From NCBI GenBank assembly GCA_964348885.1, contig CAYGEK010000001.1, positions 10,255 through 74,254 on the forward strand: DNA of 64,000 nt, in the 5' to 3' direction. This DNA comes from an uncultured Candidatus Saccharibacteria bacterium (GTDB taxonomy: Bacteria > Patescibacteriota > Minisyncoccia > UBA6257 > WO2-44-18). The translations under genes and the position numbers were made by a program. Positions 1 through 64,000 of the stretch are shown here, piece by piece (within the stretch, counting starts at the first letter, position 1; the number at the start of each line of letters is the position of its first letter). The notes under the pieces are model-generated. The model did not search any database. It was not told where the DNA came from and saw nothing but the letters and a program-made list of their open reading frames with translations.

Positions 1-511
1 CTGGCAGCCCAAGCTCGTGTAGAGGTAAATAATTAAAATGATAGTGGCACCCAGCCGATATGATGTAATCCAGCATGTCCTTATATTTTGGCTTCTTAAA
101 CCAGTTACTCAAGAGATAAATATACTCAACCTCAACATTAAGCGACGCCACTAATTTTTGATACTGCTTCTTTTTGAAGTCACAGGTCTGTAGCTTTTCG
201 TCAACTGACCCTTCTGTCTTCTGAAACTTCATTTCTATAATAAAAAGGGTGTTATTTACAATTACATACAAGGCTTCATCTGGAACTAGCCTCTTAGATA
301 AGTGGCTCTCCCAGTCAATCCCCTTACTTTTAAGGTAACGATAAAGATCGTATTTCTTATAGCTTTGCGCCACCTCTTTCTTCATGTAAAAAATTACGTT
401 TCCCTTAACTGAATAGCCTGGCGTCTTTTTGAGTAAAGAAATGACATCCTTTGCTTTTTCGAATTTTAATCCTGTGAGCGTGTTGGCTCCGCCAAACCCT
501 TTATTTATCAT
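1..511 (-). CDS. Type II restriction endonuclease, PD-(D/E)XK fold, 3' part runs off window edge
   Basis: Manual translation of the minus strand from ATG at 511..509 gives MINKGFGGANTLTGLKFEKAKD...VPDEALYVIVNNTLFIIEMKFQK... with a PD-x13-E-M-K catalytic signature. It sits 17 nt downstream of the MTase in the same orientation. Not in the ORF track because it is truncated by the window edge. Confidence 0.55.
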   Translation of the reverse strand, partial: MINKGFGGANTLTGLKFEKAKDVISLLKKTPGYSVKGNVIFYMKKEVAQSYKKYDLYRYLKSKGIDWESHLSKRLVPDEALYVIVNNTLFIIEMKFQKTEGSVDEKLQTCDFKKKQYQKLVASLNVEVEYIYLLSNWFKKPKYKDMLDYIISAGCHYHFNYLPLHELGLP

Positions 512-527
512 AATTGGTCTTTAATTA

Positions 528-1352
528 TTAATTGTTAAGACTTTTTTGCAAATTCTCAAATCGCCGGATTGAGAGATCTAGGGATATTTTATCGCTATCA
601 ATGCCAATAAACCTTCTTCCATTTACATAAGCTGCTATCCCGGTCGTAGAACTGCCAGTGAATGGATCTAGTACGAGGTCGCCTTTATTAGTGCTTGCCA
701 AAACAATTCTATTCAATAAAGCGAGTGGCTTTTGAGTTGGATGTTTGCCGACGGTTTTCTCTGAAGGTTTCGGCGTGCCGATAGACCACACGGAGCGCAT
801 TTGCTTGCCTGGCTTTTTAAAAACATCTTCTGGCCATTCACCCAATTTCATAAGTTTATAATTAAAAATATGCTTAGCTTTTTCTTCCTTTCTCGCCCAA
901 ATTAATGTCTCGTGGCTTGCAGTAAAGTACCGGCCACTCAAATTAGGCGAAGCGTTTGGCTTAAACCAAGCAACGTCATTTAAAATTTTATAGCCTGCTA
1001 ATTGCAACGAATATCCACACTGATAAATGGAATGATAGGTGCCACTTATCCAAATTGTGGCGCTAGATTTAAGCGCCTCTCGACAGGCTTTAATCCAATT
1101 TTGATGAAAATTAAAATCATTAAATAGACCCTTGCTCTTATCCCAGTCCCCTTTATTAACGCTCACTCTTTTGCCAGCATGCAAAGAGAAGCCATTATTT
1201 GATAAGAGGTAAGGAGGATCGGCAAAAATCATATCTACGGAGTTCTTTGGAAAATCTTTCAGAAATTCAAAACAGTCTGCGAGGTAAAGCTTGAATGCAC
1301 CGTCCTGGCTTTCGTAGTAAGGCTTCATTTGGGCGTTCAATGGATCGATCAA
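528..1352 (-). CDS. DNA methyltransferase (beta-class N6-adenine/N4-cytosine MTase; motif IV DPPY precedes motif I FTGSSTTG)
   Basis: 274-aa ORF containing DPPY and FxGSGTT-like FTGSSTTG motifs in beta-class order. Typical M-R operon arrangement with the downstream REase. Confidence 0.9.
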   Translation of the reverse strand: MIDPLNAQMKPYYESQDGAFKLYLADCFEFLKDFPKNSVDMIFADPPYLLSNNGFSLHAGKRVSVNKGDWDKSKGLFNDFNFHQNWIKACREALKSSATIWISGTYHSIYQCGYSLQLAGYKILNDVAWFKPNASPNLSGRYFTASHETLIWARKEEKAKHIFNYKLMKLGEWPEDVFKKPGKQMRSVWSIGTPKPSEKTVGKHPTQKPLALLNRIVLASTNKGDLVLDPFTGSSTTGIAAYVNGRRFIGIDSDKISLDLSIRRFENLQKSLNN

Positions 1353-1423
1353 TTATTGATCAGATATGAATACCGATCAATAAGAACGATTCCATCCACC
1401 ACCGTAAGTACCGTCGCCCAGTA

Positions 1424-2611
1424 TTATTCCCCTTCGTAGACTTTTTTGAGCTCAGCCAGATCAAATTTTTTCATCTTGAGAAACGCCTGGGTAACACGGC
1501 CGATCTGATCAGGCGTGCCTTTGGCCATCATCTCATCCATAGCATCCGGCACGATCTGCCAGGAGACGCCGTATTTATCCTTCAGCCAGCCGCACTGCCC
1601 TGCCTGCCGCGTCCGGCCGGCCTTCCATTCACGCTTGAGCCACTTTCGGCCAAACCCAGTTTTCAATTTTTGCTCTCGATCAACCGCGGCTTGTCGAGTT
1701 GGAAACTCTTCATAATGTATAACTTGGGTCGGCTTAAAATTTTTCGTATACTCTGCCCCAGCGCCAGACTCATGCTCTCGCCAACGCTTTTTAATGTCTT
1801 GGGTTTGGCCGATGTACATAGAGCCGTCACCACAAAGAAGCACATAAACATAAAAAGTGTCCGGCCGCGGCGCAGGCAGGTCCGATTCCGGAACCGCGGA
1901 AAGCTTTTCCCAGTAGTAATCAATCTCCTGCTGGTCTTTGCAGTGGACCATCAGCGAAACTCCTTCGTTGAACGCGAATGCGTGCGGCTGGGCGCTTTCC
2001 ATGGCCGCAAACCACTGATTTCCAAGCATGAAGTCGGCGAACATGACATTCCCTTCCTTATCCGGCTCCATCCCTTTCGGATAGCGGGCAGTGGTGCCAC
2101 GTTTTGAATTTTTAAAAACTGATACCCAAAAATCAATCGCTTCGTCCGCCTTCCCGACCCCGGCCTTGGTAAATAAAAGCGACGGGACGATCATCGGGCG
2201 AGGCTCGCCTTTCGGATTGGTCAGAATAAGTTGCCAGGAAACGCCGTATTTATCCTGAATCCAGCCGTACCACTCGCTGAAAGGATACTTCTGAAGCGGC
2301 ATCAACGCCTGCCCTCCCGGGGAAAGCTTGGTCCACAGCTCATCAAGATGCGCTTTGGCATCCTTATCTTGTGACGGATCAAAATTCACGAAGAAAGAAA
2401 TGGACGGATTAATTTTGAAATACGGGCCCGCGCTGATCAGGGTGAAGTCGTGATCCTCAATCGTCATGTCCACCACATCCACCGAGCCTGACGGCGTATT
2501 ATTAAGGACGTATTTACCGTTTATCTTCGCGTTCCGGAATGCCGACACATAAAACTCCGCCGCCTCCCCCGCCTGCGTATCAAACCATAAATGAGTGGTG
2601 ATCTTATTCAT
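1424..2611 (-). CDS. Tandem PhnB-like / 3-demethylubiquinone-9 3-methyltransferase-like (VOC fold) protein with an in-frame GIY-YIG nuclease domain inserted in the second repeat
   Basis: Two repeats end in ...WYGWIQDKYGVSWQLIL and ...CGWLKDKYGVSWQIVP. Between YYWEKLSAVPES and QCGW lies a roughly 96-aa insert FYVYVLLCGDGSMYIGQTQDIKKRWREHESGAGA...KLKTGFGRKWLKREW matching the GIY-YIG (UPF0213/YhbQ-like) pattern. Start moved to MNKITTH (ATG 2611) because the upstream part overlaps the neighbouring gene. Confidence 0.75.
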   Translation of the reverse strand: MNKITTHLWFDTQAGEAAEFYVSAFRNAKINGKYVLNNTPSGSVDVVDMTIEDHDFTLISAGPYFKINPSISFFVNFDPSQDKDAKAHLDELWTKLSPGGQALMPLQKYPFSEWYGWIQDKYGVSWQLILTNPKGEPRPMIVPSLLFTKAGVGKADEAIDFWVSVFKNSKRGTTARYPKGMEPDKEGNVMFADFMLGNQWFAAMESAQPHAFAFNEGVSLMVHCKDQQEIDYYWEKLSAVPESDLPAPRPDTFYVYVLLCGDGSMYIGQTQDIKKRWREHESGAGAEYTKNFKPTQVIHYEEFPTRQAAVDREQKLKTGFGRKWLKREWKAGRTRQAGQCGWLKDKYGVSWQIVPDAMDEMMAKGTPDQIGRVTQAFLKMKKFDLAELKKVYEGE

Positions 2612-2627
2612 ATATTTAAATTGTAGC

Positions 2628-4415
2628 CTAAAACCCGATTGCTGAAGCTTTTTGGAGAAGCTGTATACGGGCGCGGGTGATTGGGCCGAAATATCCGGCG
2701 ACGGGCGCGATACTCTGCGACGCCTGGAAGCGCGATAAAGCGGCCTTGGTGAGCGGGCCAAAGTACCCGGTTATTAATGCTTCCGGATAATGCCCCTCGT
2801 CAATCAGAAATTCCTGAAGGTTTTTTACATCATCTCCCCTCAAGCCGCGATATAGATCTCGCGCAAAAGCGACCTCGGCCCGATTAGAGGCTTCCGGCGT
2901 GGCATCAAAAATAACCTGATCGTCTCCGGATTTTGGAGTTGCGGTCATTCTGACAATTTGAGAAAAACGGCCATAGTCATCATAAGCAAAGATGCCGTAG
3001 TGATACTTGGTACCGTTCGCCAAATTAGTATCAGTAAAGGATTTACCGTTACCGTCAAAAACCACCTCGCCGTCATTTATATTCATGGTCGCGGAGCCGA
3101 GCTTGCGGATGATCCTCACCTGAATACCGGGCTTGTCGCTAAAATCTCTCAGCCAGAAAAAGGCCACCTGCGAGTCCAACGCTTCGGTTTTGAAAATAAG
3201 AGGACGGGTCGGCGACGTCGGTAAAGTAGAGGGAGCGCCCGAAACGACAACCGGTAGCTGTTTTATTACAATCGGCTTGGGAACCGGAGCCGGGGCGGGC
3301 GCCGGAATTGGAGCTGAAGCCGAGGCGGTGGTGGTAAATTGATAATTTTTGGATACGGCGGTGCTACCCGATCCGTCACGCGCGGAGACCCGGAAATTAT
3401 ACAAACGTCCGGCGGAAAGTCCGCTAAGAGTGGCAGAGTGATCCTTACGCGAGGTATCGTCACGCCAGACAGTGCCGTAAGCGGTGGTCAAGCCATATTC
3501 TATTTTGGATTTTACGGCGATATTGGTGGTCCAGACGATAACCGCTCCGGACTCGGTGACCGATTGAACTTTGACACCGGAGATAACCGGCAAAACTTCT
3601 TCAGGCGCCGGTTCGGGTTCCGGGGTGGGTTCGGCGGGTGTTGGTTCAGGTTCAGGCTTTGGCTCAGGCTGGGATGCCGGCTCCGGCTCTAGAGTGGAAA
3701 AGTTTTTTTGCAAAGTGGTCGTCATGTTGCCGGCCTCGTCCTCGGCGATAATGCGGTAGTAATAGGTCGTATCCGAATTCAGACCGGAGACAAGGAAGGA
3801 TTGCGAGTCGGAATATTCCGAACTGACGGGAGTGGTAAAGCCGTAAGCGGAGGTTGGTCCGTATTCGATATAGGATTGCACCAATTCATCGGCGGAAAAA
3901 CTTATGGTAGCCGCGGAAAGAGTGATATCAGAAACAGTAATCTCGGAAATAGCGGGCGGATCCTCATCGGCCAGGACTGGCTCGGAGGCAGTCGTAGCCG
4001 TGTAATCCGGAGAATAGCCGGCGTTACCCGCTTCATCCGTCACAATGATGCGGAAGTGAAGCGTGGTATTCGGGGTCAGACCGGAAATAGTTTTGGTGTG
4101 ACTGGTAGCGAGCGCGGCATCGGAATCCGTAACTGATCCGTACTGGGTGGTTGGGCCATACTCAATCCGACCGCGCGAAGGTTCGTCGGTCGTCCACATA
4201 ATCGTTACGCTGGTCGGCTCCGCCGACACTACCGCCCAGGACACAATCATAGGCGAAGTCGTGTCCGATTCCTGAACAGGGTCCGCGGTCATTTCTTCCG
4301 GAGGCGTGGCGACTCCTCCGTCTACCGGAACCTGAGCCAGTACAAGTGATGCGCCGAATAAAGCCCCAAGGACTGCCAGAATGGCTGCCGAGCGGATCAT
4401 ATTAAGATTTGTCAT
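2628..4415 (-). CDS. Secreted/anchored protein with three fibronectin-III-like repeats, a Pro/Glu-rich linker (PEPEPKPEPEPTPAEPTPEPEPAPEE) and a C-terminal peptidoglycan-binding (PG_binding_1-like) domain
   Basis: N-terminal hydrophobic segment MTNLNMIRSAAILAVLGALFGASLVLAQ. Repeated ~90-aa Thr/Ser-rich beta-rich modules (IEYGPT...YRII/FRVS). C-terminal YFGPLTKAALSRFQ...GYFGPITRARIQ repeats. Start chosen at the first Met preceding the signal-like segment. Confidence 0.7.
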   Translation of the reverse strand: MTNLNMIRSAAILAVLGALFGASLVLAQVPVDGGVATPPEEMTADPVQESDTTSPMIVSWAVVSAEPTSVTIMWTTDEPSRGRIEYGPTTQYGSVTDSDAALATSHTKTISGLTPNTTLHFRIIVTDEAGNAGYSPDYTATTASEPVLADEDPPAISEITVSDITLSAATISFSADELVQSYIEYGPTSAYGFTTPVSSEYSDSQSFLVSGLNSDTTYYYRIIAEDEAGNMTTTLQKNFSTLEPEPASQPEPKPEPEPTPAEPTPEPEPAPEEVLPVISGVKVQSVTESGAVIVWTTNIAVKSKIEYGLTTAYGTVWRDDTSRKDHSATLSGLSAGRLYNFRVSARDGSGSTAVSKNYQFTTTASASAPIPAPAPAPVPKPIVIKQLPVVVSGAPSTLPTSPTRPLIFKTEALDSQVAFFWLRDFSDKPGIQVRIIRKLGSATMNINDGEVVFDGNGKSFTDTNLANGTKYHYGIFAYDDYGRFSQIVRMTATPKSGDDQVIFDATPEASNRAEVAFARDLYRGLRGDDVKNLQEFLIDEGHYPEALITGYFGPLTKAALSRFQASQSIAPVAGYFGPITRARIQLLQKASAIGF

Positions 4416-4668
4416 CCTCAGATTTCTCAACTGAGAAAAGAACCAGACTGATGATGATAGTGATCGCGAGCGCGTAGACGACCTTAGCGATGATCGTACT
4501 CGCGTTATCGGGTAAAAAGTGATCGATGACGGCTTTAATTGCATCATTCCAGGCCAAACCTGCTACCAAGCCTAGGCCGGCGGCAAGATACCCGAAAATC
4601 CGTTTTTTGAGCGATTTACCAACCTTTCGCGCAGCCTCTACCTTCTCGTTATCGGGATTAGTAAACAT
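4402..4668 (-). CDS. Small membrane protein (hypothetical)
   Basis: ORF with one or two predicted TM segments (IFGYLAAGLGLVAGLAW; VVYALAITIIISLVLF). Overlaps the downstream gene by 14 nt. Start chosen at an internal Met to avoid an N-terminal low-complexity extension. Confidence 0.45.
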   Translation of the reverse strand: MFTNPDNEKVEAARKVGKSLKKRIFGYLAAGLGLVAGLAWNDAIKAVIDHFLPDNASTIIAKVVYALAITIIISLVLFSVEKSEDDKS

Positions 4669-4728
4669 TCCCCTCAGTATACACTTACAGCCGCTCCCCG
4701 CCCAGAAGTAAGGTGTGCCCACTCACTT

Positions 4729-5265
4729 CTATTTCAGCAACTCGGCAAACTCTTTTTTTACCTTTTCCAACTTCGGATTGATCACCACTTCGCAGTAGGG
4801 ATTGCCGGGATTTTTGGCGAAATAATCTTTGTGATACTCCTCCGCTTCCCAAAACTTATCCAGCGGTTGAACTTCCGTCACAATCGGCGCGCCTGCCTTG
4901 CTTGAGGCGTTCAATGCCGAGATAAAATCCCCCGCTTCTTTCTGCTGCTCCGGCGTGGTGTAAAAAATCACCGAGCGATACTGCGAGCCCACATCGGCAC
5001 CCTGACGATTTTTGGTGGTCGGGTCGTGCGAGCCGAAGAAGATTGTGAGCAGTGTTCGATATTCCACAAACGCCGGGTCGTATTCAACACGCACTACTTC
5101 CGCGTGGCCCGTGCCGCCGCCACAAACCTCTTCATAGGTTGGATTTGGCTTTGTGCCGCCCGCATAACCCGGTAATACCGAACTGATGCCTTTGAGCATT
5201 CTAAAAACCGCCTCCGTGCACCAGAAGCATCCCCCGCCGAATACTGCTACTTCATTCTTAATCAT
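4729..5265 (-). CDS. msrA: Peptide methionine sulfoxide reductase MsrA
   Basis: 178 aa; GGGCFWC active-site motif and overall MsrA pattern (FWEAEEYHKDYF). Confidence 0.92.
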   Translation of the reverse strand: MIKNEVAVFGGGCFWCTEAVFRMLKGISSVLPGYAGGTKPNPTYEEVCGGGTGHAEVVRVEYDPAFVEYRTLLTIFFGSHDPTTKNRQGADVGSQYRSVIFYTTPEQQKEAGDFISALNASSKAGAPIVTEVQPLDKFWEAEEYHKDYFAKNPGNPYCEVVINPKLEKVKKEFAELLK

Positions 5266-5314
5266 AAAAATAGTTTAGCAGATTCTTACCCCTAACCGTC
5301 CCCACTCTTATGCC

Positions 5315-5366
5315 GTTAGGTTCTTTATTCCAATATTCTCAAGAATATTGGAATAAAGAACCTAAC
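5315..5366. promoter_or_regulatory. Perfect 52-bp palindrome (25-nt arms, 2-nt centre) in the divergent msrA/ArsR intergenic region; probable operator
   Basis: gttaggttctttattccaatattct-ca-agaatattggaataaagaacctaac; every arm position was checked for complementarity. A half-site copy gagaatattggaata recurs at 5647..5663 inside the 3' end of the regulator gene. Confidence 0.6.
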
Positions 5367-5385
5367 TCATGATATAATTGCGGAC

Positions 5386-5664
5386 ATGCTAAAAGATAAA
5401 AATTATCACTACGCAGAACGAATAGTTCGAGGCTTTTCCAATCACCGACGTATAGAAATACTAGATATCCTTAGTCACTTTCCGGAACTTTCGGTTGCTC
5501 AGATAGCCGAAAGGACAAAAACAAATTTCAAGACTGCCTCCGAACATATTCGTCGTTTAGCCATTGCCGGTCTCGTAATGAAAAGATCTGACGGAGTAAG
5601 TGTACGCCACAAACTAACTCCTCGCGGAGAATCTATTCTCAAATTCTTGAGAATATTGGAATAG
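5386..5664 (+). CDS. ArsR/SmtB-family winged-helix transcriptional regulator
   Basis: 92 aa; helix-turn-helix segment LSVAQIAERTKTNFKTASEHIRRLAIAGLV typical of the ArsR family. Divergent from msrA with the palindromic operator between them. Confidence 0.7.
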   Translation: MLKDKNYHYAERIVRGFSNHRRIEILDILSHFPELSVAQIAERTKTNFKTASEHIRRLAIAGLVMKRSDGVSVRHKLTPRGESILKFLRILE

Positions 5665-5689
5665 ACTGAAATGCGCTAGACTAATGATA

Positions 5690-5869
5690 TGAACCTCGGC
5701 TTACCGAAAGAAAATCTTTTTGGACCGATGCTAAGAAATCTCGGCGTGCAGGCGCGGGAATTCGGCGCGCTGATTATTGAATACCGGTATCACATCGGTA
5801 TCGGCCTAGCTATTCTGCTCGTAATTCTTTTTATCGCCTACCGAAGAAGCCACTCCAGTTATTGAGCCG
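5690..5869 (+). CDS. Possible 59-aa small membrane protein (below ORF-track cutoff)
   Basis: Manual translation MNLGLPKENLFGPMLRNLGVQAREFGALIIEYRYHIGIGLAILLVILFIAYRRSHSSY; one TM segment. No strong RBS identified; overlaps the 3' end of the convergent dehydrogenase gene by about 10 nt. Confidence 0.25.
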
Positions 5870-6998
5870 GAACTTTCGTGTGCACCCGATAGATCGCGCC
5901 CGCGTGGTCGTCGGTCACAAACATCTCTCCGCCCGGACGTACCAGGATGTCCACCGGCCGGCCGAGGATCTTGCCGTCATTCATAAACCCGGTCATAAAA
6001 TCCTCCGTGCCGAGGTAGTTTCCCTTAGCGTCAATTTTTAACCGCACTATCTTATAGCCAACCGGCACAGAGCTGTTCCAGGAGCCGTGCTGAGCGACCA
6101 ACAGATTATGCCAATATTCTTCCGGCCAGCCTTCTTCCGGAATAAAAGCCAATCCGAGCGGGGCGGAATGCGCCTGCAAATCTATAAAGGAAGGAGTTTC
6201 AAACGGCGCCATGCAGGGGTTCCGGAAATAAGTATTCTTATCAAATTCGGTGTCATGAATATTTTTACCGAAGCAGGTCGGCCAGCCGTAGTTCTTGCCA
6301 CGCTCAATGATGTTCACTTCGTCCGGCGGCAGATCGTCACCCAGCCAGTCCCGGCCCATCTCGGTGGCGAACATTCTGCCTTGCACATAATCCCAGGCGA
6401 AAAACACGGAGTTACGCAGACCGCGCGCTACCTCCTGAAAATCACTGCCGTCTTTCTTCATAGAAAAGATCTTGGCGCGCATCGGATCCTCTTCGTGGCA
6501 GACGTCACAGGATGAGCCGATGGACACGTAAAGCCGGTCATCCGGACCGAAGCCGATGGTGCGGGTAAAATGCCGTCCGCCGTCCGGTAATTTTGCCACC
6601 GTCTCCATCTCGCCCTCGGAATAAAGCGGCACGCGGGAGATCTTATCGGATTCCGCCACGTAAAGCATGGTGGCCATCTGCGGATCCAGCGCCAATCCGT
6701 GCGGCTTATTCAGATTCTTAAAAATATCTATCTTGTTGGCCACTCTGCCGTTTTCCATCTCCAACATCGTCACCACGCCCTTGCTGGTGCGGCTGACCAG
6801 AAAATTACCCAGTCCGTCCTGCGCCATTACGCGCGCGCCCGGCAGGCCGTCCGCGAAAAGCTCTACTTCAAAAAAATCTGGCGCGGTCAGTCGCGCGACC
6901 GGCGAGTTCGTACCCATGTCCGGGCCGGGCCAAAAAGCGACAAAAGCTATCACCGACACGGTCACCGCCGCGATTATCAGATTGGAGATTAATTTCAT
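5859..6998 (-). CDS. PQQ-dependent sugar dehydrogenase-like (soluble aldose sugar dehydrogenase / sorbosone dehydrogenase family) with N-terminal membrane anchor
   Basis: 379 aa; beta-propeller SGDH-family features (KPHGLALDP, GPDDRLYVSIGS, NYGWP). N-terminal hydrophobic helix. Confidence 0.75.
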   Translation of the reverse strand: MKLISNLIIAAVTVSVIAFVAFWPGPDMGTNSPVARLTAPDFFEVELFADGLPGARVMAQDGLGNFLVSRTSKGVVTMLEMENGRVANKIDIFKNLNKPHGLALDPQMATMLYVAESDKISRVPLYSEGEMETVAKLPDGGRHFTRTIGFGPDDRLYVSIGSSCDVCHEEDPMRAKIFSMKKDGSDFQEVARGLRNSVFFAWDYVQGRMFATEMGRDWLGDDLPPDEVNIIERGKNYGWPTCFGKNIHDTEFDKNTYFRNPCMAPFETPSFIDLQAHSAPLGLAFIPEEGWPEEYWHNLLVAQHGSWNSSVPVGYKIVRLKIDAKGNYLGTEDFMTGFMNDGKILGRPVDILVRPGGEMFVTDDHAGAIYRVHTKVPAQ

Positions 6999-7046
6999 AG
7001 TTTAATATTAACATGTGAAGCGCGGTTGTTCTGCTATAATAGAAAG

Positions 7047-7463
7047 ATGATCACAATAAATTTCTTGGCGGTCGCGGTTGCCGCCCTGGGCTCCATCGTA
7101 TTGGGCTCACTCTGGTACGGACCACTGTTCGGTAAAAAATGGATCAGTCTGATGGGTTGGAACTCCATGACCCCGGAGCAGATGGCGGAGGGAAAGAAAA
7201 CAATGATGCGGAGCTATATCGGGACCTTCATCAGCTCCTTCGTGATGGCTTATGTGATGAGTTACGTGGTCGCCGCCTTCGGTTCAATGGACGCGGTTGC
7301 CGGGGCTTTCAGCGGTTTCTGGATCTGGCTGGGCTTCGTCGGCACAATCTCTCTGGGCAACGTACTCTGGGACGGAAAGCCGATGGGCTTGTGGCTCCTG
7401 AATAACGGCTACAATCTGCTTAATCTTTGCTATATGGGGGCTTTACTGGCGGTCTGGCGCTAA
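7047..7463 (+). CDS. DUF1761-like integral membrane protein
   Basis: Four predicted TM helices; LWYGPLFGKKW motif characteristic of the DUF1761 family. Start moved to MITINF. Confidence 0.55.
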   Translation: MITINFLAVAVAALGSIVLGSLWYGPLFGKKWISLMGWNSMTPEQMAEGKKTMMRSYIGTFISSFVMAYVMSYVVAAFGSMDAVAGAFSGFWIWLGFVGTISLGNVLWDGKPMGLWLLNNGYNLLNLCYMGALLAVWR

Positions 7464-7477
7464 GAGACCGAGAACTA

Positions 7478-7510
7478 ACCAAAAAGAGCCTAAAAAGGCT
7501 CTTTTTGGTT
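7478..7510. terminator. Bidirectional rho-independent terminator
   Basis: aaccaaaaagagcc-taaaaa-ggctctttttggtt perfect hairpin with flanking A/T runs. Confidence 0.75.
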
Positions 7511-7579
7511 AACCTGATTAAGGCCGCTGGTCCCTATTGACCCCCGCCCACTAGGATTATTTTGGTCAGTGGGTGGGTG

Positions 7580-7608
7580 TTGACAAATAGGAGGTAATAT
7601 GATATATT
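7580..7608 (+). promoter_or_regulatory. Near-consensus sigma-70 promoter (TTGACA-N17-TATATT with TGn extension) preceded by a hairpin at 7543..7577
   Basis: ttgaca aataggaggtaatatga tatatt. Drives the GC3-rich ORF at 7652. Confidence 0.5.
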
Positions 7609-7651
7609 TTCACTCTGTACTTTTAGGTTGGTTTTTTTGAAAGGGGCTTGT

Positions 7652-7963
7652 ATGGTCGCCTTCCTCATGGTGGAAATCAGCTGGTTCCGCAACGGGATCA
7701 AGGAGGGGTTCTCTCTGCTGGTCGGGGACTTCCCCTACAAGACGGGAGCGGCGGTCTGGATCACCAGCCTGGAGCAGGGCTTCCAGCAGCTGAACGAGCG
7801 GCTCGGGCTCACCGACTCGGAGGAGCGCATCCGGTTCAAGGTGGATCCGCTCAAGGACCTCCTGGAAGCGCACGTGCTCCTCGCGCCGAAGAAGATCGGC
7901 ACCGTGGAGCTCGTGAAGGAGGCGGAGAAGCGCTTCGCCGTCACCGCGGGCGTGCTCATGTAG
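7652..7963 (+). CDS. Hypothetical 103-aa protein encoded by a codon-usage-aberrant, very GC3-rich gene (likely foreign origin)
   Basis: RBS AAGGGG 5 nt upstream of the ATG. Third codon positions are about 95% G/C versus about 65% at first positions, which identifies this frame as coding among the overlapping high-GC ORFs. Local GC is about 64% against about 50% around it. Own promoter and own terminator; no family recognised from the sequence. Confidence 0.55.
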   Translation: MVAFLMVEISWFRNGIKEGFSLLVGDFPYKTGAAVWITSLEQGFQQLNERLGLTDSEERIRFKVDPLKDLLEAHVLLAPKKIGTVELVKEAEKRFAVTAGVLM

Positions 7964-7968
7964 CGACA

Positions 7969-8004
7969 CTCCCCTTCAGTCTAACGACTGGAGGGGAGTT
8001 TTTA
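7969..8004 (+). terminator. Rho-independent terminator after the GC-rich ORF
   Basis: ctcccct-tcagtctaacgact-gaggggag followed by ttttta. Confidence 0.7.
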
Positions 8005-8027
8005 TTTACACATGGTAGGATGTATTC

Positions 8028-8420
8028 ATGACCGATTCGAAAGATCAGTACTGGCAAAAAGAGATGGACCCCGAACTGAAACGGGTGGCGAAAGATAAAG
8101 GCACCGAAGCGCCGTACACCGGAAAATATCTAAAAGAGCACGCCGATGGAACTTATCGCTGCGCCGTCTGCGGCAATCCTATCTTTGACGCCAAAGCCAA
8201 ATTTGAATCCGGCACGGGCTGGCCCAGCTTCTATGAGCCGGTCTCTAAAGACGCGGTCACCTATCACGAAGACAGAGAAATGGGCATGAGCCGCGTGGAA
8301 GTGAAATGCGGCAAATGCGACGCTCACCTCGGCCACGTCTTTGATGACGCCGTGGATCAGCCGACCGGAAAAAGATACTGTATCAACTCCGTCTGCCTGG
8401 ATCTGGAGAAGAAAAAATAA
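8028..8420 (+). CDS. msrB: Peptide methionine sulfoxide reductase MsrB
   Basis: 130 aa; two CxxC pairs (CAVCGNPIF; CGKCDAHLGHVF) and a GWPSF motif. Followed by terminator hairpin 8418..8442. Confidence 0.92.
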   Translation: MTDSKDQYWQKEMDPELKRVAKDKGTEAPYTGKYLKEHADGTYRCAVCGNPIFDAKAKFESGTGWPSFYEPVSKDAVTYHEDREMGMSRVEVKCGKCDAHLGHVFDDAVDQPTGKRYCINSVCLDLEKKK

Positions 8421-8440
8421 ATCCCCTTTACTGGGGATTT

Positions 8441-8968
8441 TTACTTGTCTTCTTGTTCATCCTTCTTGTCTTCAGTGCCGGGCTCCAATCCGTCGCCGGA
8501 AGATTCGGGGAAAAATGTACGGATATGCTGCACGCCCTTCTTGGCAAACTCCTCATCATTTTTTGTGAAATAGAAAGGAACATTACCGGGATTCAGCCAG
8601 TCAATTACGCCCGGAACCGATCGCCTATGCATAGCGATAATGTCGTAATGCCGATCGGGCTTAGCGGTTACCAGTAAGGAAAAAACAAACGGATAGTCCA
8701 GCGGCAGGATTTTATTCAAGTAGGAAACGGCGATCATCTGGACGCGGCAGGACAAGGTATTGTCCATATCGCGCATCTTCCGGCCGAGCTTCCTTTCTAC
8801 AATAAATTTCGCGAGCAGGACGACAATAATATTTCCGGCAACTTCGCCGAATTTCTTAATACCGGCCCGCCGCAGATCATCCAGCTGAACACTGAGGAGA
8901 GCGACGGCCTCCGGCAGGAGGCGGGCCTCGAAATAATCAGAGTGGGCAATCCGCTCAAACTTATGCAT
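8441..8968 (-). CDS. Hypothetical protein, paralog A (acidic C-terminal tail)
   Basis: 175 aa starting MH.... Shares a core Y-L-x8-D-x-P-[FY]-[VI]-x-S-L-[LV]...HRR/RRN...GV with the adjacent gene. No recognised domain. Confidence 0.55.
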   Translation of the reverse strand: MHKFERIAHSDYFEARLLPEAVALLSVQLDDLRRAGIKKFGEVAGNIIVVLLAKFIVERKLGRKMRDMDNTLSCRVQMIAVSYLNKILPLDYPFVFSLLVTAKPDRHYDIIAMHRRSVPGVIDWLNPGNVPFYFTKNDEEFAKKGVQHIRTFFPESSGDGLEPGTEDKKDEQEDK

Positions 8969-9043
8969 CCGACACCTCTTGATATGTTCTGGATTCAGTA
9001 TAACAAAAAACCGGCCCGATACATCGGGCCGGCAGTTAATCAG

Positions 9044-9511
9044 CTAATTCTCGTCGTCCTCGTCGTTGATAATGGTAATCTCGAACTTCCCGTTGACCAC
9101 CTCGTCAACATTGTTGACGACGATCAGAGGGATAATGTTCCGGGAAATCAGTTCGTGAAACACCCCGCCGTGGTTGCGGCGAACGAGCGGGAAATACTTC
9201 CACTCCTGCTCATTCTCCACCCAGACCAGCGACACGATGTACGGGTGGTCTTCATCCAGAATCCCATTCACGAAGGCGACCAGATAACCCCGGATACTCA
9301 TCACCACTTCGTCACTCAGCTGATCCAGAGTCACACCGAGAACATTGGCCACTTCGCTGAACAGCTGGTCCAGAGCGGCCGTCATGAACTCGGCGAACTC
9401 GTCCACATCGCCCTCCGCGAGCGCCGGGACCTTCTCCCGGATGTCCCGTCGGTACAATGGGGCAACCCGCTCCTTGATGACCTCCAGGACCGCATGCGCG
9501 TTGGCGTGCAT
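9044..9511 (-). CDS. Hypothetical protein, paralog B (acidic C-terminal tail; GC3 elevated at about 75%)
   Basis: 155 aa starting MH.... Similar to 8441..8968 in its second half (YLVAFVNGILDEDHPYIVSLVWV...RRNHGGVFHELIS versus YLNKILPLDYPFVFSLLVT...HRRSVPGVIDWLN). Terminator hairpin ccggcccgat-aca-tcgggccgg lies 3' at 9011..9035. Confidence 0.55.
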   Translation of the reverse strand: MHANAHAVLEVIKERVAPLYRRDIREKVPALAEGDVDEFAEFMTAALDQLFSEVANVLGVTLDQLSDEVVMSIRGYLVAFVNGILDEDHPYIVSLVWVENEQEWKYFPLVRRNHGGVFHELISRNIIPLIVVNNVDEVVNGKFEITIINDEDDEN

Positions 9512-9627
9512 AAATCCTCCTTACAACAAAGCTCCAAACTATTATTAAAAATATCTAGAGAGTATTCTACCATAAATACCAATAAAAAACAAGTCGGCGG
9601 GCAGAAAAAATATGATAGAATGGACAA

Positions 9628-10479
9628 ATGGTAAAACCTTTAATCGGAGCTCACGTTTCCGCCGCCGGCGGACTTTTCCCGGCAATCGCTCACGGCGAGG
9701 CGCTGGGAGTGGAAGCGATCCAGATCTTCGGCTCTTCCCCACAACAGTGGTTCACCAAAATGCCTACAGTGAAAGACGCGGAGGAGTTCAAAAAACTTCA
9801 AAAGAAAAGCGCTATCAAGGCGGTCTATTTGCACGCGCCTTACTTGGTGAATCTCGCTTCCGACAATCCGGAGCAGTGGGACAAGTCGGTAAAATGCCTT
9901 TCCGAGCATTTAAAAATTGCGGAAATGATTGACGCCAACGGGCTGGTCTTTCACACGGGCTCTAAAGGAACGGCCGAGCACGAAGGAGCATTGCAGCGGG
10001 TAGCGAAAGGAATGAAGAAGGTGCTTTCAGAGGTCAGCGGAAGCGCCAAATTAATTCTGGAAAATAGCGCGGGCGGCGGAAATAAAATCGGCAACATCCC
10101 AGAAGATATCGGCAAAATTCTGAAATTAGTAAAATCACCGCGAGCGGCCGTTTGCCTGGACACGGCGCACGCTTTTGAAGCCGGGCAGATTGAAGCCTAT
10201 ACCGGTCCGAAAATTAAGGAGTTCTTTGACCGGTGGGATAAAGCCATCGGACTGGAAAATATCGTCGCCTTGCACGCCAACGATTCCAAAACTAAATTTG
10301 ATTCCCACCACGATCGCCACGAGAATATCGGCCAGGGATTTATCGGCCTCGCCGGATTTAAAGCGCTAGCGAAAGAGAAACGTATTGCGCATACCGCCTG
10401 GTTGTTGGAAGTGCCCGGTTATGAAAATGAGGGACCGGACAAAAAGAACGTGGACACGCTAAAAAGTTGCTTTAAATAG
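9628..10479 (+). CDS. nfo: Endonuclease IV (AP endonuclease, Nfo)
   Basis: 283 aa; xylose-isomerase-like TIM barrel with Nfo His/Asp/Glu metal ligands (HAPYLVNLAS, HTGS, LENSAGGG, CLDTAHAF, HANDSK). Terminator 10481..10506. Confidence 0.9.
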   Translation: MVKPLIGAHVSAAGGLFPAIAHGEALGVEAIQIFGSSPQQWFTKMPTVKDAEEFKKLQKKSAIKAVYLHAPYLVNLASDNPEQWDKSVKCLSEHLKIAEMIDANGLVFHTGSKGTAEHEGALQRVAKGMKKVLSEVSGSAKLILENSAGGGNKIGNIPEDIGKILKLVKSPRAAVCLDTAHAFEAGQIEAYTGPKIKEFFDRWDKAIGLENIVALHANDSKTKFDSHHDRHENIGQGFIGLAGFKALAKEKRIAHTAWLLEVPGYENEGPDKKNVDTLKSCFK

Positions 10480-10508
10480 TAAAAACCCGCCGAAAGGCGG
10501 GTTTTGCA

Positions 10509-10715
10509 TTACCTGAAATCGTCTTCCACTTCCGGCGGTGCAGGTTCCTGATTCTCCGCAACACAAGACTCTTCATGAGTCTTGATATAACCGTTCCGGA
10601 TTCTCTGCTTACATTTCTTACACGGCTGACAGCAAGCAATCATATGATGCAGGAGCGGTGGGTCGTGATGACAGCCACAATCACAGAATTCTTGATCGCA
10701 ATCGCCGGGCAGCAT
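10509..10715 (-). CDS. Small Cys/His-rich protein (CDCGCHHD motif), hypothetical metal-binding
   Basis: 68 aa; AGGAG RBS 7 nt upstream; shares the bidirectional terminator with nfo. Ten Cys in 68 aa. Confidence 0.45.
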   Translation of the reverse strand: MLPGDCDQEFCDCGCHHDPPLLHHMIACCQPCKKCKQRIRNGYIKTHEESCVAENQEPAPPEVEDDFR

Positions 10716-10759
10716 TACATGCTCCTTTCCTGAACTGCGCTCATGGTATCATAGAAATA

Positions 10760-11458
10760 ATGCTAACTAAAGCCAAGAAAAAAGTTGCCATTTTTGATAT
10801 TGACGGCACGATTTTCCGCTCCAGTTTACTGATTGAGGTGATGGACGGACTTATTGAAGACGGCATTTTCCCGAAAACTACCAGAAAAGAATACGCCAAA
10901 GAACTCAACGACTGGGTCACCAGAAAAGACGGGTACGAAAAATACATAATGGCGGTCGTCAGATCTTTTATGAAGCATATAAAAGGCGTTAAATACTCGG
11001 ACTTCCTCCAGGTCGTGAACGAAGTGCTGGACGCACAGCGCAACAAAGTCTATCGCTACACACGCGACCTGATTCGCTATCTGAAAAGGCACGGCTACTA
11101 CCTGCTGGCCATCTCGCAATCCCCTATGGAGCTGGTGCAGGGCTTCGGCAAGAAAATGGGATTTGATAAAATGTACGGCCGGATTTACGAAGTCGGCGCG
11201 AATAAGCGCTTTACGGGCAAGATTCTACATTTGGATTTAATCGCGGACAAAAGCAACGTCATCAAGCGCGCGGTGGAAAAAGAAAATCTGACCCTGAAGG
11301 GCTCGTACGGCGTCGGCGACACCGAAGGCGATATCAATCTGCTGAAAATGGTGGAGCGGCCGATCTGTTTTAATCCGAATGAGAATTTGTACAAGCACGC
11401 CAAGAATCGGAAATGGAAAATAGTCGTCGAGAGGAAGGATATGATTTATACTCTATAA
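10760..11458 (+). CDS. HAD-superfamily hydrolase (HAD-IB / phosphoserine-phosphatase-like)
   Basis: Motif I FDIDGTIF, motif III K and motif IV GDTEGD. Start moved to MLTKAKKK (ATG 10760). Confidence 0.8.
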   Translation: MLTKAKKKVAIFDIDGTIFRSSLLIEVMDGLIEDGIFPKTTRKEYAKELNDWVTRKDGYEKYIMAVVRSFMKHIKGVKYSDFLQVVNEVLDAQRNKVYRYTRDLIRYLKRHGYYLLAISQSPMELVQGFGKKMGFDKMYGRIYEVGANKRFTGKILHLDLIADKSNVIKRAVEKENLTLKGSYGVGDTEGDINLLKMVERPICFNPNENLYKHAKNRKWKIVVERKDMIYTL

Positions 11459-11461
11459 CCA

Positions 11462-12160
11462 ATGTCCAAACTACTGGAAAAGCACGTTCGAATCGGCCGC
11501 TACCTGAAAGATGTCGTGTTCGCAGCCAATGACGGAATTATTACCACTTTCGCGGTGGTCGCCGGATCGGTCGGCGCCGATCTTTCTGTCAGCGTTCTTT
11601 TGATTATCGGACTGGCCAGCATGATCGCCGACGGTTTTTCTATGGCCACCGGTAACTATCTCGGCACCAAGTCGGAGCAGGATTTTTATAGAAAGGAGGA
11701 GAAACGGGAATGGGCGGAGGTAGAAAAATTCCCCGAAGAAGAATTGAATGAAATCAGAGCGATTCTTGCTAATAAAGGCTACCAGGGCGAGGACCTGGAG
11801 CAGATGGTTAAGCTGGTATCCAAAAATAAGCAGTACTGGGTGAGCTTTATGATGCACGAAGAGCTTTCGCTCTTATCGCCTGATAATCAATCCCCTGTTC
11901 GACACGGCGCCGCGACCTTCTTTTCCTTCATCATCGCCGGCGCTTTACCATTGCTTCCTTATATATTATTCCCCAACGGATCGTCCTTCCTGGTAGCCGC
12001 GATCGCCTCCGGCGCTGCCCTGTTCACCGTCGGCGCCGCACGCAAATATTTCTCCGACCGCTCCTGGCTGATCTCCGGAATGGAGATGCTTGTGGTCGGC
12101 GGATCCGCCGCCATCATCGCCTACGGCATCGGCTTTGTACTGAAGTCTTTTCTGCAGTAA
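11462..12160 (+). CDS. VIT1/CCC1-family Fe/Mn transporter
   Basis: 232 aa; N-terminal AANDGIITTFAVVAGSVGA; central acidic cytoplasmic metal-binding loop; C-terminal TM helices. Confidence 0.85.
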   Translation: MSKLLEKHVRIGRYLKDVVFAANDGIITTFAVVAGSVGADLSVSVLLIIGLASMIADGFSMATGNYLGTKSEQDFYRKEEKREWAEVEKFPEEELNEIRAILANKGYQGEDLEQMVKLVSKNKQYWVSFMMHEELSLLSPDNQSPVRHGAATFFSFIIAGALPLLPYILFPNGSSFLVAAIASGAALFTVGAARKYFSDRSWLISGMEMLVVGGSAAIIAYGIGFVLKSFLQ

Positions 12161-12170
12161 TATAAATAGT

Positions 12171-12632
12171 ATGAAGAGATGGTATATTCTTTTGCCGGCG
12201 ATTGCCCTAGTCGCGATTTTCAGCTTTATTTTTGTTAACCGCGACGCCTCCGCTCCGGCCACTGACCTCCCGCCGGCCAACAGCGACAATAGCGGAGCCT
12301 TGCCGAATCCGGGCGACGTTGTGCAGTTAGACTTTCCTAAGCCGGGCTCAATAGTGAAAAGCCCGCTGACAATCACGGGACAGGCCAAGGGATTCTGGTT
12401 TTTTGAAGCCTCATTTCCTGTAAAAATCGTGGATGCCAACGGCAATCTGCTCGGCCAACACTATGCGCAAGCCACCGAAGAATGGATGACCGTGGAGTTC
12501 GTGCCGTTTACCTCCAGCCTGACTTTCAAAAATTCACCTACCGATTCCGGATTCCTAATTCTGCAACGCGATAATCCGTCCGGCCTTCCTCAGTATGATC
12601 AGGAGATCCGCTACCCGGTGAAATTCAAATAA
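12171..12632 (+). CDS. Secreted Gmad2-like immunoglobulin-fold protein (hypothetical)
   Basis: N-terminal signal/anchor; LTITGQAKGFWFFEASFPVKIVDANGNLL pattern typical of Gmad2/GerM-associated domains. Confidence 0.5.
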   Translation: MKRWYILLPAIALVAIFSFIFVNRDASAPATDLPPANSDNSGALPNPGDVVQLDFPKPGSIVKSPLTITGQAKGFWFFEASFPVKIVDANGNLLGQHYAQATEEWMTVEFVPFTSSLTFKNSPTDSGFLILQRDNPSGLPQYDQEIRYPVKFK

Positions 12633-12633
12633 G

Positions 12634-13080
12634 ATGTTCAACAGAATTGATCTTGCGATAATCGACTATGCCAAACGGATTTTCCCGATTCTTTCCCGAT
12701 TCGCGATTTTCCTCGTATATTTCTGGTTCGGCATATTGAAAGTCCTCGGCCACAGCCCGGCCGGACCGCTGGTAACTGAATTAATGCGCAAAACCCTCCC
12801 GTCCTTTATCACTCCGGAATTTTTCCTGACCGGGTTTGGCTATTTTGAAATGCTTATTGGTTTGGTTTTTCTAATCCCGGGATTTGAACGCTTGGCGATT
12901 GCCCTCCTCTTGCCGCACATGGTCACGACCGCCCTGCCCCTGATCTTATTGCCGGCCGCCACCTGGTCCGCATTTCTTGTTCCAACCCTTGAAGGCCAGT
13001 ACATCATTAAAAATATGGTGATCATCGCGCTCGCTTCCGGTATCGGCAGTCAACTCCGGCCTTGGCGGGAAAAAAGCTGA
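12634..13080 (+). CDS. Integral membrane protein (YkgB/DoxX-like)
   Basis: 148 aa with four predicted TM helices. Confidence 0.5.
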   Translation: MFNRIDLAIIDYAKRIFPILSRFAIFLVYFWFGILKVLGHSPAGPLVTELMRKTLPSFITPEFFLTGFGYFEMLIGLVFLIPGFERLAIALLLPHMVTTALPLILLPAATWSAFLVPTLEGQYIIKNMVIIALASGIGSQLRPWREKS

Positions 13081-13098
13081 TTTTGCTATAATTAATCT

Positions 13099-13572
13099 AT
13101 GCCCGAAAAAACATCACCTAAAGACGTCTTTCTGCACCTGCTGGCGATTGTTACTCTTTACACCTGCGCGGTCAGCTTCCTGGTCCTGACTTTCCAGTAC
13201 ATAAATATCTTATTCCCCGACGCGCTGGATAACGGCTACTATGCTTTTTCAGGAGCCCGCACGGCAATCCGTTGGTCAATCGCCTCTCTCGTCGTAGTCT
13301 TCCCGGTCTACGTCCTCACCTCAATGCATCTTAGTAAGGCCTACAGGCGGTCCGCTCCTCAGCGCAACCTCCGCATCCGCAAATGGCTCGTCTATTTCAC
13401 CCTGTTCGCGGCGGCGCTGATTATCATCGGCGACCTGGTCACCCTGATTAATACCTTCCTAAGCGGTGAACTGACCCCGCGATTTATCTTGAAAGTGCTT
13501 TCAGTATTCTTCGTGGCCGGCAGTACTTTCTTTTACTACCTTTCCGATCTTCGTAAAAATAAAACGGACTAG
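13099..13572 (+). CDS. DUF5671-like membrane protein
   Basis: 157 aa; four TM helices; family common in candidate-phyla genomes (family assignment from memory). Confidence 0.45.
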   Translation: MPEKTSPKDVFLHLLAIVTLYTCAVSFLVLTFQYINILFPDALDNGYYAFSGARTAIRWSIASLVVVFPVYVLTSMHLSKAYRRSAPQRNLRIRKWLVYFTLFAAALIIIGDLVTLINTFLSGELTPRFILKVLSVFFVAGSTFFYYLSDLRKNKTD

Positions 13573-13588
13573 CTATTCATAAGAACAA

Positions 13589-14056
13589 ATGAAATTTTTC
13601 GTTTCCAGCGTGATTCTGATAGTAACCGCGGCGGTAGTCGCCGGCTTTTGGATCGTCGGCTCGCCGCAAGAAGAGCGCCTGCGCCGTTTTGACGAACAGC
13701 GCGTCAGCAGTCTTCAATACATCCAATCCGAAGTGCTCAACTACTGGATTAATAAGAGCGCGCTTCCCAAGGCGTTATCCGATCTCCGCGACGACCTCCG
13801 CGGCATCGTGATTCCGACCGATCCGGAAACGGGCACCGACTATACCTATGTGGTTAAAGGGCCGCTGACCTTCTCGATTTGCGCCAGCTTCTCCCGTCCG
13901 AATACCTTTAGTGACCCGAAAACCGGCCGCTCAATTCCGGCGATGGCTCCGTATTACGATGGTCTCTCCCAAAACTGGCAGCACGACTCCGGCTACACCT
14001 GCTTTGAGCGGACAATAGATAAAGACTTCTACTCCAAGTCCACAATGCCGCGCTAG
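13589..14056 (+). CDS. N-terminally anchored hypothetical protein
   Basis: 155 aa; single N-terminal TM then a soluble domain. Confidence 0.5.
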   Translation: MKFFVSSVILIVTAAVVAGFWIVGSPQEERLRRFDEQRVSSLQYIQSEVLNYWINKSALPKALSDLRDDLRGIVIPTDPETGTDYTYVVKGPLTFSICASFSRPNTFSDPKTGRSIPAMAPYYDGLSQNWQHDSGYTCFERTIDKDFYSKSTMPR

Positions 14057-14220
14057 TAAGCTAGCGGCATAAGGACATAAGTAAAATTCGGCGGAGCCGA
14101 CACCTTCCGGAGCAAAAACGCCCTGATTCCCGGCCTTTGACCGGGACGTTTTTATAAGCCTGTTAAACAGCCTTAGTATTTGATATAATCACTTCCAAGC
14201 TCTTTGAATAGAGGTTGATT

Positions 14221-15000
14221 ATGTGGCTGGTAGCCTTTTTCGTGATTGCATTTATTTGTTTTCAAATAAATGTGCACTTCACTTCAATTTACTTGCACCG
14301 AGCGATGTCGCACCGGAGTATTATATTCCGGCGCGCCTTCCCCGGTCTGATTATGCGCTGCTGGCTCTGGCTTATGGCCGGTCAAGCGATGCGCTCTTGG
14401 GTAGCGGTGCACCGGAAGCACCACCAGTTTGCCGATGTTGAAGGCGATCCCCATAGCCCCTATCTTGTAGGATTGTGGCGGCTTTTTTGGAGCCACGAAT
14501 TCATCTACGCTAAAGCGGCTTCGGATCCTGAATTGCTTAAGCAGTACACACGCGGCATACCGCCGCACAAACTGGACTCCGTGCTTGAGCGCGGCCTGTG
14601 GGGACTGATTTCCGGCTTCGCGCTCTTCGGCCTCGGCTTCTGGCTCTGGCTGGGAGGCTGGCAAGGCGCGCTGACCGGCTTGTTCTGTTATCTCCTTCAG
14701 TTCCTGCTGTATCTGAAGGCGGGAGCAACGGTGAACGCGATTTGTCATATGTTCGGCTATCGGACCTTCGATGATAATCGGGCGACGAATGTCTGGTGGG
14801 CGGCCTGGCTGGTTGCCGGCGAAGGCTGGCACAACAACCACCACCATGATCTGTCCTCGCCGAAACTTAGCTATAAGCCCAGTGAGTTTGACCCTGCCTG
14901 GATCTTCATCAAGATATTGGTACTGCTCCGACTGGCCACCGTCCTCAAGACGATTAATGAAAAAGAAAGCTCGGAAAGAATAACTGAAAATCCTCACTAA
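14221..15000 (+). CDS. Membrane fatty-acid (acyl-CoA/acyl-lipid) desaturase
   Basis: Three His boxes (HRAMSH, HRKHHQF, HNNHHH). Start at the first ATG, which has a GAGG RBS. Confidence 0.85.
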   Translation: MWLVAFFVIAFICFQINVHFTSIYLHRAMSHRSIIFRRAFPGLIMRCWLWLMAGQAMRSWVAVHRKHHQFADVEGDPHSPYLVGLWRLFWSHEFIYAKAASDPELLKQYTRGIPPHKLDSVLERGLWGLISGFALFGLGFWLWLGGWQGALTGLFCYLLQFLLYLKAGATVNAICHMFGYRTFDDNRATNVWWAAWLVAGEGWHNNHHHDLSSPKLSYKPSEFDPAWIFIKILVLLRLATVLKTINEKESSERITENPH

Positions 15001-15025
15001 TGTGAGGTTTTTTTATAATGAATTC

Positions 15026-15806
15026 TTATGAAGTTCTGCGGAAGAAGAAAGACAAGAGAAAGATTCCGGCGCTGGTTAAAACTACCATCGGACCCGGCGG
15101 CAGATTGGCATACGAAGCAAACACGATGCCGCCGACGGCACTGATAATTCCGAAAATGACGCTGATTACGCCGTAAGTCCGGAAGCTAGTTGAAAGATTT
15201 TTTGCGGAAATAGCGGGAATGACTACGAGAGCGCCCATCAGCAAAGTGCCGACAACCTTCACGCCCAACGCCACCACGATTGCTACGAGCGAAAGGAATA
15301 ACAGATCTACCAGATCCACTTTCACGCCCTGGGCCTTAGCGAAGTCACGAGATAGAATACCCAGCATCAAAACCCTTCTCATTAGCACCGTTAGAATAAT
15401 GACCGCAGTGGTCAGAGCCGAAGTAAGGATCAGATCAGAAAGCACTACTTTAGAAATATCACCGAATAATGCCTCCAAAAGCTCCGGTTCCGGCGTCACC
15501 AAAAGACCGACCGCCAAAGCCACTGCGAAGATTAGCCCAACAATTGATTCCGTCGGAATAGAAGTAACCCGACCGATCTGCCAAATAATCAGAACACCCA
15601 AAGCCAGAGCCGTAAAAGCTCCGAGGAAAGGATTCAGATGCCAAGTCAGCGCGATACCGATACCGGGAAGAGCCACGTGCGAAAGAGCGTCACCGACAAG
15701 ACCGAGCCTTTTTAAAACCATTAACGAACCTAAATAGGCCGAGGCCGCCCCTACCAGGGCGCCGACCAGCAAGCTATAGAATAAAGGGTTACTCATGATG
15801 GTCATG
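15026..15806 (-). CDS. Metal (Zn/Mn) ABC transporter permease, ABC-3 family
   Basis: About 260 aa, 8 to 9 TM helices, ZnuB/MntB-like. Overlaps the upstream ATPase gene end. Confidence 0.85.
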
Positions 15807-16505
15807 GATATATACACTGACATTTTCTCCGTAAAGCTTTCCAAGATTGGCGGCTTCCAATGCTCCTTTCGGAGGACCAAAGTAAACCATCTTCTTATTC
15901 AAACACAGCACGCTCTTCGCGTACCGGGAAATCATGTTCAGGTCGTGCGTAATCATAATCACCGTCAGGTCGTGCTCGCTATGTAATTTACCGAGCAAGG
16001 AATAAATCGTCTCCTCGCCGCCGATATCCACGCCGGCGGTCGGTTCGTCAAATAAAAGAATATCCGGGTGATTGATTAGCGCATACGCAATCAGAACTTT
16101 TTGTAATTCTCCGCCGGACAACTGACCGAGTCGCACATTCAAAAGATGTCCTTGTAGATGGTGCTGATCATGATTTTGTAATAAGCCGACCGAACCCAAC
16201 GCTTCATACACCTCTTCATCAACCGCATTTTTCAATCTTAAGAACTCCAATACGGTCAGCGGCAGGTCTTTCTCAACGGAAAGCTTCTGCGGCACGTAGC
16301 CTATCTTGGCATGAGCCGGCCAATGCACCTCTCCCTCCCGGTTTAATAGCCCTAAAATAGCCCGGAAAAGGACAGTTTTACCCGCGCCATTAGGTCCGAT
16401 GACCGCCACAAAATCACCCTTTTTAATATCAAAGGACACGCCTTCCAACGCGGCGTATCCGCCAAAACGGACGCTTAAATTTTTCACGGTTAACATATTG
16501 GACAT
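15789..16505 (-). CDS. Metal ABC transporter ATP-binding protein (ZnuC-like)
   Basis: Walker A GPNGAGKT, signature LSGGELQ, Walker B ILLFDEP. No adjacent substrate-binding protein gene. Confidence 0.9.
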   Translation of the reverse strand: MSNMLTVKNLSVRFGGYAALEGVSFDIKKGDFVAVIGPNGAGKTVLFRAILGLLNREGEVHWPAHAKIGYVPQKLSVEKDLPLTVLEFLRLKNAVDEEVYEALGSVGLLQNHDQHHLQGHLLNVRLGQLSGGELQKVLIAYALINHPDILLFDEPTAGVDIGGEETIYSLLGKLHSEHDLTVIMITHDLNMISRYAKSVLCLNKKMVYFGPPKGALEAANLGKLYGENVSVYIHDHHE

Positions 16506-16541
16506 GGTGATGGTGTCTATGAATACAATATATATATTCTA

Positions 16542-17705
16542 CTATAAATCACTTAAAAGTCTGCGTGTTTCTTCCTTGTAACGATCCACGCCCGGATTAT
16601 CAAACGGATTAACTCCCATCAGCTTACCGAGATACATCATCTCCATCATCTTTACTTGAAGCAAAGCGCCGAGAGTTTCCTCGGATATGTCCGTGAGCTC
16701 CATGCTCATGAAGGGCAGGTTCTGCTCCCGGTAGGTAGTTTTCACCGCCGTCAGAATAGCCGCCATTATTCCGCCGAAGGTCTTTCCGGTAATATGCGGT
16801 ACGAGCTGGTCGATATTCTCCTTGGATCGCACGACGAAATCGCGGCCGTGGTCAGCCACGGAAACAAACGTGGTGAACTTATCCTTCGGCCCGTCCAGAT
16901 AAAGCTGGGCGACCGAATGCAGATCGGTTGTGCCGACGGAAACGGTCGGAGTGATTCCTTTGCCCATCTTGCCCACGCTCTCGCCAGTCAGTTGGCGGTA
17001 CCACTTCCCCACTCCTTCCAGATCCGGTTCAAAGAAAAACGAATCGTGAATCAGCTTCCCGTCTTTCCAATTCTTCCAGATAGCGAGCGCCGATTGAGCC
17101 GCCGGGTTTTGAGAGACATCGTACGAAAGGCAGGCTGCCGTAATCTCCTTCGCTCCCTTTAGTAAAAGATCTGTTTTAACGCCGGCCAACGCCAGCGGGA
17201 CAAGGCCGACCGGAGTAAATACGGAATAACGACCTCCGATTTCTTTCGGCGTAGCAATCGCGTCAAAGCCGTTGGCCTCCGCCCATTTCCACAATTTTGA
17301 TCCGCCGTCGGTAATGACGATTACCTGATCATCTTTTTTCCTGTTGGCCAACAAAACCGCGGCGTTCGCGGCAGTTTCGGTGGTAGTGCCGGACTTCGAG
17401 ACAATCAGGATGGTCGCGGGGTGGTCTATTTTATCCAAAATTCTTTCCAAGCGCCGGGCGTCCAACGTCTCCGCGAAATAAATCTTTTTCTTCGGACGCA
17501 AGGCCTGATAAATCGCCAGAGCGCCCAAATTGGAGCCGCCCACGCCAACAACAACAATACTCCCCTTGTTCTTTTTCTTGGGTAAAACTACCGGGGCATC
17601 AAAGGAACGGACGAACGGCGCCGGATTTTCCCGCTGGCGCTTAATAAAGTCAATCAGCTCTTGAGGGGCCTGTGTGGATGAACCGAAATCAAATCGTAAT
17701 CCCAT
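16542..17705 (-). CDS. pgi: Glucose-6-phosphate isomerase (short SIS-domain type)
   Basis: 387 aa; SIS motifs (VSKSGTTTE, GGRYS). Confidence 0.8.
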   Translation of the reverse strand: MGLRFDFGSSTQAPQELIDFIKRQRENPAPFVRSFDAPVVLPKKKNKGSIVVVGVGGSNLGALAIYQALRPKKKIYFAETLDARRLERILDKIDHPATILIVSKSGTTTETAANAAVLLANRKKDDQVIVITDGGSKLWKWAEANGFDAIATPKEIGGRYSVFTPVGLVPLALAGVKTDLLLKGAKEITAACLSYDVSQNPAAQSALAIWKNWKDGKLIHDSFFFEPDLEGVGKWYRQLTGESVGKMGKGITPTVSVGTTDLHSVAQLYLDGPKDKFTTFVSVADHGRDFVVRSKENIDQLVPHITGKTFGGIMAAILTAVKTTYREQNLPFMSMELTDISEETLGALLQVKMMEMMYLGKLMGVNPFDNPGVDRYKEETRRLLSDL

Positions 17706-17725
17706 TATGTTATTATTGTATCATG

Positions 17726-18460
17726 CCTATAAAAAAGCCTAAGAAAACCCCTCAGCAGATTTCAAAAGAAAAATTACTCGTCCCCTCCAAGGATCTACCG
17801 GTTGCTCCGCACCCTCACGATTGGCGACACTCATTTCATTGGCGCGTTTTCCGAATTATGGCGGAGTTCGTGGACGGTTTTCAATTTCTGGCCGATATCA
17901 AGCGTAGCGTAACCTTCTTCGGCTCGGCGCGCTTCCCGGAGACGAACAAGTGGTACAAAGCCGCCCAGGATTTGGGCGCTCTGCTGGCGAAATACGGCTA
18001 CAGCGTCATCACCGGAGGTGGCCCTGGAATCATGGAAGGCGGTAACCGAGGCGCCACAGAAGGCGGCGGCGAATCTATCGGCATCAACATTCAATTGCCG
18101 TTTGAACAACGTATTAACCCTTATGTTAAAAAGGGCCGCGGCTTCTATTATTTCTTCACTAGAAAAGTAATGTTGTCCTTCGCCTCCCAGGCCTATGTTT
18201 ATTTTCCCGGAGGCTACGGCACCTTGGACGAGCTATTTGAAATTCTTACACTGGTTCAAACTAAAAAGATTCACGATAAAATCCCGATTATTCTTTACGG
18301 AAAAGAATTCTGGGGCGACCTGGATAACTGGATGCGAGCAAAACTTCTCGGCGAGCATGAAACGATAGATAAAGCCGATCTGAATCTATACCATATTGTG
18401 GACAGTCCAGAGGAGGCCTACGAGATTATCGGAAAATCTACTCCGCGCGAAGAGTTCTAA
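17726..18460 (+). CDS. LOG-family (TIGR00730) Rossmann-fold nucleotide-binding protein
   Basis: GGGPGIMEG and PGGYGTLDE motifs. Start moved downstream of the overlap with pgi. Confidence 0.8.
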   Translation, partial: PIKKPKKTPQQISKEKLLVPSKDLPVAPHPHDWRHSFHWRVFRIMAEFVDGFQFLADIKRSVTFFGSARFPETNKWYKAAQDLGALLAKYGYSVITGGGPGIMEGGNRGATEGGGESIGINIQLPFEQRINPYVKKGRGFYYFFTRKVMLSFASQAYVYFPGGYGTLDELFEILTLVQTKKIHDKIPIILYGKEFWGDLDNWMRAKLLGEHETIDKADLNLYHIVDSPEEAYEIIGKSTPREEF

Positions 18461-18496
18461 AATAAAAATCCGCACCCCTGGGTGCGGATTTGGTTT

Positions 18497-19066
18497 TTAT
18501 GCTCTGATTGCTTTCAAAAGCTTTGAAACCAGCTTTTTCGGGAATCCCTGCACGCTGTCCATCTCGCCCTCCATCTTCTCGATGTAGGGAGAGATTAGCG
18601 GACTTTCGCAGGTAAAACCGCCGGCGCATTGCATCACGTCGCCTTCATCGACCAGCGCGTCAATGACGTGGGCTGGCAACGGCTTGAAGAACACTTTGGC
18701 AATCGCCACGTCCGCCAGCAGATAGCGGCGAATGGAGTTATAAACAACAATCGCGCTGTAAGTGACGGAGGGATGCAGATGAGCGGACTCAAGGAACTGG
18801 TGCGCCTCGGCGAAATTGACCGGCTTGTGCCGGAACTTGCCGTTGACGGTGACAATCTGATCGGCCGTCAGCAGAATATACGGCCCGCCAAAACGCTCTT
18901 GGAGCTTTTTGCTTTTGGCTATCGCCCGAAGCATCGCCAGCACATCGGGCCGATTATCCAGGATTTCCCCCTCATCAATGTTGGCGGCGACAGCTTCAAA
19001 ACTGTAGCCCATGTCGGCAAACAACTGACGCCGCCACTTTGATTCCGAACCGAGAATCAACCTCAT
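18497..19066 (-). CDS. maf: Maf-like nucleoside triphosphate pyrophosphatase
   Basis: 189 aa; N-terminal LILGSESKWRRQL and conserved Maf core. Confidence 0.75.
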   Translation of the reverse strand: MRLILGSESKWRRQLFADMGYSFEAVAANIDEGEILDNRPDVLAMLRAIAKSKKLQERFGGPYILLTADQIVTVNGKFRHKPVNFAEAHQFLESAHLHPSVTYSAIVVYNSIRRYLLADVAIAKVFFKPLPAHVIDALVDEGDVMQCAGGFTCESPLISPYIEKMEGEMDSVQGFPKKLVSKLLKAIRA

Positions 19067-19138
19067 TCGCTTCTCCTATGAAGGTACGGGAAGAAAATAA
19101 CATAAAAGGCCCCGCGTGTCACGCGGGGCCGTATTTTT

Positions 19139-20245
19139 TTACTTCTTTTCTTCCCTGGTCGCCGAGCCGTAACCGGCCGACTCCTTATATCGCTTATCGG
19201 CAGTCTCGCCGCCAATCGCCCGATCCAGCTCCTGCCAGATCTTGGCGCCGCTCATCGCCTGCGCGTCGCCAACCGGATGATTCCGTTGACGATCGTGCAG
19301 ATTCCAAAGGGCCGCCGCGCCGACACGGGCCATTTCGTCAAAACCGTTCCAGACCGCCTCCATCGCGATGCGCGACTGCAAGGTCGTGTGCCAGATCAGT
19401 CTGAAGCCATTCCCCTTATCGTAAAGATCGTCATAGGTCGGCGGCTCTTTCTTGAACTTGGCCCGATAAGCCACCGTCCAATCCTTATTCGGAGAATAGT
19501 TGATACCAAGAATCATTTTCGGATCGTGACGGCGCATTTCCGAAACCCAGCGCTCGATCACGGCCGGATCCTGCATCGCGTCCGCCCAAAGCACCAGCGG
19601 ACGCAGGCCGTGATACTCAACATCCATGTAGCGCTTGCCGCGCTCAATGGCGTTTTCCAATCCCCCGTTCGCCGCCGTCAAAGCATCGGTGCGAACCATC
19701 AGCCGCATGGAAGTCCCGAGGGCTTCCGAAGCCATCAGCCAGCAACGAATCTTCGCTTCCATATCCTCGATGTCCACGCAGGACTTGCCGCCCAGATTGC
19801 CGCACCGGCGGGTCGCCTGATCCTCCAGATGAGCCAGGCCGACACCCATCTCATGATAGGCCCGGACCGTCTCACTGATCACGACCGGCTCAAGCGCAAA
19901 CCCCGTCTCGGCATCCACGATAGTCGGAAGCGGAAAAGCTTCGGCTACCGCGTGTCGCGCGAGCATGGTCATGCGCGTCAGATCATGGAAAGCCATGTCC
20001 GGTCGCCGCCAGGCCATCGCGCTGATGGACCAGCCGCCGATATAAACGGCGTTAAAGGCGCAGGGATTCTGGCTGTTAGCCGTCCGCTGGCGGTAGATTT
20101 CTTTGGCGATATAAGCGCCCATAGCGTCATAAACGCCCGGCGCGATAATCAAACCCTCGTCATTCAGCGTCTTGACGAACGCGTCACCCGGACGCTCATG
20201 CCGCCGAAAAATCTCCCGCATACCCGATTCGTTCTCCGGATTCAT
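19139..20245 (-). CDS. aceA: Isocitrate lyase family protein (ICL/PEP-mutase superfamily); signature reads RRCGN instead of KKCGH
   Basis: Aligns with ICL over AVYIGGW, IVDAETGF, HLEDQ...RRCGNLGGKS, VRTDAL. Own -10/RBS upstream. GC3 is roughly 65%, above background. Confidence 0.75.
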   Translation of the reverse strand: MNPENESGMREIFRRHERPGDAFVKTLNDEGLIIAPGVYDAMGAYIAKEIYRQRTANSQNPCAFNAVYIGGWSISAMAWRRPDMAFHDLTRMTMLARHAVAEAFPLPTIVDAETGFALEPVVISETVRAYHEMGVGLAHLEDQATRRCGNLGGKSCVDIEDMEAKIRCWLMASEALGTSMRLMVRTDALTAANGGLENAIERGKRYMDVEYHGLRPLVLWADAMQDPAVIERWVSEMRRHDPKMILGINYSPNKDWTVAYRAKFKKEPPTYDDLYDKGNGFRLIWHTTLQSRIAMEAVWNGFDEMARVGAAALWNLHDRQRNHPVGDAQAMSGAKIWQELDRAIGGETADKRYKESAGYGSATREEKK

Positions 20246-20341
20246 AAAAATCTCCCTAAAAGTTCTGACGCAATTATACGAATTCCCCGACGAAAAATCA
20301 AATAAAAAAACTACCCATGTTCGGGTAGTTTATTAATCGAT

Positions 20342-21970
20342 TTACTCCGCGTTTTCCGTTTCCTGGAGCAGAAGCTCCGAGTAGCCGGGAATGGTCAGAA
20401 ATTCCTCAAATTCTTCGGCGGTGATCATCTGCATGAACAACTCTTCCGCGTCTTCGTAATAGTCATCCAGAGCGGGGTCGTTGAAAGCCGCTTCTCTGAC
20501 GCGAGTCAGGTGTTTCGTAATCAGATCCAAGGTCACGGTGAAGCCATCGGCGGTCACCGCGCCATGTTTCAGCCACTGCCACAGCTGGGAGCGCGAAATC
20601 TCGGCGGTCGCCGCATCCTCCATCAGATTCTGCAGCGCCACGGCTCCGGTTCCCCGAAGCCAGTGCCACAGATAACGGATGCCGACCTCCAAATTCTTAC
20701 GGATTCCTTCCTGTGTGATCGTTCCCTGAATCGGCGCCAGCAGTGCCTCGGCTTTCGGAAAATCATCCGAGCGCGCATCCTCAATCTGATTCTTGCTCTT
20801 CATCCCGAGGTCAAAGATCTCTTTGGCCATCGGTACGAAGGCGGGATGCGCGACCCAGGTGCCGTCATGACCGGCTTTCACTTCCCTGGCCTTATCGGCT
20901 TTGAATTTCAGCTGGGCCTCGGTATTGGCCCGGATACTCTCCTTGTCGGTTCCTTTGATTGGAAGCTGAGCGGCCATTCCGCCCATCGCATGAGCGCCAT
21001 GCTTGTGACAGGTGCTGATCAGCAACTTCACATACTCGGCAAGGAACCCTTTGTCCATCGTCAGCTGTCCGCGATCCGGCAGGACAAAACGTTCATCATG
21101 CCGCAGCCGCTTGATGTAGCTGAAAATATAATCCCAGCGCCCGCAATTCAAGCCGGCGGAATATTCCCTCAGCTCGTACAAGATCTCTGACATCTGAAAA
21201 GCGGCAGGCAGAGTCTCGATCAAAGCCGTGGCCTTGATTTCTCCGGGTAGAAGGCCGAGCTTGTCGGAAGCGTACTTGAAGACTTCAGTCCAAAGACGCG
21301 CTTCTTCTCGGCTTTCCATCTTGGGCAAATAGAAATACGGACCATCTCTGCGCTTACGAAGCTCCATCGCGTTGTGAAAAATGTAGAGGCCGAAGTCGAA
21401 CAGACTGGCCGAAACGGCTTCACCGCTCACCGCCAGATGATTTTCCTCCAGATGCCAGCCGCGGGGCCGGAAAAAGAGGACGGCCGTCTGCGCGTTCAGG
21501 GCGTAGGTCTTCTTTTTTTCCTCGTCGGTATAAAGCAGATCCTTACGAATCGCCTGATAAAGATTGATCTGGCCGCTGACGATGTTTCTCCAGGTCGGAG
21601 ATTCGGAATCTTCGGCATCGGCCATGAAGACATTGGCACCTGAATTCATCGCGTTGATGACCATCTTCGCGCTGCTCGCCGGACCAGTGATCTCCACGCG
21701 CCGATCCAGAAGATGATCCGGCACCGGCCAGATCTTCCAGTTGCTACTGCGAATCTCTTTTGCGTCGGGCAGAAAGTCCGGCAGAATGCCGGCGCGGATT
21801 TTCTGCTGAGCGAGTTTTCGCGCCTCCAACACCTCCATGCGCTTCCGATTGAAGCGGCTATGAAGATCGGCGACAAAGCTGACAGCTTCGGGAGTCAGAA
21901 TGACATCCGCCGCCTCATCCAGGCCGTGCTCATTGAGCAGTTTCCGACCGAGCAGATGGATATACTGCAT
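20342..21970 (-). CDS. aceB: Malate synthase A
   Basis: 542 aa; overall match to the malate synthase A family; GGAGG RBS; terminator hairpin immediately 3'. Confidence 0.9.
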   Translation of the reverse strand: MQYIHLLGRKLLNEHGLDEAADVILTPEAVSFVADLHSRFNRKRMEVLEARKLAQQKIRAGILPDFLPDAKEIRSSNWKIWPVPDHLLDRRVEITGPASSAKMVINAMNSGANVFMADAEDSESPTWRNIVSGQINLYQAIRKDLLYTDEEKKKTYALNAQTAVLFFRPRGWHLEENHLAVSGEAVSASLFDFGLYIFHNAMELRKRRDGPYFYLPKMESREEARLWTEVFKYASDKLGLLPGEIKATALIETLPAAFQMSEILYELREYSAGLNCGRWDYIFSYIKRLRHDERFVLPDRGQLTMDKGFLAEYVKLLISTCHKHGAHAMGGMAAQLPIKGTDKESIRANTEAQLKFKADKAREVKAGHDGTWVAHPAFVPMAKEIFDLGMKSKNQIEDARSDDFPKAEALLAPIQGTITQEGIRKNLEVGIRYLWHWLRGTGAVALQNLMEDAATAEISRSQLWQWLKHGAVTADGFTVTLDLITKHLTRVREAAFNDPALDDYYEDAEELFMQMITAEEFEEFLTIPGYSELLLQETENAE

Positions 21971-22055
21971 AGATCCTCCTAAAACGAACTGGCCTTATTA
22001 TACCGATTTTTCCTAAAAAGACAAATAAAATACCCCATAAAGGGGTATTAAGTAC

Positions 22056-24317
22056 TTACATGGTCAGATCGCAGACACCGGCGACGCACGCGAGTTCGCG
22101 GGCGCCCTTGGTCTCGTCTTCCTTTTCATAGATCAGGATTCGGGAGAAATCCACCGGAGGCATTTCGGCCACCATCTTTTCGTACTGCTCTTTGGTAATC
22201 TCCTCGTAAGGCGGGAGTTCGTACACGTGCTCATCTTCCTCTAGGGGCATAAAAGACAAGCCGCCGATCACATCCCAGTTCTTATGAACCCAGGCGACAA
22301 CCTCTATCCATTCATTCTTGCCAACAGAGATCGTTGCCGAAGGATTGTGCTCGGTGTAGTTCTCTTTGAGCATCTTCCAATATTCCAGCTGATCGATCGC
22401 CAGCATGTCGTTCCGGAATTTAGAATCGGACGGGCCTTTCACCGGAAAGGACAGGACAAAATTCGTGGCCTTTTCCTCAGGCAAGCCGCCGTCAGGCAAC
22501 ATTGGGACCTTCTGATCCTTCAACATCTTGAACATGGAATCAGTGGCGGCGATGCGCACGCGACGGATATAGTATTCCGCATGCCGCGTATGAAGGCCGG
22601 AAGCGGAATCCACAAGTTGGGAAACGGTGCCGGACGGCTTCACGCAGGTGATCGCCGTAGATTCGTTGATGCCAAATCGCTCGGCATAGGTCTTGTTAAC
22701 CCGAATCGCCCGATCCCTCATCTTCCTCAGCGTCTCCGCTTTTCTCACCGCCGGGCAGTCCCACTGACCGGTGATGGAAACGCCCAACAGGCGCTCCTCC
22801 TCGCAATTCTTCCGCCATTCCTTGGAGAGATAGGGGAAATTTGTAAGGGTAGCCTGGTAAGTGCCGATGATGGTCGCGACGCGGACCTTCCGAAGAAGCG
22901 AAGCCTCGTCGTCATCCGATCGCGCGACCACCTCGGTCAGATTGCAGAACTGCTTGGATTTCAGCACGATCTCACCGCACGGATTGGTGCCGCAGAACTC
23001 CAGGTCGCGGGAAAGAATTTCCCGCCGGCGTTCCGGAACCTGAGCCAACAGGCTGGCGCGGTTAAAGATTCCGCGCTCGCCCGATCCGCTCTTCGCGAGC
23101 GAAATCCATTCGTCCAAAAACTCAATCGTCGTCGGCTTTTCCATATAAGCGACAGAGTTGTTCGCCATATGGCGCTGAGCGTGATCCTTGCTGAAGTCTC
23201 CGAACTTCGCCATCCGCATGCGATAGTCGTCCAGATCGGAAAGCGAGATCAGCGCGCTGCGCCGGACGCCTCCCATCTCCACGATCTCGCCGATCTTGCA
23301 GATTATGTCGTGAACATCAAGAGTGGTGAGTCGCCGACCCTGGCGCTTCAGAATCTTCTTTCTCGCGAATTTCATCAGATCCATCAGCGGCTTCGGGCCG
23401 GAACTTCTTCCACCCATCACCCGGAGACGCGCGCCGGCCGGACGAAGCTTGGAGTAGTCAAAATCAATATCTTCACCGGCGTACCAGGTTTCCAGGCCCT
23501 TCAGAAGCGCGTCTCCCCATCCTTCCTTACTGTCATGGACGGTGTGGGTTTTACGCTTATGACCGATCTGTCGCTTGATCATCGGCAACATGCCAACATT
23601 CTGCTCCTCAACCGAGAAGCCGACACCGGTGCCGCACATGGAAAGATACATGATCTCGGCGAAATCCTGGAGTTCCTTGGGAGCGATGAACGAGCAGTTA
23701 TAGGCGCAGACGTTAGTCTGCATAGCCGCCTTGCCCGCGCTCCACATGAGCCGCATTGACGGCATGACTTCAAGCTTCAGGATGGCATCATGAACCTCGT
23801 CGTACTCTTTCGGCAAAAGCTTTTTGCCGAGAGTGTAACGCATGAAATCCACATACCGCTGAACAGCCTCTATCCAAGTCTCGCGGCGCTTCTCTTCTTC
23901 AATCCAACGCGAGTAGCTTCTGTAAAAAACAAATTCGGACATCGGACCACGGAAATGCTTTTGACTTTCCTCAACGAGCTTTTTTACCCGTTCCGGAATA
24001 GCGTTCTCCTGCTCCCGTTTCTTTTCCCGGTCATACCGATAAAGAATGTAAGATTTCGCGGTTTTCATAAAGTCACTCAGGAGCAACGCTACCTGCACCG
24101 CGTCCTGAATTTCTTCAATGCCCGGATGGCTCTGTTTCTTATGCTTTTTGGAAATATTTTCCACGGCGGCTTCAGCCACAACTCTGGCTTTGGATTCATC
24201 ACCCTCGCCGACCGCCTGCATGGCCTTCCAGATCGCCTGAACAATCTTCTCCTGATCAAAATCAACCAAGGCGCCGTCACGCTTCTTCACTTTCGCGAAG
24301 ACCTGACTCTTGCTCAT
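22056..24317 (-). CDS. nrdJ: Class II (adenosylcobalamin-dependent) ribonucleotide reductase with N-terminal ATP-cone
   Basis: 753 aa; ATP-cone at the N-terminus, active-site NPCGEI and C-terminal CxxxxC pair (CVAGVC) as in monomeric RTPR-type enzymes; no glycyl-radical motif. Confidence 0.75.
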   Translation of the reverse strand: MSKSQVFAKVKKRDGALVDFDQEKIVQAIWKAMQAVGEGDESKARVVAEAAVENISKKHKKQSHPGIEEIQDAVQVALLLSDFMKTAKSYILYRYDREKKREQENAIPERVKKLVEESQKHFRGPMSEFVFYRSYSRWIEEEKRRETWIEAVQRYVDFMRYTLGKKLLPKEYDEVHDAILKLEVMPSMRLMWSAGKAAMQTNVCAYNCSFIAPKELQDFAEIMYLSMCGTGVGFSVEEQNVGMLPMIKRQIGHKRKTHTVHDSKEGWGDALLKGLETWYAGEDIDFDYSKLRPAGARLRVMGGRSSGPKPLMDLMKFARKKILKRQGRRLTTLDVHDIICKIGEIVEMGGVRRSALISLSDLDDYRMRMAKFGDFSKDHAQRHMANNSVAYMEKPTTIEFLDEWISLAKSGSGERGIFNRASLLAQVPERRREILSRDLEFCGTNPCGEIVLKSKQFCNLTEVVARSDDDEASLLRKVRVATIIGTYQATLTNFPYLSKEWRKNCEEERLLGVSITGQWDCPAVRKAETLRKMRDRAIRVNKTYAERFGINESTAITCVKPSGTVSQLVDSASGLHTRHAEYYIRRVRIAATDSMFKMLKDQKVPMLPDGGLPEEKATNFVLSFPVKGPSDSKFRNDMLAIDQLEYWKMLKENYTEHNPSATISVGKNEWIEVVAWVHKNWDVIGGLSFMPLEEDEHVYELPPYEEITKEQYEKMVAEMPPVDFSRILIYEKEDETKGARELACVAGVCDLTM

Positions 24318-24435
24318 TCACCCCTCCTTCTTTAGTTTCTAATCTGTCAAAGGACGGAAGTAAAGATATCAAATTTAAGACCCTTTGGCAAACAAAAACT
24401 GCCGCGTAAAAACGGGCAGCTTAAAAATTTTCTTC

Positions 24436-24813
24436 TTATGAATCCTGGTGACAATCACAACTGCATAGCGAAGCGGCATAAGCGGGATCGGAGCCGCTTT
24501 TCTTAAAAATTTTGTGAAAATCCTTACACTCCGAACAGCCCGGCACCGTACCCTTCCGCTGCTTTACCGGCGCGTCCGGCGGAGAGTCATTATGGCACTT
24601 ATCACAAGCGCAATTCTCTTCCTGGCACCGGTCCTGGTCTCGTTCCCTAAGAACTTTTTCGCCCAAATAGGCGATAACCGCAATCAGTACCGCGATGGAA
24701 AAAGTGACCGGCAAAAGCACGACTGCCATTACCGCCGCATAGATTGAGGCCATCACAAAGGCCAGCCAACAGACGCCCTTCCAGAAATTAGGCCCACAGC
24801 TCCTGCACTTCAT
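24436..24813 (-). CDS. Cys-rich membrane protein (C-terminal CSCDCHQD motif)
   Basis: 125 aa; one or two TM helices followed by a Cys-rich tail (CACDKCHND ... CSCDCHQDS); GAGG RBS. Confidence 0.5.
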   Translation of the reverse strand: MKCRSCGPNFWKGVCWLAFVMASIYAAVMAVVLLPVTFSIAVLIAVIAYLGEKVLRERDQDRCQEENCACDKCHNDSPPDAPVKQRKGTVPGCSECKDFHKIFKKSGSDPAYAASLCSCDCHQDS

Positions 24814-25033
24814 AGCGCCTCATTAAATAACTTTCTCAAGAGTACCTTGTTTGATTTTTAGGTACAAGTTTAATAAGATAACTCATATTGGCGCATTGAG
24901 AGCGCCGTAATGCCGCAGTAGCAAAGTGGGTCGAGGACGACAGTCCGAGACGGGCGGTCCAGCCTTATCATGGTCGCCACGGAAGAGGAGACGCGAACAG
25001 GGTTGGTTGAAAATTGCAGAGTGTAAGTTATAT

Positions 25034-25105
25034 GCCGCGGTAGCTCAGTGGTAGAGCAGACGCCTGAAGAGCGTCGTGTCGGGGGTTCAATTCCCTCCCG
25101 CGGCA
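25034..25105 (+). tRNA. tRNA-Phe (anticodon GAA)
   Basis: Manually folded cloverleaf: acceptor GCCGCGG/CCGCGGC, D-arm GCTCAGTGGTAGAGC, anticodon stem GACGC/GCGTC with loop CTGAAGA, T-arm GGGGG-TTCAATT-CCCTC, discriminator A. A TTGAAA-N16-TATATG promoter sits directly upstream. Confidence 0.85.
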
Positions 25106-25319
25106 CAAAGAAAAAATAAGCCTTATGGCCTATTTTTTTATGACTGGAATTGAAGACCGCAGCGAAGTAAATCAGCAGATTTATGAGCGATGGGCGGGCT
25201 GCGAGCCGGCCTCGGCAGAGGCCGGACTTGTAGCCAATTCCCTCCCGCGGCACAAAGAAAAAATAGACCATTTGGTCTATTTTTTTATTTTGGGAATTGA
25301 AGACCGCAGTAAAATAAAA
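25089..25319 (+). repeat. Direct repeat of the tRNA-Phe 3' end plus terminator-like hairpin (unit 1 at 25089..25170, unit 2 at 25236..25319; period 147 bp)
   Basis: The 30-mer aattccctcccgcggcacaaagaaaaaata occurs at 25089..25118 and 25236..25265. Each copy is followed by a different but equivalent hairpin (aggccttatggcct / agaccatttggtct) and then (tt)ggaattgaagaccgcag. Confidence 0.8.
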
Positions 25320-25325
25320 ACAGCC

Positions 25326-25550
25326 CTAGCGGGCTGTTTGCTTTTTCTTCACATCTAGGCGAAGTAGGCTTCGGAGGCCGATGCCGATTGCCGCCAATAC
25401 TCCCAGAAAGAAGAGCCGAAAGAAAAAGGAGCCGGTCATTAAAATATCAAAGACGGCGCGAACCGTCCCGAAAGGGTTCTTCAGCACTACTGCCGATAAA
25501 CTGACTAATAGCAGTACGGCACATACCGAACCGGTAATCAGGTTTTCCAT
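25326..25550 (-). CDS. Small membrane protein (hypothetical)
   Basis: 74 aa, two TM helices, GAGG RBS, terminator at the 3' end. Confidence 0.4.
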   Translation of the reverse strand: MENLITGSVCAVLLLVSLSAVVLKNPFGTVRAVFDILMTGSFFFRLFFLGVLAAIGIGLRSLLRLDVKKKQTAR

Positions 25551-25684
25551 ACTGCCCTCTTAAAGTACTCCGCAAATCTACTCCCGGGGAATTTTTATTG
25601 CAAGAGCTTTTCAGCTGTATATTATTGACAGCATAAAGTTTTTTATATTAAAATACCGCTGGTACTTTTAGAGGTGGGGGCTGA

Positions 25685-25954
25685 ATGAACGCTTCAAGCC
25701 AGAAGTGGACCTGGCGATGTGGCGGATGCGGAGCGGAGCATGTAGAATTTGTCGGCACGGCGCCGGATTCCTGCTCCAAGTGCAAGCGTACGATAGTGGA
25801 TCTTGGCCAGCTGATTGAGATGGCGCAGGACACCGGTTTGGTGGTGCCGGCGCCACTGGAAACGCGCGGAATGCGTTTTAAGCGATGTCCCAACTGTGGC
25901 GGTAACTGCCTCCGAGAGGAACACAGTTGCTCCGACTGCGGCGCGGCGCTCTAA
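25685..25954 (+). CDS. Zinc-ribbon protein (four CxxC pairs), hypothetical
   Basis: 89 aa; CGGCG...CSKC...CPNCG...CSDCG; strong RBS GGTGGGGG; terminator after the stop. Confidence 0.55.
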   Translation: MNASSQKWTWRCGGCGAEHVEFVGTAPDSCSKCKRTIVDLGQLIEMAQDTGLVVPAPLETRGMRFKRCPNCGGNCLREEHSCSDCGAAL

Positions 25955-25980
25955 TAAAAAACCCCGATAAATCGGGGTTT

Positions 25981-27692
<1,712 letters not shown>

Positions 27693-27733
27693 ACTGACTT
27701 ATCCGGCAATTATAACAAAAAACCGCCCTAAAG

Positions 27734-28087
27734 TCAATTTAGGGCGGAATAATTAAGCAAAAAGGCAAAAGCCTTGAACGCCAGTAGAAAGACAGCCAGA
27801 AGCACCATCATTGCCACTCCGAAGGTCGTCACGAAATTGCCGTGCTTCAGCCAGGTGCTGTCCCGGTTCAGATAAAGGAACGCGCCGCCGACCAGCGCGA
27901 TCAAAATGGCCTTTGCGACAGACCAGATAACCAGGCCGGGAATCAGACCAAGCTCTCTGAACACGAACGAAGCTGCCCGATTCAGCTCTACTCCCCCATT
28001 GTTCAAAATTTGATACGTTGTTATGATATCGCCCGCATCCAACAAAATTGCGGCTACGAGCCAAGCCCAGAAAAAGGCCTTAATCAA
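27734..28087 (-). CDS. Integral membrane protein (hypothetical)
   Basis: 117 aa; four TM helices. Confidence 0.5.
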   Translation of the reverse strand: MIKAFFWAWLVAAILLDAGDIITTYQILNNGGVELNRAASFVFRELGLIPGLVIWSVAKAILIALVGGAFLYLNRDSTWLKHGNFVTTFGVAMMVLLAVFLLAFKAFAFLLNYSALN

Positions 28088-28362
28088 CAGCCCCTCCAGA
28101 GTAAAGATATGACGCGGGAGAATACGCGATCTCTATCCATAAATACTTCGTCCGGCTTAGAGTCCAGCGGACAGGAAGTGGCAGTGTTAATATCGGAAAC
28201 TCCGTATCCGTGCGCCGCCTGCCACTGTACGACAATATGCTTACCCGCGAACCGAATATCAAGAAACCAGATGCCGTTTGCCTTTACCGGTTCATCAATG
28301 CTCACATTAGCCTTAGGGAAGCGGCGAACGACACGCGACTGAAGTCTCTGAATCTCGTTCAT
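28084..28362 (-). CDS. Hypothetical protein
   Basis: 92 aa; ATGA overlap with the downstream membrane gene. Confidence 0.45.
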   Translation of the reverse strand: MNEIQRLQSRVVRRFPKANVSIDEPVKANGIWFLDIRFAGKHIVVQWQAAHGYGVSDINTATSCPLDSKPDEVFMDRDRVFSRVISLLWRGC

Positions 28363-28385
28363 CCGATACTCCTTTCAAAGAACCG

Positions 28386-28459
28386 TGTGCTCCCAAGGGG
28401 AATCGAACCCCTGTTTCCGCCGTGAGAGGGCAGCGTCCTAGCCGCTAGACGATAGGAGC
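28386..28459 (-). tRNA. tRNA-Glu (anticodon CUC)
   Basis: Reverse complement folds as GCTCCTA...D-arm TCGTCTAGCGGCTAGGACG...anticodon stem CTGCC/GGCGG with loop CTCTCAC...T-arm CAGGGGTTCGATTCCCCTT...TGGGAGC + A. Confidence 0.8.
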
Positions 28460-28504
28460 AATGTGCAAACGATAACACCAAAGCTACAAAGTTTCAATAA
28501 AGGT

Positions 28505-29737
28505 TTAAATCTGCCGAATCTCTTCCACCACCTTATCCAGCTCCATCGCGCGGGAAGCCTTCACCAGCACCAAATCCCCTTTTTTGATCAGATCCTGAAC
28601 CACCGGCAAAGCTTCTTCCACGAGATCAAAGCTTTGAATATTTTTCCGAGCAAGGCCGGCCTTGTTGGCGGAATCAGCAATAAAACGGGCGCGCGGCCCC
28701 ACCGTCACCAGTACATCCACAACTCTTTCGGCAATCTTCCCAATCTGCTCATGCGCTTCAATCGTATACTTACCAATTTCCAGCATATCGCCCAGCACCG
28801 CAATCTTTCTTTTGCCGTCTAAGCTTTTTAACGTATCCAGAGCCGCATGCATAGATAGCGGTGACGCATTATAGGTGTCATCAATAATCCAAGTATCTTT
28901 GATGCCGGGAATGATTTTGCCGCGGCGCGGCGGCACATGATAGTAGGCGAGCGCCTCCGAGATGCGGACAAGATTCATTCCAAAGGCTAGGCCAATAGCG
29001 GCAGAGGCGGCCGCGGCATACGCCTGGGCCTTACCGAATGCTCCGTCCAGCCGAATCGGCACAAAGTTACCGCCATACTCCAATTTAAATGAAATTCCGG
29101 CCGGCCTGCCGGCATCCATCCGATTTTCAAAATTAGTGATTCGTAAATTCGCGCCTTCACCAAAACCATAGGTGATGACATGGGCGCGGGTGCGATCCTT
29201 CATCTCATAAACTACCTCGTCGTCAAAATTCAAAATAGCAAAGCCGATTGCCGGTAAAGCCTCTACTAGGCGGGATTTTTCCCGAGCTACCGCGTCCGGT
29301 CCGGAATAAAATTCCACATGCACCGGGATATCGCCGATTGCCGTCACAACGCCGATCTGCGGCTTGGCAATCTCCAAAAGATACTTGATGTCTCCCGGCT
29401 TGTCGGCCGCGTATTCCAAAACCAGTAACTCGGGATATTTCTTTCCAAAAAGAAGATTAAAAAAAGACGTGATTACAACTCTTAACCAAAAAAAGGCTCC
29501 GCCGATTCGGTCGTATTCGCCGAGAATGGCCAGAGGAAATCCAAATTCATTATTGAAATTACCGGTGGCCGAGCGCGCCTTGCGAATCTGCTTTAGGATG
29601 CTGATGACGGCCTCCTTGGTAGAAGTTTTGCCGACGGTGCCGGTGATGCCGACGATCCCGGGCTGATGCTTACGAATCGCCCAGCGGGCCAGGAAAGCCA
29701 GGATATTTTTTAGCCGCTCTCTAAGAAAATTTTTCAT
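28505..29737 (-). CDS. murF: UDP-N-acetylmuramoyl-tripeptide--D-alanyl-D-alanine ligase
   Basis: 410 aa; GITGTVGKTSTKE P-loop and Mur ligase central/C-terminal domains. Confidence 0.88.
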   Translation of the reverse strand: MKNFLRERLKNILAFLARWAIRKHQPGIVGITGTVGKTSTKEAVISILKQIRKARSATGNFNNEFGFPLAILGEYDRIGGAFFWLRVVITSFFNLLFGKKYPELLVLEYAADKPGDIKYLLEIAKPQIGVVTAIGDIPVHVEFYSGPDAVAREKSRLVEALPAIGFAILNFDDEVVYEMKDRTRAHVITYGFGEGANLRITNFENRMDAGRPAGISFKLEYGGNFVPIRLDGAFGKAQAYAAAASAAIGLAFGMNLVRISEALAYYHVPPRRGKIIPGIKDTWIIDDTYNASPLSMHAALDTLKSLDGKRKIAVLGDMLEIGKYTIEAHEQIGKIAERVVDVLVTVGPRARFIADSANKAGLARKNIQSFDLVEEALPVVQDLIKKGDLVLVKASRAMELDKVVEEIRQI

Positions 29738-31326
29738 TATTGGTTAACATTATCGGCCGGGAGATTGTAATAGTTTATTACGAACTGGGCCAATTCGCGA
29801 AATGCCGGGACCACGGTCATGCCCGCCAAAGTGGCGCCCTTCGGTTTATCTATCCTCATGAGAATGACGAACCTGGGATCGGTCGCCGGTCCGAATCCGA
29901 CATAACTGTGAACATAATCATTGCTATAACCTCCTTTCTTGAGATCCGGCATCTGGGCGGTGCCCGTCTTACCGGCGATTTCATAACCGGGAATCTGAGC
30001 GATTTTCGCCTTGTCCACGGCTGAAACCATCATCGCCGTCACCTGCTTGGCCGCCGCTTCGGAAATAACCCGTCGCACCGGCTCCGTCGGCGTCCCCTCA
30101 ATTAGAAATGGCTTCATTAATGTGCCACCGTTGGCGATTGTGGCAATCGCCTGCACCAACTGCATCGAGGTAACGGAAACGCCCTGGCCGAAAGAAGCGC
30201 TGGCAAAATCTATTTCGCGCGGTTTGTTCACCAGATTTTTAAGTTTTCCGGTCACCTCGCCAGGCAGACCCACTCCGGTTGCCTTATCCAGTCCGAAATT
30301 AACAAGGTAGTTATAAAAAGAATCATCCCCGGTTTTCCGTTGCGCGAAAGCGGCTCCGGTATTCAGGGATTCTTCAATGACATTAGTCATAGTTACCAAG
30401 CCGTGAGCCTTCAGGTCCCAGTTACGAATAGTCTTACCGTTCAGAGTCAGGCTGCCGTTATCGTAAAAGGTGGTTTCCGGAGTGATCTTGCCGCTGTCCA
30501 AACCGGCGGCCATCGTGATTACTTTAAAAACGGAACCGGGTTCATAAACGGACTGGGTCACCGAGTTGATGAAATTCTTCACCGGAGATTTGGAATATTC
30601 ATTCGGATCAAAGTTCGGATAGCTGCCCATCGCGAGTATCTTGCCGCTCCTCGGATCCTCCACAATCACACTGCCGCCGGCGGCGGAATACTGATCAATC
30701 AGATTCTTCAGAATCTTCTCGGCTTGAGACTGGATGTTGATATCAATGGTCAGATTCAGGCTCTTTCCGCGCAGCAAATTTTCGTACTGCGCTTCAAGAC
30801 CATACTGCCCTTCTGTCGCCCCATTCTTATCATTCGGACCGACGTATCCAAGCATGTTGGCGGCCAATGATCCGTACGGATAGAAACGGAAATGCTTACT
30901 GTCCACATAAATACCTTTAATATTCAGTCCGTCTACCGCGGACACGAGAACGCTGTCCGCCTTGGAGGTCAGCTCAACGTAAGTCGTATCTTTTTTTGAA
31001 AATAACGCGACGAGCTTATCCACGGAAACCTTCAGTACCGGGGACAACAGGTTAGCAGCCTCGTCGACATCGGCAATCTCTTTAGGAACAGCGAAGATTA
31101 CAGGAAACTCCCGGTTTGTGGCAACCGCTGTGCGATTACCCTGTTTGTCGATAAAATTAATCGCGCCCCGGATACCGGAAGATGAACTGCGCAGATTGGA
31201 CTGGGAATTGGCGCGCGCCGAGTAATAGCCTCCTTTTAGAACCTGAAGGTCGTAGGCCCTGGAAAGCAGGGCTGAATAGCCCCCGAAGATTACTACGATT
31301 ACCAGCCAGGCGCGCCAGGATCTCAT
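29737..31326 (-). CDS. ftsI: Peptidoglycan D,D-transpeptidase (PBP2/FtsI class)
   Basis: 529 aa; N-terminal anchor, SxxK (SVFK), SxN and KTGT motifs. Confidence 0.88.
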   Translation of the reverse strand: MRSWRAWLVIVVIFGGYSALLSRAYDLQVLKGGYYSARANSQSNLRSSSSGIRGAINFIDKQGNRTAVATNREFPVIFAVPKEIADVDEAANLLSPVLKVSVDKLVALFSKKDTTYVELTSKADSVLVSAVDGLNIKGIYVDSKHFRFYPYGSLAANMLGYVGPNDKNGATEGQYGLEAQYENLLRGKSLNLTIDINIQSQAEKILKNLIDQYSAAGGSVIVEDPRSGKILAMGSYPNFDPNEYSKSPVKNFINSVTQSVYEPGSVFKVITMAAGLDSGKITPETTFYDNGSLTLNGKTIRNWDLKAHGLVTMTNVIEESLNTGAAFAQRKTGDDSFYNYLVNFGLDKATGVGLPGEVTGKLKNLVNKPREIDFASASFGQGVSVTSMQLVQAIATIANGGTLMKPFLIEGTPTEPVRRVISEAAAKQVTAMMVSAVDKAKIAQIPGYEIAGKTGTAQMPDLKKGGYSNDYVHSYVGFGPATDPRFVILMRIDKPKGATLAGMTVVPAFRELAQFVINYYNLPADNVNQ

Positions 31327-31619
31327 TACCGGTTAACGGATAGGTATTCCGGCTTCCGCTCTTTGGTCAGGCCCAGTTTCGCGGCAAGCGTGTCGACATT
31401 TTGAGGATCCATTGTGGCGTACATCTGACTCTTAAAGTCAGCGGTGGAAATGCGGAGCGCTCCGATTGTCCTTTCCGTGTTTCTCAGCTCATGATCTAAG
31501 CGGACGTTCTGGCTATAAGCGTAAACGCTTAAAACTCCTTCAGCTAAAATCACGCCGATTGCCAATATCCAGATTGCGTTCAGTCTAAACTTATTTTTCT
31601 TTGGTTCAATAATTGTCAT
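31326..31619 (-). CDS. ftsL: Cell-division protein FtsL-like
   Basis: 97 aa; single TM then coiled-coil; conserved position between rsmH and ftsI. Confidence 0.55.
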   Translation of the reverse strand: MTIIEPKKNKFRLNAIWILAIGVILAEGVLSVYAYSQNVRLDHELRNTERTIGALRISTADFKSQMYATMDPQNVDTLAAKLGLTKERKPEYLSVNR

Positions 31620-31623
31620 GATT

Positions 31624-32508
31624 TTAAATCAGTTGCGCGACGCGCAACTTGGCCGATCGCGACCTTGGGTTGGCGAGGGCTTCGCCGCGCGTAGCCTGAA
31701 CGGCTTTTTTTGTAATCAACTTTAAAGTACCGGCCTTGGCGGCATCCCGGAAAAAATTCTTAACTATCCGGTCTTCCAGAGAATGAAAACTGATTATCCC
31801 GATTCGGCCGCCCGGTTTTAGTATCTTCGGTAGATCCTTGAGCACCTGTTCCAGATTTTCCAGCTCGTGATTCGCATAGATCCGCAGAGCCTGGAAAGTC
31901 CTGGTCGCCGGGTGCAGACGGCCCCGTTCGTAACTCTTCGGCACCGCCAGGCGAATGACATCCGCCAACTCGCCGGTGGTTTCAATCGGCGCTTTGCGGG
32001 CGCGGTTCTTGATAGCCGCGGCGATCGGTTTAGCGTACCGCTCTTCGCCGTAATTTTTGATTATATCGGCTAACCACTGCTCGCTTAATTCATTCAGCAA
32101 CTCCCGGACCGGCTTCTGCTTGGAATCGTAGGTCATCAGCAACGGCTCATCTTTTTGAAAACTAAAACCGCGTCCGTTACCCAACTGCTCGGACGAAAAT
32201 CCAAGATCCAGCAATAGGCCATCGGCTTGTCCGATTTTTTTCACCGCAAGAATCTCGGCAAGGTCCGCGTAATTTTCTCCGGTCTTATCCCAATCAATAG
32301 CGAGCAGTCGGCCGTCGGCACCGATTTTTTCCTTCATTGCCCGGCTGTGACCGCCGGCTCCGGCGGTGCCGTCAATAAAGAACTCCCCCGGTTGCGGATT
32401 CAACAGAGTGATTACTTCATTCAAAAGAACCGGAATGTGTCCGCCCGGAACACCCGCTCCGTAGCTGACCACCAGTCTGCCTAGTACTATTTGTTTATTA
32501 TCTGCCAT
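31624..32508 (-). CDS. rsmH: 16S rRNA (cytosine1402-N4)-methyltransferase RsmH (MraW)
   Basis: SAM motif FIDGTAGAGGHS and the RsmH family pattern. Start set at MADNKQ to avoid overlap with mraZ. Confidence 0.9.
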   Translation of the reverse strand: MADNKQIVLGRLVVSYGAGVPGGHIPVLLNEVITLLNPQPGEFFIDGTAGAGGHSRAMKEKIGADGRLLAIDWDKTGENYADLAEILAVKKIGQADGLLLDLGFSSEQLGNGRGFSFQKDEPLLMTYDSKQKPVRELLNELSEQWLADIIKNYGEERYAKPIAAAIKNRARKAPIETTGELADVIRLAVPKSYERGRLHPATRTFQALRIYANHELENLEQVLKDLPKILKPGGRIGIISFHSLEDRIVKNFFRDAAKAGTLKLITKKAVQATRGEALANPRSRSAKLRVAQLI

Positions 32509-32509
32509 A

Positions 32510-32941
32510 TTATATTCCAAGCTCTCCAAGTTTTTCCGCGATATCATCGGAGGAAGCCTCGGTCTGAGATTTATAGGACCGCCAAGCGGCCTCGTCCCAA
32601 ATTTCTATACGGCTGTAAACGCCGGCGAAGACCGTCTGCTTTTTTAACGAAGCATACGCGCGCAAATATTCCGGAACCAGAATTCTGCCCTGAGCATCAA
32701 ACTCAACCTCCATCGCGCCCGCCAACATCAGACGGGAAAAAGCCCGAGCTTTGGAATTAGTGAGCGGCAGAGCTTTTAATTTCTGCGCGAGCTCTTCCCA
32801 ATCGGACTTGTTATAAATAAAAAGACAATGATCCAAGCCGCGCGTGATAATCGCTCCCTCGCCCAGCTTCTGCCGAAATTTAGCGGGTAAGGCTACCCGC
32901 CCCTTGGCATCCAGGCTGTGATTATATTCACCTATAAACAT
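32510..32941 (-). CDS. mraZ: Transcriptional regulator MraZ
   Basis: 143 aa; duplicated MraZ/SpoVT-AbrB-like halves with DAKGR / DAQGR motifs. Confidence 0.9.
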   Translation of the reverse strand: MFIGEYNHSLDAKGRVALPAKFRQKLGEGAIITRGLDHCLFIYNKSDWEELAQKLKALPLTNSKARAFSRLMLAGAMEVEFDAQGRILVPEYLRAYASLKKQTVFAGVYSRIEIWDEAAWRSYKSQTEASSDDIAEKLGELGI

Positions 32942-32970
32942 TTGGGTTTAATAAGCTCCGGCGGTATCTA

Positions 32971-33074
32971 TTTATCCCCAGATAAGGCGGTTATCCCCAC
33001 ACTTATCCACTTTTCACCACCGTAATTACACTATACCCCACTTTGCCCCTAAACCAAATTAAAAATGTGGATAA
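32971..33074. promoter_or_regulatory. Cluster of DnaA-box-like / MraZ-box-like 9-mers upstream of mraZ, followed by an AT-rich tract
   Basis: TTATCCCCA at 32971 and 32990, TTATCCACT at 33001, perfect TGTGGATAA (reverse complement of TTATCCACA) at 33066..33074. On the gene strand the first three read as direct repeats (T)GGGGATAA / GTGGATAAG, which resemble GTGGG MraZ boxes. About 75 bp of 70-80% AT follows (33084..33160). Confidence 0.45.
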
Positions 33075-33168
33075 GTCATGAGCTTATTTAAACGGTAAAA
33101 TAGCGACATATAAAAAACCGGCGCTGCGTGCTAAAATTAAGCAAGATTTTTAAAAATCGAGGTGACCC

Positions 33169-33582
33169 TTGGTCGTAACCGCTGAAATGCTGACCCACCG
33201 CGGCAAAATCCCCCGCTCCGTGATCCGAGATGCGTTTTATCTTTTTATGGAAACAGCCGATAACAAAATAAAACAGATTAAGCGGGTCAAAAATCTTCGC
33301 TATACCGGTCCGCTAAAAGATTTTCTTTCTTATGGACACACAGAACAAGAATTTCACAGGGAGATTTTTGGGATGCTTGATGATGCGGTAATTTCTATCA
33401 ATGCCATCTGTAAAAAAAGCGAAGCGATCAAAACTTTGCTTCATGAGCTTGCTCATTTTCTCTACGACACCGACGACAGTATCAAATCTGAATGGCAGGC
33501 AAATGAGATAGAGCGTATCCTCTGGCGGCGCTTCTCGCGCAAACAGAAGGAGGCTTTCTGGGCGCTGATTCCAAAAGAATAA
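33169..33582 (+). CDS. Hypothetical protein with HExxH motif (ImmA/IrrE-like metallopeptidase candidate)
   Basis: LLHELAHFLYD motif; about 131 aa if started at the first ATG (the track ORF begins at an alternative start). Confidence 0.45.
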   Translation: MVVTAEMLTHRGKIPRSVIRDAFYLFMETADNKIKQIKRVKNLRYTGPLKDFLSYGHTEQEFHREIFGMLDDAVISINAICKKSEAIKTLLHELAHFLYDTDDSIKSEWQANEIERILWRRFSRKQKEAFWALIPKE

Positions 33583-33612
33583 ATTCCCGACGATAGTCGG
33601 GAATTTTTATTG

Positions 33613-33657
33613 TGCGCCTTGTTGGGATCGGACCAACGACCTTTCCAATGTGAATGG
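33613..33657 (-). pseudogene. Truncated tRNA-Val 3' half (anticodon arm through acceptor 3' strand), 11 nt from the intact tRNA-Val
   Basis: The 23-nt stretch cgacctttccaatgtgaatggaa is identical to the intact gene. T-arm and acceptor co-vary (GTTGG-TCCGATC-CCAAC / AAGGCGC), the T-loop has U55 replaced by C, and there is no 5' half. Confidence 0.6.
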
Positions 33658-33666
33658 AATAAAGTG

Positions 33667-33738
33667 TGCACCCTGCAGGGATCGAACCTGCGACCTTTCC
33701 AATGTGAATGGAACGCTCTACCACTGAGCTAAGGGTGC
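33667..33738 (-). tRNA. tRNA-Val (anticodon CAC)
   Basis: Reverse complement GCACCCTTAGCTCAGTGGTAGAGCGTTCCATTCACATTGGAAAGGTCGCAGGTTCGATCCCTGCAGGGTGCA folds as a canonical cloverleaf. Confidence 0.85.
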
Positions 33739-33811
33739 TGACAAATGGATAATACCCACTGGGTAGTGTTTAGTCAAAAAGAAAAGTCCCCGTTTTTGAC
33801 GGGGACATTTT

Positions 33812-34027
33812 TTACAGCTTGCCCTGCGAACCGACAAGCGGGGTGTTGCGCTTGCAGACGTGGCACTTCCGGCCGCGGTTGTAGATGCTCAGCAGCTTGT
33901 TGCAATCAAAGCAGCGCCTCCCCTTCCGACTCGACTTCACGACCGGTCCCGAATCGCGGAATCGGACCGCTACGACTCTGTAGCCGCGGCTACCTACTCC
34001 GTCACACTCGTCCTTCCCGCCGCTCAT
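33812..34027 (-). CDS. Small zinc-ribbon protein (CxxC-x12-CxxC), hypothetical
   Basis: 71 aa; GGAGG RBS 6 nt upstream; bidirectional terminator gtccccgt-ttttgac-ggggac just 3'. The overlapping plus-strand ORFs are rejected. Confidence 0.6.
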   Translation of the reverse strand: MSGGKDECDGVGSRGYRVVAVRFRDSGPVVKSSRKGRRCFDCNKLLSIYNRGRKCHVCKRNTPLVGSQGKL

Positions 34028-34124
34028 ACCGCCTCCTCATTTCTTATCTGACTAAAATTAACTGAAGTAAGTATAACAAAAAGGACGCTTTTTGTAAAGC
34101 GTCCTTTTTGCTACAACAAGAAGA

Positions 34125-34493
34125 TTATTGTAATTCAATCGTCGCGCCCGCAGCTTCCAACTTCTTCTTGAGCTCTTCGGCTTCCTCCTTCTTGAGGCCC
34201 TCTTTGACCACTTTCGGAGCGCCATCCACGAGATCCTTAGCTTCTTTCAAGCCAAGACCGGTGGCTTCACGAAGAACCTTGATGACCTGGATCTTCTGCT
34301 GACCGCCTTCCTTCAGCATTACCTTCCAAGCGGTCTTCTCTTCGGCTTCCGCCGCTCCGGCTCCCGCGCCGCCCGCCGCTACCGGCATAGCCGCTGAAAC
34401 ACCGAATTTCTCTTCCATTTTCTTCACAAGATCCGCAAGCTCGGTAACTTTGAGCTCGCTGACCAGGTTGATTATCTGTTCAAATTTATCCAT
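34125..34493 (-). CDS. rplL: 50S ribosomal protein L7/L12
   Basis: 122 aa; Ala/Gly-rich hinge and conserved C-terminal domain ([22 protein letters not shown]). Confidence 0.95.
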
Positions 34494-34510
34494 GTTAGTT
34501 GTTTATTGTT

Positions 34511-35116
34511 TTATGATTTTGGTTGTTCGACCGTAGTTGACTGGTTGACTTCAGGAGCCGGAGCGGTTGCGACTTCAGGAGCGACGGTAGCCGCCGCTGG
34601 AGCTGTTGCCGGTGCCGGCTGCTTCTTAGCAATTTCTTGAGCGATATACATGAAAGCCCGCAACGGACCGGTAATCGCGCCGAGGACCATCGAGAGGAGG
34701 ACCTCTCTGCCCGGCAACTTCGCCACCGCGTTGAACTCTTCCACCGGAATCGCCATCTTGGTTGTGAGATTGTACGCGCCTAAAACTTTGAATTCCTTCT
34801 TCTCTTTTACCAAAGATTTGGCAAATTTGAAGATCGGGCCGGCTACGGAGCTCAAGTCTTCAGGAATAAAGAATGTGCCCACCTGCGCCGGGAACTGCAT
34901 CGGATCGAAATCGATTCCGGAGTTCTTCAGCGCGATGCGGAGTAAACGCTTCTTGATTACCTTGAAGCTCGCGCCCGTTTTACGTACCTCTACCTTGATG
35001 TTTCGCACGGAACCCGTATCCACTCCCGTGAAGTCGGCAAAGACCAAAGTCTTGCTCTTCTTCAAAAGAGATTCGCCGAGCTCAACATGCTTCTTCTTTT
35101 GTTCTTTAGTTAACAT
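34511..35116 (-). CDS. rplJ: 50S ribosomal protein L10
   Basis: 201 aa; L10 family pattern; immediately upstream of rplL; structured leader and TTGCTT-N17-TATACT promoter upstream. Confidence 0.88.
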   Translation of the reverse strand: MLTKEQKKKHVELGESLLKKSKTLVFADFTGVDTGSVRNIKVEVRKTGASFKVIKKRLLRIALKNSGIDFDPMQFPAQVGTFFIPEDLSSVAGPIFKFAKSLVKEKKEFKVLGAYNLTTKMAIPVEEFNAVAKLPGREVLLSMVLGAITGPLRAFMYIAQEIAKKQPAPATAPAAATVAPEVATAPAPEVNQSTTVEQPKS

Positions 35117-35316
35117 TGTTATTTTTTCTAAAAAAATACGACCTTTTGGCCGCAGTGCGAAAACAAACTTAACAAGTTAGTTTTCCTCGGCAGGACTTAG
35201 ACGGGTCTCCCCGGTCGCCTGCTGTCTACGGATTGAAGCCAGTATACCCGATAGGAAAAAATAAAGCAAGCGATTAAATAAAAAGCCGCTCGATAGAGCG
35301 GCGGTTCTTTTCTGCA

Positions 35317-35511
35317 TTAATCAGCTTTCTTGACCAACGAGTGGATCATCTTCCGATAAATCATGCGGACAAGGGTTTTCGTCTCCGCGCAGCTGATAAG
35401 CCGGGCGCGATGGAGACGAAGCACGTCGGAATAAAGATTCTGATCCTCGCCGAGAGTAATGTCGGACTGGTCATTAATCCGGGCAAGCATCCGATCGAAG
35501 GCATTCGGCAT
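35317..35511 (-). CDS. Small hypothetical protein downstream of the sigma factor
   Basis: 64 aa. A different frame from the sigma gene was checked: there is an in-frame stop 21 codons upstream, so it is not a frameshifted fusion. Terminator hairpin directly 3'. Confidence 0.35.
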   Translation of the reverse strand: MPNAFDRMLARINDQSDITLGEDQNLYSDVLRLHRARLISCAETKTLVRMIYRKMIHSLVKKAD

Positions 35512-35516
35512 AAATC

Positions 35517-36227
35517 TTAGGTATTGGCCCTGCCCGTCCTCTTCGGATAATTCCTCGGAAGATCGCGCATTATCTTACCGGTTTCTTCGTACCGGTCATA
35601 AATGATTTTCAATTCGGCCAGGCACCGATGATAGATGTTGCGGACGTACAGCGCGCTCAAGCCGAATCGAGGGGCGATCTCTTTGTAAGAACGCTCGACG
35701 GCGTCATCCAACCCGAATCTGAGCTTAAGAATTTCACGTTCACGCGCGGGGAAAAGTTCCAGCATCTTCATCAGAGCCGCCGCGCGGCTCTCCCGCCGCT
35801 CCTTGTCCTTAAGGCTCTTCTGGAAAGACTCCGGTTCGGTGACCCGGTCGTCCGCCGATTGGACCTTGTGATATTCGGAGCGCATCGTCTTTACCAGAAG
35901 GCAACTATTGATGAAGAGTAGAATGTGCTTTCGGATCCGCGAGTACGCGAAGGTTGAAAATTGAGTTCCTCGATCGGGGTCAAATTTTGCCAGCGCGTAT
36001 TCCAGGCCGATATTACCGCTCTGCATCAGATCTTCCCAGTCTATCTTTGACTGCAGGCCATCGGCATACTGCCCGGTAAAGAGTCGCGTCATCGCCTTGT
36101 CGGCGATATGACCAATCAGACCCTGATTCGCCTCGCTCAGCTTATTCCTGGCGGAAATATCTCCCTGCTTGTATGCCAAGAACAGCGCTCTCGACTCTTC
36201 GTCGGAAAACTTTTGGGACATCCCCAT
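35517..36227 (-). CDS. RNA polymerase sigma factor, sigma-70 family (regions 2 and 4)
   Basis: Region 2 FDPDRGTQFSTFAYSRIRKHI; region 4 HTH EREILKLRFGLDDAVERSYKEIAPRFGLSALYVRNIYHRCLAELK. Confidence 0.8.
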   Translation of the reverse strand: MGMSQKFSDEESRALFLAYKQGDISARNKLSEANQGLIGHIADKAMTRLFTGQYADGLQSKIDWEDLMQSGNIGLEYALAKFDPDRGTQFSTFAYSRIRKHILLFINSCLLVKTMRSEYHKVQSADDRVTEPESFQKSLKDKERRESRAAALMKMLELFPAREREILKLRFGLDDAVERSYKEIAPRFGLSALYVRNIYHRCLAELKIIYDRYEETGKIMRDLPRNYPKRTGRANT

Positions 36228-36257
36228 TCTCCTTATTAAAAATCTTGGTCTACTATA

Positions 36258-36887
36258 TCACTTATCGCGCCATTCCGCAATATTCCGGTGATGTCCGGTG
36301 GTCAGAACCTTAGGCACCGCCCAGCGTTTTCCTTTCTTGGGCTCAAAGACTTCCGGCCGAGTATACGACGGGAAAGAACCTTTCACATCCTCCAGAGATT
36401 CGTACTTACCTAAAACGCCAGGCAGATAACGGGCCACAGCTTCCGTAACCATCATCGCCGGCAACTCGCCTCCCGCCAGCACAAAATCCCCTAAAGAAAT
36501 TTCTTCGTCCGCTACATATTTAGCCACACGCTCGTCCACTCCTTCATATCGCCCACAAATGAAGACCAGCTGATCATATTTGGAAAGCCGCTTCGCCGCT
36601 TTCGAGTCAAACTTTTTACCGCGCGTGGAAAATAAAATTACCCGGGACTTTTTGCCTTTTTTAATTTTCTTAACCGCCTTGTAGACCGGCTCCACCTTTA
36701 CCACCATGCCGGGTCCGCCTCCGTATGGCTTATCGTCTACCTTGTGATGTTTATCGCTTGTGTAACCTCGAAGATCGTGGGTTTCGATTGTAATCAGCTT
36801 TTTCTCAATGGCGCGCTTAATAATAGACTCGCCGATGTAGGAGTTCAGTATTTTGGGAAAGATTGTAATAATATCGAAACGCTTCAT
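36258..36887 (-). CDS. trmD: tRNA (guanine37-N1)-methyltransferase
   Basis: SPOUT knot motifs ([22 protein letters not shown]). Start moved to [10 protein letters not shown]. Confidence 0.88.
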
Positions 36888-36978
36888 GTATATAGACTTT
36901 AGCAGTAAACGTGATATTTTGTTAATGGTTCTTAAAAGAGTTGCCGCGGACGAAAACTGACGTGAAAGGAGGAGGCTA

Positions 36979-37293
36979 ATGAAATACAATAAGCTGGTGC
37001 GGGATAAGATCCCGGCGATTATCTCCCGTAGCGGCGGAAAGCCGAAGTATTATCAAGCTGACACGCTGCAGTTCCAAAAAGCGCTTAAGAAAAAACTGTA
37101 CGAAGAAGTTGAAGAGTTCTGCAAGGCCAAAGAGGCCAACGACCAGATGGATGAACTGGCGGATATACTGGAAGTCGTGGAGGCGCTCGCCCAGGCCTAT
37201 GGCCTCCCCCGCTGTTTGGTGCAACACGCCAAGCGGGTTAAGGCGGAGACCCGCGGCCGATTCGATAAACGAATCATACTTAAAGAAGCCTAG
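36979..37293 (+). CDS. All-alpha NTP pyrophosphohydrolase (MazG/HisE-like) family protein
   Basis: 104 aa; KLVRDKIP...[15 protein letters not shown] pattern of small MazG-like house-cleaning enzymes. Confidence 0.55.
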
Positions 37294-37447
37294 GTCCCCA
37301 GAATACATAGCAATCTCTGCCGCGATGCGGCAGATTTTATTTTCAGAGCTAGACGTCGAGGAGCGAGCTGCGGATTACAGGCACACCTTCTTTTTTTATT
37401 TCTGCTGTGGTATTTTATTCTTTAGTTCACATAAGGAGAGTGGTCTT

Positions 37448-38083
37448 ATGCAGAAACCCTGCGCATTCTGCGAACGGAAGATGATTGAAGAACGTATCAT
37501 CACTGAAGACGCAAGCTTTATTATTATCGCTTCTCTAGGCCAGATTACCGACGGCGGATACGCGCTAATCGTTCCCCGGGAACACGGCACCTGTATCGGT
37601 GAGATGACGACAGGCGGAGCGGCAAAACTGTTTGAGATTGCGAAATTCACCGCAAACGCGATTGAAAAAGTTTGGGGCGTAAAGCCGGTCATGTTTGAAC
37701 ACGGCGGCGTCGGACAAACTATTCAGCACGCCCACCTGCACCTAGTACCGGCCGAAGCGAACCTGGAAAAGCAGGTAAGGCGTGACTTTCCGGCGGAAAC
37801 CGACGCGCTCGTTTCCCTCCGCGACCTGCCCAGGTTATATCAAGAACTATCGGAGCCGTATCTGTTCTGGCAGGAGCCGGACGGAGCGCCGATGGTGTGC
37901 TGGAATCCAAAGGCGCCGAGCTACTACTTCCGCCGCGTAGTCGCCGAACAGCTTGGCCGTACGGAACGAGCCGACTGGCGGAAGATGGATCCCGATCTGG
38001 ATCGCCGGCTCTGGACCGAAACCCGCGACAAGTTGAAGCCGTTCTTTGATAAAAGCGGCGAAAAGAAAAAGAGCCGCGGCTGA
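37448..38083 (+). CDS. HIT-family (histidine triad) nucleotide hydrolase/transferase with C-terminal extension
   Basis: HxHxHxx motif HAHLHLVP; AGGAG RBS. The long N-terminal part of the track ORF is rejected because it overlaps the convergent gene and has no RBS. Confidence 0.8.
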   Translation: MQKPCAFCERKMIEERIITEDASFIIIASLGQITDGGYALIVPREHGTCIGEMTTGGAAKLFEIAKFTANAIEKVWGVKPVMFEHGGVGQTIQHAHLHLVPAEANLEKQVRRDFPAETDALVSLRDLPRLYQELSEPYLFWQEPDGAPMVCWNPKAPSYYFRRVVAEQLGRTERADWRKMDPDLDRRLWTETRDKLKPFFDKSGEKKKSRG

Positions 38084-38164
38084 AGCTAAATATTACGGCC
38101 CCAGTCTGGGGCCGTTTTTATTTACAGCGAAATCAAAACCACCGCTGAGCGGTGGTTTTGAGGT

Positions 38165-38461
38165 TTACTCGGCTGATTCGCCTTCCGCTTTCGGAACTCG
38201 CGTGGAGCCCTCCGGTTCTTCTATTTTAAGATTTACCCGATCGTTATTCTTGATGCCGACAATTCTCAGTAAAGAACGGATGGATTTCGCGGTAGCGCCC
38301 TGGCGTCCGACTACCTGGCCCATATCCTGTGAATTTACTTTTAACGAGAGCAGGACTCCCATGTCGTCAACTTTACGATCCACCTTAACTTCATCCGGAT
38401 GATCGACAATAGCCTTAACTAAATATTCCAAGAATTCCTGATCGGTTGTTTTGGTTGCCAT
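38165..38461 (-). CDS. KH-domain RNA-binding protein (KhpA/YlqC-like)
   Basis: 98 aa; GxxG KH loop VGRQGATAKSIRSL. Confidence 0.8.
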   Translation of the reverse strand: MATKTTDQEFLEYLVKAIVDHPDEVKVDRKVDDMGVLLSLKVNSQDMGQVVGRQGATAKSIRSLLRIVGIKNNDRVNLKIEEPEGSTRVPKAEGESAE

Positions 38462-38497
38462 ATGGTTAATAGTAACAAAGAAAAATAAAAACGCTAA

Positions 38498-38830
38498 CTA
38501 GGCCTTCGGAGCTTCAGCGGCCGGAGCGGCAGCTGGCGCGGCGGATTTTTCTCCTTCTTTCTTTTTAGGCTGTTTGTGGACAGCCAACTTCTTTCCGGTA
38601 AGCACTCCCGCGGCAACCAGGAGGTTGTGCACGGAATCAGTGGCTTTAGCGCCGACTTTCATCCAATACTGGATACGTTCTTTTTTAAATTCAAACTTAT
38701 TGGCGTGCGGATTGTACCAACCGAGATCTTCCACGTTGGTACCCACCATTTTATGGCGTTTTTCATCAACAATCAGACGGAAGGCCGCCTGGTGTTTCTT
38801 ACCGATCCTTTTGAGCTTCAACATCAACAT
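38498..38830 (-). CDS. rpsP: 30S ribosomal protein S16
   Basis: N-terminal MLMLKLKRIGKKHQAAFRLIV, typical of S16; Ala/Pro/Lys-rich C-terminal tail. Confidence 0.92.
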   Translation of the reverse strand: MLMLKLKRIGKKHQAAFRLIVDEKRHKMVGTNVEDLGWYNPHANKFEFKKERIQYWMKVGAKATDSVHNLLVAAGVLTGKKLAVHKQPKKKEGEKSAAPAAAPAAEAPKA

Positions 38831-38880
38831 GGTAAATAGAATAGCAAATTAAAAAAACCTCGTCAATCGGACCGTTCGGT

Positions 38881-41064
38881 TTATTTTTGGGCCGATAATT
38901 CGGCCTGTTCCAGCTTAATAGATAGGACTCTGGAGGTGCCGTCATCCCCCATCGTCACACCGTAAAGAATCTCGGCCGCTTCCATCGTCGCGCGATTATG
39001 CGTTACCAGGATAAACTGGGTCTTTTTGGAAAAGTCGCTGATTAAATCGGAAAAGCGACGGGCATTCCTCTCGTCCAAAGCCGCGTCCACCTCGTCCAGC
39101 ACCAAGAAAGGCGGCGGGCTGACGGAAATCATCGCGAACAAAGCCGCTATAGAAACCAAACTGCGCTCGCCGCCCGAAAGCATATCCAGGCCGCTAATCT
39201 TCTTTCTCGGAATGCTGACTGAGACCTCCAAGCCGCCATGGTCCACTGTGTGCTCCTCGTCCTCGTCTTTGGCCTCCTCTATCGGCTGCTCGGTCACTTC
39301 CGGATCTATTTCCTTAGGAGCTTCTTCCGGCTTAACCAACTTCAGGCCCGCCTTACCGCCGCCAAACATCAGCTTGAAATAATGATCAAACTGCTCAGAA
39401 ATTGCCTTCAAGTTTCGGGAAAACTCAGTGTGAATCTTCTCATCCAAATCAATAATTAAAGTTTTCAGATCATCGGAAGCTTTGTCCAAGTCATTCATCT
39501 GGGTTTCCAAAAACGCGTAACGGGCTTCGGTTTCCTGCGCTTCCTTAATCAGAGCGGGATCAAGATCGCCGATTCCGGCAAGCTCCGCCCGCAACTTGAA
39601 CATTCTTTTTTCCAAATCAGGGAAGTCACTGCCGGACAGGTCCTGGCGAATCTCAAATTCAGCCAATTTCCGTCCGGACTGCGCCGCGAGATTGCCGAGC
39701 TCCTGGCGGCGAATTATTACACGCTCGCGATCAAACATCAGTTTATTTTTTTCATTTTCCAACTTTTGCGCCTCGTCTCTTTTCGCCTCTACCGCTTCAA
39801 AGGCTTTCTTAAAAATAGCGTTGAAACCGCGCAAATCTTCCGCCAGTTTCTGCTCCATACTGCCGAGCTCCGCGAGCTTGGCGTCCACTGCCGCTAAATC
39901 CGAGGCCGATTTTTCCTTCTGCTGAATCAGATTTTTTACCTTGGACTCCCGGTCATCGTTGCCGCCCGAAAGCGCGCTCGCGATTTTAGCGACCAGGCCT
40001 TTAAGCGCGGTTTTGATGGATTCCAAAACGCCGTCATTCAGAACTGATTCTATGGTACGCCGAGCTTCGTCCAACAGCGTAATCGCCTCAGCGGCTTTTA
40101 CCTCCGACTTAGGCTGATTAGCCAGAAATTCAGCTTGAGCCTCAAGGCGACCGACGGACGTCTGCAGCTGTGATTTCTTGCCGAGCAGGCTAGCTTGTTC
40201 CTTTTTGAAATTCTGAAAATTTTCATCCCCCTTCGGACCGGACTTCTCAACCTTCGCAAGTTCAGTCTGTAAAATCTTCAACTCGTCGCGCTTGGCTTTA
40301 ATTTCTTTTTCAACACGGGCAATCTCCGGCTCTACAGATTTGAGATCGTTCTCAATCTCCGCCAACCGCCCACCGAAATATCTCGCCTCGTGATCTCGTA
40401 GGTCTTTTTCCACCTCCGCCTGTTTCTCATATTTAGAAGCCTGGCGGCGGAGCAACCGCAAATGCGGCATCAGCTCGTCTATCATCGCCCTCACCTTCTC
40501 CAAATTAAATTTGGTACTGACCAGTTTCCGCTCCGCCTCATGCTTTTTTAATTGGAACTGCCTAAGGCCCAAAACTTCTTCCACCATTGTGCGGCGCTCC
40601 TTCGGCGTCGCGCGAACAAAAAGATCGGCGCTTCCCTGATTAACAATAGTAAGACCGCGGGTGCCGAGGCGCGCTTTCGCAAAAAAATCCACGATATCGC
40701 GTAAACGGACTGCCGATTCATTCAAAAAATACTCCGAGTCGCCGCTTCTATTTATCCGCCGGCTGACGGAAACCTCGTCGTAATCAACCGGAAAAAAGTG
40801 GTCGCTGTTATCAAAAGTCATCGTCGCCTGCGCCATACCCATACGGGCTTTTTGCGGCGTACCGGCGAAGATCAGATCTTCCACTCTGGCGCCGCGGATA
40901 TTTTTCGCGTCGCGTTCGCCTAAAAGCCATCGGATCGCGTCAATGACATTGGACTTACCGGAACCGTTCGGACCCACGATACCGGTAATACCGGCGGTAA
41001 AATCCAAAGAAGTCTTTTGAGCAAAAGACTTGAAACCGGCGAGCTCCAGGCTCTTCAAACGCAT
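38881..41064 (-). CDS. SMC-family ABC ATPase, short (727 aa) and apparently hinge-less
   Basis: N-terminal Walker A GPNGSGKSN; C-terminal signature LSGGERSLVSIAAL and Walker B LVLDEVDAALD. The roughly 450-aa middle is continuous coiled-coil, without a recognisable hinge or zinc hook. Confidence 0.7.
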   Translation of the reverse strand: MRLKSLELAGFKSFAQKTSLDFTAGITGIVGPNGSGKSNVIDAIRWLLGERDAKNIRGARVEDLIFAGTPQKARMGMAQATMTFDNSDHFFPVDYDEVSVSRRINRSGDSEYFLNESAVRLRDIVDFFAKARLGTRGLTIVNQGSADLFVRATPKERRTMVEEVLGLRQFQLKKHEAERKLVSTKFNLEKVRAMIDELMPHLRLLRRQASKYEKQAEVEKDLRDHEARYFGGRLAEIENDLKSVEPEIARVEKEIKAKRDELKILQTELAKVEKSGPKGDENFQNFKKEQASLLGKKSQLQTSVGRLEAQAEFLANQPKSEVKAAEAITLLDEARRTIESVLNDGVLESIKTALKGLVAKIASALSGGNDDRESKVKNLIQQKEKSASDLAAVDAKLAELGSMEQKLAEDLRGFNAIFKKAFEAVEAKRDEAQKLENEKNKLMFDRERVIIRRQELGNLAAQSGRKLAEFEIRQDLSGSDFPDLEKRMFKLRAELAGIGDLDPALIKEAQETEARYAFLETQMNDLDKASDDLKTLIIDLDEKIHTEFSRNLKAISEQFDHYFKLMFGGGKAGLKLVKPEEAPKEIDPEVTEQPIEEAKDEDEEHTVDHGGLEVSVSIPRKKISGLDMLSGGERSLVSIAALFAMISVSPPPFLVLDEVDAALDERNARRFSDLISDFSKKTQFILVTHNRATMEAAEILYGVTMGDDGTSRVLSIKLEQAELSAQK

Positions 41065-41130
41065 ATGCTCTTATTTTATATGAAGACAGCCTTAAATCCA
41101 ATAAAAATGACCCGGCTGAAAGGCGGGTCA

Positions 41131-41520
41131 TTAACTTTCCTCCGGCGGAGGCAATTTATTATACTTTTTTCCGATCTTTTTAATCCGCGCGTCGCTGGCG
41201 GAATCCGGCTGGAAAGAAGCCAGCCGGCGCTTCGTCTCCTTGGTCGTCGCATAAGTTTCTTGGGATTCGTAGCCCGGTTCGCCCCACATTCCGGCGCCAT
41301 AACGCTTCTTGCCGTGATAATAGAAAGCAACGTAGCTAAAAATGAGCGTAGCGATAAAGAATGTGACTGCGAGCCAAAAAGCGGCTTTTGAATCCGGCCC
41401 GAGTAGCCAGAAGAAAAACAGCACCGCGGCTATGTTCAGAGAAAAGAGAAGCGCCGTAGCGGGAATGCCGTACCATCGGCTCATAAAATACATGAACCGA
41501 TCCCAGCGGCTGATCTCCAC
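41131..41520 (-). CDS. Membrane protein (hypothetical)
   Basis: 129 aa, two TM helices. Confidence 0.45.
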   Translation of the reverse strand: MEISRWDRFMYFMSRWYGIPATALLFSLNIAAVLFFFWLLGPDSKAAFWLAVTFFIATLIFSYVAFYYHGKKRYGAGMWGEPGYESQETYATTKETKRRLASFQPDSASDARIKKIGKKYNKLPPPEES

Positions 41521-41570
41521 AAAATTCTCCTTCGAACAAATTTAATAAGCTGGGATAATTAAAACAGTTG

Positions 41571-42251
41571 CTAGTCCCCGTGTAAAGCGGCGCGGGCGGC
41601 TTCGGTCTCGGCCTCCTGCTTGGAAGCCCCGGTTCCTTTGCCCAATAACTCTTTACCGACGTAAACTCCGACTTCAAAAAACTTGGCGTGGTCCGGACCG
41701 GTCTCCGACAACACTTTATAATTAGGGGTTAACTTCCTAGATTCCTGAATCTTCTCCTGTAAAGAACTCTTCGGATCTTTGAACAATCCTTGCTTCATCA
41801 CCATATCCAAGTGGCTCAGTACGAATGTATTGACGAATTTTAAAGACGGCTTATATCCACCGTCCAAATAGATCGCGCCCAATAACGCCTCAATAGCGTT
41901 GGCCAAGATCACATCACGAGCGCGGCCGGTGTCCTTAGCTTCGCCGCGGGACAGAAGCACGAATTTCTCCAATCCGAATGATTTAGCCACCTCCGAAAGC
42001 ATCAGATAATTCACTAAAGCTGCCCGGACGCCGGTCATCTTCCCTTCCTGAAATTCGGGAAAGCGCTTATAAAGCTCTTCGGTTACCGATAATTCTAAGA
42101 CCGCGTCGCCCAAAAACTCCAGGCGCTCATTGTTGGAGACGTCCCATTTCGGATTCTCATTCAGATATGATCGGTGCGTCAGCGCTTCTTTCAGAAGATC
42201 CGCATCTTTAAACTCATAACTAATCGCTTTTTCCAGTTTCGCTAGTTCCAT
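41571..42251 (-). CDS. rnc: Ribonuclease III
   Basis: RNase III signature [12 protein letters not shown] plus a C-terminal dsRBD. Confidence 0.9.
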
Positions 42252-42708
42252 TATTTTTTTCTTTTTTCGGCTCTACCGGCAACTGACCGGACTCCTGTAA
42301 ATGTTTGTAAACCGTTCCCAGCACGCCGTTAATGAACTTACCCGAATTCGGACCGCCGTAATTCTTGGCAATTTCTATCGCCTCATTAATGGCCACTTTC
42401 GGAGGCACTTCTCCGTGATCCGCGTACAATAGCTCGTAAAGACCGATGCGTAAAGCGTTGCGGTCGATAGTGGCAATCTGCTCCAACGGCCACTCCGGAG
42501 CTGACTTTTCTATCAACTGATCAATATCATCAATATGGTCAATCACCCCTTTCATAAGACGCCAGGCAAAATCCGGCTCATCAATTCCTGGAGCGTACTC
42601 GAGCAGGTTTCTTTCTAGAATTTTAGAGAGATCCTCTTTTTTGTGATAAAAATCCCACTCGTATAAAGACTGAAGAACAACTGAACGAGCAAGCTGACGG
42701 GTTGCCAT
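42220..42708 (-). CDS. nusB: Transcription antitermination factor NusB
   Basis: 162 aa; NusB family helices ([14 protein letters not shown]...). Confidence 0.85.
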
Positions 42709-42735
42709 CTTGTCTTAATTATACCAAATCACCTC

Positions 42736-42897
42736 TTATTTAGAGGAATAGAAACCGCACTGCGGGCAGGCTTTATGCGGGAAAGTCGGGCCTTTGCACT
42801 TAACGCAAACGCCGAGGCTCGTTTTCTTGAGCGCCAAATGAGACCGGCGGCGGCCAACTTTGGATTTAGAATGATGTTTTAGCGGTACACCTCCCAT
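42736..42897 (-). CDS. rpmF: 50S ribosomal protein L32
   Basis: Manual translation MGGVPLKHHSKSKVGRRRSHLALKKTSLGVCVKCKGPTFPHKACPQCGFYSSK (53 aa, below the track cutoff). L32 pattern RR.H.AL plus a C...C...C..CG zinc ribbon. Confidence 0.75.
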   Translation of the reverse strand: MGGVPLKHHSKSKVGRRRSHLALKKTSLGVCVKCKGPTFPHKACPQCGFYSSK

Positions 42898-42907
42898 AGA
42901 ATTATTA

Positions 42908-43513
42908 TCAGTACACTTTATAGAAGTTTTTGATAAAAGTCAACCGATGGAGTATGGACGGCCCGTGCCGCCTAATAGCTTTTATATGCGCCTGGGTACC
43001 GTACCCTTTATGGTCCGCGAAGCCGTACTGCGGAAAGTCCCTGTGATTCCTGGAAATAATCCGGTCACGGCCAACTTTGGCCACTATTGAAGCCAGCTTA
43101 ATCGCATTGATTTTTTCATCACCCTTCACGACAGTTTTCATATTTTGGAGGTCCAGATTGAGAAATAATCCTCCGTCTAAAAAAACCTTTAGACCGTGCC
43201 CTGACAAGCCGTGGGTGCTGATCAATTTTTTAAATGCCCTTGTGGCGGCCAAGTTAGCGGCTTGAGAAATATTAATCCGATCGATTACTTTCGGATAAAC
43301 ATTCGCCCGCGCCCGCAGCACTTCCGGACTTTTTTTAATCAGCGCAAAAATCTCTTCACGCTGTTTGGCGGATAATTTCTTAGAATCGCGAAGCTTGCCG
43401 CGGATAATCTTCAGGCCCACGGGAATAGCCACTGCCGCCACCGTCACCGGACCAGCCAGGCATCCCCGACCGACCTCATCTATGCCTACTATATATGTCT
43501 TGCCTTTCTTCAT
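42908..43513 (-). CDS. rnhB: Ribonuclease HII
   Basis: 201 aa; GIDEVGRG catalytic motif and RNase HII family pattern. Confidence 0.9.
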   Translation of the reverse strand: MKKGKTYIVGIDEVGRGCLAGPVTVAAVAIPVGLKIIRGKLRDSKKLSAKQREEIFALIKKSPEVLRARANVYPKVIDRINISQAANLAATRAFKKLISTHGLSGHGLKVFLDGGLFLNLDLQNMKTVVKGDEKINAIKLASIVAKVGRDRIISRNHRDFPQYGFADHKGYGTQAHIKAIRRHGPSILHRLTFIKNFYKVY

Positions 43514-43565
43514 ACGCAGGAGTACTTTCTTTCATAGTAGCAGAAGCTCATTGAAAGGAGTTGTT

Positions 43566-44402
43566 GTGATCCGCAGCCCTCATGACAGCGCGCGAAAGCC
43601 CAAACGCGGTCTATCATTGGGACATTGCTTCCTAATCGCCTTAGTTATTTTTGTGCTCGTAGCTGGATTGATTTATTTAATCCAGCTGGCCTGCCAGCCG
43701 AGTGCGGAACTGCCTAAAAAGGAAGTTCCCCCGATGGCTCCCGTAGAAGCATGGGCCGAGCCAGTTCAGAAATCGGCCAAGCAAATTTTCCGCGAAGCCG
43801 ACTATCTTGTTCATCTGGACGTAATCTATAGAGAAAAGAAAGATCCTGACCGGATACAGTACTCATACCTATCCGGAATGTTAATCAACTTTCAGAACCG
43901 GCAACTTATCCTGACTGCCGGCCACATCACCAAGGACAGCATAATCATTGACCTGATTCACGCTGAGCTCAAAGGAGAAAGAAATAAATTTTATGAGGTC
44001 AGTCTGGATAAGGTTTCGCAAGCGTTGGACTGCGCCACCCTAACAATCAACGAAAAGGATTTCCAATACTTTGGGAAATTCGCCAGCCTGGACATCCTGA
44101 ATAAGAGCGAGATTGGCGACGTGGTTTATGCCCTCGGCTCACCGATGGAGACCCGGTTCAGCGTTTCCAAGGGCGTAATCAGCAACTTATCTTATGGGCG
44201 TGGCGCCAATACGAAAGCTCGATGGGAGCGGCTACTTGTTCATGACGCGATTGTCTTCCCGGGATCTTCCGGCGGACCGCTGGTGAACGACTCCGGAATG
44301 GTCGTCGGTATGAATATCGGAATCCATCCAGACTTCAACAGCTTCGGCACCGCAGTGCCAATGGATGACATCCTCCACTGGCTAATCCTGAATTATAATT
44401 AA
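43566..44402 (+). CDS. Membrane-anchored trypsin-like serine protease (S1 family, no PDZ)
   Basis: GTG start with AAAGGAG RBS; TM anchor; catalytic triad context TAGHIT...D...GSSGGPL. Confidence 0.7.
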   Translation: MIRSPHDSARKPKRGLSLGHCFLIALVIFVLVAGLIYLIQLACQPSAELPKKEVPPMAPVEAWAEPVQKSAKQIFREADYLVHLDVIYREKKDPDRIQYSYLSGMLINFQNRQLILTAGHITKDSIIIDLIHAELKGERNKFYEVSLDKVSQALDCATLTINEKDFQYFGKFASLDILNKSEIGDVVYALGSPMETRFSVSKGVISNLSYGRGANTKARWERLLVHDAIVFPGSSGGPLVNDSGMVVGMNIGIHPDFNSFGTAVPMDDILHWLILNYN

Positions 44403-44472
44403 TACTAAATCCCTCACTATACAGTGAGGGATTTTTGTTGTACTATCGGCTCAGTTCTTACGAGGAGGTTTT

Positions 44473-45648
44473 ATGCGAAAGCTGATGGTCTTGGCAACGA
44501 TTCTTTCGTTGGTCACGGGATGTATGAGTTTGATTATGCCCAACCACGACAATCTGAAGCTCGTGGAAGATTTCCGGCCCGATCCGAATTTCGGAAACGG
44601 CCAGGCGCAAGTGATGCTGGCAAAGCCTTATACCGCCAAGGACATCGGCCGGCTTCCCGGCGTGGTCTGGCTGGAAATGGTGGTCGGACCAAAAAGTAAA
44701 ATGACCGGTGATGCCTCGGGCTTCATGGTGGAATTCTCGGGAAAGCCGCACATTCTCTCCGCCGGCCACATCTGCCGCGGATTTGAATACAAAGCAATCT
44801 ACGCTTATTTCAGCGAAGGGCAGAAACGACCGGAAGAAGTTGAAATTGTTGCCGCTGACGAAAAGCTGGATCTCGCGCTTCTCCGATTCAAGAATCCAAA
44901 ATTCAGCTATAGCGCCTATCCCCGCCTCGGCCAGTCCAAAAATATCCGGAAGGGCGACAAAGTGTTCCCTTTCGGCAATCCGTTCGGATACGAATTTCTG
45001 GTGCGCGAAGGAGTCATCTGCAAAACCGACTTCGGGCTCAATTACGCCGAAGTAACCCAGCCGCAAATCATCATGCATGACGCGACGATTAATCCGGGTG
45101 ATTCCGGCGGCCCGCTCTTTAACGAGCTTGGGGAAGTCATCGGAATGAACGTCATGGGATTTCATCCGGGAATGCGCAGGGATATCACCACGATTTACGG
45201 AGCGACACCGATTGACGACATCGTCACCGTGCTACGCCGGATGCAAAAGAGCGGCTACGCGGAACATGCCTACATCGGCTGGAAACTGCTCCGAACCAAC
45301 GAGCTGAACCCTCTGAATTACGCGGACTTGAACATGCCGGAGCCGAAGCGGTCCGGCCTCATGATCTACATCCTGGAACCCGGAGGTCCCGCCGCCAAAG
45401 CCGGACTGAAGGTGGGAGATATTCTCCTGCTCTATGACGGCAGTCGGCCGGAAAACTATAACGACCTGGCTCGCGAAGTGATGTTTCATCAGTCTCCCGG
45501 AGACCGGGTGAACCTACGCGTCTACCGTGAGACACATTGGGTTGAAGACCGGATTTTCAGAAACGCCGATGGCAATCTGGAAATCGCGCACGACAAGAAA
45601 GAAAAGTGCGAAGAACTGGAATTCAACGTTATCCTGGAAAAGAGATAA
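44473..45648 (+). CDS. HtrA/DegP-family serine protease with lipoprotein signal and C-terminal PDZ domain
   Basis: Lipobox LVTGC; SAGHICRG, GDSGGPLF; PDZ segment GLMIYILEPGGPAAKAGLKVGDILL. Confidence 0.85.
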   Translation: MRKLMVLATILSLVTGCMSLIMPNHDNLKLVEDFRPDPNFGNGQAQVMLAKPYTAKDIGRLPGVVWLEMVVGPKSKMTGDASGFMVEFSGKPHILSAGHICRGFEYKAIYAYFSEGQKRPEEVEIVAADEKLDLALLRFKNPKFSYSAYPRLGQSKNIRKGDKVFPFGNPFGYEFLVREGVICKTDFGLNYAEVTQPQIIMHDATINPGDSGGPLFNELGEVIGMNVMGFHPGMRRDITTIYGATPIDDIVTVLRRMQKSGYAEHAYIGWKLLRTNELNPLNYADLNMPEPKRSGLMIYILEPGGPAAKAGLKVGDILLLYDGSRPENYNDLAREVMFHQSPGDRVNLRVYRETHWVEDRIFRNADGNLEIAHDKKEKCEELEFNVILEKR

Positions 45649-45731
45649 ATATTACTGCTCCGATATATCGGAGCAGTTTTTTAATTGTAAAATTACCTCT
45701 CCAGACCTAAAATGAAGTTACGAATCAACGG

Positions 45732-48700
45732 ATGACAAAGTTTACGCACCTACATACCCACTCTCACTACTCCCTGCTGGACGGACTAGCCAAAATTGAT
45801 CAGTTGGTTAACCGCGCGAAAGAACTCGGCATGGACTCTTTGGCTCTTACAGATCACGGCAACCTGTACGGCGCGATTGAATTTTACAAAACCGCCCGTG
45901 CGGCCGGCATAAAGCCCGTCCTAGGCGTGGAGTCGTACATAATGCCCGACCCAAATAGTACCGAGAAGTACTATCATATGATTCTTCTTTGTGAAAATGA
46001 GGTTGGCTGGAAAAATCTTCTCAAATTGATGACCCATGCCCAACTGGAGGGCTACTATTATAAACCTCGAATCAATAAAGACTTCCTCCGCAAGAATCAC
46101 GAGGGCATCATCGCGCTTTCTGCCTGTATTTCCGGTGAGGTGGGGCGTAACCTGGTTAATGGAAATTATGACGCCGCTAAAAAAGCGGCGTTGGAGTACC
46201 AGGAAATCTTCGGGAAGAATAATTTCTTCCTTGAACTCGGCCGCCATCCGGGCATCCCAGAAGTTACTAAGACAGAAAAAGGAATTATACAAATAGCGAA
46301 AGAGACCGGCATTCCCCTGGCGGCTACCCAGGACATCCATTATTTAAAAAAAGAAGACCAGGAATATCACGAGATACTGCTTGCGGTACAAACCGGCGGC
46401 AAGCTGGATGATCCCGATCGACTTTCTTTGAAGGACGATGATTTTTCAATGACCTCGCCCGAGCGGATGGCAGAAATGTTTCCCGACCTGCCGGAAGCGG
46501 TCGCGAACACCCAGGCTATTGCCGACCGGTGCAATGTCACGATTGAGCTGAATAAAATTCAATTGCCTAAATTCCCGGTTCCGGACGGAAAAAGCGCGAT
46601 GGCGCATCTTCGCGAAATTATTAGCCGGCGCATCGGCGCCCGATATAAAAACGTGGACCAAGTTGTGACCGATCGGCTGGAATTTGAATTGGGCGTCATA
46701 GAAAAAATGGGGTTCGCCGACTACTTCCTTATAGTCCAAGATCTGGTGAACTGGGCAAAGGACCGGGGTATCGTCGTCGGTCCGGGCCGTGGTTCAGCCG
46801 CCGGCAGTATCGTCGCCTACATCCTACGGGTTACCGACATGGACCCGATTAAATACGAACTCCTCTTTGAGCGCTTTCTTAATCCCGACCGCATTCAAAT
46901 GCCGGATATAGATATAGACATTACGGATCGCCGCCGAGAGGAGGTTTACGGCTATATAGTGGAAAAATACGGAGCCGATCACGTTGCTCATATCATCACC
47001 TTCGGAACTATGGCTGCGCGCGCCGCTATCCGTGATGTCGGACGAGCTCTGGATATAAGTTACGGTTTTTGCGACCAACTCGCCAAGCTGATTCCATTCG
47101 GCCAGGATCTGGAGGAGGCTCTGCAAAGTAATCCTGACTTAAGTAATCTGTATAAAACCAACTCCGACGCTAAAAAAATTCTGGACGCGGCAAAAAAAAT
47201 GGAAGGCATCGCCAGGCACGCCTCCACGCACGCCTGTGGTATCGTGATTTCCGCGAAACCGCTGACCGACTATCTGCCGCTTCAAAAAGCGCCTCAAGAT
47301 CCAGACACGATCGTAACCCAGTTTGAAATGCACAGCGTGGAAGATCTCGGCCTTTTGAAGATGGATCTCCTTGGTCTGAAAAATTTGACCATCATTGAAG
47401 ACACTGTGCGCCTGGTCAAAGATACGCGCGGCGAATCGATTGAAATAGACAAACTCCCGACCTGGGATGAGAGGACCGCGAAGCTTCTGCAGATCGGCGA
47501 CACTACCGGCGTATTCCAGTTTGAGTCTTCAGGCATGCGCCGTTATATGAAAGAGATCAAGCCAAACGACCTGGAAGACCTGATCGCGCTGGTGGCGCTC
47601 TATCGCCCCGGTCCGATGGACCTAATTCCTTCATATATCGCGCGCAAGCACGGTCTGGAAAGAGTTACCTATCTTCACCCGAAACTTGAACCGATTCTAA
47701 AGCCGACCTGGGGAGTTGGCATCTATCAGGAACAGATGATGAGAATCGCCCGCGACCTCGCCGGTTTCACTTTGGCTGAAGCTGACACACTCCGAAAAGC
47801 TATCGGTAAAAAGATTAAAGAACTGCTGGATAAACAACAAGCAAAGCTGGTGAACGGCATGATAGCGAACGGCATCGCTCCCGGCACCGCCCAGGCAATC
47901 TGGGATCTGTTCCCGCCATTCGCCCGGTACGGCTTCAACCGCTCCCACGCTGCCTGTTACGCCTGGATTGGGTACCAGACCGCCTATTTGAAAGCCCACT
48001 ACCCGGTTGAGCTGATGGCGAGCCTGCTTAATGCCGACTCGGGCGACACGGATCGCGTCTCCTTCCTAATCTCGGAATGTCAAAAAATGGGAATAAATGT
48101 GCTCCCGCCGGATATAAATAAAAGCTCCTTGCGCTTTACTCCCGAAGGCGGCCACATCCGGTTCGGCCTCACCGGCGTGAAAAATGTGGGCGAAAATATC
48201 ATTCTCGCGATTATTGAAGAGCGGCAAAAAACAGGGCCCTACAATAATCTCGCCTCTCTCATCAGCCGGGTTCAGCATAAAGATTTAAATAAAAAATCTA
48301 TTGAGAGTCTTACGAAATGTGGCGTTTTAGACACTCTGGGGCTGGACCGAAATCTAATCATCCAAAACATTGATGACATTGTTAAATTCCATCAAGCACT
48401 AAAAAAATCCAATGAAATGAGCGGGGTCAGCCTTTTTGCCAAGGCGCCGATTAACTATAATCTGAAACTCAAAGCCGCGCCGGCGGCAACTTCGGCCGAA
48501 AAATTAATCTGGGAAAAAGAGCTTCTCGGGCTTTATGTTTCCGATCATCCGATGAACGCGCACAAGGAGAAGCTGGCGAAAATGAAAGCAATTCCGATCA
48601 AAGACGCTCTTCTCGTCACCTCTCCGACCGTCCGCCTCGTTTTCGGAGGAATGATTTCAACGATTAAAAAAATTATCACGAAAAAAGGTCAGCCGATGCT

Positions 48701-48872
48701 GTTCGCGAAAATTGAAGACATGAATGCCGCGATGGAAGTAATCGTCTTTTCCAATACGCTGGAAAAGACCGCCGCCGTTTGGGAGGAAAATAAAGCCGTC
48801 CTTATCGCAGGTAAAATGTCTGACCGCAACGGCGAGATTAAGCTGATTGTAGATAAGGCGGTGGCGCTGTAG
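45732..48872 (+). CDS. dnaE: DNA polymerase III alpha subunit
   Basis: 1046 aa; PHP domain N-terminus (HLHTHSHYSLLDG), polymerase core, C-terminal OB fold; terminator 48908..48935. Confidence 0.95.
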   Translation: MTKFTHLHTHSHYSLLDGLAKIDQLVNRAKELGMDSLALTDHGNLYGAIEFYKTARAAGIKPVLGVESYIMPDPNSTEKYYHMILLCENEVGWKNLLKLMTHAQLEGYYYKPRINKDFLRKNHEGIIALSACISGEVGRNLVNGNYDAAKKAALEYQEIFGKNNFFLELGRHPGIPEVTKTEKGIIQIAKETGIPLAATQDIHYLKKEDQEYHEILLAVQTGGKLDDPDRLSLKDDDFSMTSPERMAEMFPDLPEAVANTQAIADRCNVTIELNKIQLPKFPVPDGKSAMAHLREIISRRIGARYKNVDQVVTDRLEFELGVIEKMGFADYFLIVQDLVNWAKDRGIVVGPGRGSAAGSIVAYILRVTDMDPIKYELLFERFLNPDRIQMPDIDIDITDRRREEVYGYIVEKYGADHVAHIITFGTMAARAAIRDVGRALDISYGFCDQLAKLIPFGQDLEEALQSNPDLSNLYKTNSDAKKILDAAKKMEGIARHASTHACGIVISAKPLTDYLPLQKAPQDPDTIVTQFEMHSVEDLGLLKMDLLGLKNLTIIEDTVRLVKDTRGESIEIDKLPTWDERTAKLLQIGDTTGVFQFESSGMRRYMKEIKPNDLEDLIALVALYRPGPMDLIPSYIARKHGLERVTYLHPKLEPILKPTWGVGIYQEQMMRIARDLAGFTLAEADTLRKAIGKKIKELLDKQQAKLVNGMIANGIAPGTAQAIWDLFPPFARYGFNRSHAACYAWIGYQTAYLKAHYPVELMASLLNADSGDTDRVSFLISECQKMGINVLPPDINKSSLRFTPEGGHIRFGLTGVKNVGENIILAIIEERQKTGPYNNLASLISRVQHKDLNKKSIESLTKCGVLDTLGLDRNLIIQNIDDIVKFHQALKKSNEMSGVSLFAKAPINYNLKLKAAPAATSAEKLIWEKELLGLYVSDHPMNAHKEKLAKMKAIPIKDALLVTSPTVRLVFGGMISTIKKIITKKGQPMLFAKIEDMNAAMEVIVFSNTLEKTAAVWEENKAVLIAGKMSDRNGEIKLIVDKAVAL

Positions 48873-49098
48873 CGGACGGCCGGGCAAATTGCTTCCGGCA
48901 AACAGAATAAATCGGCTCCCGCGGCCGATTTTTCTTCGCCCTCGGCGATTTGCGAGGCACCGAGCCAAATCGCCTGCGGGATGTTGCCAAAAGTAACTTG
49001 CCCGCCGTCCGCTTTATCTTTTGTTGGTTGGGTAATTCGGTAGCTCGCCTTGCGAGCTTTTTAATTTCAATGGATTATCCTATAATCAACCCTATATG

Positions 49099-49221
49099 GA
49101 TCCCGTTAGAAAAGACCGGAATATGAATACCACAATAATCACTGCAGCAATCACATTAAAAGTACGCCGTTGTCGGACGGCCGAATTACGGTCGTCAGAG
49201 ACGACCTTTTTCTAACGGGAT
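49099..49221 (+). promoter_or_regulatory. Structured 5' leader of thrS with a 14-bp long-range helix
   Basis: atcccgttagaaaa (49100..49113) is perfectly complementary to ttttctaacgggat (49208..49221), enclosing internal hairpins (gccgt...acggc; gtcgtc-aga-gacgac). No T-box consensus recognised. Confidence 0.4.
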
Positions 49222-49249
49222 GGAAGAGCAAAAAAAGGAGCAGCCGAAA

Positions 49250-50452
49250 ATGCGGGATCACCGCGAAATTGGACAGATATTGGACCTGTTTTCATTTCAG
49301 GAAATAGCTCCGGGAGCGCCGTTCTGGCACAACAACGGAATGATCATTTTCAAAGAACTGGAGAAATACCTCCGGGAAACGTTGGATAAAGAGGGCTACC
49401 AGGAGATCTCCACGCCAATCATGGTGAAAAAGGACGTGTTCGAAAAATCCGGACACTGGGAGCATTACCGCGAGAATATGTTTTATTTTAATAATCCGCG
49501 CGATGAAAAGGAGCATATGGTCATTAAGCCGATGAACTGCCCCGAGTCCACCTACGTGTATAATTCCGCCATCCGGAGTTATAAAGAACTTCCGCTACGT
49601 CTCGCCGAGATAGGCCGCCTGCACCGTAATGAGCTGTCCGGCACGCTCGGCGGCATGTTCCGAGTCCGTCAGATAACAATGGACGATGCTCACATCTACG
49701 CCCTTCCAAATCAGGTAAAAAAGGAAGTGGTAAATTTTATGGCGATGCTGGATGGTTTTTACGCCATGTTCAATCTGAAGGCGACTTATATTCTGGCTAC
49801 GCGTCCGGAAAAAGCTCTGGGCTCCGTTGAAGATTGGGCGAAAGCGGAAAAATCTCTAACCGAAGCCTTACAAAAAGCCGGTAAAGAATTCACTGTCGCC
49901 AAAGGCGAAGGCGCTTTTTACGGCCCGAAGATCGAGGTTCATCTAAGCGATTCACTCGGACGCGACTGGCAATTAGGCACCGCACAGCTGGATCTCGTGA
50001 TGTTGCCAAAGCAGTTCGAGACCTATTACATCGCCGAGGATGGCTCCAAAAAGTTGCCCTGGGTAATCCATCGAGCGATTTTCGGCTCATTCGAAAGATT
50101 TATCGGCATGCTTTTGGAGCACACGGACGGACACTTGCCGACCTGGCTCTCCCCCGTTCAGGTGGAAGTGATGAGTATCGGCGAAGGCCACATGAAGTAC
50201 GCCGCGCAGATTGCGAAAAAACTGCAGAAAAAAGGCGTCCGAGTTAAGCTGAACACCGCCAACGAAAGTATTGGAAAGAAGATTCGCGAAGCCGAGATTC
50301 ACCGCGTGCCATTTATAGTTGTAACCGGAGATAAAGAAGTAGCCGCCGGTACGGCCAGCGTTCGTCACTGGAAGGACAAGGCCAATCAGGTAATGACCGT
50401 AGCGGAACTGGTTAAAAAAGTTACTAAGGAAATTAAAGAAAAAGCCTACTAG
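49250..50452 (+). CDS. thrS: Threonyl-tRNA synthetase, catalytic plus anticodon-binding domains only (no N-terminal TGS/editing domains)
   Basis: Begins at the class II core (MRDHREIGQILDLF...), with motifs 2 and 3 and a C-terminal anticodon-binding domain. AAGGAG RBS before this ATG; an alternative in-frame ATG at 49220 lies inside the leader helix. Confidence 0.85.
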   Translation: MRDHREIGQILDLFSFQEIAPGAPFWHNNGMIIFKELEKYLRETLDKEGYQEISTPIMVKKDVFEKSGHWEHYRENMFYFNNPRDEKEHMVIKPMNCPESTYVYNSAIRSYKELPLRLAEIGRLHRNELSGTLGGMFRVRQITMDDAHIYALPNQVKKEVVNFMAMLDGFYAMFNLKATYILATRPEKALGSVEDWAKAEKSLTEALQKAGKEFTVAKGEGAFYGPKIEVHLSDSLGRDWQLGTAQLDLVMLPKQFETYYIAEDGSKKLPWVIHRAIFGSFERFIGMLLEHTDGHLPTWLSPVQVEVMSIGEGHMKYAAQIAKKLQKKGVRVKLNTANESIGKKIREAEIHRVPFIVVTGDKEVAAGTASVRHWKDKANQVMTVAELVKKVTKEIKEKAY

Positions 50453-50470
50453 CGTTGCCGCTAATAGGCG

Positions 50471-50923
50471 TTACTCGTCTTTCATTATCGTCTCTATCAG
50501 GCGGTTGTTTACGCAGAAATCCACGCCAACCAGCTTCTTTTTCTTGTCGCCGGCCAGCAAGAAATCAAAGTGCCAACTCTCTCGCTTCGTCAGAACCCGC
50601 CAGCTGCCGTCAACCAGAACGGCGACAATCCAGTTCTCCTGGTCGCCGAGTAATCCCCAGAGCTTTACCAAAGCCTGACCGCTGAAAACACGGATAATCT
50701 CACCGCCGACCAGGCCGTTTTCATGCTCATAGCAATAGCTCTTAGCGAAAAGGTATTCTTCCAATTTTCGCTGTATGGCCCGATCATGTGATGTAACGGA
50801 GCTATCAAGCCGGACGTAGACAATGTCTCGCGTGGCGGGATCAAGATAATGCTCCATCGCATACTCATGGAACCACTCGTCACCGCCGAAATCCGGCGGA
50901 GGCGGCAGCTTTCTTCCGGACAT
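50471..50923 (-). CDS. Hypothetical protein
   Basis: 150 aa; no recognised motif. Confidence 0.45.
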   Translation of the reverse strand: MSGRKLPPPPDFGGDEWFHEYAMEHYLDPATRDIVYVRLDSSVTSHDRAIQRKLEEYLFAKSYCYEHENGLVGGEIIRVFSGQALVKLWGLLGDQENWIVAVLVDGSWRVLTKRESWHFDFLLAGDKKKKLVGVDFCVNNRLIETIMKDE

Positions 50924-50954
50924 ACCGCCTCCTTTCTGATCTTCAAGATACTAG

Positions 50955-52376
50955 TTAAATTATATTCTCCTTGATGACTTTCTTCAAAGCCTCAGGATTA
51001 CCACGGCCTTTGAGAGCAGCCATCGATTTACCTACTAGAAATTGCAGAGCCGCTTCCTTGCCGCTCTTATAATCGGCAATTGCCTTGGGGTTTTCAGCGA
51101 TAACTTTCAAAACCGTCTCTTTCAGAGCACCCTCGTCCGATACCTGGGTCAGGCCGCCTTCCTCAACTATCGCGTTCGGATCCAAGCCCGTCTCAAACAT
51201 TTTCGCCAGCACATCTTTCGTTACGCGGCTGTTGATCTTGCCGGAAGCCGCCAACTGAATCAGGTCGGCAAAATTTTCCGGATCAACTTTCAACGCATCG
51301 AAGCTCACCTCTTTGGCAATCATTAAGCCATTAAGGTCACTCAACAGATAATTGGCCAGTAACTTGGTCTTCTCCGGCAGATTTTCGTTATTATCAGCAG
51401 CCAGCTCGGATACGGCTTCTTCAAAAAATTCTCCCATCCTCCTATCTGCCACCAACTGGTCGATCTGATCAGCGGAAATACCGAATTCTTTAAGAAAACG
51501 GGCGCGTTTGGCCTGCGGAAGTTCGGGAACTGACAACTTCAACTGCTTCAAGTCAAAATGCGCCAAATCCATCGGCGGTAAGTCCGGCTCCGGGAAATAC
51601 CGATAGTCATGGGCATTCTCCTTTGCTCTTTGTGAGAAAGTTCGGCTATGGACATCATCCCATCCTCGCGTTTCCTGCGTAATCTTACCTCCCGACTCCA
51701 ACACCTCCTGCTGACGCTTGGTCTCATATTCAATTGCTCCTTGAACCGCTTTAAAAGAATTGATATTTTTTACCTCAACCTTTGTTCCCATATTAAGGCT
51801 GATATTAGCCTCTACGCGCATCTGACCCTTTTCCATATCCGCATCGGAAACACCGAGATAGCGCAAAATCATCTGCAGTTCCCGAGCGAACGCCACAGCC
51901 TGTTCGGCGCTCCTCACATCGGGCTCAGTCACAAGCTCCATCAAAGGCACGCTGGCTCGGTTATAATCCACATAAGTGCTTTTGCCGTCCTCCGCGTGAA
52001 TTAATCTTCCTGTGTCTTCTTCCAGGTGAATGCGCGTAATTCTGATACCGTTTAATGATCCGCCGAAAATGAGCGGTAGGTCATATTGCGAAATCTGGTA
52101 ACCTTTGGGAAGATCGGGGTAAAAATAATTTTTCCGGTCAAATTTGGAAAACTGCGGGATGTCGCCGTTGACCGCCATACCCACTTTCAGCACGTGCTCA
52201 ACCGCTTTTTTATTAATAGTCGGTAAAGCGCCCGGATGACCAACGCAAACGGGACAGACATTAGTGTTCGGATGCTTTTCCTCGGGATCGTTTAAGGAAT
52301 CGCAGAACATCTTGGTCTTAGTTTTAAGTTCGGCATGGATCTCCAAGCCTATGGTCGGCTGGTATTTCATTTTCAT
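50955..52376 (-). CDS. gatB: Asp-tRNA(Asn)/Glu-tRNA(Gln) amidotransferase subunit B
   Basis: 473 aa; GatB N-terminal pattern (PTIGLEIHAELKTKTKMFC) and C-terminal GatB/YqeY domain. Confidence 0.92.
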   Translation of the reverse strand: MKMKYQPTIGLEIHAELKTKTKMFCDSLNDPEEKHPNTNVCPVCVGHPGALPTINKKAVEHVLKVGMAVNGDIPQFSKFDRKNYFYPDLPKGYQISQYDLPLIFGGSLNGIRITRIHLEEDTGRLIHAEDGKSTYVDYNRASVPLMELVTEPDVRSAEQAVAFARELQMILRYLGVSDADMEKGQMRVEANISLNMGTKVEVKNINSFKAVQGAIEYETKRQQEVLESGGKITQETRGWDDVHSRTFSQRAKENAHDYRYFPEPDLPPMDLAHFDLKQLKLSVPELPQAKRARFLKEFGISADQIDQLVADRRMGEFFEEAVSELAADNNENLPEKTKLLANYLLSDLNGLMIAKEVSFDALKVDPENFADLIQLAASGKINSRVTKDVLAKMFETGLDPNAIVEEGGLTQVSDEGALKETVLKVIAENPKAIADYKSGKEAALQFLVGKSMAALKGRGNPEALKKVIKENII

Positions 52377-52416
52377 TTATTATAGGATTATCTACGGTAA
52401 ATTTAAAGGAGTGCGC

Positions 52417-52596
52417 ATGAGCGCTGACGTGTGTTTCTGGTGCGGAAACGTGAAATGTATGTGCAATCATCTTTTCCTTCCTTATCCTGTCGAACACCAC
52501 ATAACTATGTCCCGGCCAACTCCCAGCCATAAAGCCTTCATAAAACGCGTGTTCGCGAGATTGGAGAAGAAGATGGAAAAGGAGGCGCGCGCGTGA
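52417..52596 (+). CDS. Small Cys-rich protein (hypothetical), translationally coupled to the downstream kinase
   Basis: 59 aa from an ATG with AAAGGAG RBS (MSADVCFWCGNVKCMCNH...); its stop overlaps the GTG start of the next gene. Confidence 0.4.
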   Translation: MSADVCFWCGNVKCMCNHLFLPYPVEHHITMSRPTPSHKAFIKRVFARLEKKMEKEARA

Positions 52597-53141
52597 TAAT
52601 TAGAATCAGCGGAAATCAGGGCTCCGGGAAGACTACGATGGCCCGGAGGTTGGCTGAAAAGCTCGGCTGGCAGTTCTCCTATACGGGAGGCATCTTCCGC
52701 GAGATGGCCCGAGAGGCGGGCCTTGCGATAGAAGAGTTCTACGCCAAAATGAAAGCCGATCCGGAGTTGGAGAAATCCATTGATCGGAAGCAGGAAGCGC
52801 TTATGATGGCCGAAGACAACCTGGTCGTCGACGGGCGGCTCGCCGCCTTTCAGAATACCGTGTTCCCTGCTTTCAATATCTTTCTGAAAGTAGGCCGCCT
52901 GGAAGGCGCCCGTAGGCAGAAGCTCCGTTCGGAAAACCGGCATCGCGAACTGGAAGAAGTCGCGGCCTCGACGGACGAGCGGATGGCTAACGAGCGGGCA
53001 CGCTATAAGGATCTTTACGGCATAGAAGATCACATGGACGAATCGCGGTTCGATTACGTCCTGGATACGACCGAACTTGATGAAGACGCCGTATTCCAGA
53101 GCTGCCTCAGAGCCGTCATGGCAAAAATTAACCCCTTGTAA
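52593..53141 (+). CDS. P-loop nucleoside-monophosphate kinase, cytidylate-kinase-like family
   Basis: Walker A GNQGSGKTT; 182 aa; resembles archaeal-type CMP kinase / AAA-like small kinases. Confidence 0.6.
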   Translation: MIIRISGNQGSGKTTMARRLAEKLGWQFSYTGGIFREMAREAGLAIEEFYAKMKADPELEKSIDRKQEALMMAEDNLVVDGRLAAFQNTVFPAFNIFLKVGRLEGARRQKLRSENRHRELEEVAASTDERMANERARYKDLYGIEDHMDESRFDYVLDTTELDEDAVFQSCLRAVMAKINPL

Positions 53142-53152
53142 AAGGGGTTTTA

Positions 53153-53608
53153 TTATATAAGAAATTTGATTAGCGCCTCGGGTGTAGGCACGAAGTCGTC
53201 GACATATTCGTTAGCAACGGGCTCTTCATACATTTCGTTCGGATAACGGCCGACCATAATCGGCTTTTCAAGAGCGTAGACGATCTTGTCCCGCTCCGCG
53301 GCCGCGACCAGCTCGCCGAACGTGTTGTAACCGATGTAGCGGTTCTTATTAAAGATGAAGCAGACCTGCGCCTTCCGTATCAGGCGATTATGCCGAAGAA
53401 TACTGCCGGCTACGGTGCGTCGATAAGCTTCATGCTTCATGCGCTCCGACTCCGTAAGACTCATCAGCTCCGGCAAAGGATCTCTCTCAAAATGCGGATG
53501 AAAAATCGTGATTGACTGCTCGGGCGGAGTCAGAGCCCGTAAGCGGTCCATGAACTCCAGGAGCTCTTTGGCGAAGCGCTGGCTAGCGCAAAAGATAACC
53601 GATTTCAT
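53153..53608 (-). CDS. Nucleoside 2-deoxyribosyltransferase-like (Rossmann / SLOG-type) protein, paralog 1
   Basis: N-terminal VIFCASQRF and a downstream GYNTFGELVAAAERDKIVYAL segment, resembling the NDT family N-terminal motif and its catalytic-Glu region. Confidence 0.5.
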   Translation of the reverse strand: MKSVIFCASQRFAKELLEFMDRLRALTPPEQSITIFHPHFERDPLPELMSLTESERMKHEAYRRTVAGSILRHNRLIRKAQVCFIFNKNRYIGYNTFGELVAAAERDKIVYALEKPIMVGRYPNEMYEEPVANEYVDDFVPTPEALIKFLI

Positions 53609-53695
53609 TTAGCCTCCTATCAAAAAACTGCTATCGCTTATTATATCGCTTCTGGCGGAAATAAAAAATCGCCCGTTTGCAGACGGGCGATTATT

Positions 53696-54169
53696 TTATC
53701 GTTTAGCGACAAATGTCAGATCGGATAGGAGCGTGTCCTTGTCCCGGCGGAAGAAAAGCATTCTGACCGCCACTACCTTTTTGGATTCGGCCGCTGTGCC
53801 AAATTCAACTTTGAAGGAGACTCGGTAACTGGCGATGGAAAAGACCTCCCATTTCCCGTCCGAGCGCAGAACCGAGAAGTTGCTGAATGTAGGCTTCTCG
53901 TCCTTCATCCCCCAGCATTTGAATCTTGGCTCCTGGTCGAAAAGGCGGTAATTCCAGCCGACACCGAGGCTGTCTTTTTCAAAAGCCTCTACCTTACCGG
54001 CCCACAACGGCATCCTGATATCCGAAGCCTCCGGCTTTGGATAATACATTTCGTTATTTTTCTCCGGCCTGATAAAAATAGAAAGTATCTGCGTAGGAGT
54101 CCAGGTTGAGAAGTCCGGCGGCTTTGCGGATTCCTTAATCAGCGACTCGTCGCTCATTGGCGGCCTCAC
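53696..54169 (-). CDS. Hypothetical protein
   Basis: 157 aa; flanked on both sides by rho-independent terminators. Confidence 0.45.
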   Translation of the reverse strand: MRPPMSDESLIKESAKPPDFSTWTPTQILSIFIRPEKNNEMYYPKPEASDIRMPLWAGKVEAFEKDSLGVGWNYRLFDQEPRFKCWGMKDEKPTFSNFSVLRSDGKWEVFSIASYRVSFKVEFGTAAESKKVVAVRMLFFRRDKDTLLSDLTFVAKR

Positions 54170-54244
54170 AATTCTTATGTAACGTTTCTATCTGCCACTA
54201 TAGAAAAAAACCCCCTGTTTGTACAGGGGGTTTATAGATTCAGG

Positions 54245-54751
54245 TCAGGCGCCGAGCCAGGCCTTGAGCCACCTTTCCCAGAGAAACTCTAGGTCTTCGA
54301 GGGGATCTTTGCCCGGATATGCCAAGGTAAAAACACGCTTCCGGTCTTTTTCGTGCGCGACCGTCATCATCCACTTTTCATTATGAGGCTTGAGAAAAAT
54401 GGTTGGGAGCTTCAAGCCGCCAGCCCAACCAACCTCACCCTGGGTGTTACTTCCTACGTAGCCGGTTTCTTTCTTTTGCCGCCCCTTGCTGAGTGGGTTA
54501 AAGATGAGACAAATACCGCACAAGCTCTTGACCAAGTCCAGGTTGTTGAAATGCGCCCAAACGAGCCCGGGTACCTTATCCCGATAAGATTCGGACTCAA
54601 GGCGCTCCTCTTCGTCCTTCCTGATGTGATCAGTACGATGTCTCTTGAAATCGGGGTAAAAAACCAGCACACCTTTCTTTTCCAAGAAAGCGACAAAAGT
54701 TTCAAGCTCAGGCTTGAAACGCTGAGTGCAGCAAATCACGAGAGGTCTCAT
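54245..54751 (-). CDS. Nucleoside 2-deoxyribosyltransferase-like protein, paralog 2
   Basis: LVICCTQRF ... LIFNPLSKG...GYVGSNTQGEVGWAGG; same architecture as 53153..53608. Confidence 0.5.
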   Translation of the reverse strand: MRPLVICCTQRFKPELETFVAFLEKKGVLVFYPDFKRHRTDHIRKDEEERLESESYRDKVPGLVWAHFNNLDLVKSLCGICLIFNPLSKGRQKKETGYVGSNTQGEVGWAGGLKLPTIFLKPHNEKWMMTVAHEKDRKRVFTLAYPGKDPLEDLEFLWERWLKAWLGA

Positions 54752-54799
54752 AAGCCTCCTCCTTTAAATGTACCAGACCAATCTAAAGAAAAAGCCCCA

Positions 54800-55462
54800 C
54801 TATTGCAAGAGGGGCTTAACAATCCCGTAAATTCTTTCCTGGATGACTTCCGGAGCCAGAATCTCGCCTTCCGGAGCGCACTGGATGACAGCATGGTCAT
54901 CAGGATACTGACCGGCGAGCCAAAGATACGAATCGGCCGCGCGCGCCAGATGCAACGAGTCGGCCTCGTGACCGTCCTTGCCGCGCTTCCGACCGGCCAT
55001 CAATTTCAGCGTCACTTCTATTGGCGCGTACAACAGAACAACCAGGTCTGGCCTGGGAACTTTCAAAACTTCATATTCAAAATCGTAGAGCCAGTGAAGA
55101 AAACTTTGCCTATCCATTTCATCAGCAATCTTACCGCCCTGATGCCCGGCGTTGGAATCCACATAGCGGTCCAGGATAACGTCATGGCCTTGGTCCAAGG
55201 CCGCGTTAATTCTCCTAGCGGCGTCAAAGCGGTCCACGGCGTAAAAAACCGAGGCAATCTTGGGATCAAGCTTGTCCGCCTCGCCGTAAACGCCGGCCAG
55301 GTAGTTCTCCACCAATCCCGCCGATTTTTGGCCGTACTGCGGGAAAGAAGTCGTAAAGATGCATCGCCCATCTCTCCGCAAACGCTCTACCAAAAGACCG
55401 GTTTGCGTTTTTTTGCCGGTGCCGTCAGTACCTTCAATAACAATCAATTTTCCTCGCTTCAT
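54800..55462 (-). CDS. tmk: Thymidylate kinase
   Basis: P-loop IEGTDGTGKKTQ, DRY-like motif DRYVDS, lid region. Start moved to MKRGKLIV. Confidence 0.9.
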   Translation of the reverse strand: MKRGKLIVIEGTDGTGKKTQTGLLVERLRRDGRCIFTTSFPQYGQKSAGLVENYLAGVYGEADKLDPKIASVFYAVDRFDAARRINAALDQGHDVILDRYVDSNAGHQGGKIADEMDRQSFLHWLYDFEYEVLKVPRPDLVVLLYAPIEVTLKLMAGRKRGKDGHEADSLHLARAADSYLWLAGQYPDDHAVIQCAPEGEILAPEVIQERIYGIVKPLLQ

Positions 55463-55530
55463 AGCCTTATTATCCTCCGAAAAGAACTTCCCGCAAAGTA
55501 TCACATGCCGAAAAAAATAAAAAGCGCCCT

Positions 55531-56148
55531 TTATAGGGGCGCCGTTTTCAATTTACCGACAGGAGCATCTTGGAATCGCCAGTCGAAGAGACCGGCGGAG
55601 CGGAGCAGATAGTACCAGACCGGCTCCATGCCCGGATTATTTTCCCAGGAAGCGTAGGCGGCCTTTTCCTCATCCGTGACCGGCCCCGTCTTGGGATGAC
55701 CAAAAATCTTCAGGGTGATTTCGCCGACCTCAAACCACTGAAGTCCGAGTCTGGAAATCGCGAACTCCGTTCTCACGGCGTAATACCGCCACATCTCTTC
55801 ATCGGCCCAGAACGCGCGCTTCGCGTCATCTCCAGCCTTGAAGGCTAGGTGCGGAAGATTCGCGGCGGAAACCAGATAGGTGCGCCAGGCGTGGAACAAC
55901 CCGCCTTCCCGCTTACACGGATTGCTCAAGGTCCCTTCCGAGGCCAGCCTCAACTTGTCACTCGGAATGGTCAGGCCAACTTCTTCACGAACTTCAGTGA
56001 TGGCCATCTCCGGATAATCACCGCCGTCCAGATGGCCGGCCGGGAAAGCCTTGCACCGGGGATAATTGCCCCGGTCAATCATGAGCAAGCGCCGCCGCTT
56101 GTCCATAATTACAACTCCCACGCTTTTGTTGTCGCAGGTCTTACTCAA
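55531..56148 (-). CDS. NUDIX hydrolase
   Basis: Nudix box AGHLDGGDYPEMAITEVREEVGL. Confidence 0.8.
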   Translation of the reverse strand: MSKTCDNKSVGVVIMDKRRRLLMIDRGNYPRCKAFPAGHLDGGDYPEMAITEVREEVGLTIPSDKLRLASEGTLSNPCKREGGLFHAWRTYLVSAANLPHLAFKAGDDAKRAFWADEEMWRYYAVRTEFAISRLGLQWFEVGEITLKIFGHPKTGPVTDEEKAAYASWENNPGMEPVWYYLLRSAGLFDWRFQDAPVGKLKTAPL

Positions 56149-56169
56149 CTGGCCGCCTCCTCTCCTTAT

Positions 56170-56460
56170 CTAGACCGGAACCACAATCTTGCGGAAACCG
56201 CTCTTGCCGTCCGAGCGTGAAACGCGCGGCCTGAATCCACGCCTTTGGCAGTAGTCAAATACTACGGCCGAGATACCTGCCAGCGAACCACCGAAGCCGA
56301 ACGGGCCTCGGACAAAATCGGAGGGCGGGATACTCATTACTTCCAACTCCCGCGCGCCCGATCGCTTTGCCAGATTCACCCGTTCCGCCAATCCTTCAAC
56401 CAAAGACGAGAACGCGGAAGCGCGCCGGTCGGACAAAGAATCGCCCACGAGCCCCTCCAC
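56170..56460 (-). CDS. Hypothetical protein
   Basis: 96-aa ORF, no motif; weak. Confidence 0.3.
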   Translation of the reverse strand: MEGLVGDSLSDRRASAFSSLVEGLAERVNLAKRSGARELEVMSIPPSDFVRGPFGFGGSLAGISAVVFDYCQRRGFRPRVSRSDGKSGFRKIVVPV

Positions 56461-56544
56461 TTATAAATGAACTGAGAAATTATACCAGATAATTGAAATA
56501 AAATCAATACTAGAAACGGAATGAAAAATCCGCCGATTGGCGGA

Positions 56545-56733
56545 TTAGCTGTCTACTGTTGAATCTTTCTTTACTTCCTCGGCTCTTTCTTCAAGCTTAC
56601 AGATACGGAGCCAGGCGCAAAAAAAGATTACAAAGGCCGGAATTATCCAATAAGTCTTACCTTTCGCCGAAAGAAACGCAATCGCCAAAATGAACATCAG
56701 GCTGTTGGCGAATCGGAAGGCGTACCACTTCAT
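56545..56733 (-). CDS. Small membrane protein (hypothetical)
   Basis: 62 aa with two TM helices. A further 55-aa TM ORF can be read at about 56750..56915 (minus). Confidence 0.35.
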   Translation of the reverse strand: MKWYAFRFANSLMFILAIAFLSAKGKTYWIIPAFVIFFCAWLRICKLEERAEEVKKDSTVDS

Positions 56734-56990
56734 CTTAATCTCCTAACTAAACCTCTTACGATCAAGCCAAACTAAAAAAGCAAAGGACGAAAGAGAGATT
56801 AGGATAACAGCAGCCGCACAGGCTAAATAACCGTCATATACGAACCGAATAGCCACTGTAATACCAGGGACTAAGACCAGAAGGTAACGCACGGTGTCAA
56901 TCGGCCTATGCATAGAAACTCCTAGTAGGAACTGCTAGGACTATATAATAAAAATCTCCTGCCGTCAAGCAGGAGATTTTTATAAAGTCA

Positions 56991-57419
56991 TTACTTTTCT
57001 ACTACTTCAATGCCCATATTTCGGGCGGAGCCTTCGATAATGCGCATCGCCGCTTCAATAGAATTGGCATTCAGATCCACCATCTTCTTCTCGGCAATAT
57101 CCCGGATATCCGCCTTGGTAACTTTGCCTACTTTCTTCTTATTCGGCTCACCGGAACCCTTCGGAACGCCGGCCGCTTTACGAAGCAACGCGGAAGCCGG
57201 AGAGGTCTTCAGCTTGAACTCAAACGAACGGTCTTCAAAGATAGTAATCTCGGCGGGAATAATATCCCCCATTTTATCCTTGGTGGCGTCGTTGAATTTC
57301 TTGCAAAAGTCGGCGATGTTGATGCCGTGCTGACCAAGCGCCGGACCGATCGGCGGGGCGGGATTGGCCTTACCGGCCTCTATCTGCAGAATTAATTTAG
57401 CTTTAATTGGTTTAGCCAT
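56991..57419 (-). CDS. rplK: 50S ribosomal protein L11
   Basis: 142 aa; [14 protein letters not shown] motif. Confidence 0.95.
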
Positions 57420-57519
57420 ATGATTAAGAATTTAGAATAAAGTATATAGGATTTAGGGATTTTTGCAACCCTTCTTTGGCTGCCCCTCTATTCTCAATCC
57501 TAAATACTAAATTCTCGCT

Positions 57520-58077
57520 TTACAATTTCTGAACTTGCAATGAGTCCAGCTCTACTACCGTGTCGCGGCCGAAGATAGCCACCAGAACCTTCACTTTGCC
57601 TTTTTCTTCGTCAATTTCCGAAACTTTAGCGTCATAATCCTTGAAAGGGCCGTCGGTGATCTTGACCATCTCCCCAACCTTCAACTCAACCTGGAACTTC
57701 GCGCCTTTATCTGTCGGATTCATCTTCGCCATCAACCCTTCCACTTCCGCCTGGGAGAGCGGGGTTGGCTTAGTAGTATCCGGACCGACAAAGCCGGTCA
57801 CGCGCGGGGTGTTTCGGACCACATACCAGGTATCCTCGGTCAAGAGCATGTCTACCAGGACATAGCCGGGATAAACTTTTTCCTCCACTTCGCGGCGCTT
57901 ACCGTTCTTGATTTTAATACGCTTCTCTTTCGGAACTACCACGCTAAAAATCTTATCCTGCATGGATAAAGATTCGATACGCTGTTGCAAATAGCGAGCT
58001 ACGGCATCCTCATAGCCGGAATAAGTATGTACGGCATACCAGTTGCGAACTTTGTTTGACTCTATTTTTTTATCCAT
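57520..58077 (-). CDS. nusG: Transcription termination/antitermination factor NusG
   Basis: NGN domain (WYAVHTYSGYE) plus C-terminal KOW (GEMVKITDGPFKDYDAKV). Confidence 0.92.
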   Translation of the reverse strand: MDKKIESNKVRNWYAVHTYSGYEDAVARYLQQRIESLSMQDKIFSVVVPKEKRIKIKNGKRREVEEKVYPGYVLVDMLLTEDTWYVVRNTPRVTGFVGPDTTKPTPLSQAEVEGLMAKMNPTDKGAKFQVELKVGEMVKITDGPFKDYDAKVSEIDEEKGKVKVLVAIFGRDTVVELDSLQVQKL

Positions 58078-58097
58078 GAGTTTACGTTAATAAATGC

Positions 58098-58286
58098 TTA
58101 AATACCGATGTACTTGGAGAGCAGGAAGGTGAAAGCAGAGTCTAAAACTCCGAGAACGAGGGCGATAAACAAAGCGAAGACGATTACGATAGTCGTCAGA
58201 CGAATCGTCTCGGACATGGTAGGCCAGTTTACCCGCTTGAACTCCTGGCGGCTTTCATCTAAAAACTGCTTCATTCTGGTTATCAT
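58098..58286 (-). CDS. secE: Preprotein translocase subunit SecE
   Basis: 62 aa, single TM, conserved position upstream of nusG. Confidence 0.8.
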   Translation of the reverse strand: MITRMKQFLDESRQEFKRVNWPTMSETIRLTTIVIVFALFIALVLGVLDSAFTFLLSKYIGI

Positions 58287-58313
58287 AGTTGGATTATTGT
58301 AACACGGTGCGCT

Positions 58314-60239
58314 CTAGATATCAAGATTTTTGACATACTGGGCACGACTTTGAATGAATTGCTTACGCGGCTCTACCGCCTCACCCAGAAGAATATCAAA
58401 AAGGCGGTCGGCTTCTTCGGCGTCGTCCACTACCACCTTGCGCAGAGTTCGATTAGCGGGATTCATCGTGGTTTCCCAAAGCTGTTCCGGATTCATTTCA
58501 CCAAGACCTTTGTAACGCTGTAAGTTGATTCCCTCTTTCGGAAGTTTTTCTTTTTCTTCCTCGCGGTAGATATATTTTACATCCTTGCCGCGCTGAACAC
58601 GGTAAAGCGGCGGTTGAGCGATGTATAAATGCCCGTTGCTAATTAACTGCGGGAAGTGGCGGTAAAAAAGCGTCAGCAAAAGCGTGCGAATATGGGAGCC
58701 GTCCACGTCCGCATCGGTCATAAGCACGATTTTATGATAGCGAAGCTTGGCGAGGTCAAAAGATTCGGCGATTGCCGTACCGAGCGCCACCACGAGCGCT
58801 TTAATCTCCTTATTGATAAGCATCTTATCAATGTGAGCTTTTTCCACGTTCAAAATCTTACCCTTTAATGGCAAAATAGCCTGGGTGCGGCGATCGCGTC
58901 CCTGTTTAGCGCTGCCACCCGCGCTGTCGCCCTCTACGATGAACAACTCCGAGTCTTCCGGATTTCTGGAACTGCAGTCGGCAAGCTTACCGGGCAGGGT
59001 CAGGCCTTCAAGGGCACCCTTGCGAAGCACGGTTTCTTTAGCGGCTTTCGCGGCTTTGCGGGCTTTAGCGGCCAAAAGCGAGCGCTCAATAATCCGGCGG
59101 GCATCGGCGGAGTTTCTTTCAAGAAAATCTTTAATTGCCTCATTTAAGACTGTTTCGGCCGCCGTCCTGGCTTGCGGACTGCCGAGGCGGGCCTTGGTCT
59201 GCCCTTCAAATTGCGGCTCGCGAAGCTTAACGGAAATGACAGTAATCAAACCCTCGCGAACATCATCACCGGTCAGATTTTCACCGTCTTTTTTAATGTA
59301 TTCATTATCCAGCGCGTAGTTATTCAACGAGCGTGTTAGCGCGGAGCGGAAGCCTGTCAGATGCATGCCGCCGTCGGGTGTGTAAATATTGTTGGCAAAA
59401 CTTAACTCCTGCGCCTCCGTTTCGTTCTTATACAAAAACGCTACCTCAACCTCAACGTCCTCCGCGGACTTCTGACAATAAAACGGAATCTCCTGGAGCG
59501 GTTTTTCGTTACGGCTAAGATATTTGATGAAAGAGAGCAGTCCGCCGTCAAAAAAGAATCCGTGATAAACCGGCTTTTTAGGATCACGCTCGTCCCCTAT
59601 TTCCAGACGGATGCTTTTTGTAAGAAAAGCCTGCTGGCGGAGATGATCAATAATACGCTTGAAATCAAACTCGGTGTTTTTGAAAATTGACGCGTCCGGC
59701 TCAAACTCAATCCTCGTTCCCGTCCGATTGGATTTTCCAATTTTTCTGACTTTGTACTGAGGCTTTCCGATTTTATACTCCTGCTCATAAATGCCGCCGT
59801 CGCGGTGTACTTCCGCGCGCATCCAGGTAGAAAGAGCGCACACGACGGACACGCCTACGCCGTGAAGACCGCCGGAGACTTTATAAGAGTCGCCGCCGAA
59901 CTTGCCTCCCGCATGCAGCGTAGTCAGCACGGTTTCCAATGTCGATTTCTTGGACTGCGGGTGAACTTCTACCGGAATACCACGACCGTCATCGGTAACC
60001 GCTATCCGGTTATTAGGCAAAAGCTCAATGCGGATGTTCTTCGCGTAGCCAGCCATCGCTTCGTCAAAAGAGTTATCCACCACCTCCCAGATGAGGTGGT
60101 GAAGACCGGCGGTATCGGTCGTGCCGATGTACATACCCGGACGCTTGCGGACCGGATCCAAACCCTCCAAAACGTAGATATCTTTGGCGGTATAACTAGC
60201 TTCTTTTTCGGACTTTTTCTCCTCTTTTTCCTTAGCCAT
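58314..60239 (-). CDS. gyrB: DNA gyrase subunit B
   Basis: 641 aa; GHKL ATPase motifs (EVVDNSFDE, GLHGVG), TOPRIM (EGDSAGG), C-terminal tail; TATAAT and AGGAG upstream. Confidence 0.93.
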   Translation of the reverse strand: MAKEKEEKKSEKEASYTAKDIYVLEGLDPVRKRPGMYIGTTDTAGLHHLIWEVVDNSFDEAMAGYAKNIRIELLPNNRIAVTDDGRGIPVEVHPQSKKSTLETVLTTLHAGGKFGGDSYKVSGGLHGVGVSVVCALSTWMRAEVHRDGGIYEQEYKIGKPQYKVRKIGKSNRTGTRIEFEPDASIFKNTEFDFKRIIDHLRQQAFLTKSIRLEIGDERDPKKPVYHGFFFDGGLLSFIKYLSRNEKPLQEIPFYCQKSAEDVEVEVAFLYKNETEAQELSFANNIYTPDGGMHLTGFRSALTRSLNNYALDNEYIKKDGENLTGDDVREGLITVISVKLREPQFEGQTKARLGSPQARTAAETVLNEAIKDFLERNSADARRIIERSLLAAKARKAAKAAKETVLRKGALEGLTLPGKLADCSSRNPEDSELFIVEGDSAGGSAKQGRDRRTQAILPLKGKILNVEKAHIDKMLINKEIKALVVALGTAIAESFDLAKLRYHKIVLMTDADVDGSHIRTLLLTLFYRHFPQLISNGHLYIAQPPLYRVQRGKDVKYIYREEEKEKLPKEGINLQRYKGLGEMNPEQLWETTMNPANRTLRKVVVDDAEEADRLFDILLGEAVEPRKQFIQSRAQYVKNLDI

Positions 60240-60496
60240 TTATTCTCCTAATTATACAGCATTTTGAACAAATAAAATAGCCCAGAAATAGGGCTATTGT
60301 AGGGACTTTTTAAGGTCTCATGGAGCAGTCCGGGCACTGCCTCCACTCCGCCTCCGACCTGTGATCGTGCTTGTCCCTTTTGAGTGAATTACTACGCCGC
60401 TTTTTCACCTGACGATGATTCAGCACGGCTTGGATCTCCTAGCGCGCCTGCGCAGCGGGATTGCGTTGTTTCTTCTTTTTCACGGACACGCCCCGC

Positions 60497-60946
60497 TCAC
60501 TTCCCGTCATCCACAGGATGCCGGTTCCAGGGCTGAAGGCCGGTGCGGATATTCCAGATCCTCGCCCGCCATTGGACAATCTGATCTTCGGGCACATAGA
60601 TCGTCGCGCGCTGGAACTTCTGCTGGAGGTCACGACGCTTTTTCAAAGGCTCCAGCGCCACCGTCGTGATATATCGGCCGTCCTTGCGCGCTTCCACATT
60701 CAGCGAGTAGATCGGCACCCAGGCATCGTAAGCATGCCGCTGTCCGTATTCGTCGGTGAACAGGTAGGAGATGCCGACAATCTCGTCGTAGCAGGTCGTA
60801 TGCGTATGGAAGATCGGGAACTCCGACTGCGACGGATTCATCGTGTCTGCCTGCGCCACCGGAATGCCACGCTCGGCGCACACGCCTACCAGTATCCCCG
60901 CGCCAAAAACACACAAGACTCCGAACGTCATCAGTTTGTAGCTCAC
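60497..60946 (-). CDS. Secreted hypothetical protein encoded by a GC-enriched gene (GC3 about 75%)
   Basis: GTG start with GGAG RBS; N-terminal signal-like segment MSYKLMTFGVLCVFGAGILVGVCA. Overlapping ORFs in other frames are attributed to the high GC. Confidence 0.5.
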   Translation of the reverse strand: MSYKLMTFGVLCVFGAGILVGVCAERGIPVAQADTMNPSQSEFPIFHTHTTCYDEIVGISYLFTDEYGQRHAYDAWVPIYSLNVEARKDGRYITTVALEPLKKRRDLQQKFQRATIYVPEDQIVQWRARIWNIRTGLQPWNRHPVDDGK

Positions 60947-61003
60947 CCTGAACTCCTCAAAAAAACTGACCTAATAATACAACTTAACTAATAAAAAATC
61001 AAA

Positions 61004-62965
61004 CTACCTTACCTCAACGTCAAAGGAGCTTTGCAAGGCTTCAAGAACTTTTTCCATCTCTTTATTCACTTCTATGTCGGTCAGCGTACGGTCTTCAGAT
61101 TGAAAGACGATTCTAAAGGTAATACTCTTCTTCCCGTCACCAATTTTTTCATCTTCATACCAATCCAGCAGATCAACGTCAAAAATAAGCGGGCTGGCGT
61201 TTTCCAAAACATCCTGCATCCCGCCGACACGAGTAGAGCTGTCCACGACCAGAGAAAGGTCACGGCTGATGGCCGGATATTTCGGCAACGGGCGGTATTC
61301 TTTTTCACCGCTAACCGCCGCCATTAACTTACCAAGATCGAAACTGGCCAACGCGTAACGAGGATTCCCTTTCACTACGCCGACAAGTCCGACAACACTA
61401 TGACCAACCTCAAGACGCACGGAATGCTCCGGTTCAAGATATTTAACTTCCATATTAAGATCCCGGAAGAAGTAATCCGTCAGACCGAGCTTTGAGACGG
61501 CCTCGTCCACGGCGCCCTTAAGCTCCAACGCCGGATTGCCTTTTTTAAACCCGATAGCGAGATCCAGACGCAATTCTTCCCGCAAAGAGCCGTCCTCTTC
61601 GACAAAAGTTTTACCAATCTCAAACAGGCGCGCCTCGTCAAAAAACCGGAGATTATCATCTAAGTTCTTCAAAAGACCCAGCGCCAGTGACGGCCGCAAA
61701 TACTGAAAATCGGAGCTGATCGGATTCCTCAAAGAGACCGCGCCCCACCATTTCGGGTCAGCGTAGCGGGTCAGCTCTTTTCTACCGACGAACGAATAAT
61801 TGTATGTTTCGTTGAAACCGAACCCGATAAGCAAAGAGCGCAGCAGATCCTTAAAAACAACCGCGTCCTCCTTTCCGGCCGCGGAAAGGCCAATCTTCGG
61901 GGCCACTGCCGGCAGCTTGTCATAACCGTAAAGATTCACGATTTCTTCAAAGAGGTCCTCGGCGGTTCCGATGTCGGTCCGCTCGTCCGGCGCTGTCACC
62001 AACTTACCTTTAATTCCAAAACCCAGCTTTTTCAGATATCCGAGCGCGTCCTTTTCTTTCAAAGAAAGCCCGGTCAATCTTATAAAATGCGCGATATCAA
62101 ATTTCAAAGTCGTTTTATTCGGCTTCACAGAGCTCAACGCCGTCATTGCTCCGGTCTTCACTCCGGTGAATTCCTTTAGCAGTTCGGCAGCCCGGTTCAT
62201 TCCCCGCTCCGCTAGAACCGGACTCAGGCCATGAGAAAACCGGGAGGAGGCGTCTGTAAAAAGATTAATTGCCCTCGCAGTTTTATAAACACCCGATCCG
62301 TCAAAATTAGCGGCTTCAACTATAATGCTTCGGGTATTCAGTCCGATTTCCGCCCGCTTACCTCCTTTAACGCCGGCGATTGCCAAGAGTCCTTCGTCGT
62401 CCGCGATTACGAGATCACTGTCGCGCAAAGTAAAATTCTGACTATCAATGGTTTTAATCTCTTCTCCGTTCTTGGCGAGACGAACCTGCAGTCCACCGGC
62501 AATTAAGCCGGCGTCAAAGGCATGTAACGGCTGGCCGGTTTCCAACATCGCCAGGTTCATAGCGTCTACCACGGCGTTGATCGGCTTCTGACCGCAGGCC
62601 ATCAGAATGTCCTTTGCCCACTGGGGGGTGGGTTTCATTTTTACTATCTCAAAATATCGCGCGAGATATTTCGGACTGTGTTTTTTGGAAATTACGGATA
62701 CGCGCGGCGCCGGCTTCTTAATTTCCAGCTTCAGTTCTTTCGCCGGCTTAAAACCGAGCGGCTTATTCAAGATTGCCGATAAAATCACGGCCACACCGCG
62801 ATGGGAGGCCGCGTCGGAATAACGGTTTGCCGGCACGCCGATTTCTATCGTATCCCCGCCCGCGAGCGCCGCCTCAAAAGCGTGGAAATTTAACGCCTCC
62901 ACCACCTTATCTTTGGCTGGAAGCTTCGGCACCAATCTTTTTAATAACTCGTATGAGAATTTCAT
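61004..62965 (-). CDS. pheT: Phenylalanyl-tRNA synthetase beta subunit (short form, no N-terminal tRNA-binding domain)
   Basis: 653 aa; B3/B4, B5 and class II-like core and C-terminal ferredoxin-like domain pattern. Confidence 0.88.
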   Translation of the reverse strand: MKFSYELLKRLVPKLPAKDKVVEALNFHAFEAALAGGDTIEIGVPANRYSDAASHRGVAVILSAILNKPLGFKPAKELKLEIKKPAPRVSVISKKHSPKYLARYFEIVKMKPTPQWAKDILMACGQKPINAVVDAMNLAMLETGQPLHAFDAGLIAGGLQVRLAKNGEEIKTIDSQNFTLRDSDLVIADDEGLLAIAGVKGGKRAEIGLNTRSIIVEAANFDGSGVYKTARAINLFTDASSRFSHGLSPVLAERGMNRAAELLKEFTGVKTGAMTALSSVKPNKTTLKFDIAHFIRLTGLSLKEKDALGYLKKLGFGIKGKLVTAPDERTDIGTAEDLFEEIVNLYGYDKLPAVAPKIGLSAAGKEDAVVFKDLLRSLLIGFGFNETYNYSFVGRKELTRYADPKWWGAVSLRNPISSDFQYLRPSLALGLLKNLDDNLRFFDEARLFEIGKTFVEEDGSLREELRLDLAIGFKKGNPALELKGAVDEAVSKLGLTDYFFRDLNMEVKYLEPEHSVRLEVGHSVVGLVGVVKGNPRYALASFDLGKLMAAVSGEKEYRPLPKYPAISRDLSLVVDSSTRVGGMQDVLENASPLIFDVDLLDWYEDEKIGDGKKSITFRIVFQSEDRTLTDIEVNKEMEKVLEALQSSFDVEVR

Positions 62966-63085
62966 CCCGTTAGAGCTAGGTCGTCAAACGACCGTAATTC
63001 AGCCGCCAGACGAGAGCGCTTTCCATATTTCTTATTGCATTGATTATTCTTATATTCATATATTGATTATCTCTAACGGGATTCA

Positions 63086-63997
63086 TTAGAACTGTTTCGT
63101 AAATCGAAGATCGCCTGAGTAAAATAGGCGCACATCAGGAATCTTGTATTTTATCATCGCCAGCCGCTCCACACCCATTCCGAAGGCGAAGCCCTGATAC
63201 TTTTTCGTATCCAGCTTAACTTTCTTCAGCACTTCCGGATGCACCATACCCGCGCCCATCACCTCCAGCCAGGCGCCGTTCAATTTTACGTCCACTTCCA
63301 AGCCGGGTTCCACGAACGGGAAATAACTCGGTCGGAATCGCACTTCTATCTCCTTGCCGAAAAATCGCCGGAAAAATTCAAGAATGACGTATTTAAAATT
63401 CGACAGGTTAAAGTCTTCGCCGACCATCAAACCTTCTACCTGATGAAAGTTAATCTCGTGCGTGGCATCCGTCGCCTCAAAACGAAAGACTCGGCCCGGC
63501 ACAATTATCTGAAATGGGGGCTTATTAGTTTCCATGTATCGAATCTGCATAGGGCTGGTGTGCGTTCGCATCAGCATCCTCCCTCCCTTCTGCTGAACTT
63601 TCGAATCTATCCAAAAAGTATCCCACATATCCCGAGCGGGATGATTGGCGGGAATATTCAAAGCGTCAAAATTGTAATACTCACTCTCCGCCTCCGGCCC
63701 TTCCACCACGGAAAAATTCAACGAAGCAAAAATTGATTTGATCTCATTTTCAATTTTTGTAAGCGGATGAAGATGCCCGGCGGTAACTTTTTTACCCGGC
63801 ATCGTGATATCCAATTTCAGTTTGGTGCCGGAGCCGGAAAGTTCTTTTACTTTATTGGCAAGCTCGGCTTCCAATTCGACGCGCAACGCGTTGGCCGCGG
63901 GACCGATCTTTTTCTTCTCCTCGCCAGAAAGATCTTTCAATGATTTTAAAATAGCGGTTAATTCGCCGTCCTTACGGCCAAGATACTTCACTTTCAC
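63086..63997 (-). CDS. pheS: Phenylalanyl-tRNA synthetase alpha subunit (possibly N-terminally truncated by the window edge)
   Basis: Class II motifs (FDALNIPANHPARD; motif 2 GRVFR; motif 3 GFAFGMGVERLAMI). By alignment to canonical PheS roughly 25 N-terminal residues may lie outside the window. Confidence 0.9.
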   Translation of the reverse strand: MKVKYLGRKDGELTAILKSLKDLSGEEKKKIGPAANALRVELEAELANKVKELSGSGTKLKLDITMPGKKVTAGHLHPLTKIENEIKSIFASLNFSVVEGPEAESEYYNFDALNIPANHPARDMWDTFWIDSKVQQKGGRMLMRTHTSPMQIRYMETNKPPFQIIVPGRVFRFEATDATHEINFHQVEGLMVGEDFNLSNFKYVILEFFRRFFGKEIEVRFRPSYFPFVEPGLEVDVKLNGAWLEVMGAGMVHPEVLKKVKLDTKKYQGFAFGMGVERLAMIKYKIPDVRLFYSGDLRFTKQF

Positions 63998-64000
63998 GGC

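What the first reader, a model, noticed from the sequence alone, without database searches (positions are those of the whole stretch)
7536..8010. Self-contained, extremely GC3-rich mini-gene cassette inserted between native terminators
A 103-codon ORF (7652..7963) has about 95% G/C at third codon positions and about 64% GC overall, in a locus and genome segment of about 50% GC. It carries its own near-consensus promoter (TTGACA-N17-TATATT with TGn, 7580..7608), a hairpin just upstream (7543..7577), an AAGGGG RBS and its own rho-independent terminator (7969..8004). It sits directly after the strong bidirectional terminator of the preceding gene (7478..7510). Codon usage this divergent implies very recent acquisition from a high-GC donor, an assembly chimera or contaminant, or an engineered insert. 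The encoded protein (MVAFLMVEISWFRNGIKEGFSLLVGDFPYKTGAAVWITSLEQGF...) matches no family I can recognise by eye. The minus-strand gene 9044..9511 nearby also shows elevated GC3, so the block from about 7.5 to 9.5 kb may be a small mosaic island.
Basis: seen in the sequence. Interest (0 to 1): 0.75.

Follow-up and report, generated by a model that had tools for sequence, protein, structure and literature searches.

The report
GC3-saturated orphan gene in Saccharibacteria
A real 103-codon gene of unknown function, with almost every codon ending in G or C, sits in a variable spot of a 50%-GC Saccharibacteria chromosome; it is most likely a laterally acquired orphan gene, and it is not an assembly error or an engineered insert.

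Summary
ORF 7652..7963 has GC1/2/3 of 0.63/0.34/0.95. Sixty other genes in the window average GC3 0.60±0.06 (z=6.3; P=3e-17 under host codon usage). The promoter, both flanking hairpins and the terminator are real.

It is not a chimera. Six assemblies from three samples and two assemblers show identical junctions. It is protein-coding: an exhaustive search found one homolog (103 aa, 36% identity), and conservation is strongest in this frame.

The host is a Candidatus Saccharibacteria bacterium. Two relatives have msrA next to msrB. Here a 2.7-kb compositional mosaic lies between them: MarR GC3 0.32, GSDH 0.68, DUF1761 0.72, ORF103 0.95.

Three facts complicate a simple high-GC-donor story. The terminator is native, being homologous to the hairpin before msrB in a relative. 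The promoter and leader carry a motif shared with three other genes in the window. The protein's amino-acid composition resembles the host's.

The only homolog also has GC3 0.93 and the same promoter layout. It lies in a genome with GC3 about 0.8 and lysine-rich proteins.

Best reading: recent lateral acquisition from a GC3-rich, probably related donor. The rival reading is that GC3 is actively maintained. Function is unknown. The proposed 7.5-9.5 kb island is not supported.

The parts
5258..7998 (.). Variable block between msrA (4729..5257, -) and msrB. It holds an ArsR/MarR-type regulator, a GSDH-like dehydrogenase, a DUF1761 membrane protein and ORF103.
   Evidence: BLASTN synteny with L007 and L008 stops at 5257 and resumes at 7999. 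L007 has only 578 bp here, carrying a different ORF (ORF maps). GC3 values are 0.32 / 0.675 / 0.724 / 0.95.
7476..7511 (.). Bidirectional intrinsic terminator of the DUF1761 gene. It forms the upstream border of the cassette.
   Evidence: Perfect 16-bp inverted repeat with a 4-nt loop (I6). Fold energy is -24.2 kcal/mol, z = -7.9.
7532..7541 (+). CCCTATTGAC, an apparent remnant of the ancestral -35 region.
   Evidence: The same 10-mer forms the -35 region of the homolog's promoter in L045. Deleting 7542..7584 restores CCCTATTGACAA, which is identical to L045. This is read from the sequence and is an inference.
7543..7577 (.). GC-rich hairpin directly upstream of the -35. It may be a 38-nt palindromic insertion (7542..7579) flanked by a TTGAC duplication.
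   Evidence: It is a unique inverted repeat with 0 expected by chance. The fold has z = -3.8. Strain variants L004 and L006 carry T7574C, which makes the stem perfect.
7580..7608 (+). Sigma-70-type promoter, TTGACA-N17-TGaTATATT.
   Evidence: It matches 11 of 12 consensus positions and has an extended -10. L045 has the same layout, TTGACA-N17-TGgTATATT.
7617..7626 (+). Leader / start-site motif GTACTTTTAG.
   Evidence: GWACTTTWAG has 4 matches in the window against 0.39 expected. All four lie 6-8 nt after a -10-like hexamer and upstream of an SD plus ATG. L045 has GTACTTTGAC at the same place.
7640..7646 (+). Shine-Dalgarno AAAGGGG, 5 nt before the ATG.
   Evidence: Read from the sequence. L045 has AAGGGAG 6 nt before its ATG.
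7652..7963 (+). ORF103, a 103-aa orphan protein with GC3 0.95.
   Evidence: Composition is given. One homolog, P0006, was found (E = 1.9e-12, same length). The sense frame has the highest BLOSUM z-score, 13.7. Identity by codon position runs pos2 0.63 > pos1 0.56 > pos3 0.54, and pos3 is close to its chance level of 0.44.
7968..8008 (+). Intrinsic terminator (14-bp stem plus TTTTTATTT), 4 nt after the stop codon. It is a native element shared with L007.
   Evidence: It aligns with L007 2735-2785, with changes in both arms that preserve pairing. BLASTN homology to L007 resumes at 7999.
8028..8420 (+). msrB (SelR domain), the native downstream neighbour. Its ATG lies only 28 nt after the terminator stem.
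   Evidence: Pfam SelR, E = 3.8e-48. It is 84% identical to the L007 protein. The stretch CATGGTARGATRTA before the ATG is conserved.

Best explanation
ORF103 is a genuine, independently transcribed protein-coding gene from a very rare family with two known members. It lies in a Candidatus Saccharibacteria chromosome, in a recombination-prone slot between msrA and msrB that holds different cargo in related genomes.

Its near-saturated GC3 is most likely the still-unameliorated codon signature of a recent lateral arrival. The probable donor is a GC3-rich organism that shares the same promoter and leader conventions. That points to another Saccharibacteria/CPR-like lineage, resembling the one that carries the only homolog, and not to a classical high-GC actinobacterium.

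Shown:
- A near-consensus extended -10 promoter, a 43-nt leader with SD, the 103-codon ORF, and a strong hairpin terminator 4 nt after the stop.

Inferred:
- Promoter and CDS arrived together and landed between two resident terminators.
- The gene is strongly and constitutively transcribed.
- Because msrB starts 28 nt after the terminator, some msrB transcription may come from read-through of this unit.

The protein is a small soluble alpha/beta protein whose biochemical function is unknown.
For: Real and extreme:
- GC3 is 0.952 against 0.597±0.057 for other genes (z = 6.3, P = 3e-17).
- The ribosomal protein genes S16, L10, L7/L12 and L11 in the same window have GC3 0.56-0.62. High GC3 is therefore not this genome's high-expression signature.

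Not an artefact:
- Six assemblies show identical junctions.

Coding:
- One homolog of identical length was found among 1.84e9 cluster representatives.
- The best BLOSUM z-score is in this frame, and conservation runs pos2 > pos1 >> pos3.
- Both copies have an SD plus ATG.

Lineage-specific insertion:
- L007 (msrB protein 84% identical) and L008 (80%) lack it, and msrA and msrB are adjacent there.
- The block is a compositional mosaic, with GC3 from 0.32 to 0.95.

Donor type:
- The homolog's contig L045 has neighbours with GC3 0.79-0.85 and GC2 0.29-0.35, that is, lysine-rich proteins with GC-ending codons. This matches the combination seen in ORF103.
- L045 shares TTGACA-N17-TGnTATATT, CCCTATTGACAA and GTACTTT with the window cassette.
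- L045 also shares TTCCGCCCTA with another window promoter, at 27737(-).

Recency:
- With a host equilibrium GC3 of 0.60, a present value of 0.95 allows at most about 0.13 relaxation units since arrival, even from a donor at GC3 = 1.0 (simple exponential model; inference).
Against: - The GC enrichment starts and stops exactly at the CDS. The promoter and leader are in the host's own style and the terminator is native. The imported piece would have to be small and precisely placed, or else come from a close relative.
- No donor is identified. The family has only two members in about 15 billion proteins. None was found in JGI metagenomes, IMG/VR, phage or plasmid collections.
- The homolog is itself more GC3-rich (0.93) than its two neighbours (binomial p = 7e-4, but n = 2 genes).
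- Synonymous sites between the two copies are saturated within the G/C-ending codon set. High GC3 may therefore be a maintained family trait and not a transient donor signature.
- L045 is only 1151 bp long and its taxonomy could not be established.
Confidence: 0.55

Rival explanations
1. High GC3 is an actively maintained property of this gene family. It would be kept by selection on the mRNA or DNA (for example stability, structure, or avoidance of A/U-rich cleavage or termination signals), or by GC-biased gene conversion at a recombination hot spot. On this reading it is not a leftover donor signature, and the gene may have been resident for a long time.
For: - Both known members have GC3 of at least 0.93, although their synonymous sites are saturated relative to each other. 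About 50% of identical residues at four-fold sites use different G/C-ending codons, and pos3 identity is 0.54 against 0.44 expected.
- Both members exceed their neighbours in GC3: z = 6.3 here, and p = 7e-4 in L045.
- P0001's amino-acid composition equals the host proteome's (K 7.8 vs 7.5%, R 4.9 vs 5.7%) while its third positions do not. That is the opposite of the order expected under neutral amelioration.
- The promoter, leader and terminator are host-style or native.
- Neighbouring genes in the same block, and the 155-aa gene, have the highest GC3 in the window at 0.72-0.78. This is compatible with locally elevated recombination and gBGC.
Against: - The gene is absent from the two closest available relatives at this locus.
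- No mechanism is shown. The whole-mRNA folding z-score is only -2.6 including the terminator, and the leader's is -1.0.
- Ribosomal protein genes show no GC3 preference.
- The family sample is n = 2, and the L045 comparison rests on only two neighbouring genes.
- A GC3-rich, lysine-rich donor genome such as L045's explains the amino-acid pattern equally well.
Confidence: 0.27
2. The cassette is an assembly chimera, a contaminant or an engineered (codon-optimised) insert.
For: The CDS-limited GC3 saturation, together with a consensus promoter, SD and strong terminator, superficially resembles a synthetic expression cassette.
Against: - Junctions are identical in six assemblies from three runs, made by two different assembly pipelines. 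Strain-level SNPs lie around the ORF but none within it.
- A naturally diverged homolog with the same architecture exists in an unrelated run.
- The terminator is homologous to a relative's native hairpin.
- The leader motif is shared with three native genes.
Confidence: 0.02
3. The region is not translated in this frame. On this reading the real product is an antisense ORF (7610..7969, -) or a structured non-coding RNA.
For: Long ORFs are open in other frames, at 7610..7969 (-) and 7648..8031 (+). The antisense frames also show some conservation with L045, with BLOSUM z-scores of 9.1-9.3.
Against: - The strong 3-base periodicity, with GC 0.63/0.34/0.95, fits the + frame.
- The sense frame has the highest conservation score (z = 13.7), and pos3 is the saturated position.
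- Both homologs have an SD plus ATG and are exactly 103 codons long.
- Open antisense frames follow automatically when A and T are nearly absent at sense third positions.
- No Rfam family reaches its threshold.
Confidence: 0.03

Closest known systems
Phage 'morons' (independent transcription units added to phage genomes; Cumby et al. 2012, PMC3594210)
   Same: It is a single small gene with its own promoter and a terminator. It is an obvious addition relative to related genomes, and its GC content differs from that of the surrounding genes (for the definition; for the features here).
   Different: It is not in a phage or prophage. Its neighbours are msrA, msrB, nfo and other chromosomal genes. 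Neither the gene nor its neighbours hit PHROGs, and there is no tblastn hit in 50,697 phage records. The terminator is a resident element and was not imported.
Compositionally atypical, laterally acquired ORFan genes / small genomic islets (amelioration framework of Lawrence and Ochman, cited from my own knowledge)
   Same: Its codon usage is far from the host's. It is absent from close relatives at a conserved locus, it lies in a mosaic block of genes with differing composition, and it has almost no homologs.
   Different: Only the third codon positions are atypical. GC2, the amino-acid composition, the promoter, the leader and the terminator all look native. No integrase, transposase, tRNA or flanking direct repeats are present, apart from a 5-bp TTGAC duplication around a hairpin.
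Integron gene cassettes
   Same: It is a small single-ORF unit followed by an imperfect palindrome and inserted in an array-like variable spot.
   Different: It has its own strong promoter, whereas integron cassettes are normally promoterless. The palindromes are T-tailed intrinsic terminators, and by inspection they lack the RYYYAAC/GTTRRRY core sites. No intI gene is nearby.

Membership tests
Phage moron | Own promoter and terminator flanking a single gene | tested here: met
   The promoter matches 11 of 12 consensus positions and has an extended -10. The terminator has a 14-bp stem plus a T-run. The terminator is, however, shared with relative L007.
Phage moron | GC content differs from surrounding genes | tested here: met
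   The CDS is 64% GC with GC3 0.95. The genome is 50% GC with GC3 0.60.
Phage moron | Located within a phage or prophage genome | tested here: not met
   The flanking genes are msrA, a MarR-type regulator, GSDH, DUF1761, msrB and nfo. There are no PHROGs hits, no tblastn hit in phage records, and no relatives in IMG/VR.
Laterally acquired genomic islet | Absent from close relatives at an otherwise syntenic locus | tested here: met
   L007 and L008 keep msrA, msrB and the downstream genes but lack 5258..7998.
Laterally acquired genomic islet | Atypical composition or codon usage | tested here: met
   z = 6.3 for GC3 and P = 3e-17. The block as a whole is a mosaic, with GC3 from 0.32 to 0.95.
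Laterally acquired genomic islet | Identifiable donor, or mobility machinery (integrase, transposase, tRNA target, flanking repeats) | tested here: not met
   No donor was found. No tRNA lies nearby; the tRNAs are at 25.0, 28.4 and 33.7 kb. There are no flanking direct repeats beyond TTGAC, and no mobility genes in the gene tables.
Integron gene cassette | Promoterless ORF followed by an attC site with RYYYAAC...GTTRRRY cores, near an intI/attI platform | tested here: not met
   A strong promoter of its own is present. By inspection, the hairpins are T-tailed terminators without the core sites. No integrase appears in the gene tables.
Any curated protein family (Pfam, NCBIfam, PHROGs, PADLOC, PDB sequences) | Significant profile match | tested here: not met
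Protein-coding gene (as against ncRNA or a spurious ORF) | Frame-specific conservation, 3-base periodicity, translation signals | tested here: met
   An SD plus ATG is present in both homologs. Actual translation cannot be tested with these tools.

The most novel reading that the evidence does not exclude
ORF103 and its single homolog would define a tiny gene family whose coding sequence is held at 93% G/C or more at third codon positions, whatever the composition of the host genome. The coding sequence would be coupled to a conserved AT-rich consensus promoter. On this reading the codon bias is itself a selected or conversion-driven trait of the cassette. Possible reasons are mRNA survival, escape from an A/U-directed nuclease, or frequent recombination with gBGC. 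It would not be a fading mark of its donor.
Probability: 0.22. Interest if true: 0.6.

Novelty: new member of a known kind. Interest (0 to 1): 0.4.

Why it matters
If the ordinary reading holds, this is a clean and well-bounded example of very recent gene gain in a reduced epibiont (CPR) genome, at a reusable insertion slot next to oxidative-damage repair genes. That makes it useful as a marker of gene flow among Saccharibacteria, but it is not surprising.

The unusual part is the combination of near-saturated GC3 with a host-like amino-acid composition, a host-style promoter and leader, and a native terminator. In addition, the only homolog shows the same codon extreme despite saturated synonymous divergence.

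If GC3 is actively maintained, this would be a compact natural test case for selection or biased conversion acting on synonymous sites of a single gene. It could be tested directly by recoding the ORF.

Tried and rejected
Homolog searches:
- The word-indexed search found only the query itself.
- Exhaustive phmmer found one homolog.
- A profile search with the two-sequence alignment added nothing.
- Peptide-pattern scans of JGI metagenomes and IMG/VR found none.
- A degenerate DNA pattern, MVE..WFR..LNERL, found none in either collection.
- tblastn against the phage and plasmid collections found none.

Family and structure:
- Pfam, NCBIfam, PHROGs and PADLOC gave no hits.
- PDB sequences gave nothing significant.
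- AlphaFold2 on the single sequence gave an all-helical model with pLDDT 58. With the two-sequence alignment it gave a different beta-beta-alpha-beta-alpha-alpha model with pLDDT 67.
- The afdb50 library was unavailable.

RNA explanations:
- Rfam gave nothing at gathering thresholds or at E-value thresholds.
- mRNA and leader folding were unremarkable.

Taxonomy of the homolog's contig:
- Its neighbouring gene is itself an orphan.
- The other neighbour is only a weak Cas4-like C-terminus.

Sample origin:
- The run accessions were not found in the paper library.

Other attempts:
- A scan of IMG/VR with promoter plus GTACTTT gave 5 unrelated phage promoters, roughly what I estimated for chance.
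- Translational selection as the cause of high GC3 is rejected, because ribosomal protein genes have average GC3.
- NG86 dN/dS came out near 1 (0.62/0.64). I judged it uninformative, because synonymous change is confined to G<->C under this codon bias. I used the per-position and BLOSUM frame tests instead.

Full report
**1. The observation**

The ORF at 7652..7963 (+) is present as described. It has 103 sense codons plus TAG. Its GC is 64.1% and its GC by codon position is 0.635/0.337/0.952. Only five codons end in A or T.

I compared it with 60 non-overlapping long ORFs of the same window. Their GC3 has mean 0.597, sd 0.057 and maximum 0.724, which puts ORF103 at z = 6.3. If the same protein were encoded with the host's synonymous usage, the expected GC3 would be 0.60. 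The probability of at least 98 of 103 G/C endings is then 3.3e-17. A frame-wise sliding scan finds nothing else above 0.88 in 64 kb.

The enrichment is confined to the CDS. The promoter and leader are 32% GC, the CDS is 64%, and the 3' spacer is 45%.

The expression signals are all real:
- The promoter is TTGACA-N17-TGaTATATT at 7580..7608, matching 11 of 12 consensus positions.
- The upstream hairpin lies at 7543..7577.
- The SD lies at 7640-7646.
- The terminator lies at 7968..7999 and is followed by a T-run.
- The perfect 16-bp bidirectional terminator of the preceding gene lies at 7476..7511.

**2. Not an artefact**

The exact protein is encoded on contigs from three sequencing runs. Each run was assembled by two pipelines, giving Logan ERR3094294/5/6 and ENA ERZ27247820/28/30. 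All show the same gene order and the same junctions, and are 98.7-99.9% identical to the window. Strain SNPs occur in the flanks and none occur in the ORF. This rules out a chimera or contaminant as far as assemblies can. Read-level mapping could not be done.

**3. A real protein-coding gene**

The word-indexed search found only the query. An exhaustive phmmer search of 1.84 billion cluster representatives found exactly one other protein, P0006. It is also 103 aa, 36% identical, with E = 1.9e-12.

On the codon alignment, nucleotide identity is 0.56 at position 1, 0.63 at position 2 and 0.54 at position 3. The values expected from composition are 0.28, 0.26 and 0.44. The BLOSUM62 score of the annotated frame stands 13.7 sd above shuffles, against 9.3 or less for the other five frames.

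Both genes have an SD plus ATG at the aligned start. The long antisense ORFs follow automatically from the lack of A and T at sense third positions.

No Pfam, NCBIfam, PHROGs, PADLOC or PDB-sequence match exists. Structure prediction is of low confidence, and its topology changed between runs. Fold searches gave only weak, generic alpha/beta matches. The biochemical function is therefore unknown.

**4. Host and locus**

The window is core chromosome. It carries ribosomal proteins, gyrB, dnaE, pheT, mur genes and an RNR. The closest msrB loci among GTDB species representatives are a Candidatus Saccharibacteria MAG (L007, 84% protein identity) and a second MAG titled only 'bacterium' (L008, 80%).

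In both, msrA (-) is followed almost directly by msrB (+). After that come the same two fast-evolving paralogous orphan genes, then nfo.

BLASTN synteny with the window ends at 5257 and resumes at 7999. So 5258..7998 is extra. It holds an ArsR/MarR-type regulator, a GSDH-like dehydrogenase, DUF1761 and ORF103. L007 carries a different small gene in a 578-bp gap at the same place.

The block is a compositional mosaic, with GC3 of 0.32, 0.675, 0.724 and 0.95. The genes at 8441..9511 are native and syntenic, although 9044..9511 does have GC3 0.78.

**5. What is native and what is foreign in the cassette**

The terminator after ORF103 aligns with the hairpin that precedes msrB in L007. Changes occur in both arms and keep the pairing. 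The msrB leader CATGGTARGATRTA is conserved. The terminator is therefore a resident element.

The leader carries GTACTTTTAG 8 nt after the -10. The degenerate motif GWACTTTWAG occurs four times in the window against 0.39 expected, and 0 of 100 shuffles reach four. Each occurrence lies 6-8 nt after a -10-like hexamer and just before an SD plus ATG. The other three genes are an 89-aa zinc-ribbon gene, a 74-aa gene and the isocitrate-lyase-like gene. So the expression signals follow the genome's own conventions.

The amino-acid composition of the protein also matches the host proteome: K 7.8 vs 7.5% and R 4.9 vs 5.7%. Ribosomal protein genes in the window have ordinary GC3 of 0.56-0.62, so the bias is not a high-expression signature. 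Only the synonymous positions are foreign.

**6. The homolog**

P0006 lies on a 1151-bp Logan contig, L045, from SRR11567534. The gene is preceded by a terminator and by TTGACA-N17-TGgTATATT. GTACTTTGAC follows 6 nt after the -10, and an AAGGGAG SD is present.

The sequence just upstream of its -35, CCCTATTGACAA, reappears in the window if the 43 nt at 7542..7584 are removed. Those 43 nt are the hairpin plus one TTGAC copy. The hairpin therefore looks like a small palindromic insertion with a 5-bp duplication that regenerated the -35. This is read and is an inference.

L045 also shares TTCCGCCCTA with the window promoter at 27737(-). These shared conventions suggest that L045 comes from a related lineage. 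I could not verify this, because its neighbouring gene is itself an orphan.

P0006 has GC3 0.93. Its two neighbours have GC3 0.79-0.85 and GC2 0.29-0.35, meaning lysine-rich proteins with GC-ending codons.

Between the two family members, 11 of the 33 identical residues at degenerate codons use different codons. About half of the four-fold sites differ, always G against C. Synonymous sites are therefore saturated within the G/C-ending set.

**7. Interpretation**

The most economical account is recent lateral gain. The gene is species-restricted and sits in a slot that collects genes of various compositions.

A donor resembling L045's organism would explain three features together:
- the GC-ending codons;
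- the lysine-rich, low-GC2 protein;
- the shared promoter style.

With a host equilibrium GC3 of 0.60, a value of 0.95 leaves room for very little amelioration: kt <= 0.13 even from a donor at GC3 = 1.0. By contrast, the native orthologs shared with L007 are only 71-77% identical at the DNA level.

A classical high-GC donor such as an actinobacterial host is unlikely. GC2 and the K/R content do not fit one, and such well-sampled groups yield no homolog.

The rival account is that high GC3 is maintained, by selection or by biased gene conversion. It is kept alive by four facts:
- both family members are GC3 outliers in their own contexts;
- they stay so despite saturated synonymous divergence;
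- the enrichment is limited exactly to the CDS;
- the protein composition looks equilibrated while the third positions do not.

With n = 2 and no population data, I cannot separate the two accounts. I give them about 0.55 and 0.27.

Two mechanistic details are inferred and not shown. First, the stop codon lies 4 nt before the terminator stem, and 7 nt before it in L007. A terminating ribosome would therefore overlap the 5' arm. Second, msrB begins 28 nt after the stem with no clear promoter of its own. Part of msrB expression may therefore depend on read-through from this strong promoter.

**8. Comparison with known systems**

In anatomy the unit matches the definition of a phage moron: its own promoter and terminator, deviant GC, and an addition relative to related genomes (PMC3594210). 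It fails the defining context, because there is no prophage.

It is not an integron cassette. It has its own promoter, it lacks attC cores, and no integrase is nearby.

It is best filed as a compositionally atypical, laterally acquired ORFan in a chromosomal variable slot. That makes it a new member of a known kind, with an unusual codon-only signature.

**9. Verdict**

Artefact and engineered-insert explanations are rejected, and the island boundaries are corrected. The mechanism is probably ordinary lateral transfer, and the function is unknown. Interest is moderate (0.4). The one feature that could raise it is the possibility that GC3 saturation is a maintained trait of the family.

Noticed in passing
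window 7617-7626(+), 25662-25671(+), 25559-25568(-), 20256-20265(-): The leader motif GWACTTTWAG has 4 matches against 0.39 expected. Each lies 6-8 nt after a -10-like hexamer and just before an SD plus ATG. The genes are ORF103, an 89-aa double zinc-ribbon gene (25685..25954), a 74-aa gene (25326..25550, -) and the isocitrate-lyase-like gene (19139..20245, -). It may be a start-site or translation-enhancer convention, or a shared operator.
   Followed up: partly
window 7532-7585: CCCTATTGAC, a 38-nt GC-rich palindrome, then TTGACA. Removing 7542..7584 recreates CCCTATTGACAA, which is identical to the homolog's promoter in L045. This looks like a miniature palindromic insertion with a 5-bp TTGAC target duplication that regenerated the -35. 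The strain variant T7574C makes the stem perfect.
   Followed up: partly
window 5315-5366, 5634-5663, 6102-6121: A 25-bp-arm perfect palindrome (…TATTCCAATATTCT/AGAATATTGGAATA…) lies between msrA and the ArsR/MarR-type gene. An 83-90% copy lies at that gene's 3' end, and a partial third copy lies inside the GSDH gene. L007 has the same palindrome next to its msrA (L007 1624-1659). It may be a regulator operator or a small repeat element.
   Followed up: no
window 5386-5664: The ArsR/MarR-type regulator gene has GC3 0.32, the lowest of any gene examined in the window. The msrA-msrB block therefore holds both the lowest and the highest GC3 genes.
   Followed up: partly
window 5776-5821 and 9482-9536: There are tight clusters of differences between the window and several of the other assemblies. 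One has 8 SNPs in 46 nt. The other has 5 SNPs in 22 nt plus a 1-nt indel, at the 5' end of the 155-aa gene, which is also its most GC3-rich part (0.88). These look like short recombination tracts.
   Followed up: no
window 8441-8968(-) and 9044-9511(-); L007 3221-4262; L008 6905-7441 and 8383-8829: Two adjacent orphan genes appear to be fast-evolving paralogs that share an LP(L/E)(D/N)(H/Y)P(F/Y) motif. They are conserved in position across Saccharibacteria relatives (28% and 42% identity to L007) and match no Pfam family.
   Followed up: partly
window 7999-8030; L007 2769-2798: msrB starts 28 nt after the terminator stem. The conserved stretch CATGGTARGATRTA could be an SD, or an extended -10 (TGgTAGGAT) giving a nearly leaderless mRNA. 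In L008, msrB instead follows a 72-aa ORF by a few nucleotides.
   Followed up: no
window 7673-7675; L045 831-833: Both family members keep the rare A-ending codon GAA at the aligned Glu of the conserved N-terminal FLMVE motif (ATGGTGGAA). This hints at a nucleotide-level constraint near the 5' end of the CDS.
   Followed up: no
window 19139-21970(-): Malate synthase and an isocitrate-lyase/PEP-mutase-like gene lie side by side, which suggests a glyoxylate-shunt pair. They sit next to a class II ribonucleotide reductase. I believe this is unusual for a reduced Saccharibacteria genome, but I did not check it.
   Followed up: no
L001 1-7000 (upstream of the window start and window 1-4650): A defence-like cluster lies just upstream of msrA. 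It includes an AIPR abortive-infection protein, an N6/N4 DNA methyltransferase, a GIY-YIG protein and an S24 peptidase/LexA-like gene.
   Followed up: no

What the first reader, a model, noticed from the sequence alone, without database searches (positions are those of the whole stretch)
19139..21970. Glyoxylate-shunt gene pair (malate synthase A plus isocitrate lyase) with elevated GC in a reduced, CPR-like background
aceB (542 aa) and an ICL-family gene (368 aa) are adjacent in the E. coli aceB-aceA order. Each has its own promoter and RBS, with a terminator between them. Both genes are noticeably GC-richer (ICL GC3 about 65%) than neighbouring housekeeping genes. Organisms with the ribosomal and aaRS minimalism seen here usually lack a TCA cycle, so a glyoxylate bypass is metabolically unexpected; this suggests horizontal acquisition or an alternative role such as glyoxylate or glycolate detoxification. 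The ICL signature reads RRCGNLGGKS: Asn replaces the His of the canonical KKCGH motif, which may mean an altered specificity within the ICL/PEP-mutase superfamily.
Basis: partly seen in the sequence, partly recalled or inferred. Interest (0 to 1): 0.6.

Follow-up and report, generated by a model that had tools for sequence, protein, structure and literature searches.

The report
Compact isocitrate-lyase/malate-synthase pair in CPR bacterium
Two neighbouring genes in a tiny-genome (CPR) bacterium encode an ordinary malate synthase and an unusual, shortened relative of the isocitrate lyase of salt-loving archaea, which suggests that a few of these reduced bacteria keep a two-step route through glyoxylate that they were not expected to have.

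Summary
Both ORFs exist exactly as described, on the minus strand. 20342..21970 is a canonical malate synthase A: it passes the NCBIfam equivalog cut-off and is 55-58% identical to MS A of many free-living phyla. 19139..20245 fails every curated ICL, PrpB and PEP-mutase cut-off. Even so, it aligns end to end with the ~345-aa haloarchaeal-type isocitrate lyase (hhalign E 6e-39, 312 columns), the enzyme type validated genetically in Haloferax volcanii.

It belongs to a small family of about 100 sequences, found in 10 of 185,579 species genomes, whose identifiable members are CPR/Patescibacteria. In 12 of 14 informative loci the gene sits next to a malate synthase, and the two gene trees broadly mirror each other.

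The Asn-for-His change in the catalytic loop (RRCGN) is real. It is perfectly coupled to a Glu-to-Asp change at the position of ICL Glu285: 89 sequences have N+D, and 9 deep-branching sequences have H+E.

The raised GC is mild. It recurs in every relative and follows host GC, so recent horizontal transfer is not supported.

The most likely function is a glyoxylate-forming lyase, probably isocitrate lyase, feeding malate synthase. The substrate and its source in a TCA-poor genome are untested. This is a new variant of a known kind, of moderate interest.

The parts
20342..21970 (-). Malate synthase A gene (542 aa)
   Evidence: TIGR01344 scores 703.3 bits against a cut-off of 594.5. All three Pfam MS domains are present. 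It scores 568 bits against Bacillus anthracis MS 3cux over residues 20-531, with the motifs RPRGWHL, YLPKMES, NCGRWDYIFS and MEDAATAEISR conserved. It is 55-58% identical to MS A of many free-living phyla.
19139..20245 (-). Compact ICL-like lyase gene (368 aa), a CPR-restricted offshoot of the haloarchaeal-type short isocitrate lyases
   Evidence: PF13714 scores 79.7 bits and PF00463 28.4 bits. Every NCBIfam equivalog falls below its cut-off. hhalign of the family against Haloferax ICL gives E 6e-39 over 312 columns, end to end. BLASTP against Haladaptatus AceA gives 28% identity over residues 18-360. The AF2 model has pLDDT 92. The family holds about 100 members, with a sharp score gap to everything else.
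19784..19810 (-). Codons for the catalytic gating loop R146-R-C148-G-N150-L-G-G-K154 (canonical ICL: K-K-C-G-H-x-G-G-K)
   Evidence: Read directly from the sequence. Across 98 family members Cys148 and Gly149 are invariant, 89 have Asn150 and 9 have His.
19580..19588 (-). Codons W220-A-D222, equivalent to ICL W283-x-E285; Asp replaces the conserved Glu
   Evidence: Taken from the alignments. D222 occurs in exactly the 89 sequences that have N150, and Glu in the 9 that have His.
19478..19501 (-). Codons N249-Y-S-P-N-K-D-W256, the ICL-type NxSPxxxW substrate-binding motif (ICL: N313-C-S315-P-S317-F-N-W)
   Evidence: N249, S251, P252, N253 and W256 are invariant in the family. The motif aligns to NCSPSFNW of ICL and has no counterpart in PrpB.
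21997..22024 (-). Promoter-like site TTGTCT-16-TATAAT upstream of the MS gene, followed by an AGGAGG ribosome-binding site
   Evidence: 10 of 12 consensus positions match; sequence. This is a pattern match only.
20308..20331 (-). Terminator-like hairpin (10-bp stem, then TTTTTATTT) between the MS and ICL-like genes
   Evidence: This is a pattern match only.
20273..20301 (-). Promoter-like site TTGATT-17-TATAAT upstream of the ICL-like gene, followed by a GGGAG ribosome-binding site
   Evidence: 10 of 12 consensus positions match; sequence. This is a pattern match only.
19108..19130 (.). Strong GC-rich hairpin (10 pairs, 9 of them G-C) with T-runs on both strands, ending the ICL-like gene

Best explanation
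The locus encodes a two-enzyme glyoxylate module that has been inherited vertically in a small group of CPR (Patescibacteria) bacteria.

The 368-aa protein is a shortened, lineage-specific descendant of the haloarchaeal-type isocitrate lyase, in the ICL branch of the ICL/PEP-mutase superfamily. It most likely cleaves isocitrate, or a very close 2-hydroxy-dicarboxylate or tricarboxylate, into glyoxylate plus succinate. It would do this by the usual Mg2+- and Cys-dependent retro-aldol chemistry. Malate synthase A, encoded immediately upstream, then condenses the glyoxylate with acetyl-CoA to give malate.

In the main clade, which includes this window, the catalytic loop has been remodelled from Cys-Gly-His plus Glu to Cys-Gly-Asn plus Asp. 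The two changes are coupled and look compensatory.

Shown here: the identity of malate synthase; full-length homology of the partner to haloarchaeal ICL; retention of the metal-binding, catalytic-Cys and glyoxylate-pocket residues; conserved adjacency and co-inheritance with MS; and the coupled N/D switch.

Inferred: the lyase activity, isocitrate as the substrate, and the flow of glyoxylate to MS.

Unknown: where the substrate comes from. It may be a partial TCA cycle elsewhere in the genome, or uptake from a host or the environment.
For: 1. MS is canonical.
2. The family profile aligns end to end with Haloferax ICL: hhalign probability ~100%, E 6e-39, 312 columns. PrpB matches the N-terminal half only (186 columns, E 6e-23) and M. 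tuberculosis ICL1 gives E 2e-20. BLASTP against Haladaptatus AceA, which lies in an aceA-aceB operon, covers residues 18-360. That AceA is 86-87% identical to Haloferax ICLs. Deleting aceA in H. volcanii abolishes growth on acetate (PMC7746861).
3. An NJ tree puts the family inside the ICL branch: 82% bootstrap against the PrpB/PEPM-like proteins, and 100% for the family itself.
4. Active-site residues listed for M. tuberculosis ICL in PMC8099091 and PMC9026967 have invariant counterparts. These are Y68 (Y89), W72 (W93; Trp in 91 of 98 members, Tyr in 7), D83 (D108), D111 (D153), H139 (H180), E141 (E182), C148/G149 (C191/G192), R185 (R228), N249/S251 (N313/S315) and T287 (T347), together with W220 and W/F285. 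The last two correspond to ICL W283 and F345, which from memory distinguish a glyoxylate pocket from a pyruvate pocket.
5. MS is adjacent in 12 of 14 informative loci, with differing outer flanks and in both gene orders. The two gene trees have broadly the same shape.
6. N150/D222/K154 against H150/E222/R154 covary perfectly in 98 sequences, which implies selection on a working active site.
7. The AF2 model is confident (pLDDT 92). It matches ICL, DMML and OAH structures at TM about 0.7.
Against: - No enzyme assay exists for any member of the family.
- The protein fails all curated ICL cut-offs: NF011645 scores 47 against 562 and TIGR01346 34 against 276. The validated haloarchaeal type fails them too.
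- The His of KKCGH and the Glu285 equivalent are both replaced in this clade. ICL Ser317, Ile346 and Phe318 are replaced by the invariant or near-invariant Asn253 and His286 and by Lys254, which makes the succinate-side pocket more polar than in any known ICL.
- The N-terminal half scores higher against PrpB, DMML and OAH than against ICL.
- No citrate synthase, aconitase or isocitrate dehydrogenase is seen on the 82-kb contig, and CPR bacteria generally lack a TCA cycle.
- Two family members (L001, L005/L019) have no MS within 8-10 kb.
Confidence: 0.6

Rival explanations
1. The enzyme is a glyoxylate-forming lyase whose substrate is no longer isocitrate. The coupled His-to-Asn and Glu-to-Asp changes, together with the family-specific Asn253, Lys254 and His286, would have retuned the distal pocket. 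The enzyme would then cleave a different 2-hydroxy acid, for example a host-derived 3-substituted malate, into glyoxylate plus another acid, with malate synthase still consuming the glyoxylate.
For: - The polar substitutions lie exactly at the positions that contact the succinate moiety in ICL.
- The gene remains adjacent to MS.
- No source of isocitrate is visible on the contig.
Against: - The deep subclade keeps the canonical His and Glu but already has Asn253 and His286, and it is still paired with MS. The pocket changes therefore predate the N/D switch.
- Asn and Asp are conservative replacements that preserve hydrogen bonding.
- No candidate substrate is suggested by any conserved neighbouring gene.
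Confidence: 0.2
2. The protein is not functionally tied to malate synthase. It would instead carry out one of the other activities of the superfamily, such as oxaloacetate acetylhydrolase or decarboxylase, 2,3-dimethylmalate lyase or methylisocitrate lyase, or PEP-mutase-type chemistry.
For: - The best PDB sequence and fold hits are DMML 3fa3 and OAH 3lye.
- The best NCBIfam hit is prpB.
- Some sources label related proteins 'oxaloacetate decarboxylase'.
Against: - Those hits cover only the N-terminal half. The C-terminal half aligns only to ICL-type proteins, through the motifs NxSPxxxW and xxT.
- The residues that form the methyl pocket of PrpB (F186, L234, P236, from memory) are replaced by the ICL-type W220, W285 and T287.
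- PEP mutases lack the catalytic Cys, which is invariant here.
- MS adjacency in 12 of 14 loci is hard to explain otherwise.
Confidence: 0.1
3. The pair is a recently acquired foreign glyoxylate-shunt cassette, as the first reader proposed on the basis of GC content.
For: - The ICL-like gene is among the GC-richest in the window, at z about 2.
- The window's MS is as close to MS A of free-living phyla (55-58%) as to several CPR copies, and closer than to the most divergent ones (34-38% in L018, L020 and L021). Free-living MS A also nests inside the CPR spread in an unrooted NJ tree.
Against: - The order RNR-MS-ICL-like-LOG(-PGI) is conserved in relatives at 58-81% identity.
- The MS and ICL-like trees have broadly the same shape.
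- Both genes exceed their locus GC in all 13 loci and follow host GC from 0.40 to 0.63.
- The flanking RNR and Maf genes have the same GC3 as MS.
- The ICL-like family is found only in CPR-type contigs, so no donor exists in the databases searched.
Confidence: 0.07

Closest known systems
Haloarchaeal-type isocitrate lyase (AceA of Haloferax volcanii and its relatives, ~345 aa; aceA-aceB operon)
   Same: - The alignment is end to end: hhalign E 6e-39 over 312 columns at 28% identity.
- Both have the compact size and lack the insertions of bacterial ICL.
- Both carry the C-terminal S-x-G-(F/Y)-(G/S) tail, the NYSxxxxW motif and the xxT motif.
- Both are encoded next to a malate synthase.
- Both fail the curated ICL HMM cut-offs in the same way.
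   Different: - The catalytic loop reads RRCGN rather than KRCGH, and W-A-D replaces W-P-E.
- DAETG replaces DCDTG (Haladaptatus AceA; DADTG/DADDG in the other short ICL-like proteins).
- Asn253, Lys254 and His286 replace Ser, Phe and Ile.
- The partner is malate synthase isoform A, not the haloarchaeal isoform H.
- The gene order is MS then ICL, not aceA then aceB.
- The host is a CPR bacterium.
Canonical bacterial isocitrate lyase (E. coli AceA, M. tuberculosis Icl1; PF00463, TIGR01346)
   Same: - Both have the Mg2+-binding acidic residues, the EDQ motif, the catalytic Cys-Gly, R-T-D, the W of W-x-E, the NxSPxxxW motif and Thr347.
- Both have a Trp after the (S/G)-G.
- The gene order relative to malate synthase A is the same as in E. 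coli aceBA.
   Different: - Identity is only 21-24%.
- The protein is about 60 residues shorter. It lacks the insertion after SGW and the long insertion after RTDA.
- It scores far below the curated cut-offs.
- His193 is replaced by Asn, Glu285 by Asp and Ser317 by Asn.
Uncharacterised 'short ICL-like' proteins of Dehalococcoidia, Betaproteobacteria and others (316-391 aa), some of which IMG labels isocitrate lyase
   Same: - They are the next-nearest sequences, at 135-207 bits, matching over the full length.
- They share the architecture and the C-terminal tail.
- They fall in the same ICL-branch clade.
   Different: They keep the canonical KRCGH, W-x-E, NYSSSFxW and F-I-T-L motifs. They are about 25-31% identical. 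They are not restricted to CPR.
2-Methylisocitrate lyase PrpB, 2,3-dimethylmalate lyase and oxaloacetate acetylhydrolase
   Same: They give the best raw sequence and PDB hits for the N-terminal half. They share the TIM-barrel fold and the K/R-R-C-G loop.
   Different: The C-terminal half does not align. The pocket residues are of the ICL type, not the MICL type. Those enzymes are not encoded next to a malate synthase.
Malate synthase A (E. coli AceB, B. anthracis 3cux)
   Same: The 542-aa protein is a straightforward member. It passes TIGR01344 and scores 568 bits against 3cux over the full length.
   Different: Nothing notable, apart from its occurrence in a CPR genome.

Membership tests
Malate synthase A (TIGR01344) | Whole-protein score above the curated equivalog cut-off | tested here: met
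   703.3 bits against a cut-off of 594.5. The MS G models score only 18-28 bits.
Malate synthase A (TIGR01344) | Three-domain architecture (MS_N, TIM barrel, MS_C) with conserved catalytic motifs | tested here: met
   PF20656, PF01274 and PF20659 all score above their gathering thresholds. RPRGWHL, YLPKMES, NCGRWDYIFS and MEDAATAEISR are identical to 3cux in the alignment. The assignment of catalytic roles to these motifs is from memory.
Canonical isocitrate lyase (TIGR01346 / NF011645 / PF00463) | Score above the curated cut-offs | tested here: not met
   TIGR01346 scores 33.9 against 275.9 and NF011645 47.1 against 562. PF00463 scores 28.4 against 26, but only over residues 104-191.
Canonical isocitrate lyase (TIGR01346 / NF011645 / PF00463) | K-K-C-G-H signature in the gating loop | tested here: not met
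   The loop reads R-R-C-G-N. Cys and Gly are invariant; Asn occurs in 89 of 98 family members and His in 9.
Canonical isocitrate lyase (TIGR01346 / NF011645 / PF00463) | Mg2+ and substrate residues (Mtb numbering: Y89, W93, D108, D153, E182, R228, N313, S315, T347) | tested here: met
   Y68, D83, D111, E141, R185, N249, S251 and T287 are invariant in the family; W72 is Trp in 91 of 98 members and Tyr in 7. The residue list comes from PMC8099091 and PMC9026967.
Canonical isocitrate lyase (TIGR01346 / NF011645 / PF00463) | His193, Glu285 and Ser317 | tested here: not met
   They are replaced by Asn150, Asp222 and Asn253.
Haloarchaeal-type short isocitrate lyase (Haloferax AceA) | Full-length homology with the same compact architecture | tested here: met
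   hhalign gives probability ~100%, E 6e-39, query 22-362 against template 22-334 of 345. BLASTP gives E 1e-34 over residues 18-360.
Haloarchaeal-type short isocitrate lyase (Haloferax AceA) | Canonical K-R-C-G-H loop and W-x-E | tested here: not met
   The window protein has RRCGN and WAD. The deep subclade of the same family has R-A-C-G-H and W-A-E.
Haloarchaeal-type short isocitrate lyase (Haloferax AceA) | Encoded next to a malate synthase | tested here: met
   This holds in the window and in 11 further independent loci. Haladaptatus has aceA-aceB. The MS isoform differs: A here, H in haloarchaea.
Haloarchaeal-type short isocitrate lyase (Haloferax AceA) | Isocitrate lyase activity | not testable with these tools
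   This needs an enzyme assay or complementation. Genetic evidence exists only for H. volcanii aceA (PMC7746861).
2-Methylisocitrate lyase (PrpB, TIGR02317) | Score above the cut-off and full-length alignment | tested here: not met
   96.3 bits against 354.4, over residues 21-208 only. hhalign covers 186 columns of the N-terminal half.
PEP mutase / phosphonopyruvate hydrolase | Score above the cut-off; these enzymes lack the catalytic Cys of the lyases | tested here: not met
   TIGR02319 scores 56 against 420 and TIGR02321 24 against 374. Cys148 is invariant. The statement that mutases lack the Cys is from memory.
Candidate Phyla Radiation / Patescibacteria host | Genome context typical of CPR and relatives named as CPR | tested here: inconclusive
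   The contig carries housekeeping genes plus DUF5671 and DUF5654, and related loci carry DUF5652 and DUF5658. The nearest species genomes are labelled Candidatus Saccharibacteria or Candidatus Paceibacterota, but several record titles (Gammaproteobacteria, Woesearchaeota, Methanosarcinales) are clearly unreliable placeholders. The window has no rRNA, so no marker-gene phylogeny was run.

The most novel reading that the evidence does not exclude
The CPR family is a lyase with a previously unseen catalytic arrangement: Cys-Gly-Asn paired with Asp, plus an extra polar Asn-Lys/His pocket. It would release glyoxylate from a substrate other than isocitrate, probably a host-derived organic acid. Together with malate synthase, this would give TCA-less episymbionts a self-contained two-step route from that acid plus acetyl-CoA to malate.
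Probability: 0.2. Interest if true: 0.7.

Novelty: new variant of a known kind. Interest (0 to 1): 0.45.

Why it matters
CPR/Patescibacteria are usually described as fermentative organisms that lack the TCA cycle and depend on hosts for most metabolites. I found no paper in the searchable library that describes a paired ICL/MS module in them. One paper reports only an ICL without MS in pooled groundwater CPR.

A conserved, co-inherited ICL-type lyase plus malate synthase in a handful of CPR lineages points to carbon handling at the level of C2-C4-C6 acids. That could bear on what these cells take from hosts, and on how to cultivate them.

For enzymology, the family offers a natural experiment on the ICL catalytic loop. 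His-to-Asn is perfectly coupled to Glu-to-Asp, with both states present in one small family. It also ties the little-studied haloarchaeal short ICLs to a wider bacterial group. Curated HMMs currently fail to name these proteins, so metagenome pipelines that rely on such models may under-call the glyoxylate shunt.

Tried and rejected
- Curated HMM libraries do not classify the 368-aa protein beyond superfamily level (Pfam, NCBIfam).
- PDB sequence and Foldseek searches put DMML, OAH, MICL and ICL at nearly equal distance (TM about 0.7). They could not discriminate on their own.
- The AFDB fold library was unavailable.
- A first bootstrapped tree run timed out and was replaced by a faster NJ implementation.
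- Cluster look-ups returned no organism names for the window's own proteins or its close relatives.
- I looked for conserved functional partners other than MS around distant family members (L013, L015, L016, L020, L021). Nothing recurred. A glutamate dehydrogenase in L016, and a GlcD-like FAD oxidase with a cupredoxin in L001 and L006, are single-lineage neighbours.
- Glyoxylate detoxification was considered and set aside, because an ICL-type lyase produces glyoxylate.
- Misbinning or contamination was considered and set aside. The pair sits mid-contig among CPR-type housekeeping genes, in conserved synteny across several assemblies.
- Whole-genome presence of citrate synthase, aconitase and IDH could not be checked.
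- The 2001 paper describing the Haloferax ace operon is not held in the library.
The same regions matched the corresponding PDB entries (1igw, 1mum, 1f61).


Full report
**The observation**

Two minus-strand ORFs occupy exactly the stated coordinates: 20342..21970 (542 aa) and 19139..20245 (368 aa). They are separated by 96 bp.

That spacer holds a terminator-like hairpin (20331..20308), then TTGATT-17-TATAAT (20301..20273) and a GGGAG ribosome-binding site. The upstream gene has its own TTGTCT-16-TATAAT (22024..21997) and AGGAGG. A strong GC hairpin (19130..19108) closes the pair. These are consensus matches, not evidence of function. The region holds 7 promoter-like sites against 3.6 +/- 2.1 in shuffles.

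The motif RRCGNLGGKS is present at residues 146-155.

**GC content**

The ICL-like gene has GC 0.590 and GC3 0.710. The mean over 68 window ORFs is 0.512 +/- 0.037 for GC and 0.584 +/- 0.072 for GC3, so this gene sits near the top of the distribution. The MS gene (0.552/0.676) is indistinguishable from its neighbours, RNR (0.539/0.679) and Maf (0.540/0.674).

**The malate synthase**

This protein is ordinary.
- It passes the NCBIfam malate synthase A equivalog: 703 bits against a cut-off of 594.5.
- It has all three Pfam MS domains.
- It aligns over its full length with Bacillus anthracis MS (3cux, 568 bits) and keeps the conserved motifs.
- It is 55-58% identical to MS A from Bacillota, Acidobacteriota, Myxococcota, Bacteroidota and others.

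**The partner protein**

Curated models place the partner only at superfamily level. PEP_mutase scores 79.7 bits. ICL scores 28.4 bits over residues 104-191. Every NCBIfam equivalog (prpB, ICL, CPEP mutase, phosphonopyruvate hydrolase) falls far below its cut-off.

PDB sequence searches hit DMML, OAH and MICL best, but only over the N-terminal ~200 residues.

An AlphaFold2 model built on a 46-sequence family alignment is confident (pLDDT 92.2, pTM 0.90). It matches DMML, ICL and OAH structures about equally, at TM about 0.7 and 18-25% identity.

**A distinct, CPR-restricted family**

A search of 5.8 billion proteins returned about 100 full-length relatives. They are 42-81% identical and 355-390 aa long. 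All come from metagenomes or MAGs. Scores then drop sharply from 258 to 90 bits.

In 185,579 species genomes only ten carry the family (L012-L021). Some are labelled Candidatus Saccharibacteria or Paceibacterota. Several other record titles are clearly placeholder misnomers.

The window's contig (ENA ERZ27247820 k141_30731, 82 kb) carries compact housekeeping genes, together with DUF5671 and DUF5654; related loci carry DUF5652 and DUF5658. This fits a CPR genome. No citrate synthase, aconitase or isocitrate dehydrogenase is seen on it. It is only a fraction of the genome, however.

**Link to malate synthase**

An MS gene lies immediately beside the ICL-like gene in the window and in L003, L006/L017, L007/L018, L012, L013, L014, L015, L016, L020, L021 and L067. 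That is 12 of 14 informative loci.

The outer flanks differ among the more distant loci. The gene order is inverted (ICL-like then MS) in the deepest subclade. The conserved unit is therefore the pair itself. L001 and L005/L019 lack an adjacent MS.

NJ trees of the two proteins have broadly the same shape. (window, L014) is recovered in both trees, as are L003 and L012 among its close relatives, L018 deeper, and L020/L021 deepest. This indicates co-inheritance.

Closer relatives also share the order RNR-MS-ICL-like-LOG(-PGI).

**Horizontal transfer**

The ICL-like gene exceeds its locus GC in all 13 loci examined, and the MS gene does so in all 11 of those that carry one. Both still track host GC from 0.40 to 0.63. 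The raised GC is therefore a property of the genes, not a sign of recent import.

One point stays open. The window clade's MS is 55-58% identical to free-living MS A, but only 34-38% identical to the MS of L018, L020 and L021. Free-living MS A also nests inside the CPR spread in an unrooted NJ tree. Either fast evolution or an old replacement could explain this.

**Placement in the superfamily**

A full HMMER scan of 1.84 billion representatives gave six core-family representatives. Below them came a tier of full-length matches, 316-391 aa long and scoring 135-207 bits. These proteins carry KRCGH, W-x-E, NYSSSFxW and F-I-T-L. IMG labels some of them isocitrate lyase, and they occur in Dehalococcoidia and Betaproteobacteria.

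One of them looked haloarchaeal. It led to a Haladaptatus plasmid locus annotated aceA (343 aa) followed by aceB. That AceA is 86-87% identical to Haloferax isocitrate lyases.

The comparisons with the window protein and its family are as follows.

| Comparison | Result |
|---|---|
| Window protein against Haladaptatus AceA (BLASTP) | residues 18-360, 28% identity, E 1e-34 |
| Family profile against Haloferax ICL (hhalign) | probability ~100%, E 6e-39, 312 columns, end to end |
| Family profile against E. coli PrpB (hhalign) | 186 columns, N-terminal half only, E 6e-23 |
| Family profile against M. tuberculosis ICL1 (hhalign) | 282 columns, E 2e-20 |

The haloarchaeal AceA fails the same curated cut-offs in the same pattern. 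Failing them therefore says little about function.

H. volcanii aceA is required for growth on acetate, and the enzyme has been characterised (PMC7746861).

A bootstrapped NJ tree gives 100% support for the CPR family. It gives 82% for a clade that joins the family with the short ICL-like proteins, the haloarchaeal AceA and canonical ICL, to the exclusion of the PrpB/PEPM-like proteins.

**Active site**

Invariant family residues map onto the M. tuberculosis ICL active-site residues listed in PMC8099091 and PMC9026967.

| Family residue | M. tuberculosis ICL residue |
|---|---|
| Y68 | Y89 |
| D83 | D108 |
| D111/E113 | D153/E155 |
| H139 | H180 |
| E141-D-Q | E182-D-Q |
| C148-G149 | C191-G192 |
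| R185 | R228 |
| W220 | W283 |
| N249/S251 | N313/S315 |
| T287 | T347 |

These assignments rest. The Trp after the (S/G)-G (W72, ICL W93) is present in 91 of 98 members. From memory of the MICL literature, W283, F345 and T347 distinguish ICL from methylisocitrate lyase. Here they are W220, W/F285 and T287.

The differences from ICL are:
- K189-K190 become R-R.
- H193 becomes N150.
- E285 becomes D222.
- S317 becomes N253.
- F318 becomes K254.
- I346 becomes H286.

Across 98 members, N150, D222 and K154 occur together in 89. H150, E222 and R154 occur together in the 9 deep-branching sequences. There are no mixed states. This perfect coupling argues for a functional, compensated remodelling of the catalytic loop rather than decay. 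The deep subclade shows that the family began with the canonical His/Glu arrangement while already paired with MS.

**Interpretation**

The most likely reading (about 0.6) is a vertically inherited two-gene glyoxylate module. A compact ICL of haloarchaeal type produces glyoxylate, probably from isocitrate. MS A converts it, with acetyl-CoA, to malate.

What remains inferred is the substrate and its source.
- A retuned substrate specificity is the main rival (about 0.2), because the polar replacements line the succinate side of the pocket.
- A function unrelated to MS (about 0.1) is disfavoured by the evidence above.
- Recent horizontal transfer (about 0.07) is likewise disfavoured.

**Novelty**

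Searches of the held literature found no description of an ICL/MS pair in CPR bacteria. One groundwater CPR study reports an ICL but no MS in pooled genomes (PMC12114108).

The finding is a new variant of a known kind. The pathway enzymes are familiar, but they sit in an unexpected host group. The ICL subfamily is divergent, invisible to curated HMMs, and carries a coupled change at two catalytic-site positions.

Noticed in passing
window 528..2761 (-), continuing off the left end of the window on the same contig: A low-GC (0.40) N6/N4 DNA methylase gene (528..1352) lies next to a GIY-YIG/3-dmu-9_3-mt fusion (1424..2761). Just outside the window are an AIPR abortive-infection gene and an S24 peptidase. 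Together they look like a small mobile defence islet.
   Followed up: no
window 14215..15000 (+), 4729..5265 (-), 8028..8420 (+), 5859..6998 (-): The window holds several oxygen-linked genes, unusual for a supposedly fermentative CPR genome. They are a fatty-acid desaturase, MsrA, MsrB and a GSDH/TrAA12-type dehydrogenase. Relatives also carry a cupredoxin and a GlcD-like FAD oxidase nearby. This hints at an oxic lifestyle, which could be relevant to the glyoxylate module.
   Followed up: partly
window 22056..24317 (-): A B12-dependent (class II) ribonucleotide reductase with an N-terminal ATP-cone. It scores 275.8 bits on the RTPR model, below the cut-off of 340. It lies directly upstream of MS in five related loci. 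This is probably plain synteny rather than a functional link.
   Followed up: partly
window 18497..19066 (-): The Maf gene is inserted between the ICL-like gene and LOG only in the window and in its closest relative L014. Other relatives have ICL-like directly followed by LOG.
   Followed up: no
L018, L020, L021 (malate synthase genes next to the ICL-like gene): These CPR malate synthases are only 34-38% identical to the window's MS, and they lack a detectable MS_N domain. Free-living MS A is 55-58% identical to the window's MS. Whether this reflects fast evolution or an MS replacement in the window clade was not resolved.
   Followed up: partly
L016 7939..9288 (-): A glutamate dehydrogenase lies 0.7 kb downstream of the MS/ICL-like pair in one distant relative. 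It is the only neighbouring gene in any locus that touches TCA-type intermediates, and it is seen in a single lineage only.
   Followed up: no
P0246-P0297: A broad, apparently uncharacterised group of 316-391-aa 'short ICL-like' proteins occurs in Dehalococcoidia, Betaproteobacteria and others. They have canonical KRCGH, WxE and NYSSSFxW motifs, and they fail the curated ICL cut-offs as the haloarchaeal enzyme does. Glyoxylate-shunt calls that rely on those HMMs may miss them.
   Followed up: partly
window 25034..25105 (+), 28388..28459 (-), 33667..33738 (-): Three tRNA genes are the only Rfam matches in the window. No rRNA or riboswitch was found.
   Followed up: no

What the first reader, a model, noticed from the sequence alone, without database searches (positions are those of the whole stretch)
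52417..56148. Clustered deoxynucleotide-salvage/processing genes with two paralogous nucleoside-2-deoxyribosyltransferase-like proteins
Within 3.7 kb sit a Cys-rich small ORF translationally coupled to a CMP-kinase-like P-loop kinase, two paralogous NDT-like Rossmann proteins (53153..53608 and 54245..54751) bracketing a terminator-insulated hypothetical gene, thymidylate kinase and a NUDIX hydrolase. Two NDT paralogs are reminiscent of the purine-specific and general NDT pair of lactobacilli, or of Rcl-like dNMP N-hydrolases. In a salvage-dependent minimal organism this looks like a dedicated deoxynucleoside exchange and phosphorylation module. An alternative reading is a nucleotide-pool-manipulating system (base exchange or sanitation); both NDT-like and NUDIX domains recur in such contexts.
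Basis: partly seen in the sequence, partly recalled or inferred. Interest (0 to 1): 0.55.

Follow-up and report, generated by a model that had tools for sequence, protein, structure and literature searches.

The report
Conserved CPR nucleotide-processing gene cluster
The window holds a gene cluster, conserved across the tiny Patescibacteria (CPR), that pairs a NUDIX hydrolase and nucleotide kinases with two very divergent, unannotated relatives of nucleoside deoxyribosyltransferase/DNPH1 enzymes; these probably cut or swap the base on nucleoside monophosphates, an uncharacterised step in how these bacteria manage nucleotides.

Summary
All the genes are at the stated coordinates. The two small proteins, A (53153-53608) and B (54245-54751), are true paralogs (29% identity, E 9e-14). 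No Pfam or NCBIfam model sees either one. AlphaFold models, Foldseek and transitive profile searches still place both in the NDT/DNPH1 superfamily, and the catalytic Glu is conserved.

The cluster is not a local accident. In metagenomic CPR contigs the A-type gene has a NUDIX gene just upstream in 22 of 24 loci. It has a second NDT-superfamily gene upstream in 16 of 24 and a P-loop nucleotide kinase in 21 of 24. The usual position is between rplK and gatB, often with dCMP deaminase, Tmk and ThyX.

A and B lack the Tyr that enforces 2'-deoxy specificity and the Asp that binds the 5'-OH in true NDTs. They do have a DNPH1-like N-terminal loop and a LOG-like Gly/Thr/Glu spacing. Relatives are fused to NUDIX, MazG, ITPase-like and kinase domains.

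The small Cys-rich ORF is not conserved. This is a new, widespread family variant within a known superfamily, and its biochemistry is untested.

The parts
52417..52596 (+). 59-aa Cys-rich ORF (C-x2-C-x4-C-x-C) upstream of the kinase; doubtful gene
   Evidence: The ORF has AAGGAG 7 nt upstream of its ATG and its stop overlaps the kinase GTG. It has no family hits. tblastn finds it only in 100%-identical strains (L008-L010). It is absent from L012, the closest relative.
52593..53141 (+). Archaeal-type (d)CMP-kinase-like P-loop NMP kinase, convergent with A
   Evidence: PF13189 at 3.4e-14. TIGR02173 scores 100.7 bits against a cut-off of 102.1. The same kinase, on the opposite strand next to the A-type gene, recurs in L025, L028, L030, L042 and L077.
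53130..53149 (.). Bidirectional terminator-like hairpin between the convergent kinase and A genes
   Evidence: 8-bp stem with 4 GC pairs, scored on both strands.
53153..53608 (-). Paralog A (151 aa): member of the ~152-aa 'A-type' CPR family, a divergent NDT/DNPH1-superfamily protein. Predicted nucleophile is Glu99.
   Evidence: AF2 pLDDT is 92.9. Foldseek against the PDB returns NDT, DNPH1, MilB and YtoQ structures at prob 1.00. The profile search found 331 clusters at 90% identity with E<=1e-5, covering both paralog types; the listed top hits are almost all ~152-aa A-type proteins, unnamed or called 'hypothetical'. Near-invariant residues are C7, S9, Q10, R11, F12, P38, F40, E53, R56, Y62, H73, R75, N87, Y91, G93, N95, T96, G98 and E99. 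dN/dS against L077 is about 0.07.
53667..53692 (-). Terminator-like hairpin after the hypothetical gene
   Evidence: 10-11 bp stem with 6 GC pairs, followed by a T-run.
53696..54157 (-). Hypothetical 153-aa protein between B and A; lineage-specific; paralog of 50471-50923(-)
   Evidence: No family or PDB hits. BLASTP against the 150-aa protein downstream of gatB gives E 7e-5. Orthologs sit in the same slot in L005, L012 and L077. dN/dS is about 0.23.
54208..54233 (-). Terminator-like hairpin after B
   Evidence: 11-bp stem with 6 GC pairs, followed by TTTTTT.
54245..54751 (-). Paralog B (168 aa): 'B-type' divergent NDT/DNPH1-superfamily protein. Predicted nucleophile is Glu106.
   Evidence: Paralogous to A at E 9e-14. 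AF2 pLDDT is 86.4. The Foldseek top PDB hit is NDT 8qc0 (prob 0.99, E 0.025). The top viral hit is an N-deoxyribosyltransferase at E 6e-4. Invariant residues are C7, Q10, R11, F12, P33, E47, R50, H67, N85, Y98, G100, N102, T103 and E106. Against L012, dN is 0.10 with dS saturated.
54800..55462 (-). Thymidylate kinase (220 aa)
   Evidence: PF02223 at 2e-21. NCBIfam dTMP kinase models score 116.8 and 76.5 bits, below their cut-offs. A Tmk gene is found upstream of the A-type gene in 16 of 29 loci.
55531..56148 (-). NUDIX hydrolase (205 aa, TTG start). Ortholog of the NUDIX that sits next to the NDT-like genes across CPR.
   Evidence: PF00293 scores 35.4 bits. It is 32-45% identical to the NUDIX genes of L005, L018, L019 and L020. 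The conserved N-terminal 'CDxKS.G' motif supports the long start. The Nudix box keeps the REUxEE glutamates, reading TEVREE. A terminator-like hairpin lies at 55523-55543.

Best explanation
**What it is.** The region is the local version of a nucleotide-metabolism gene island conserved across Patescibacteria (CPR). It lies between rplK and gatB.

**Core of the island.** A NUDIX hydrolase plus one or more members of a very divergent, unannotated branch of the nucleoside deoxyribosyltransferase/DNPH1 superfamily. Here these are the paralogs A and B. They are flanked by P-loop nucleotide-monophosphate kinases: Tmk and an archaeal-type CMP kinase here. Elsewhere the island also holds kinase::NDT fusions, dCMP deaminase and ThyX.

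**Proposed mechanism (inferred, not shown).**
1. The NUDIX enzyme converts some nucleoside tri- or diphosphate to the 5'-monophosphate.
2. A and B, possibly as a hetero-oligomer, bind the monophosphate. The 5'-phosphate would be held by the N-terminal FC[AS]SQR loop and the Gly-x-Asn-Thr loop.
3. The invariant Glu (E99 in A, E106 in B) attacks C1' and displaces the base. An invariant His stands where other family members have the catalytic Asp/Asn.
4. The (deoxy)ribosyl-5-phosphate-enzyme intermediate is then resolved by water (DNPH1/MilB-like hydrolysis, for sanitation or pool trimming) or by another base (DmtZ-like exchange).
5. The neighbouring kinases rephosphorylate the wanted monophosphates.

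**Sugar specificity.** The Tyr that excludes a 2'-OH is replaced by Val, so ribonucleotides may be accepted as well as deoxyribonucleotides.
For: **Shown**
- Paralogy of A and B.
- NDT-superfamily fold for both.
- 44 of 74 homologs hit PF05014.
- The family profile aligns E106 with the nucleophile Glu of NDT structures 6evs and 8pqp, and also hits CMP N-glycosidase 4jen (alignment not inspected).
- Strong purifying selection on A and B, and extreme conservation of the A-type family.
- Synteny in metagenome loci with at least 3 kb upstream of the A-type gene: 22 of 24 have NUDIX, 16 of 24 have a second NDT-superfamily gene, and 21 of 24 have Tmk, Cmk or a kinase::NDT fusion. rplK lies upstream and gatB downstream (also 14, 15, 34, 62-65).

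**Supporting a monophosphate substrate (inference)**
- hhalign pairs A 3-12 (SVIFCASQRF) with rat Rcl 11-20 (SVYFCGSIRG). That is the loop whose backbone binds the phosphate in DNPH1. R11 aligns with R19 (PMC3834327).
- The residue six before the nucleophile is an invariant Gly. It is Asp in BpNDT. In LOG the corresponding Gly and the Thr three before the Glu bind the phosphate (PMC4979012).
- Relatives are fused to NUDIX, MazG and DUF84 NTPase domains.
- Sister clusters carry an AAA_17 kinase fused to a canonical Rcl-like domain with Tyr, Asp and Glu, and Ser at the position six before the Glu.
- DmtZ is a precedent: an NDT-family enzyme acting on dAMP, paired with or fused to a dNTPase (PMC12884076).
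- Val replaces the Tyr. Phe in place of Tyr is linked to ribo-substrates in MilB and AvNRT (PMC7308715).
Against: - No biochemical data exist for any member of this branch.
- Neither A nor B hits PF05014 directly, and the A/B-clade profile alone finds no NDT in the PDB by sequence.
- The top Foldseek hits are nucleoside-acting NDTs. DNPH1 and MilB rank lower, so the fold search does not discriminate between substrates.
- The hhalign match to Rcl is weak: prob 37-71%, pairwise E 4e-5 to 4e-4. The register around the His/Asp position is ambiguous.
- Two of the three canonical triad residues are replaced, so the chemistry could differ or be lost.
- Each gene has its own terminator-like hairpin, so co-transcription is not shown.
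- A is absent from close relatives L012 and L005, so the pair is not obligatory.
- The AAA_17 kinase fused to NDT domains elsewhere could be a nucleoside kinase, which would fit nucleoside-level chemistry.
Confidence: 0.5

Rival explanations
1. Classical nucleoside 2'-deoxyribosyltransferases. A and B exchange bases between deoxynucleosides, like the purine-specific and general NDT pair of lactobacilli or Borrelia BB0426. Kinases then phosphorylate the products, giving a deoxynucleoside salvage module.
For: - The best Foldseek matches are nucleoside NDTs: CtNDT, DpNDT and BpNDT at E 2e-4 to 1e-3.
- Some wider-family members carry the automatic name 'nucleoside 2-deoxyribosyltransferase'.
- P33/P38 is invariant at the position that aligns with the Pro after strand 2 of BpNDT. 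A Pro (DmtZ Pro57) is described as conserved in transferases (PMC12884076); its equivalence to P33/P38 was not tested.
- Kinase::NDT fusions could be nucleoside kinases.
- A reduced-genome precedent exists in Borrelia (PMC2764106).
Against: - The Tyr that confers 2'-deoxy specificity is Val.
- The Asp that binds the 5'-OH is an invariant Gly.
- No nucleoside kinase or phosphorylase is recognisable in the window cluster. The neighbours are NMP kinases, NUDIX and dCMP deaminase.
- The window encodes a class II RNR, so the organism does not depend on deoxynucleoside salvage as Borrelia does.
- Fusions to NTP pyrophosphatases make monophosphates, not nucleosides.
Confidence: 0.2
2. Non-catalytic or regulatory proteins. 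A and/or B have lost glycosidic chemistry and act as nucleotide-binding sensors or as scaffolding subunits for the neighbouring kinases or NUDIX, as some SLOG domains do.
For: - Two of the three canonical triad residues are replaced (Tyr to Val; Asp/Asn position taken by His).
- Window A departs from the A-type consensus at about 11 near-invariant positions.
- A is dispensable in close relatives.
- NDT-like domains are fused to kinases in relatives.
Against: - The nucleophile Glu is kept in 116 of 117 A-type sequences and in all B-type sequences.
- The surrounding G-x-N-T-x-G-E loop is invariant.
- Conservation of this kind, together with very low dN/dS, is typical of an enzyme active site.
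Confidence: 0.12
3. Anti-phage or conflict system that depletes or alters the nucleotide pool, using NUDIX and NDT-like effectors.
For: - NDT-like/SLOG and NUDIX domains recur in conflict systems.
- The kinase resembles the kinase domain of PADLOC pVip-kinase at 1.6e-21.
Against: - A, B, the hypothetical protein and the Cys-rich ORF have no PADLOC hits; NUDIX has only one marginal hit (PDC-S07, E 0.026). A has no PHROG hit, B only a marginal one (E 0.085), and NUDIX matches only generic NUDIX PHROGs.
- The cluster sits at a fixed housekeeping position (NusG-L11 ... GatB-ThrRS) across many CPR lineages, alongside dTMP-synthesis genes. This is unlike a variable defence island.
- The kinase hit reflects a shared CMP-kinase fold.
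Confidence: 0.03

Closest known systems
DNPH1/Rcl (2'-deoxynucleoside 5'-phosphate N-hydrolase)
   Same: Same superfamily fold: human DNPH1 8rpt is matched at prob 1.00. The Glu nucleophile is aligned. The N-terminal loop FC[AS]SQR aligns with FCGSIR of Rcl, which binds the phosphate through backbone NH groups (PMC3834327). There is no Asp at the 5' pocket. The biological logic also matches: a monophosphate N-glycosidase working downstream of NTP pyrophosphatases.
   Different: Tyr13 is Val. The Asp69 position is occupied by or adjacent to an invariant His. Ser87 is not conserved: Tyr or Gly stands there. A 20-25-residue helical insert carries invariant Glu and Arg. The C-terminal half is different. 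Sequence similarity is undetectable without intermediate profiles.
DmtZ of Z-genome phages (NDT-family dAMP hydrolase and deoxyribose-5-phosphate transferase; PMC12884076)
   Same: An NDT-superfamily enzyme acting on a monophosphate and genetically coupled, by adjacency or fusion, to a dNTP pyrophosphatase. Small uncharged residues form the 5'-phosphate pocket. A Foldseek viral hit to a 161-aa Ghobes protein annotated as deoxyuridine triphosphatase may be the phage's NDT-like DmtZ (inference from size and phage).
   Different: DmtZ keeps the Tyr6/Asn77/Glu103 triad. It is a phage enzyme for a non-canonical base. The module here is chromosomal, housekeeping-linked and CPR-wide. No transferase activity has been shown for A or B.
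MilB/BcmB CMP N-glycosidases
   Same: Superfamily members acting on ribonucleoside monophosphates, with a non-Tyr residue (Phe) next to the catalytic Glu. The Glu region of B aligns with MilB, NTQGEVGWAGG against GTHVEIGWASG. The family profile hits 4jen at 5.5e-3. The window cluster has a pyrimidine context, with Cmk.
   Different: MilB and BcmB belong to antibiotic biosynthesis clusters. The direct E-value for B is not significant (0.68). The base-specificity residues cannot be mapped.
Lactobacillus NDT/PDT pair and Borrelia BB0426 (nucleoside 2'-deoxyribosyltransferases)
   Same: Same fold and covalent Glu chemistry. Two paralogs in one genome. Used for salvage in organisms with reduced biosynthesis (PMC2764106).
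   Different: A and B lack the Tyr of the triad. They also lack the Asp that binds the 5'-OH. They do not reach the Pfam PF05014 threshold. The organism has an RNR.
LOG / PpnN phosphoribohydrolases (SLOG)
   Same: Related Rossmann-like fold. The Gly(E-6)...Thr(E-3)...Glu spacing is the same as in PGGxGTxxE, where these residues bind the AMP phosphate (PMC4979012).
   Different: A and B do not hit PF03641. They have no PGG and no catalytic Arg in the LOG position. A separate bona fide LOG-family gene lies elsewhere in the window at 17672-18460.

Membership tests
NDT/DNPH1 superfamily (N-(deoxy)ribosyltransferase-like fold) | Flavodoxin/Rossmann-like alpha/beta fold matching solved NDT, DNPH1 and MilB structures | tested here: met
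   The model of A (pLDDT 92.9) gives 16 PDB hits at E<=1e-3. Nearly all of the top 35 are NDT-superfamily structures at prob 1.00. The model of B (pLDDT 86.4) has NDT 8qc0 as its top hit (prob 0.99) and a viral NDT at E 6e-4.
NDT/DNPH1 superfamily (N-(deoxy)ribosyltransferase-like fold) | Conserved Glu nucleophile at the N-terminus of the helix after strand 4 | tested here: met
   E106 (B) and E99 (A) are invariant or 116 of 117. They align with the catalytic-Glu region of 6evs and 8pqp, MilB and Rcl E93.
Pfam PF05014 Nuc_deoxyrib_tr | Sequence match above the gathering threshold | tested here: not met
   A and B have no hit even at E<=1. 44 of 74 more distant homologs do hit it, the best at 1.2e-9, so the link is transitive only.
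Nucleoside 2'-deoxyribosyltransferase (EC 2.4.2.6, class I/II) | Catalytic-triad Tyr in strand 1 (Tyr7), which orients the Glu and excludes a 2'-OH | tested here: not met
   The aligned position is Val5 in both B and the A-type consensus (Ile5 in window A); it is Val in 115 of 117 A-type sequences.
Nucleoside 2'-deoxyribosyltransferase (EC 2.4.2.6, class I/II) | Asp six residues before the Glu, binding the 5'-OH | tested here: not met
   An invariant Gly (G100 in B, G93 in A; 74 of 74 in the wider family) aligns with the Asp of BpNDT 'DDTGTAWE'.
Nucleoside 2'-deoxyribosyltransferase (EC 2.4.2.6, class I/II) | Base-exchange activity on deoxynucleosides | not testable with these tools
   Needs an enzyme assay.
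DNPH1/Rcl dNMP N-hydrolase | N-terminal phosphate-binding loop YFCGSIRGG | tested here: inconclusive
   hhalign aligns SVIFCASQRF (A) and the ICGS consensus with SVYFCGSIRG (prob 37-71%, E 4e-4 to 4e-5). The FC-x-S-x-R pattern is kept. The Tyr and the GG are not.
DNPH1/Rcl dNMP N-hydrolase | Ser87/Ser117' phosphate ligands and Asp69 | tested here: not met
   The Ser87 position is Tyr or Gly. Asp69 falls next to an invariant His with ambiguous register. Ser117' cannot be mapped.
LOG (PF03641, PGGxGTxxE) | PGGxGTxxE motif and a Pfam match | tested here: not met
   Only the G...T..E spacing is shared (G-x-N-T-x-G-E). There is no PF03641 hit.
NUDIX hydrolase (PF00293) | Pfam match and Nudix box GX5EX7REUXEEXGU | tested here: met
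   35.4 bits against a cut-off of 21.1. The box reads G-HLDGG-D...TEVREEVGL, so the three REUxEE glutamates are kept, R is replaced by T, and there is a one-residue shift. The substrate is unknown.
Thymidylate kinase | PF02223 match, P-loop and DR(Y/F) motif | tested here: met
   76.9 bits against a cut-off of 27. The sequence has GTDGTGKKT and LDRYVDS. The NCBIfam equivalog scores are below their cut-offs.
Archaeal-type (d)CMP kinase (TIGR02173) | Equivalog score above the cut-off | tested here: inconclusive
   100.7 bits against a cut-off of 102.1. PF13189 is met, at 53.8 bits against 28.

The most novel reading that the evidence does not exclude
A and B, alone or as a heteromer, are natural housekeeping phospho(deoxy)ribosyltransferases. 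They would swap bases directly on nucleoside 5'-monophosphates, without passing through nucleosides. This would let CPR bacteria, which lack de novo synthesis, rebalance scavenged nucleotide pools. NUDIX would feed in monophosphates and the adjacent or fused kinases would pull out the products. Only one natural enzyme of this kind, the phage enzyme DmtZ, has been reported. A CPR-wide cellular version with a Val/His/Glu active site would be a new salvage route.
Probability: 0.15. Interest if true: 0.8.

Novelty: new variant of a known kind. Interest (0 to 1): 0.55.

Why it matters
- **Biology of CPR bacteria.** They are a large part of bacterial diversity, have tiny genomes and mostly cannot make nucleotides. 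How they acquire, balance and clean their nucleotide pools is poorly understood.
- **Scale of the family.** The profile search found at least 331 clusters at 90% identity, all unnamed or called 'hypothetical'. The family is invisible to Pfam. It is among the most conserved small proteins in these genomes and is locked in synteny with NUDIX, Tmk, dCMP deaminase and ThyX.
- **What identifying its reaction would do.** It would fill a gap in metabolic reconstructions of CPR genomes.
- **Applied interest.** NDT-family enzymes are sought as biocatalysts for nucleoside and nucleotide analogues.

Tried and rejected
- **Direct family assignment of A and B failed.** Pfam, NCBIfam, PADLOC and PHROGs gave nothing useful. 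Single-sequence and clade-profile PDB searches gave only noise: TNIP1, PvuII and myosin.
- **The search for related loci limits.** The genome-contig scan with A1 returned only 4 loci.
- **N-terminal domain of the 308-aa Guanylate_kin fusion in relatives.** Tested as NDT-like, the support is weak: hhalign prob 23% and a DUF7768 match at E 0.012. I do not rely on it.
- **Cys-rich ORF.** It is not conserved, so I treat it as unproven.
- **Defence-system reading.** Rejected on context.
- **Decay of A.** Rejected, because the 77%-identical ortholog in L077 shares A's unusual residues and dN/dS is about 0.07.
- **Papers not held.** PMC3585086 (designed phosphodeoxyribosyltransferases) and PMC3750073 (MilB) were unavailable.
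- **Rat Rcl sequence.** I supplied it from memory and verified it as 100% identical to PDB 2khz before using it.

Full report
**1. What is in the region**

| Coordinates | Strand | Product | Key evidence |
|---|---|---|---|
| 52417-52596 | + | 59-aa Cys-rich ORF | No family hits |
| 52593-53141 | + | P-loop kinase, 182 aa | Best match archaeal-type (d)CMP kinase: PF13189 3.4e-14; TIGR02173 100.7 bits, cut-off 102.1 |
| 53153-53608 | - | 'A', 151 aa | No Pfam/NCBIfam hit |
| 53696-54157 | - | Hypothetical, 153 aa | No hits |
| 54245-54751 | - | 'B', 168 aa | No Pfam/NCBIfam hit |
| 54800-55462 | - | Thymidylate kinase | PF02223 2e-21 |
| 55531-56148 | - | NUDIX hydrolase | PF00293 35.4 bits |

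- Strong terminator-like hairpins follow B, the hypothetical gene and NUDIX, and sit between the convergent A and kinase genes. The scan found 18 sites against 6.4+/-3.0 in shuffles.
- The flanks are housekeeping genes: gyrB-secE-nusG-rplK on one side and gatB-thrS-dnaE on the other.
- Relatives are labelled Patescibacteria or Candidatus Saccharibacteria MAGs.

**2. Are A and B paralogs, and are they NDT-like?**

- They are paralogs: 29% identity over 147 residues, E 9e-14.
- Neither hits any Pfam or NCBIfam model at E<=1. Direct PDB sequence searches give only noise.
- The superfamily assignment rests on three independent lines.
  - *Transitive profile search.* An exhaustive HMM search with an A+B profile found 110 cluster representatives. 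Of 74 aligned, 44 hit PF05014 Nuc_deoxyrib_tr, the best at 1.2e-9.
  - *Profile against the PDB.* The profile of that wider family hits NDT structures (6evs at 1.4e-3, 8pqp and others) and CMP N-glycosidase 4jen (5.5e-3). In the printed NDT alignments the invariant Glu of A/B lines up with the catalytic Glu.
  - *Predicted structures.* The AF2 model of B (pLDDT 86.4) has an NDT as its best PDB hit and a phage N-deoxyribosyltransferase at E 6e-4. The AF2 model of A, built on 112 sequences (pLDDT 92.9), returns almost only NDT-superfamily structures at probability 1.00: CtNDT, DpNDT, BpNDT, human DNPH1, YtoQ, MilB, TbNDT, LhPDT, LlNDT and a designed phosphodeoxyribosyltransferase.

**3. The cluster is conserved across CPR**

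- *Close relatives* keep the order NUDIX-Tmk-B-(hypothetical)-...-kinase between rplK and gatB (L005, L012, L077).
- *More distant genomes* show the same theme:
  - L015: B-type, NUDIX, A-type.
  - L018: B-type, NUDIX, a 253-aa protein, A-type.
  - L019 (Nealsonbacteria): L11, dCMP deaminase, Tmk, ThyX, then a 345-aa kinase::NDT fusion, NUDIX, A-type, then GatB.
  - L020 (Niyogibacteria): L11, NUDIX, A-type.
  - L001: L11, dCMP deaminase, B-type, then a guanylate-kinase fusion.
- *Extent of the family.* A profile search found 331 clusters at 90% identity with E<=1e-5, spanning both paralog types. The listed top hits are almost all ~152-aa A-type proteins, unnamed or called 'hypothetical', and the named sources are Parcubacteria/Patescibacteria.
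- *Metagenome scan.* It returned 56 loci, which I annotated with HMMs built from the reference genes. Of 24 loci with at least 3 kb upstream of the A-type gene:
  - 22 have a NUDIX gene within 3.5 kb upstream.
  - 16 have a second NDT-superfamily gene there (B-type, kinase::NDT fusion or the 253-aa type).
  - 21 have a P-loop nucleotide kinase there.
- rplK/nusG upstream and gatB downstream are frequent.
- The window's NUDIX is the ortholog of this partner NUDIX, at 32-45% identity.

**4. Selection and peculiarities**

- The A-type family is extremely conserved. Dozens of positions are at least 95% identical across 117 sequences.
- Window A keeps the core: C7, S9, Q10, R11, F12, P38, F40, E53, R56, Y62, H73, R75, N87, Y91, G93, N95, T96, G98 and E99.
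- It differs from the consensus at about 11 near-invariant positions. The 77%-identical ortholog in L077 shares these changes.
- dN/dS for A against L077 is about 0.07. For B against L012, dN is 0.10 with dS saturated. Both genes are therefore functional.
- A is missing from L012 and L005, so the A/B pair is not obligatory.
- The hypothetical 153-aa gene is a distant paralog of the 150-aa gene downstream of gatB (E 7e-5). It evolves faster, with dN/dS about 0.23.
- The Cys-rich ORF has a good Shine-Dalgarno sequence and overlaps the kinase start. It is found only in identical strains and is absent from L012. I regard it as unproven.

**5. What kind of NDT-superfamily enzyme?**

*What the literature says*
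- The superfamily triad is Tyr, Asp/Asn and Glu.
- Transferases bind the 5'-OH with Asp and Asn. Monophosphate-acting members have small uncharged residues there instead (PMC12884076).
- In DNPH1 the phosphate is held by Ser87, Ser117' and the backbone of Ile18, Arg19, Gly20 and Gly89 (PMC3834327).
- Phe instead of Tyr goes with ribo-substrates (PMC7308715).
- In LOG, the Gly and Thr of PGGxGTxxE bind the AMP phosphate (PMC4979012).

*What A and B show*
- I verified my recalled rat Rcl sequence against PDB 2khz (100% identity) and aligned it with the family profiles.
- A residues 3-12 (SVIFCASQRF) pair with Rcl 11-20 (SVYFCGSIRG). The phosphate loop and Arg19 are mirrored, but Tyr13 is Val.
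- The invariant His (H73 in A, H67 in B) falls at or beside Asp69. The register is ambiguous.
- The Glu residues align.
- The residue six before the Glu is an invariant Gly, and Thr sits three before it, as in LOG. BpNDT has Asp at the first of these positions.

*Domain fusions point the same way*
- In the wider family the domain is fused to NUDIX (P0058), MazG (P0100) and the DUF84 NTPase (P0104, P0112).
- In Parcubacteria the slot of the B-type gene is often taken by an AAA_17 kinase fused to a canonical Rcl-like domain. That domain scores 30.8 bits on PF05014, has Tyr, Asp and Glu, and has Ser at the position six before the Glu.

Together with neighbours that all handle monophosphates, this favours a nucleoside 5'-monophosphate substrate, possibly ribo as well as deoxyribo. 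It does not decide between hydrolysis (DNPH1/MilB-like) and base exchange (DmtZ-like).

**6. Physiological reading (inference)**

- The island is pyrimidine and dTTP flavoured: Tmk, Cmk, dCMP deaminase and ThyX.
- The window also encodes a class II RNR, a LOG-family protein and Maf. The organism therefore makes deoxynucleotides by reduction and does not depend on deoxynucleoside exchange.
- The most economical model has three steps. NUDIX turns unwanted or surplus (d)NTPs into monophosphates. A and B remove or swap the base. The kinases recycle the wanted monophosphates. This amounts to pool sanitation or rebalancing in a scavenging cell.
- I put about 0.5 on the monophosphate N-glycosyl-cleavage model, about 0.2 on classical NDT activity, about 0.12 on a non-catalytic role and about 0.03 on defence.

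**7. Comparison with known systems, and novelty**

- The closest known enzymes are DNPH1/Rcl, phage DmtZ, MilB/BcmB, the lactobacillus NDT/PDT pair with Borrelia BB0426, and LOG.
- A and B pass the superfamily tests (fold and Glu). They fail the defining tests of true NDTs (Tyr and the 5'-OH Asp). They fail or only partly meet those of DNPH1.
- No paper in the searchable library connects NDT-family proteins with Patescibacteria or CPR metabolism.
- I classify this as a new variant, an unannotated and widespread family with an altered active site, of a known kind.
- Interest is moderate. It would be high if the base-exchange reading proved true.

Noticed in passing
window 19139-20245(-) and 20342-21970(-): A PEP-mutase/isocitrate-lyase-family gene and a malate synthase gene lie side by side. 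This glyoxylate-shunt-like pair is unexpected in a Patescibacterium.
   Followed up: no
window 17672-18460(+), 18497-19066(-), 22056-24317(-): Elsewhere in the window lie a bona fide LOG/SLOG-family protein (PF03641), a Maf nucleotide pyrophosphatase and a class II ribonucleotide reductase with an ATP-cone. These add further nucleotide-handling capacity and show that the organism reduces ribonucleotides.
   Followed up: partly
window 53696-54157(-) and 50471-50923(-): Two distant paralogs (E 7e-5) belong to a lineage-wide family of about 150 aa with the pattern 'PPDF..W ... LWG ... DG.W'. The family has no Pfam or PDB match. In relatives it sits after gatB or next to the NDT-like genes (L005, L012, L001, L015, L050, L077). 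Its function is unknown.
   Followed up: partly
L019:3524-4561(-), also L023, L024, L026, L032-L034, L037-L041 and L068: A protein of about 345 aa fuses an AAA_17 P-loop kinase to a canonical Rcl-like NDT domain (PF05014 30.8 bits; Tyr/Asp/Glu, with Ser six residues before the Glu). In many Parcubacteria it lies directly upstream of NUDIX and the A-type gene.
   Followed up: partly
L005:7579-8505(-), L001:6570-7508(-), L014:537-1475(-): Proteins of 308-312 aa carry a C-terminal guanylate-kinase domain and an N-terminal domain of about 110 aa that weakly resembles the NDT-like family (hhalign prob 23%, DUF7768 at E 0.012). They occupy the slot held by the CMP-kinase-like gene in the window.
   Followed up: partly
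L018:4175-4936(+), L021:4107-4865(+) and relatives: A protein of about 250 aa between NUDIX and the A-type gene is a third NDT-like paralog (hhalign against the A/B profile, prob 77%, E 1.9e-5), with motifs 'IYLLGS' and 'SGGSAFEL'.
   Followed up: partly
window 49220-50452(+): The threonyl-tRNA synthetase is only 400-410 aa and lacks the tRNA_SAD domain present in the 581-aa ortholog of L001.
   Followed up: no
window 54353-55612(+): A 419-aa ORF runs antisense across B, Tmk and NUDIX. The gene callers did not call it. It is most likely a non-coding shadow ORF.
   Followed up: no
window 52593-53141(+): The CMP-kinase-like protein matches the kinase domain of the PADLOC 'pVip-kinase' model at 1.6e-21. 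This reflects a shared nucleotide-kinase fold. No other defence components were found.
   Followed up: yes
window 56170-56448(-): A 92-aa ORF upstream of NUDIX is conserved at 44% identity in L012 and is called as a gene in identical strains. It has no family hit.
   Followed up: no
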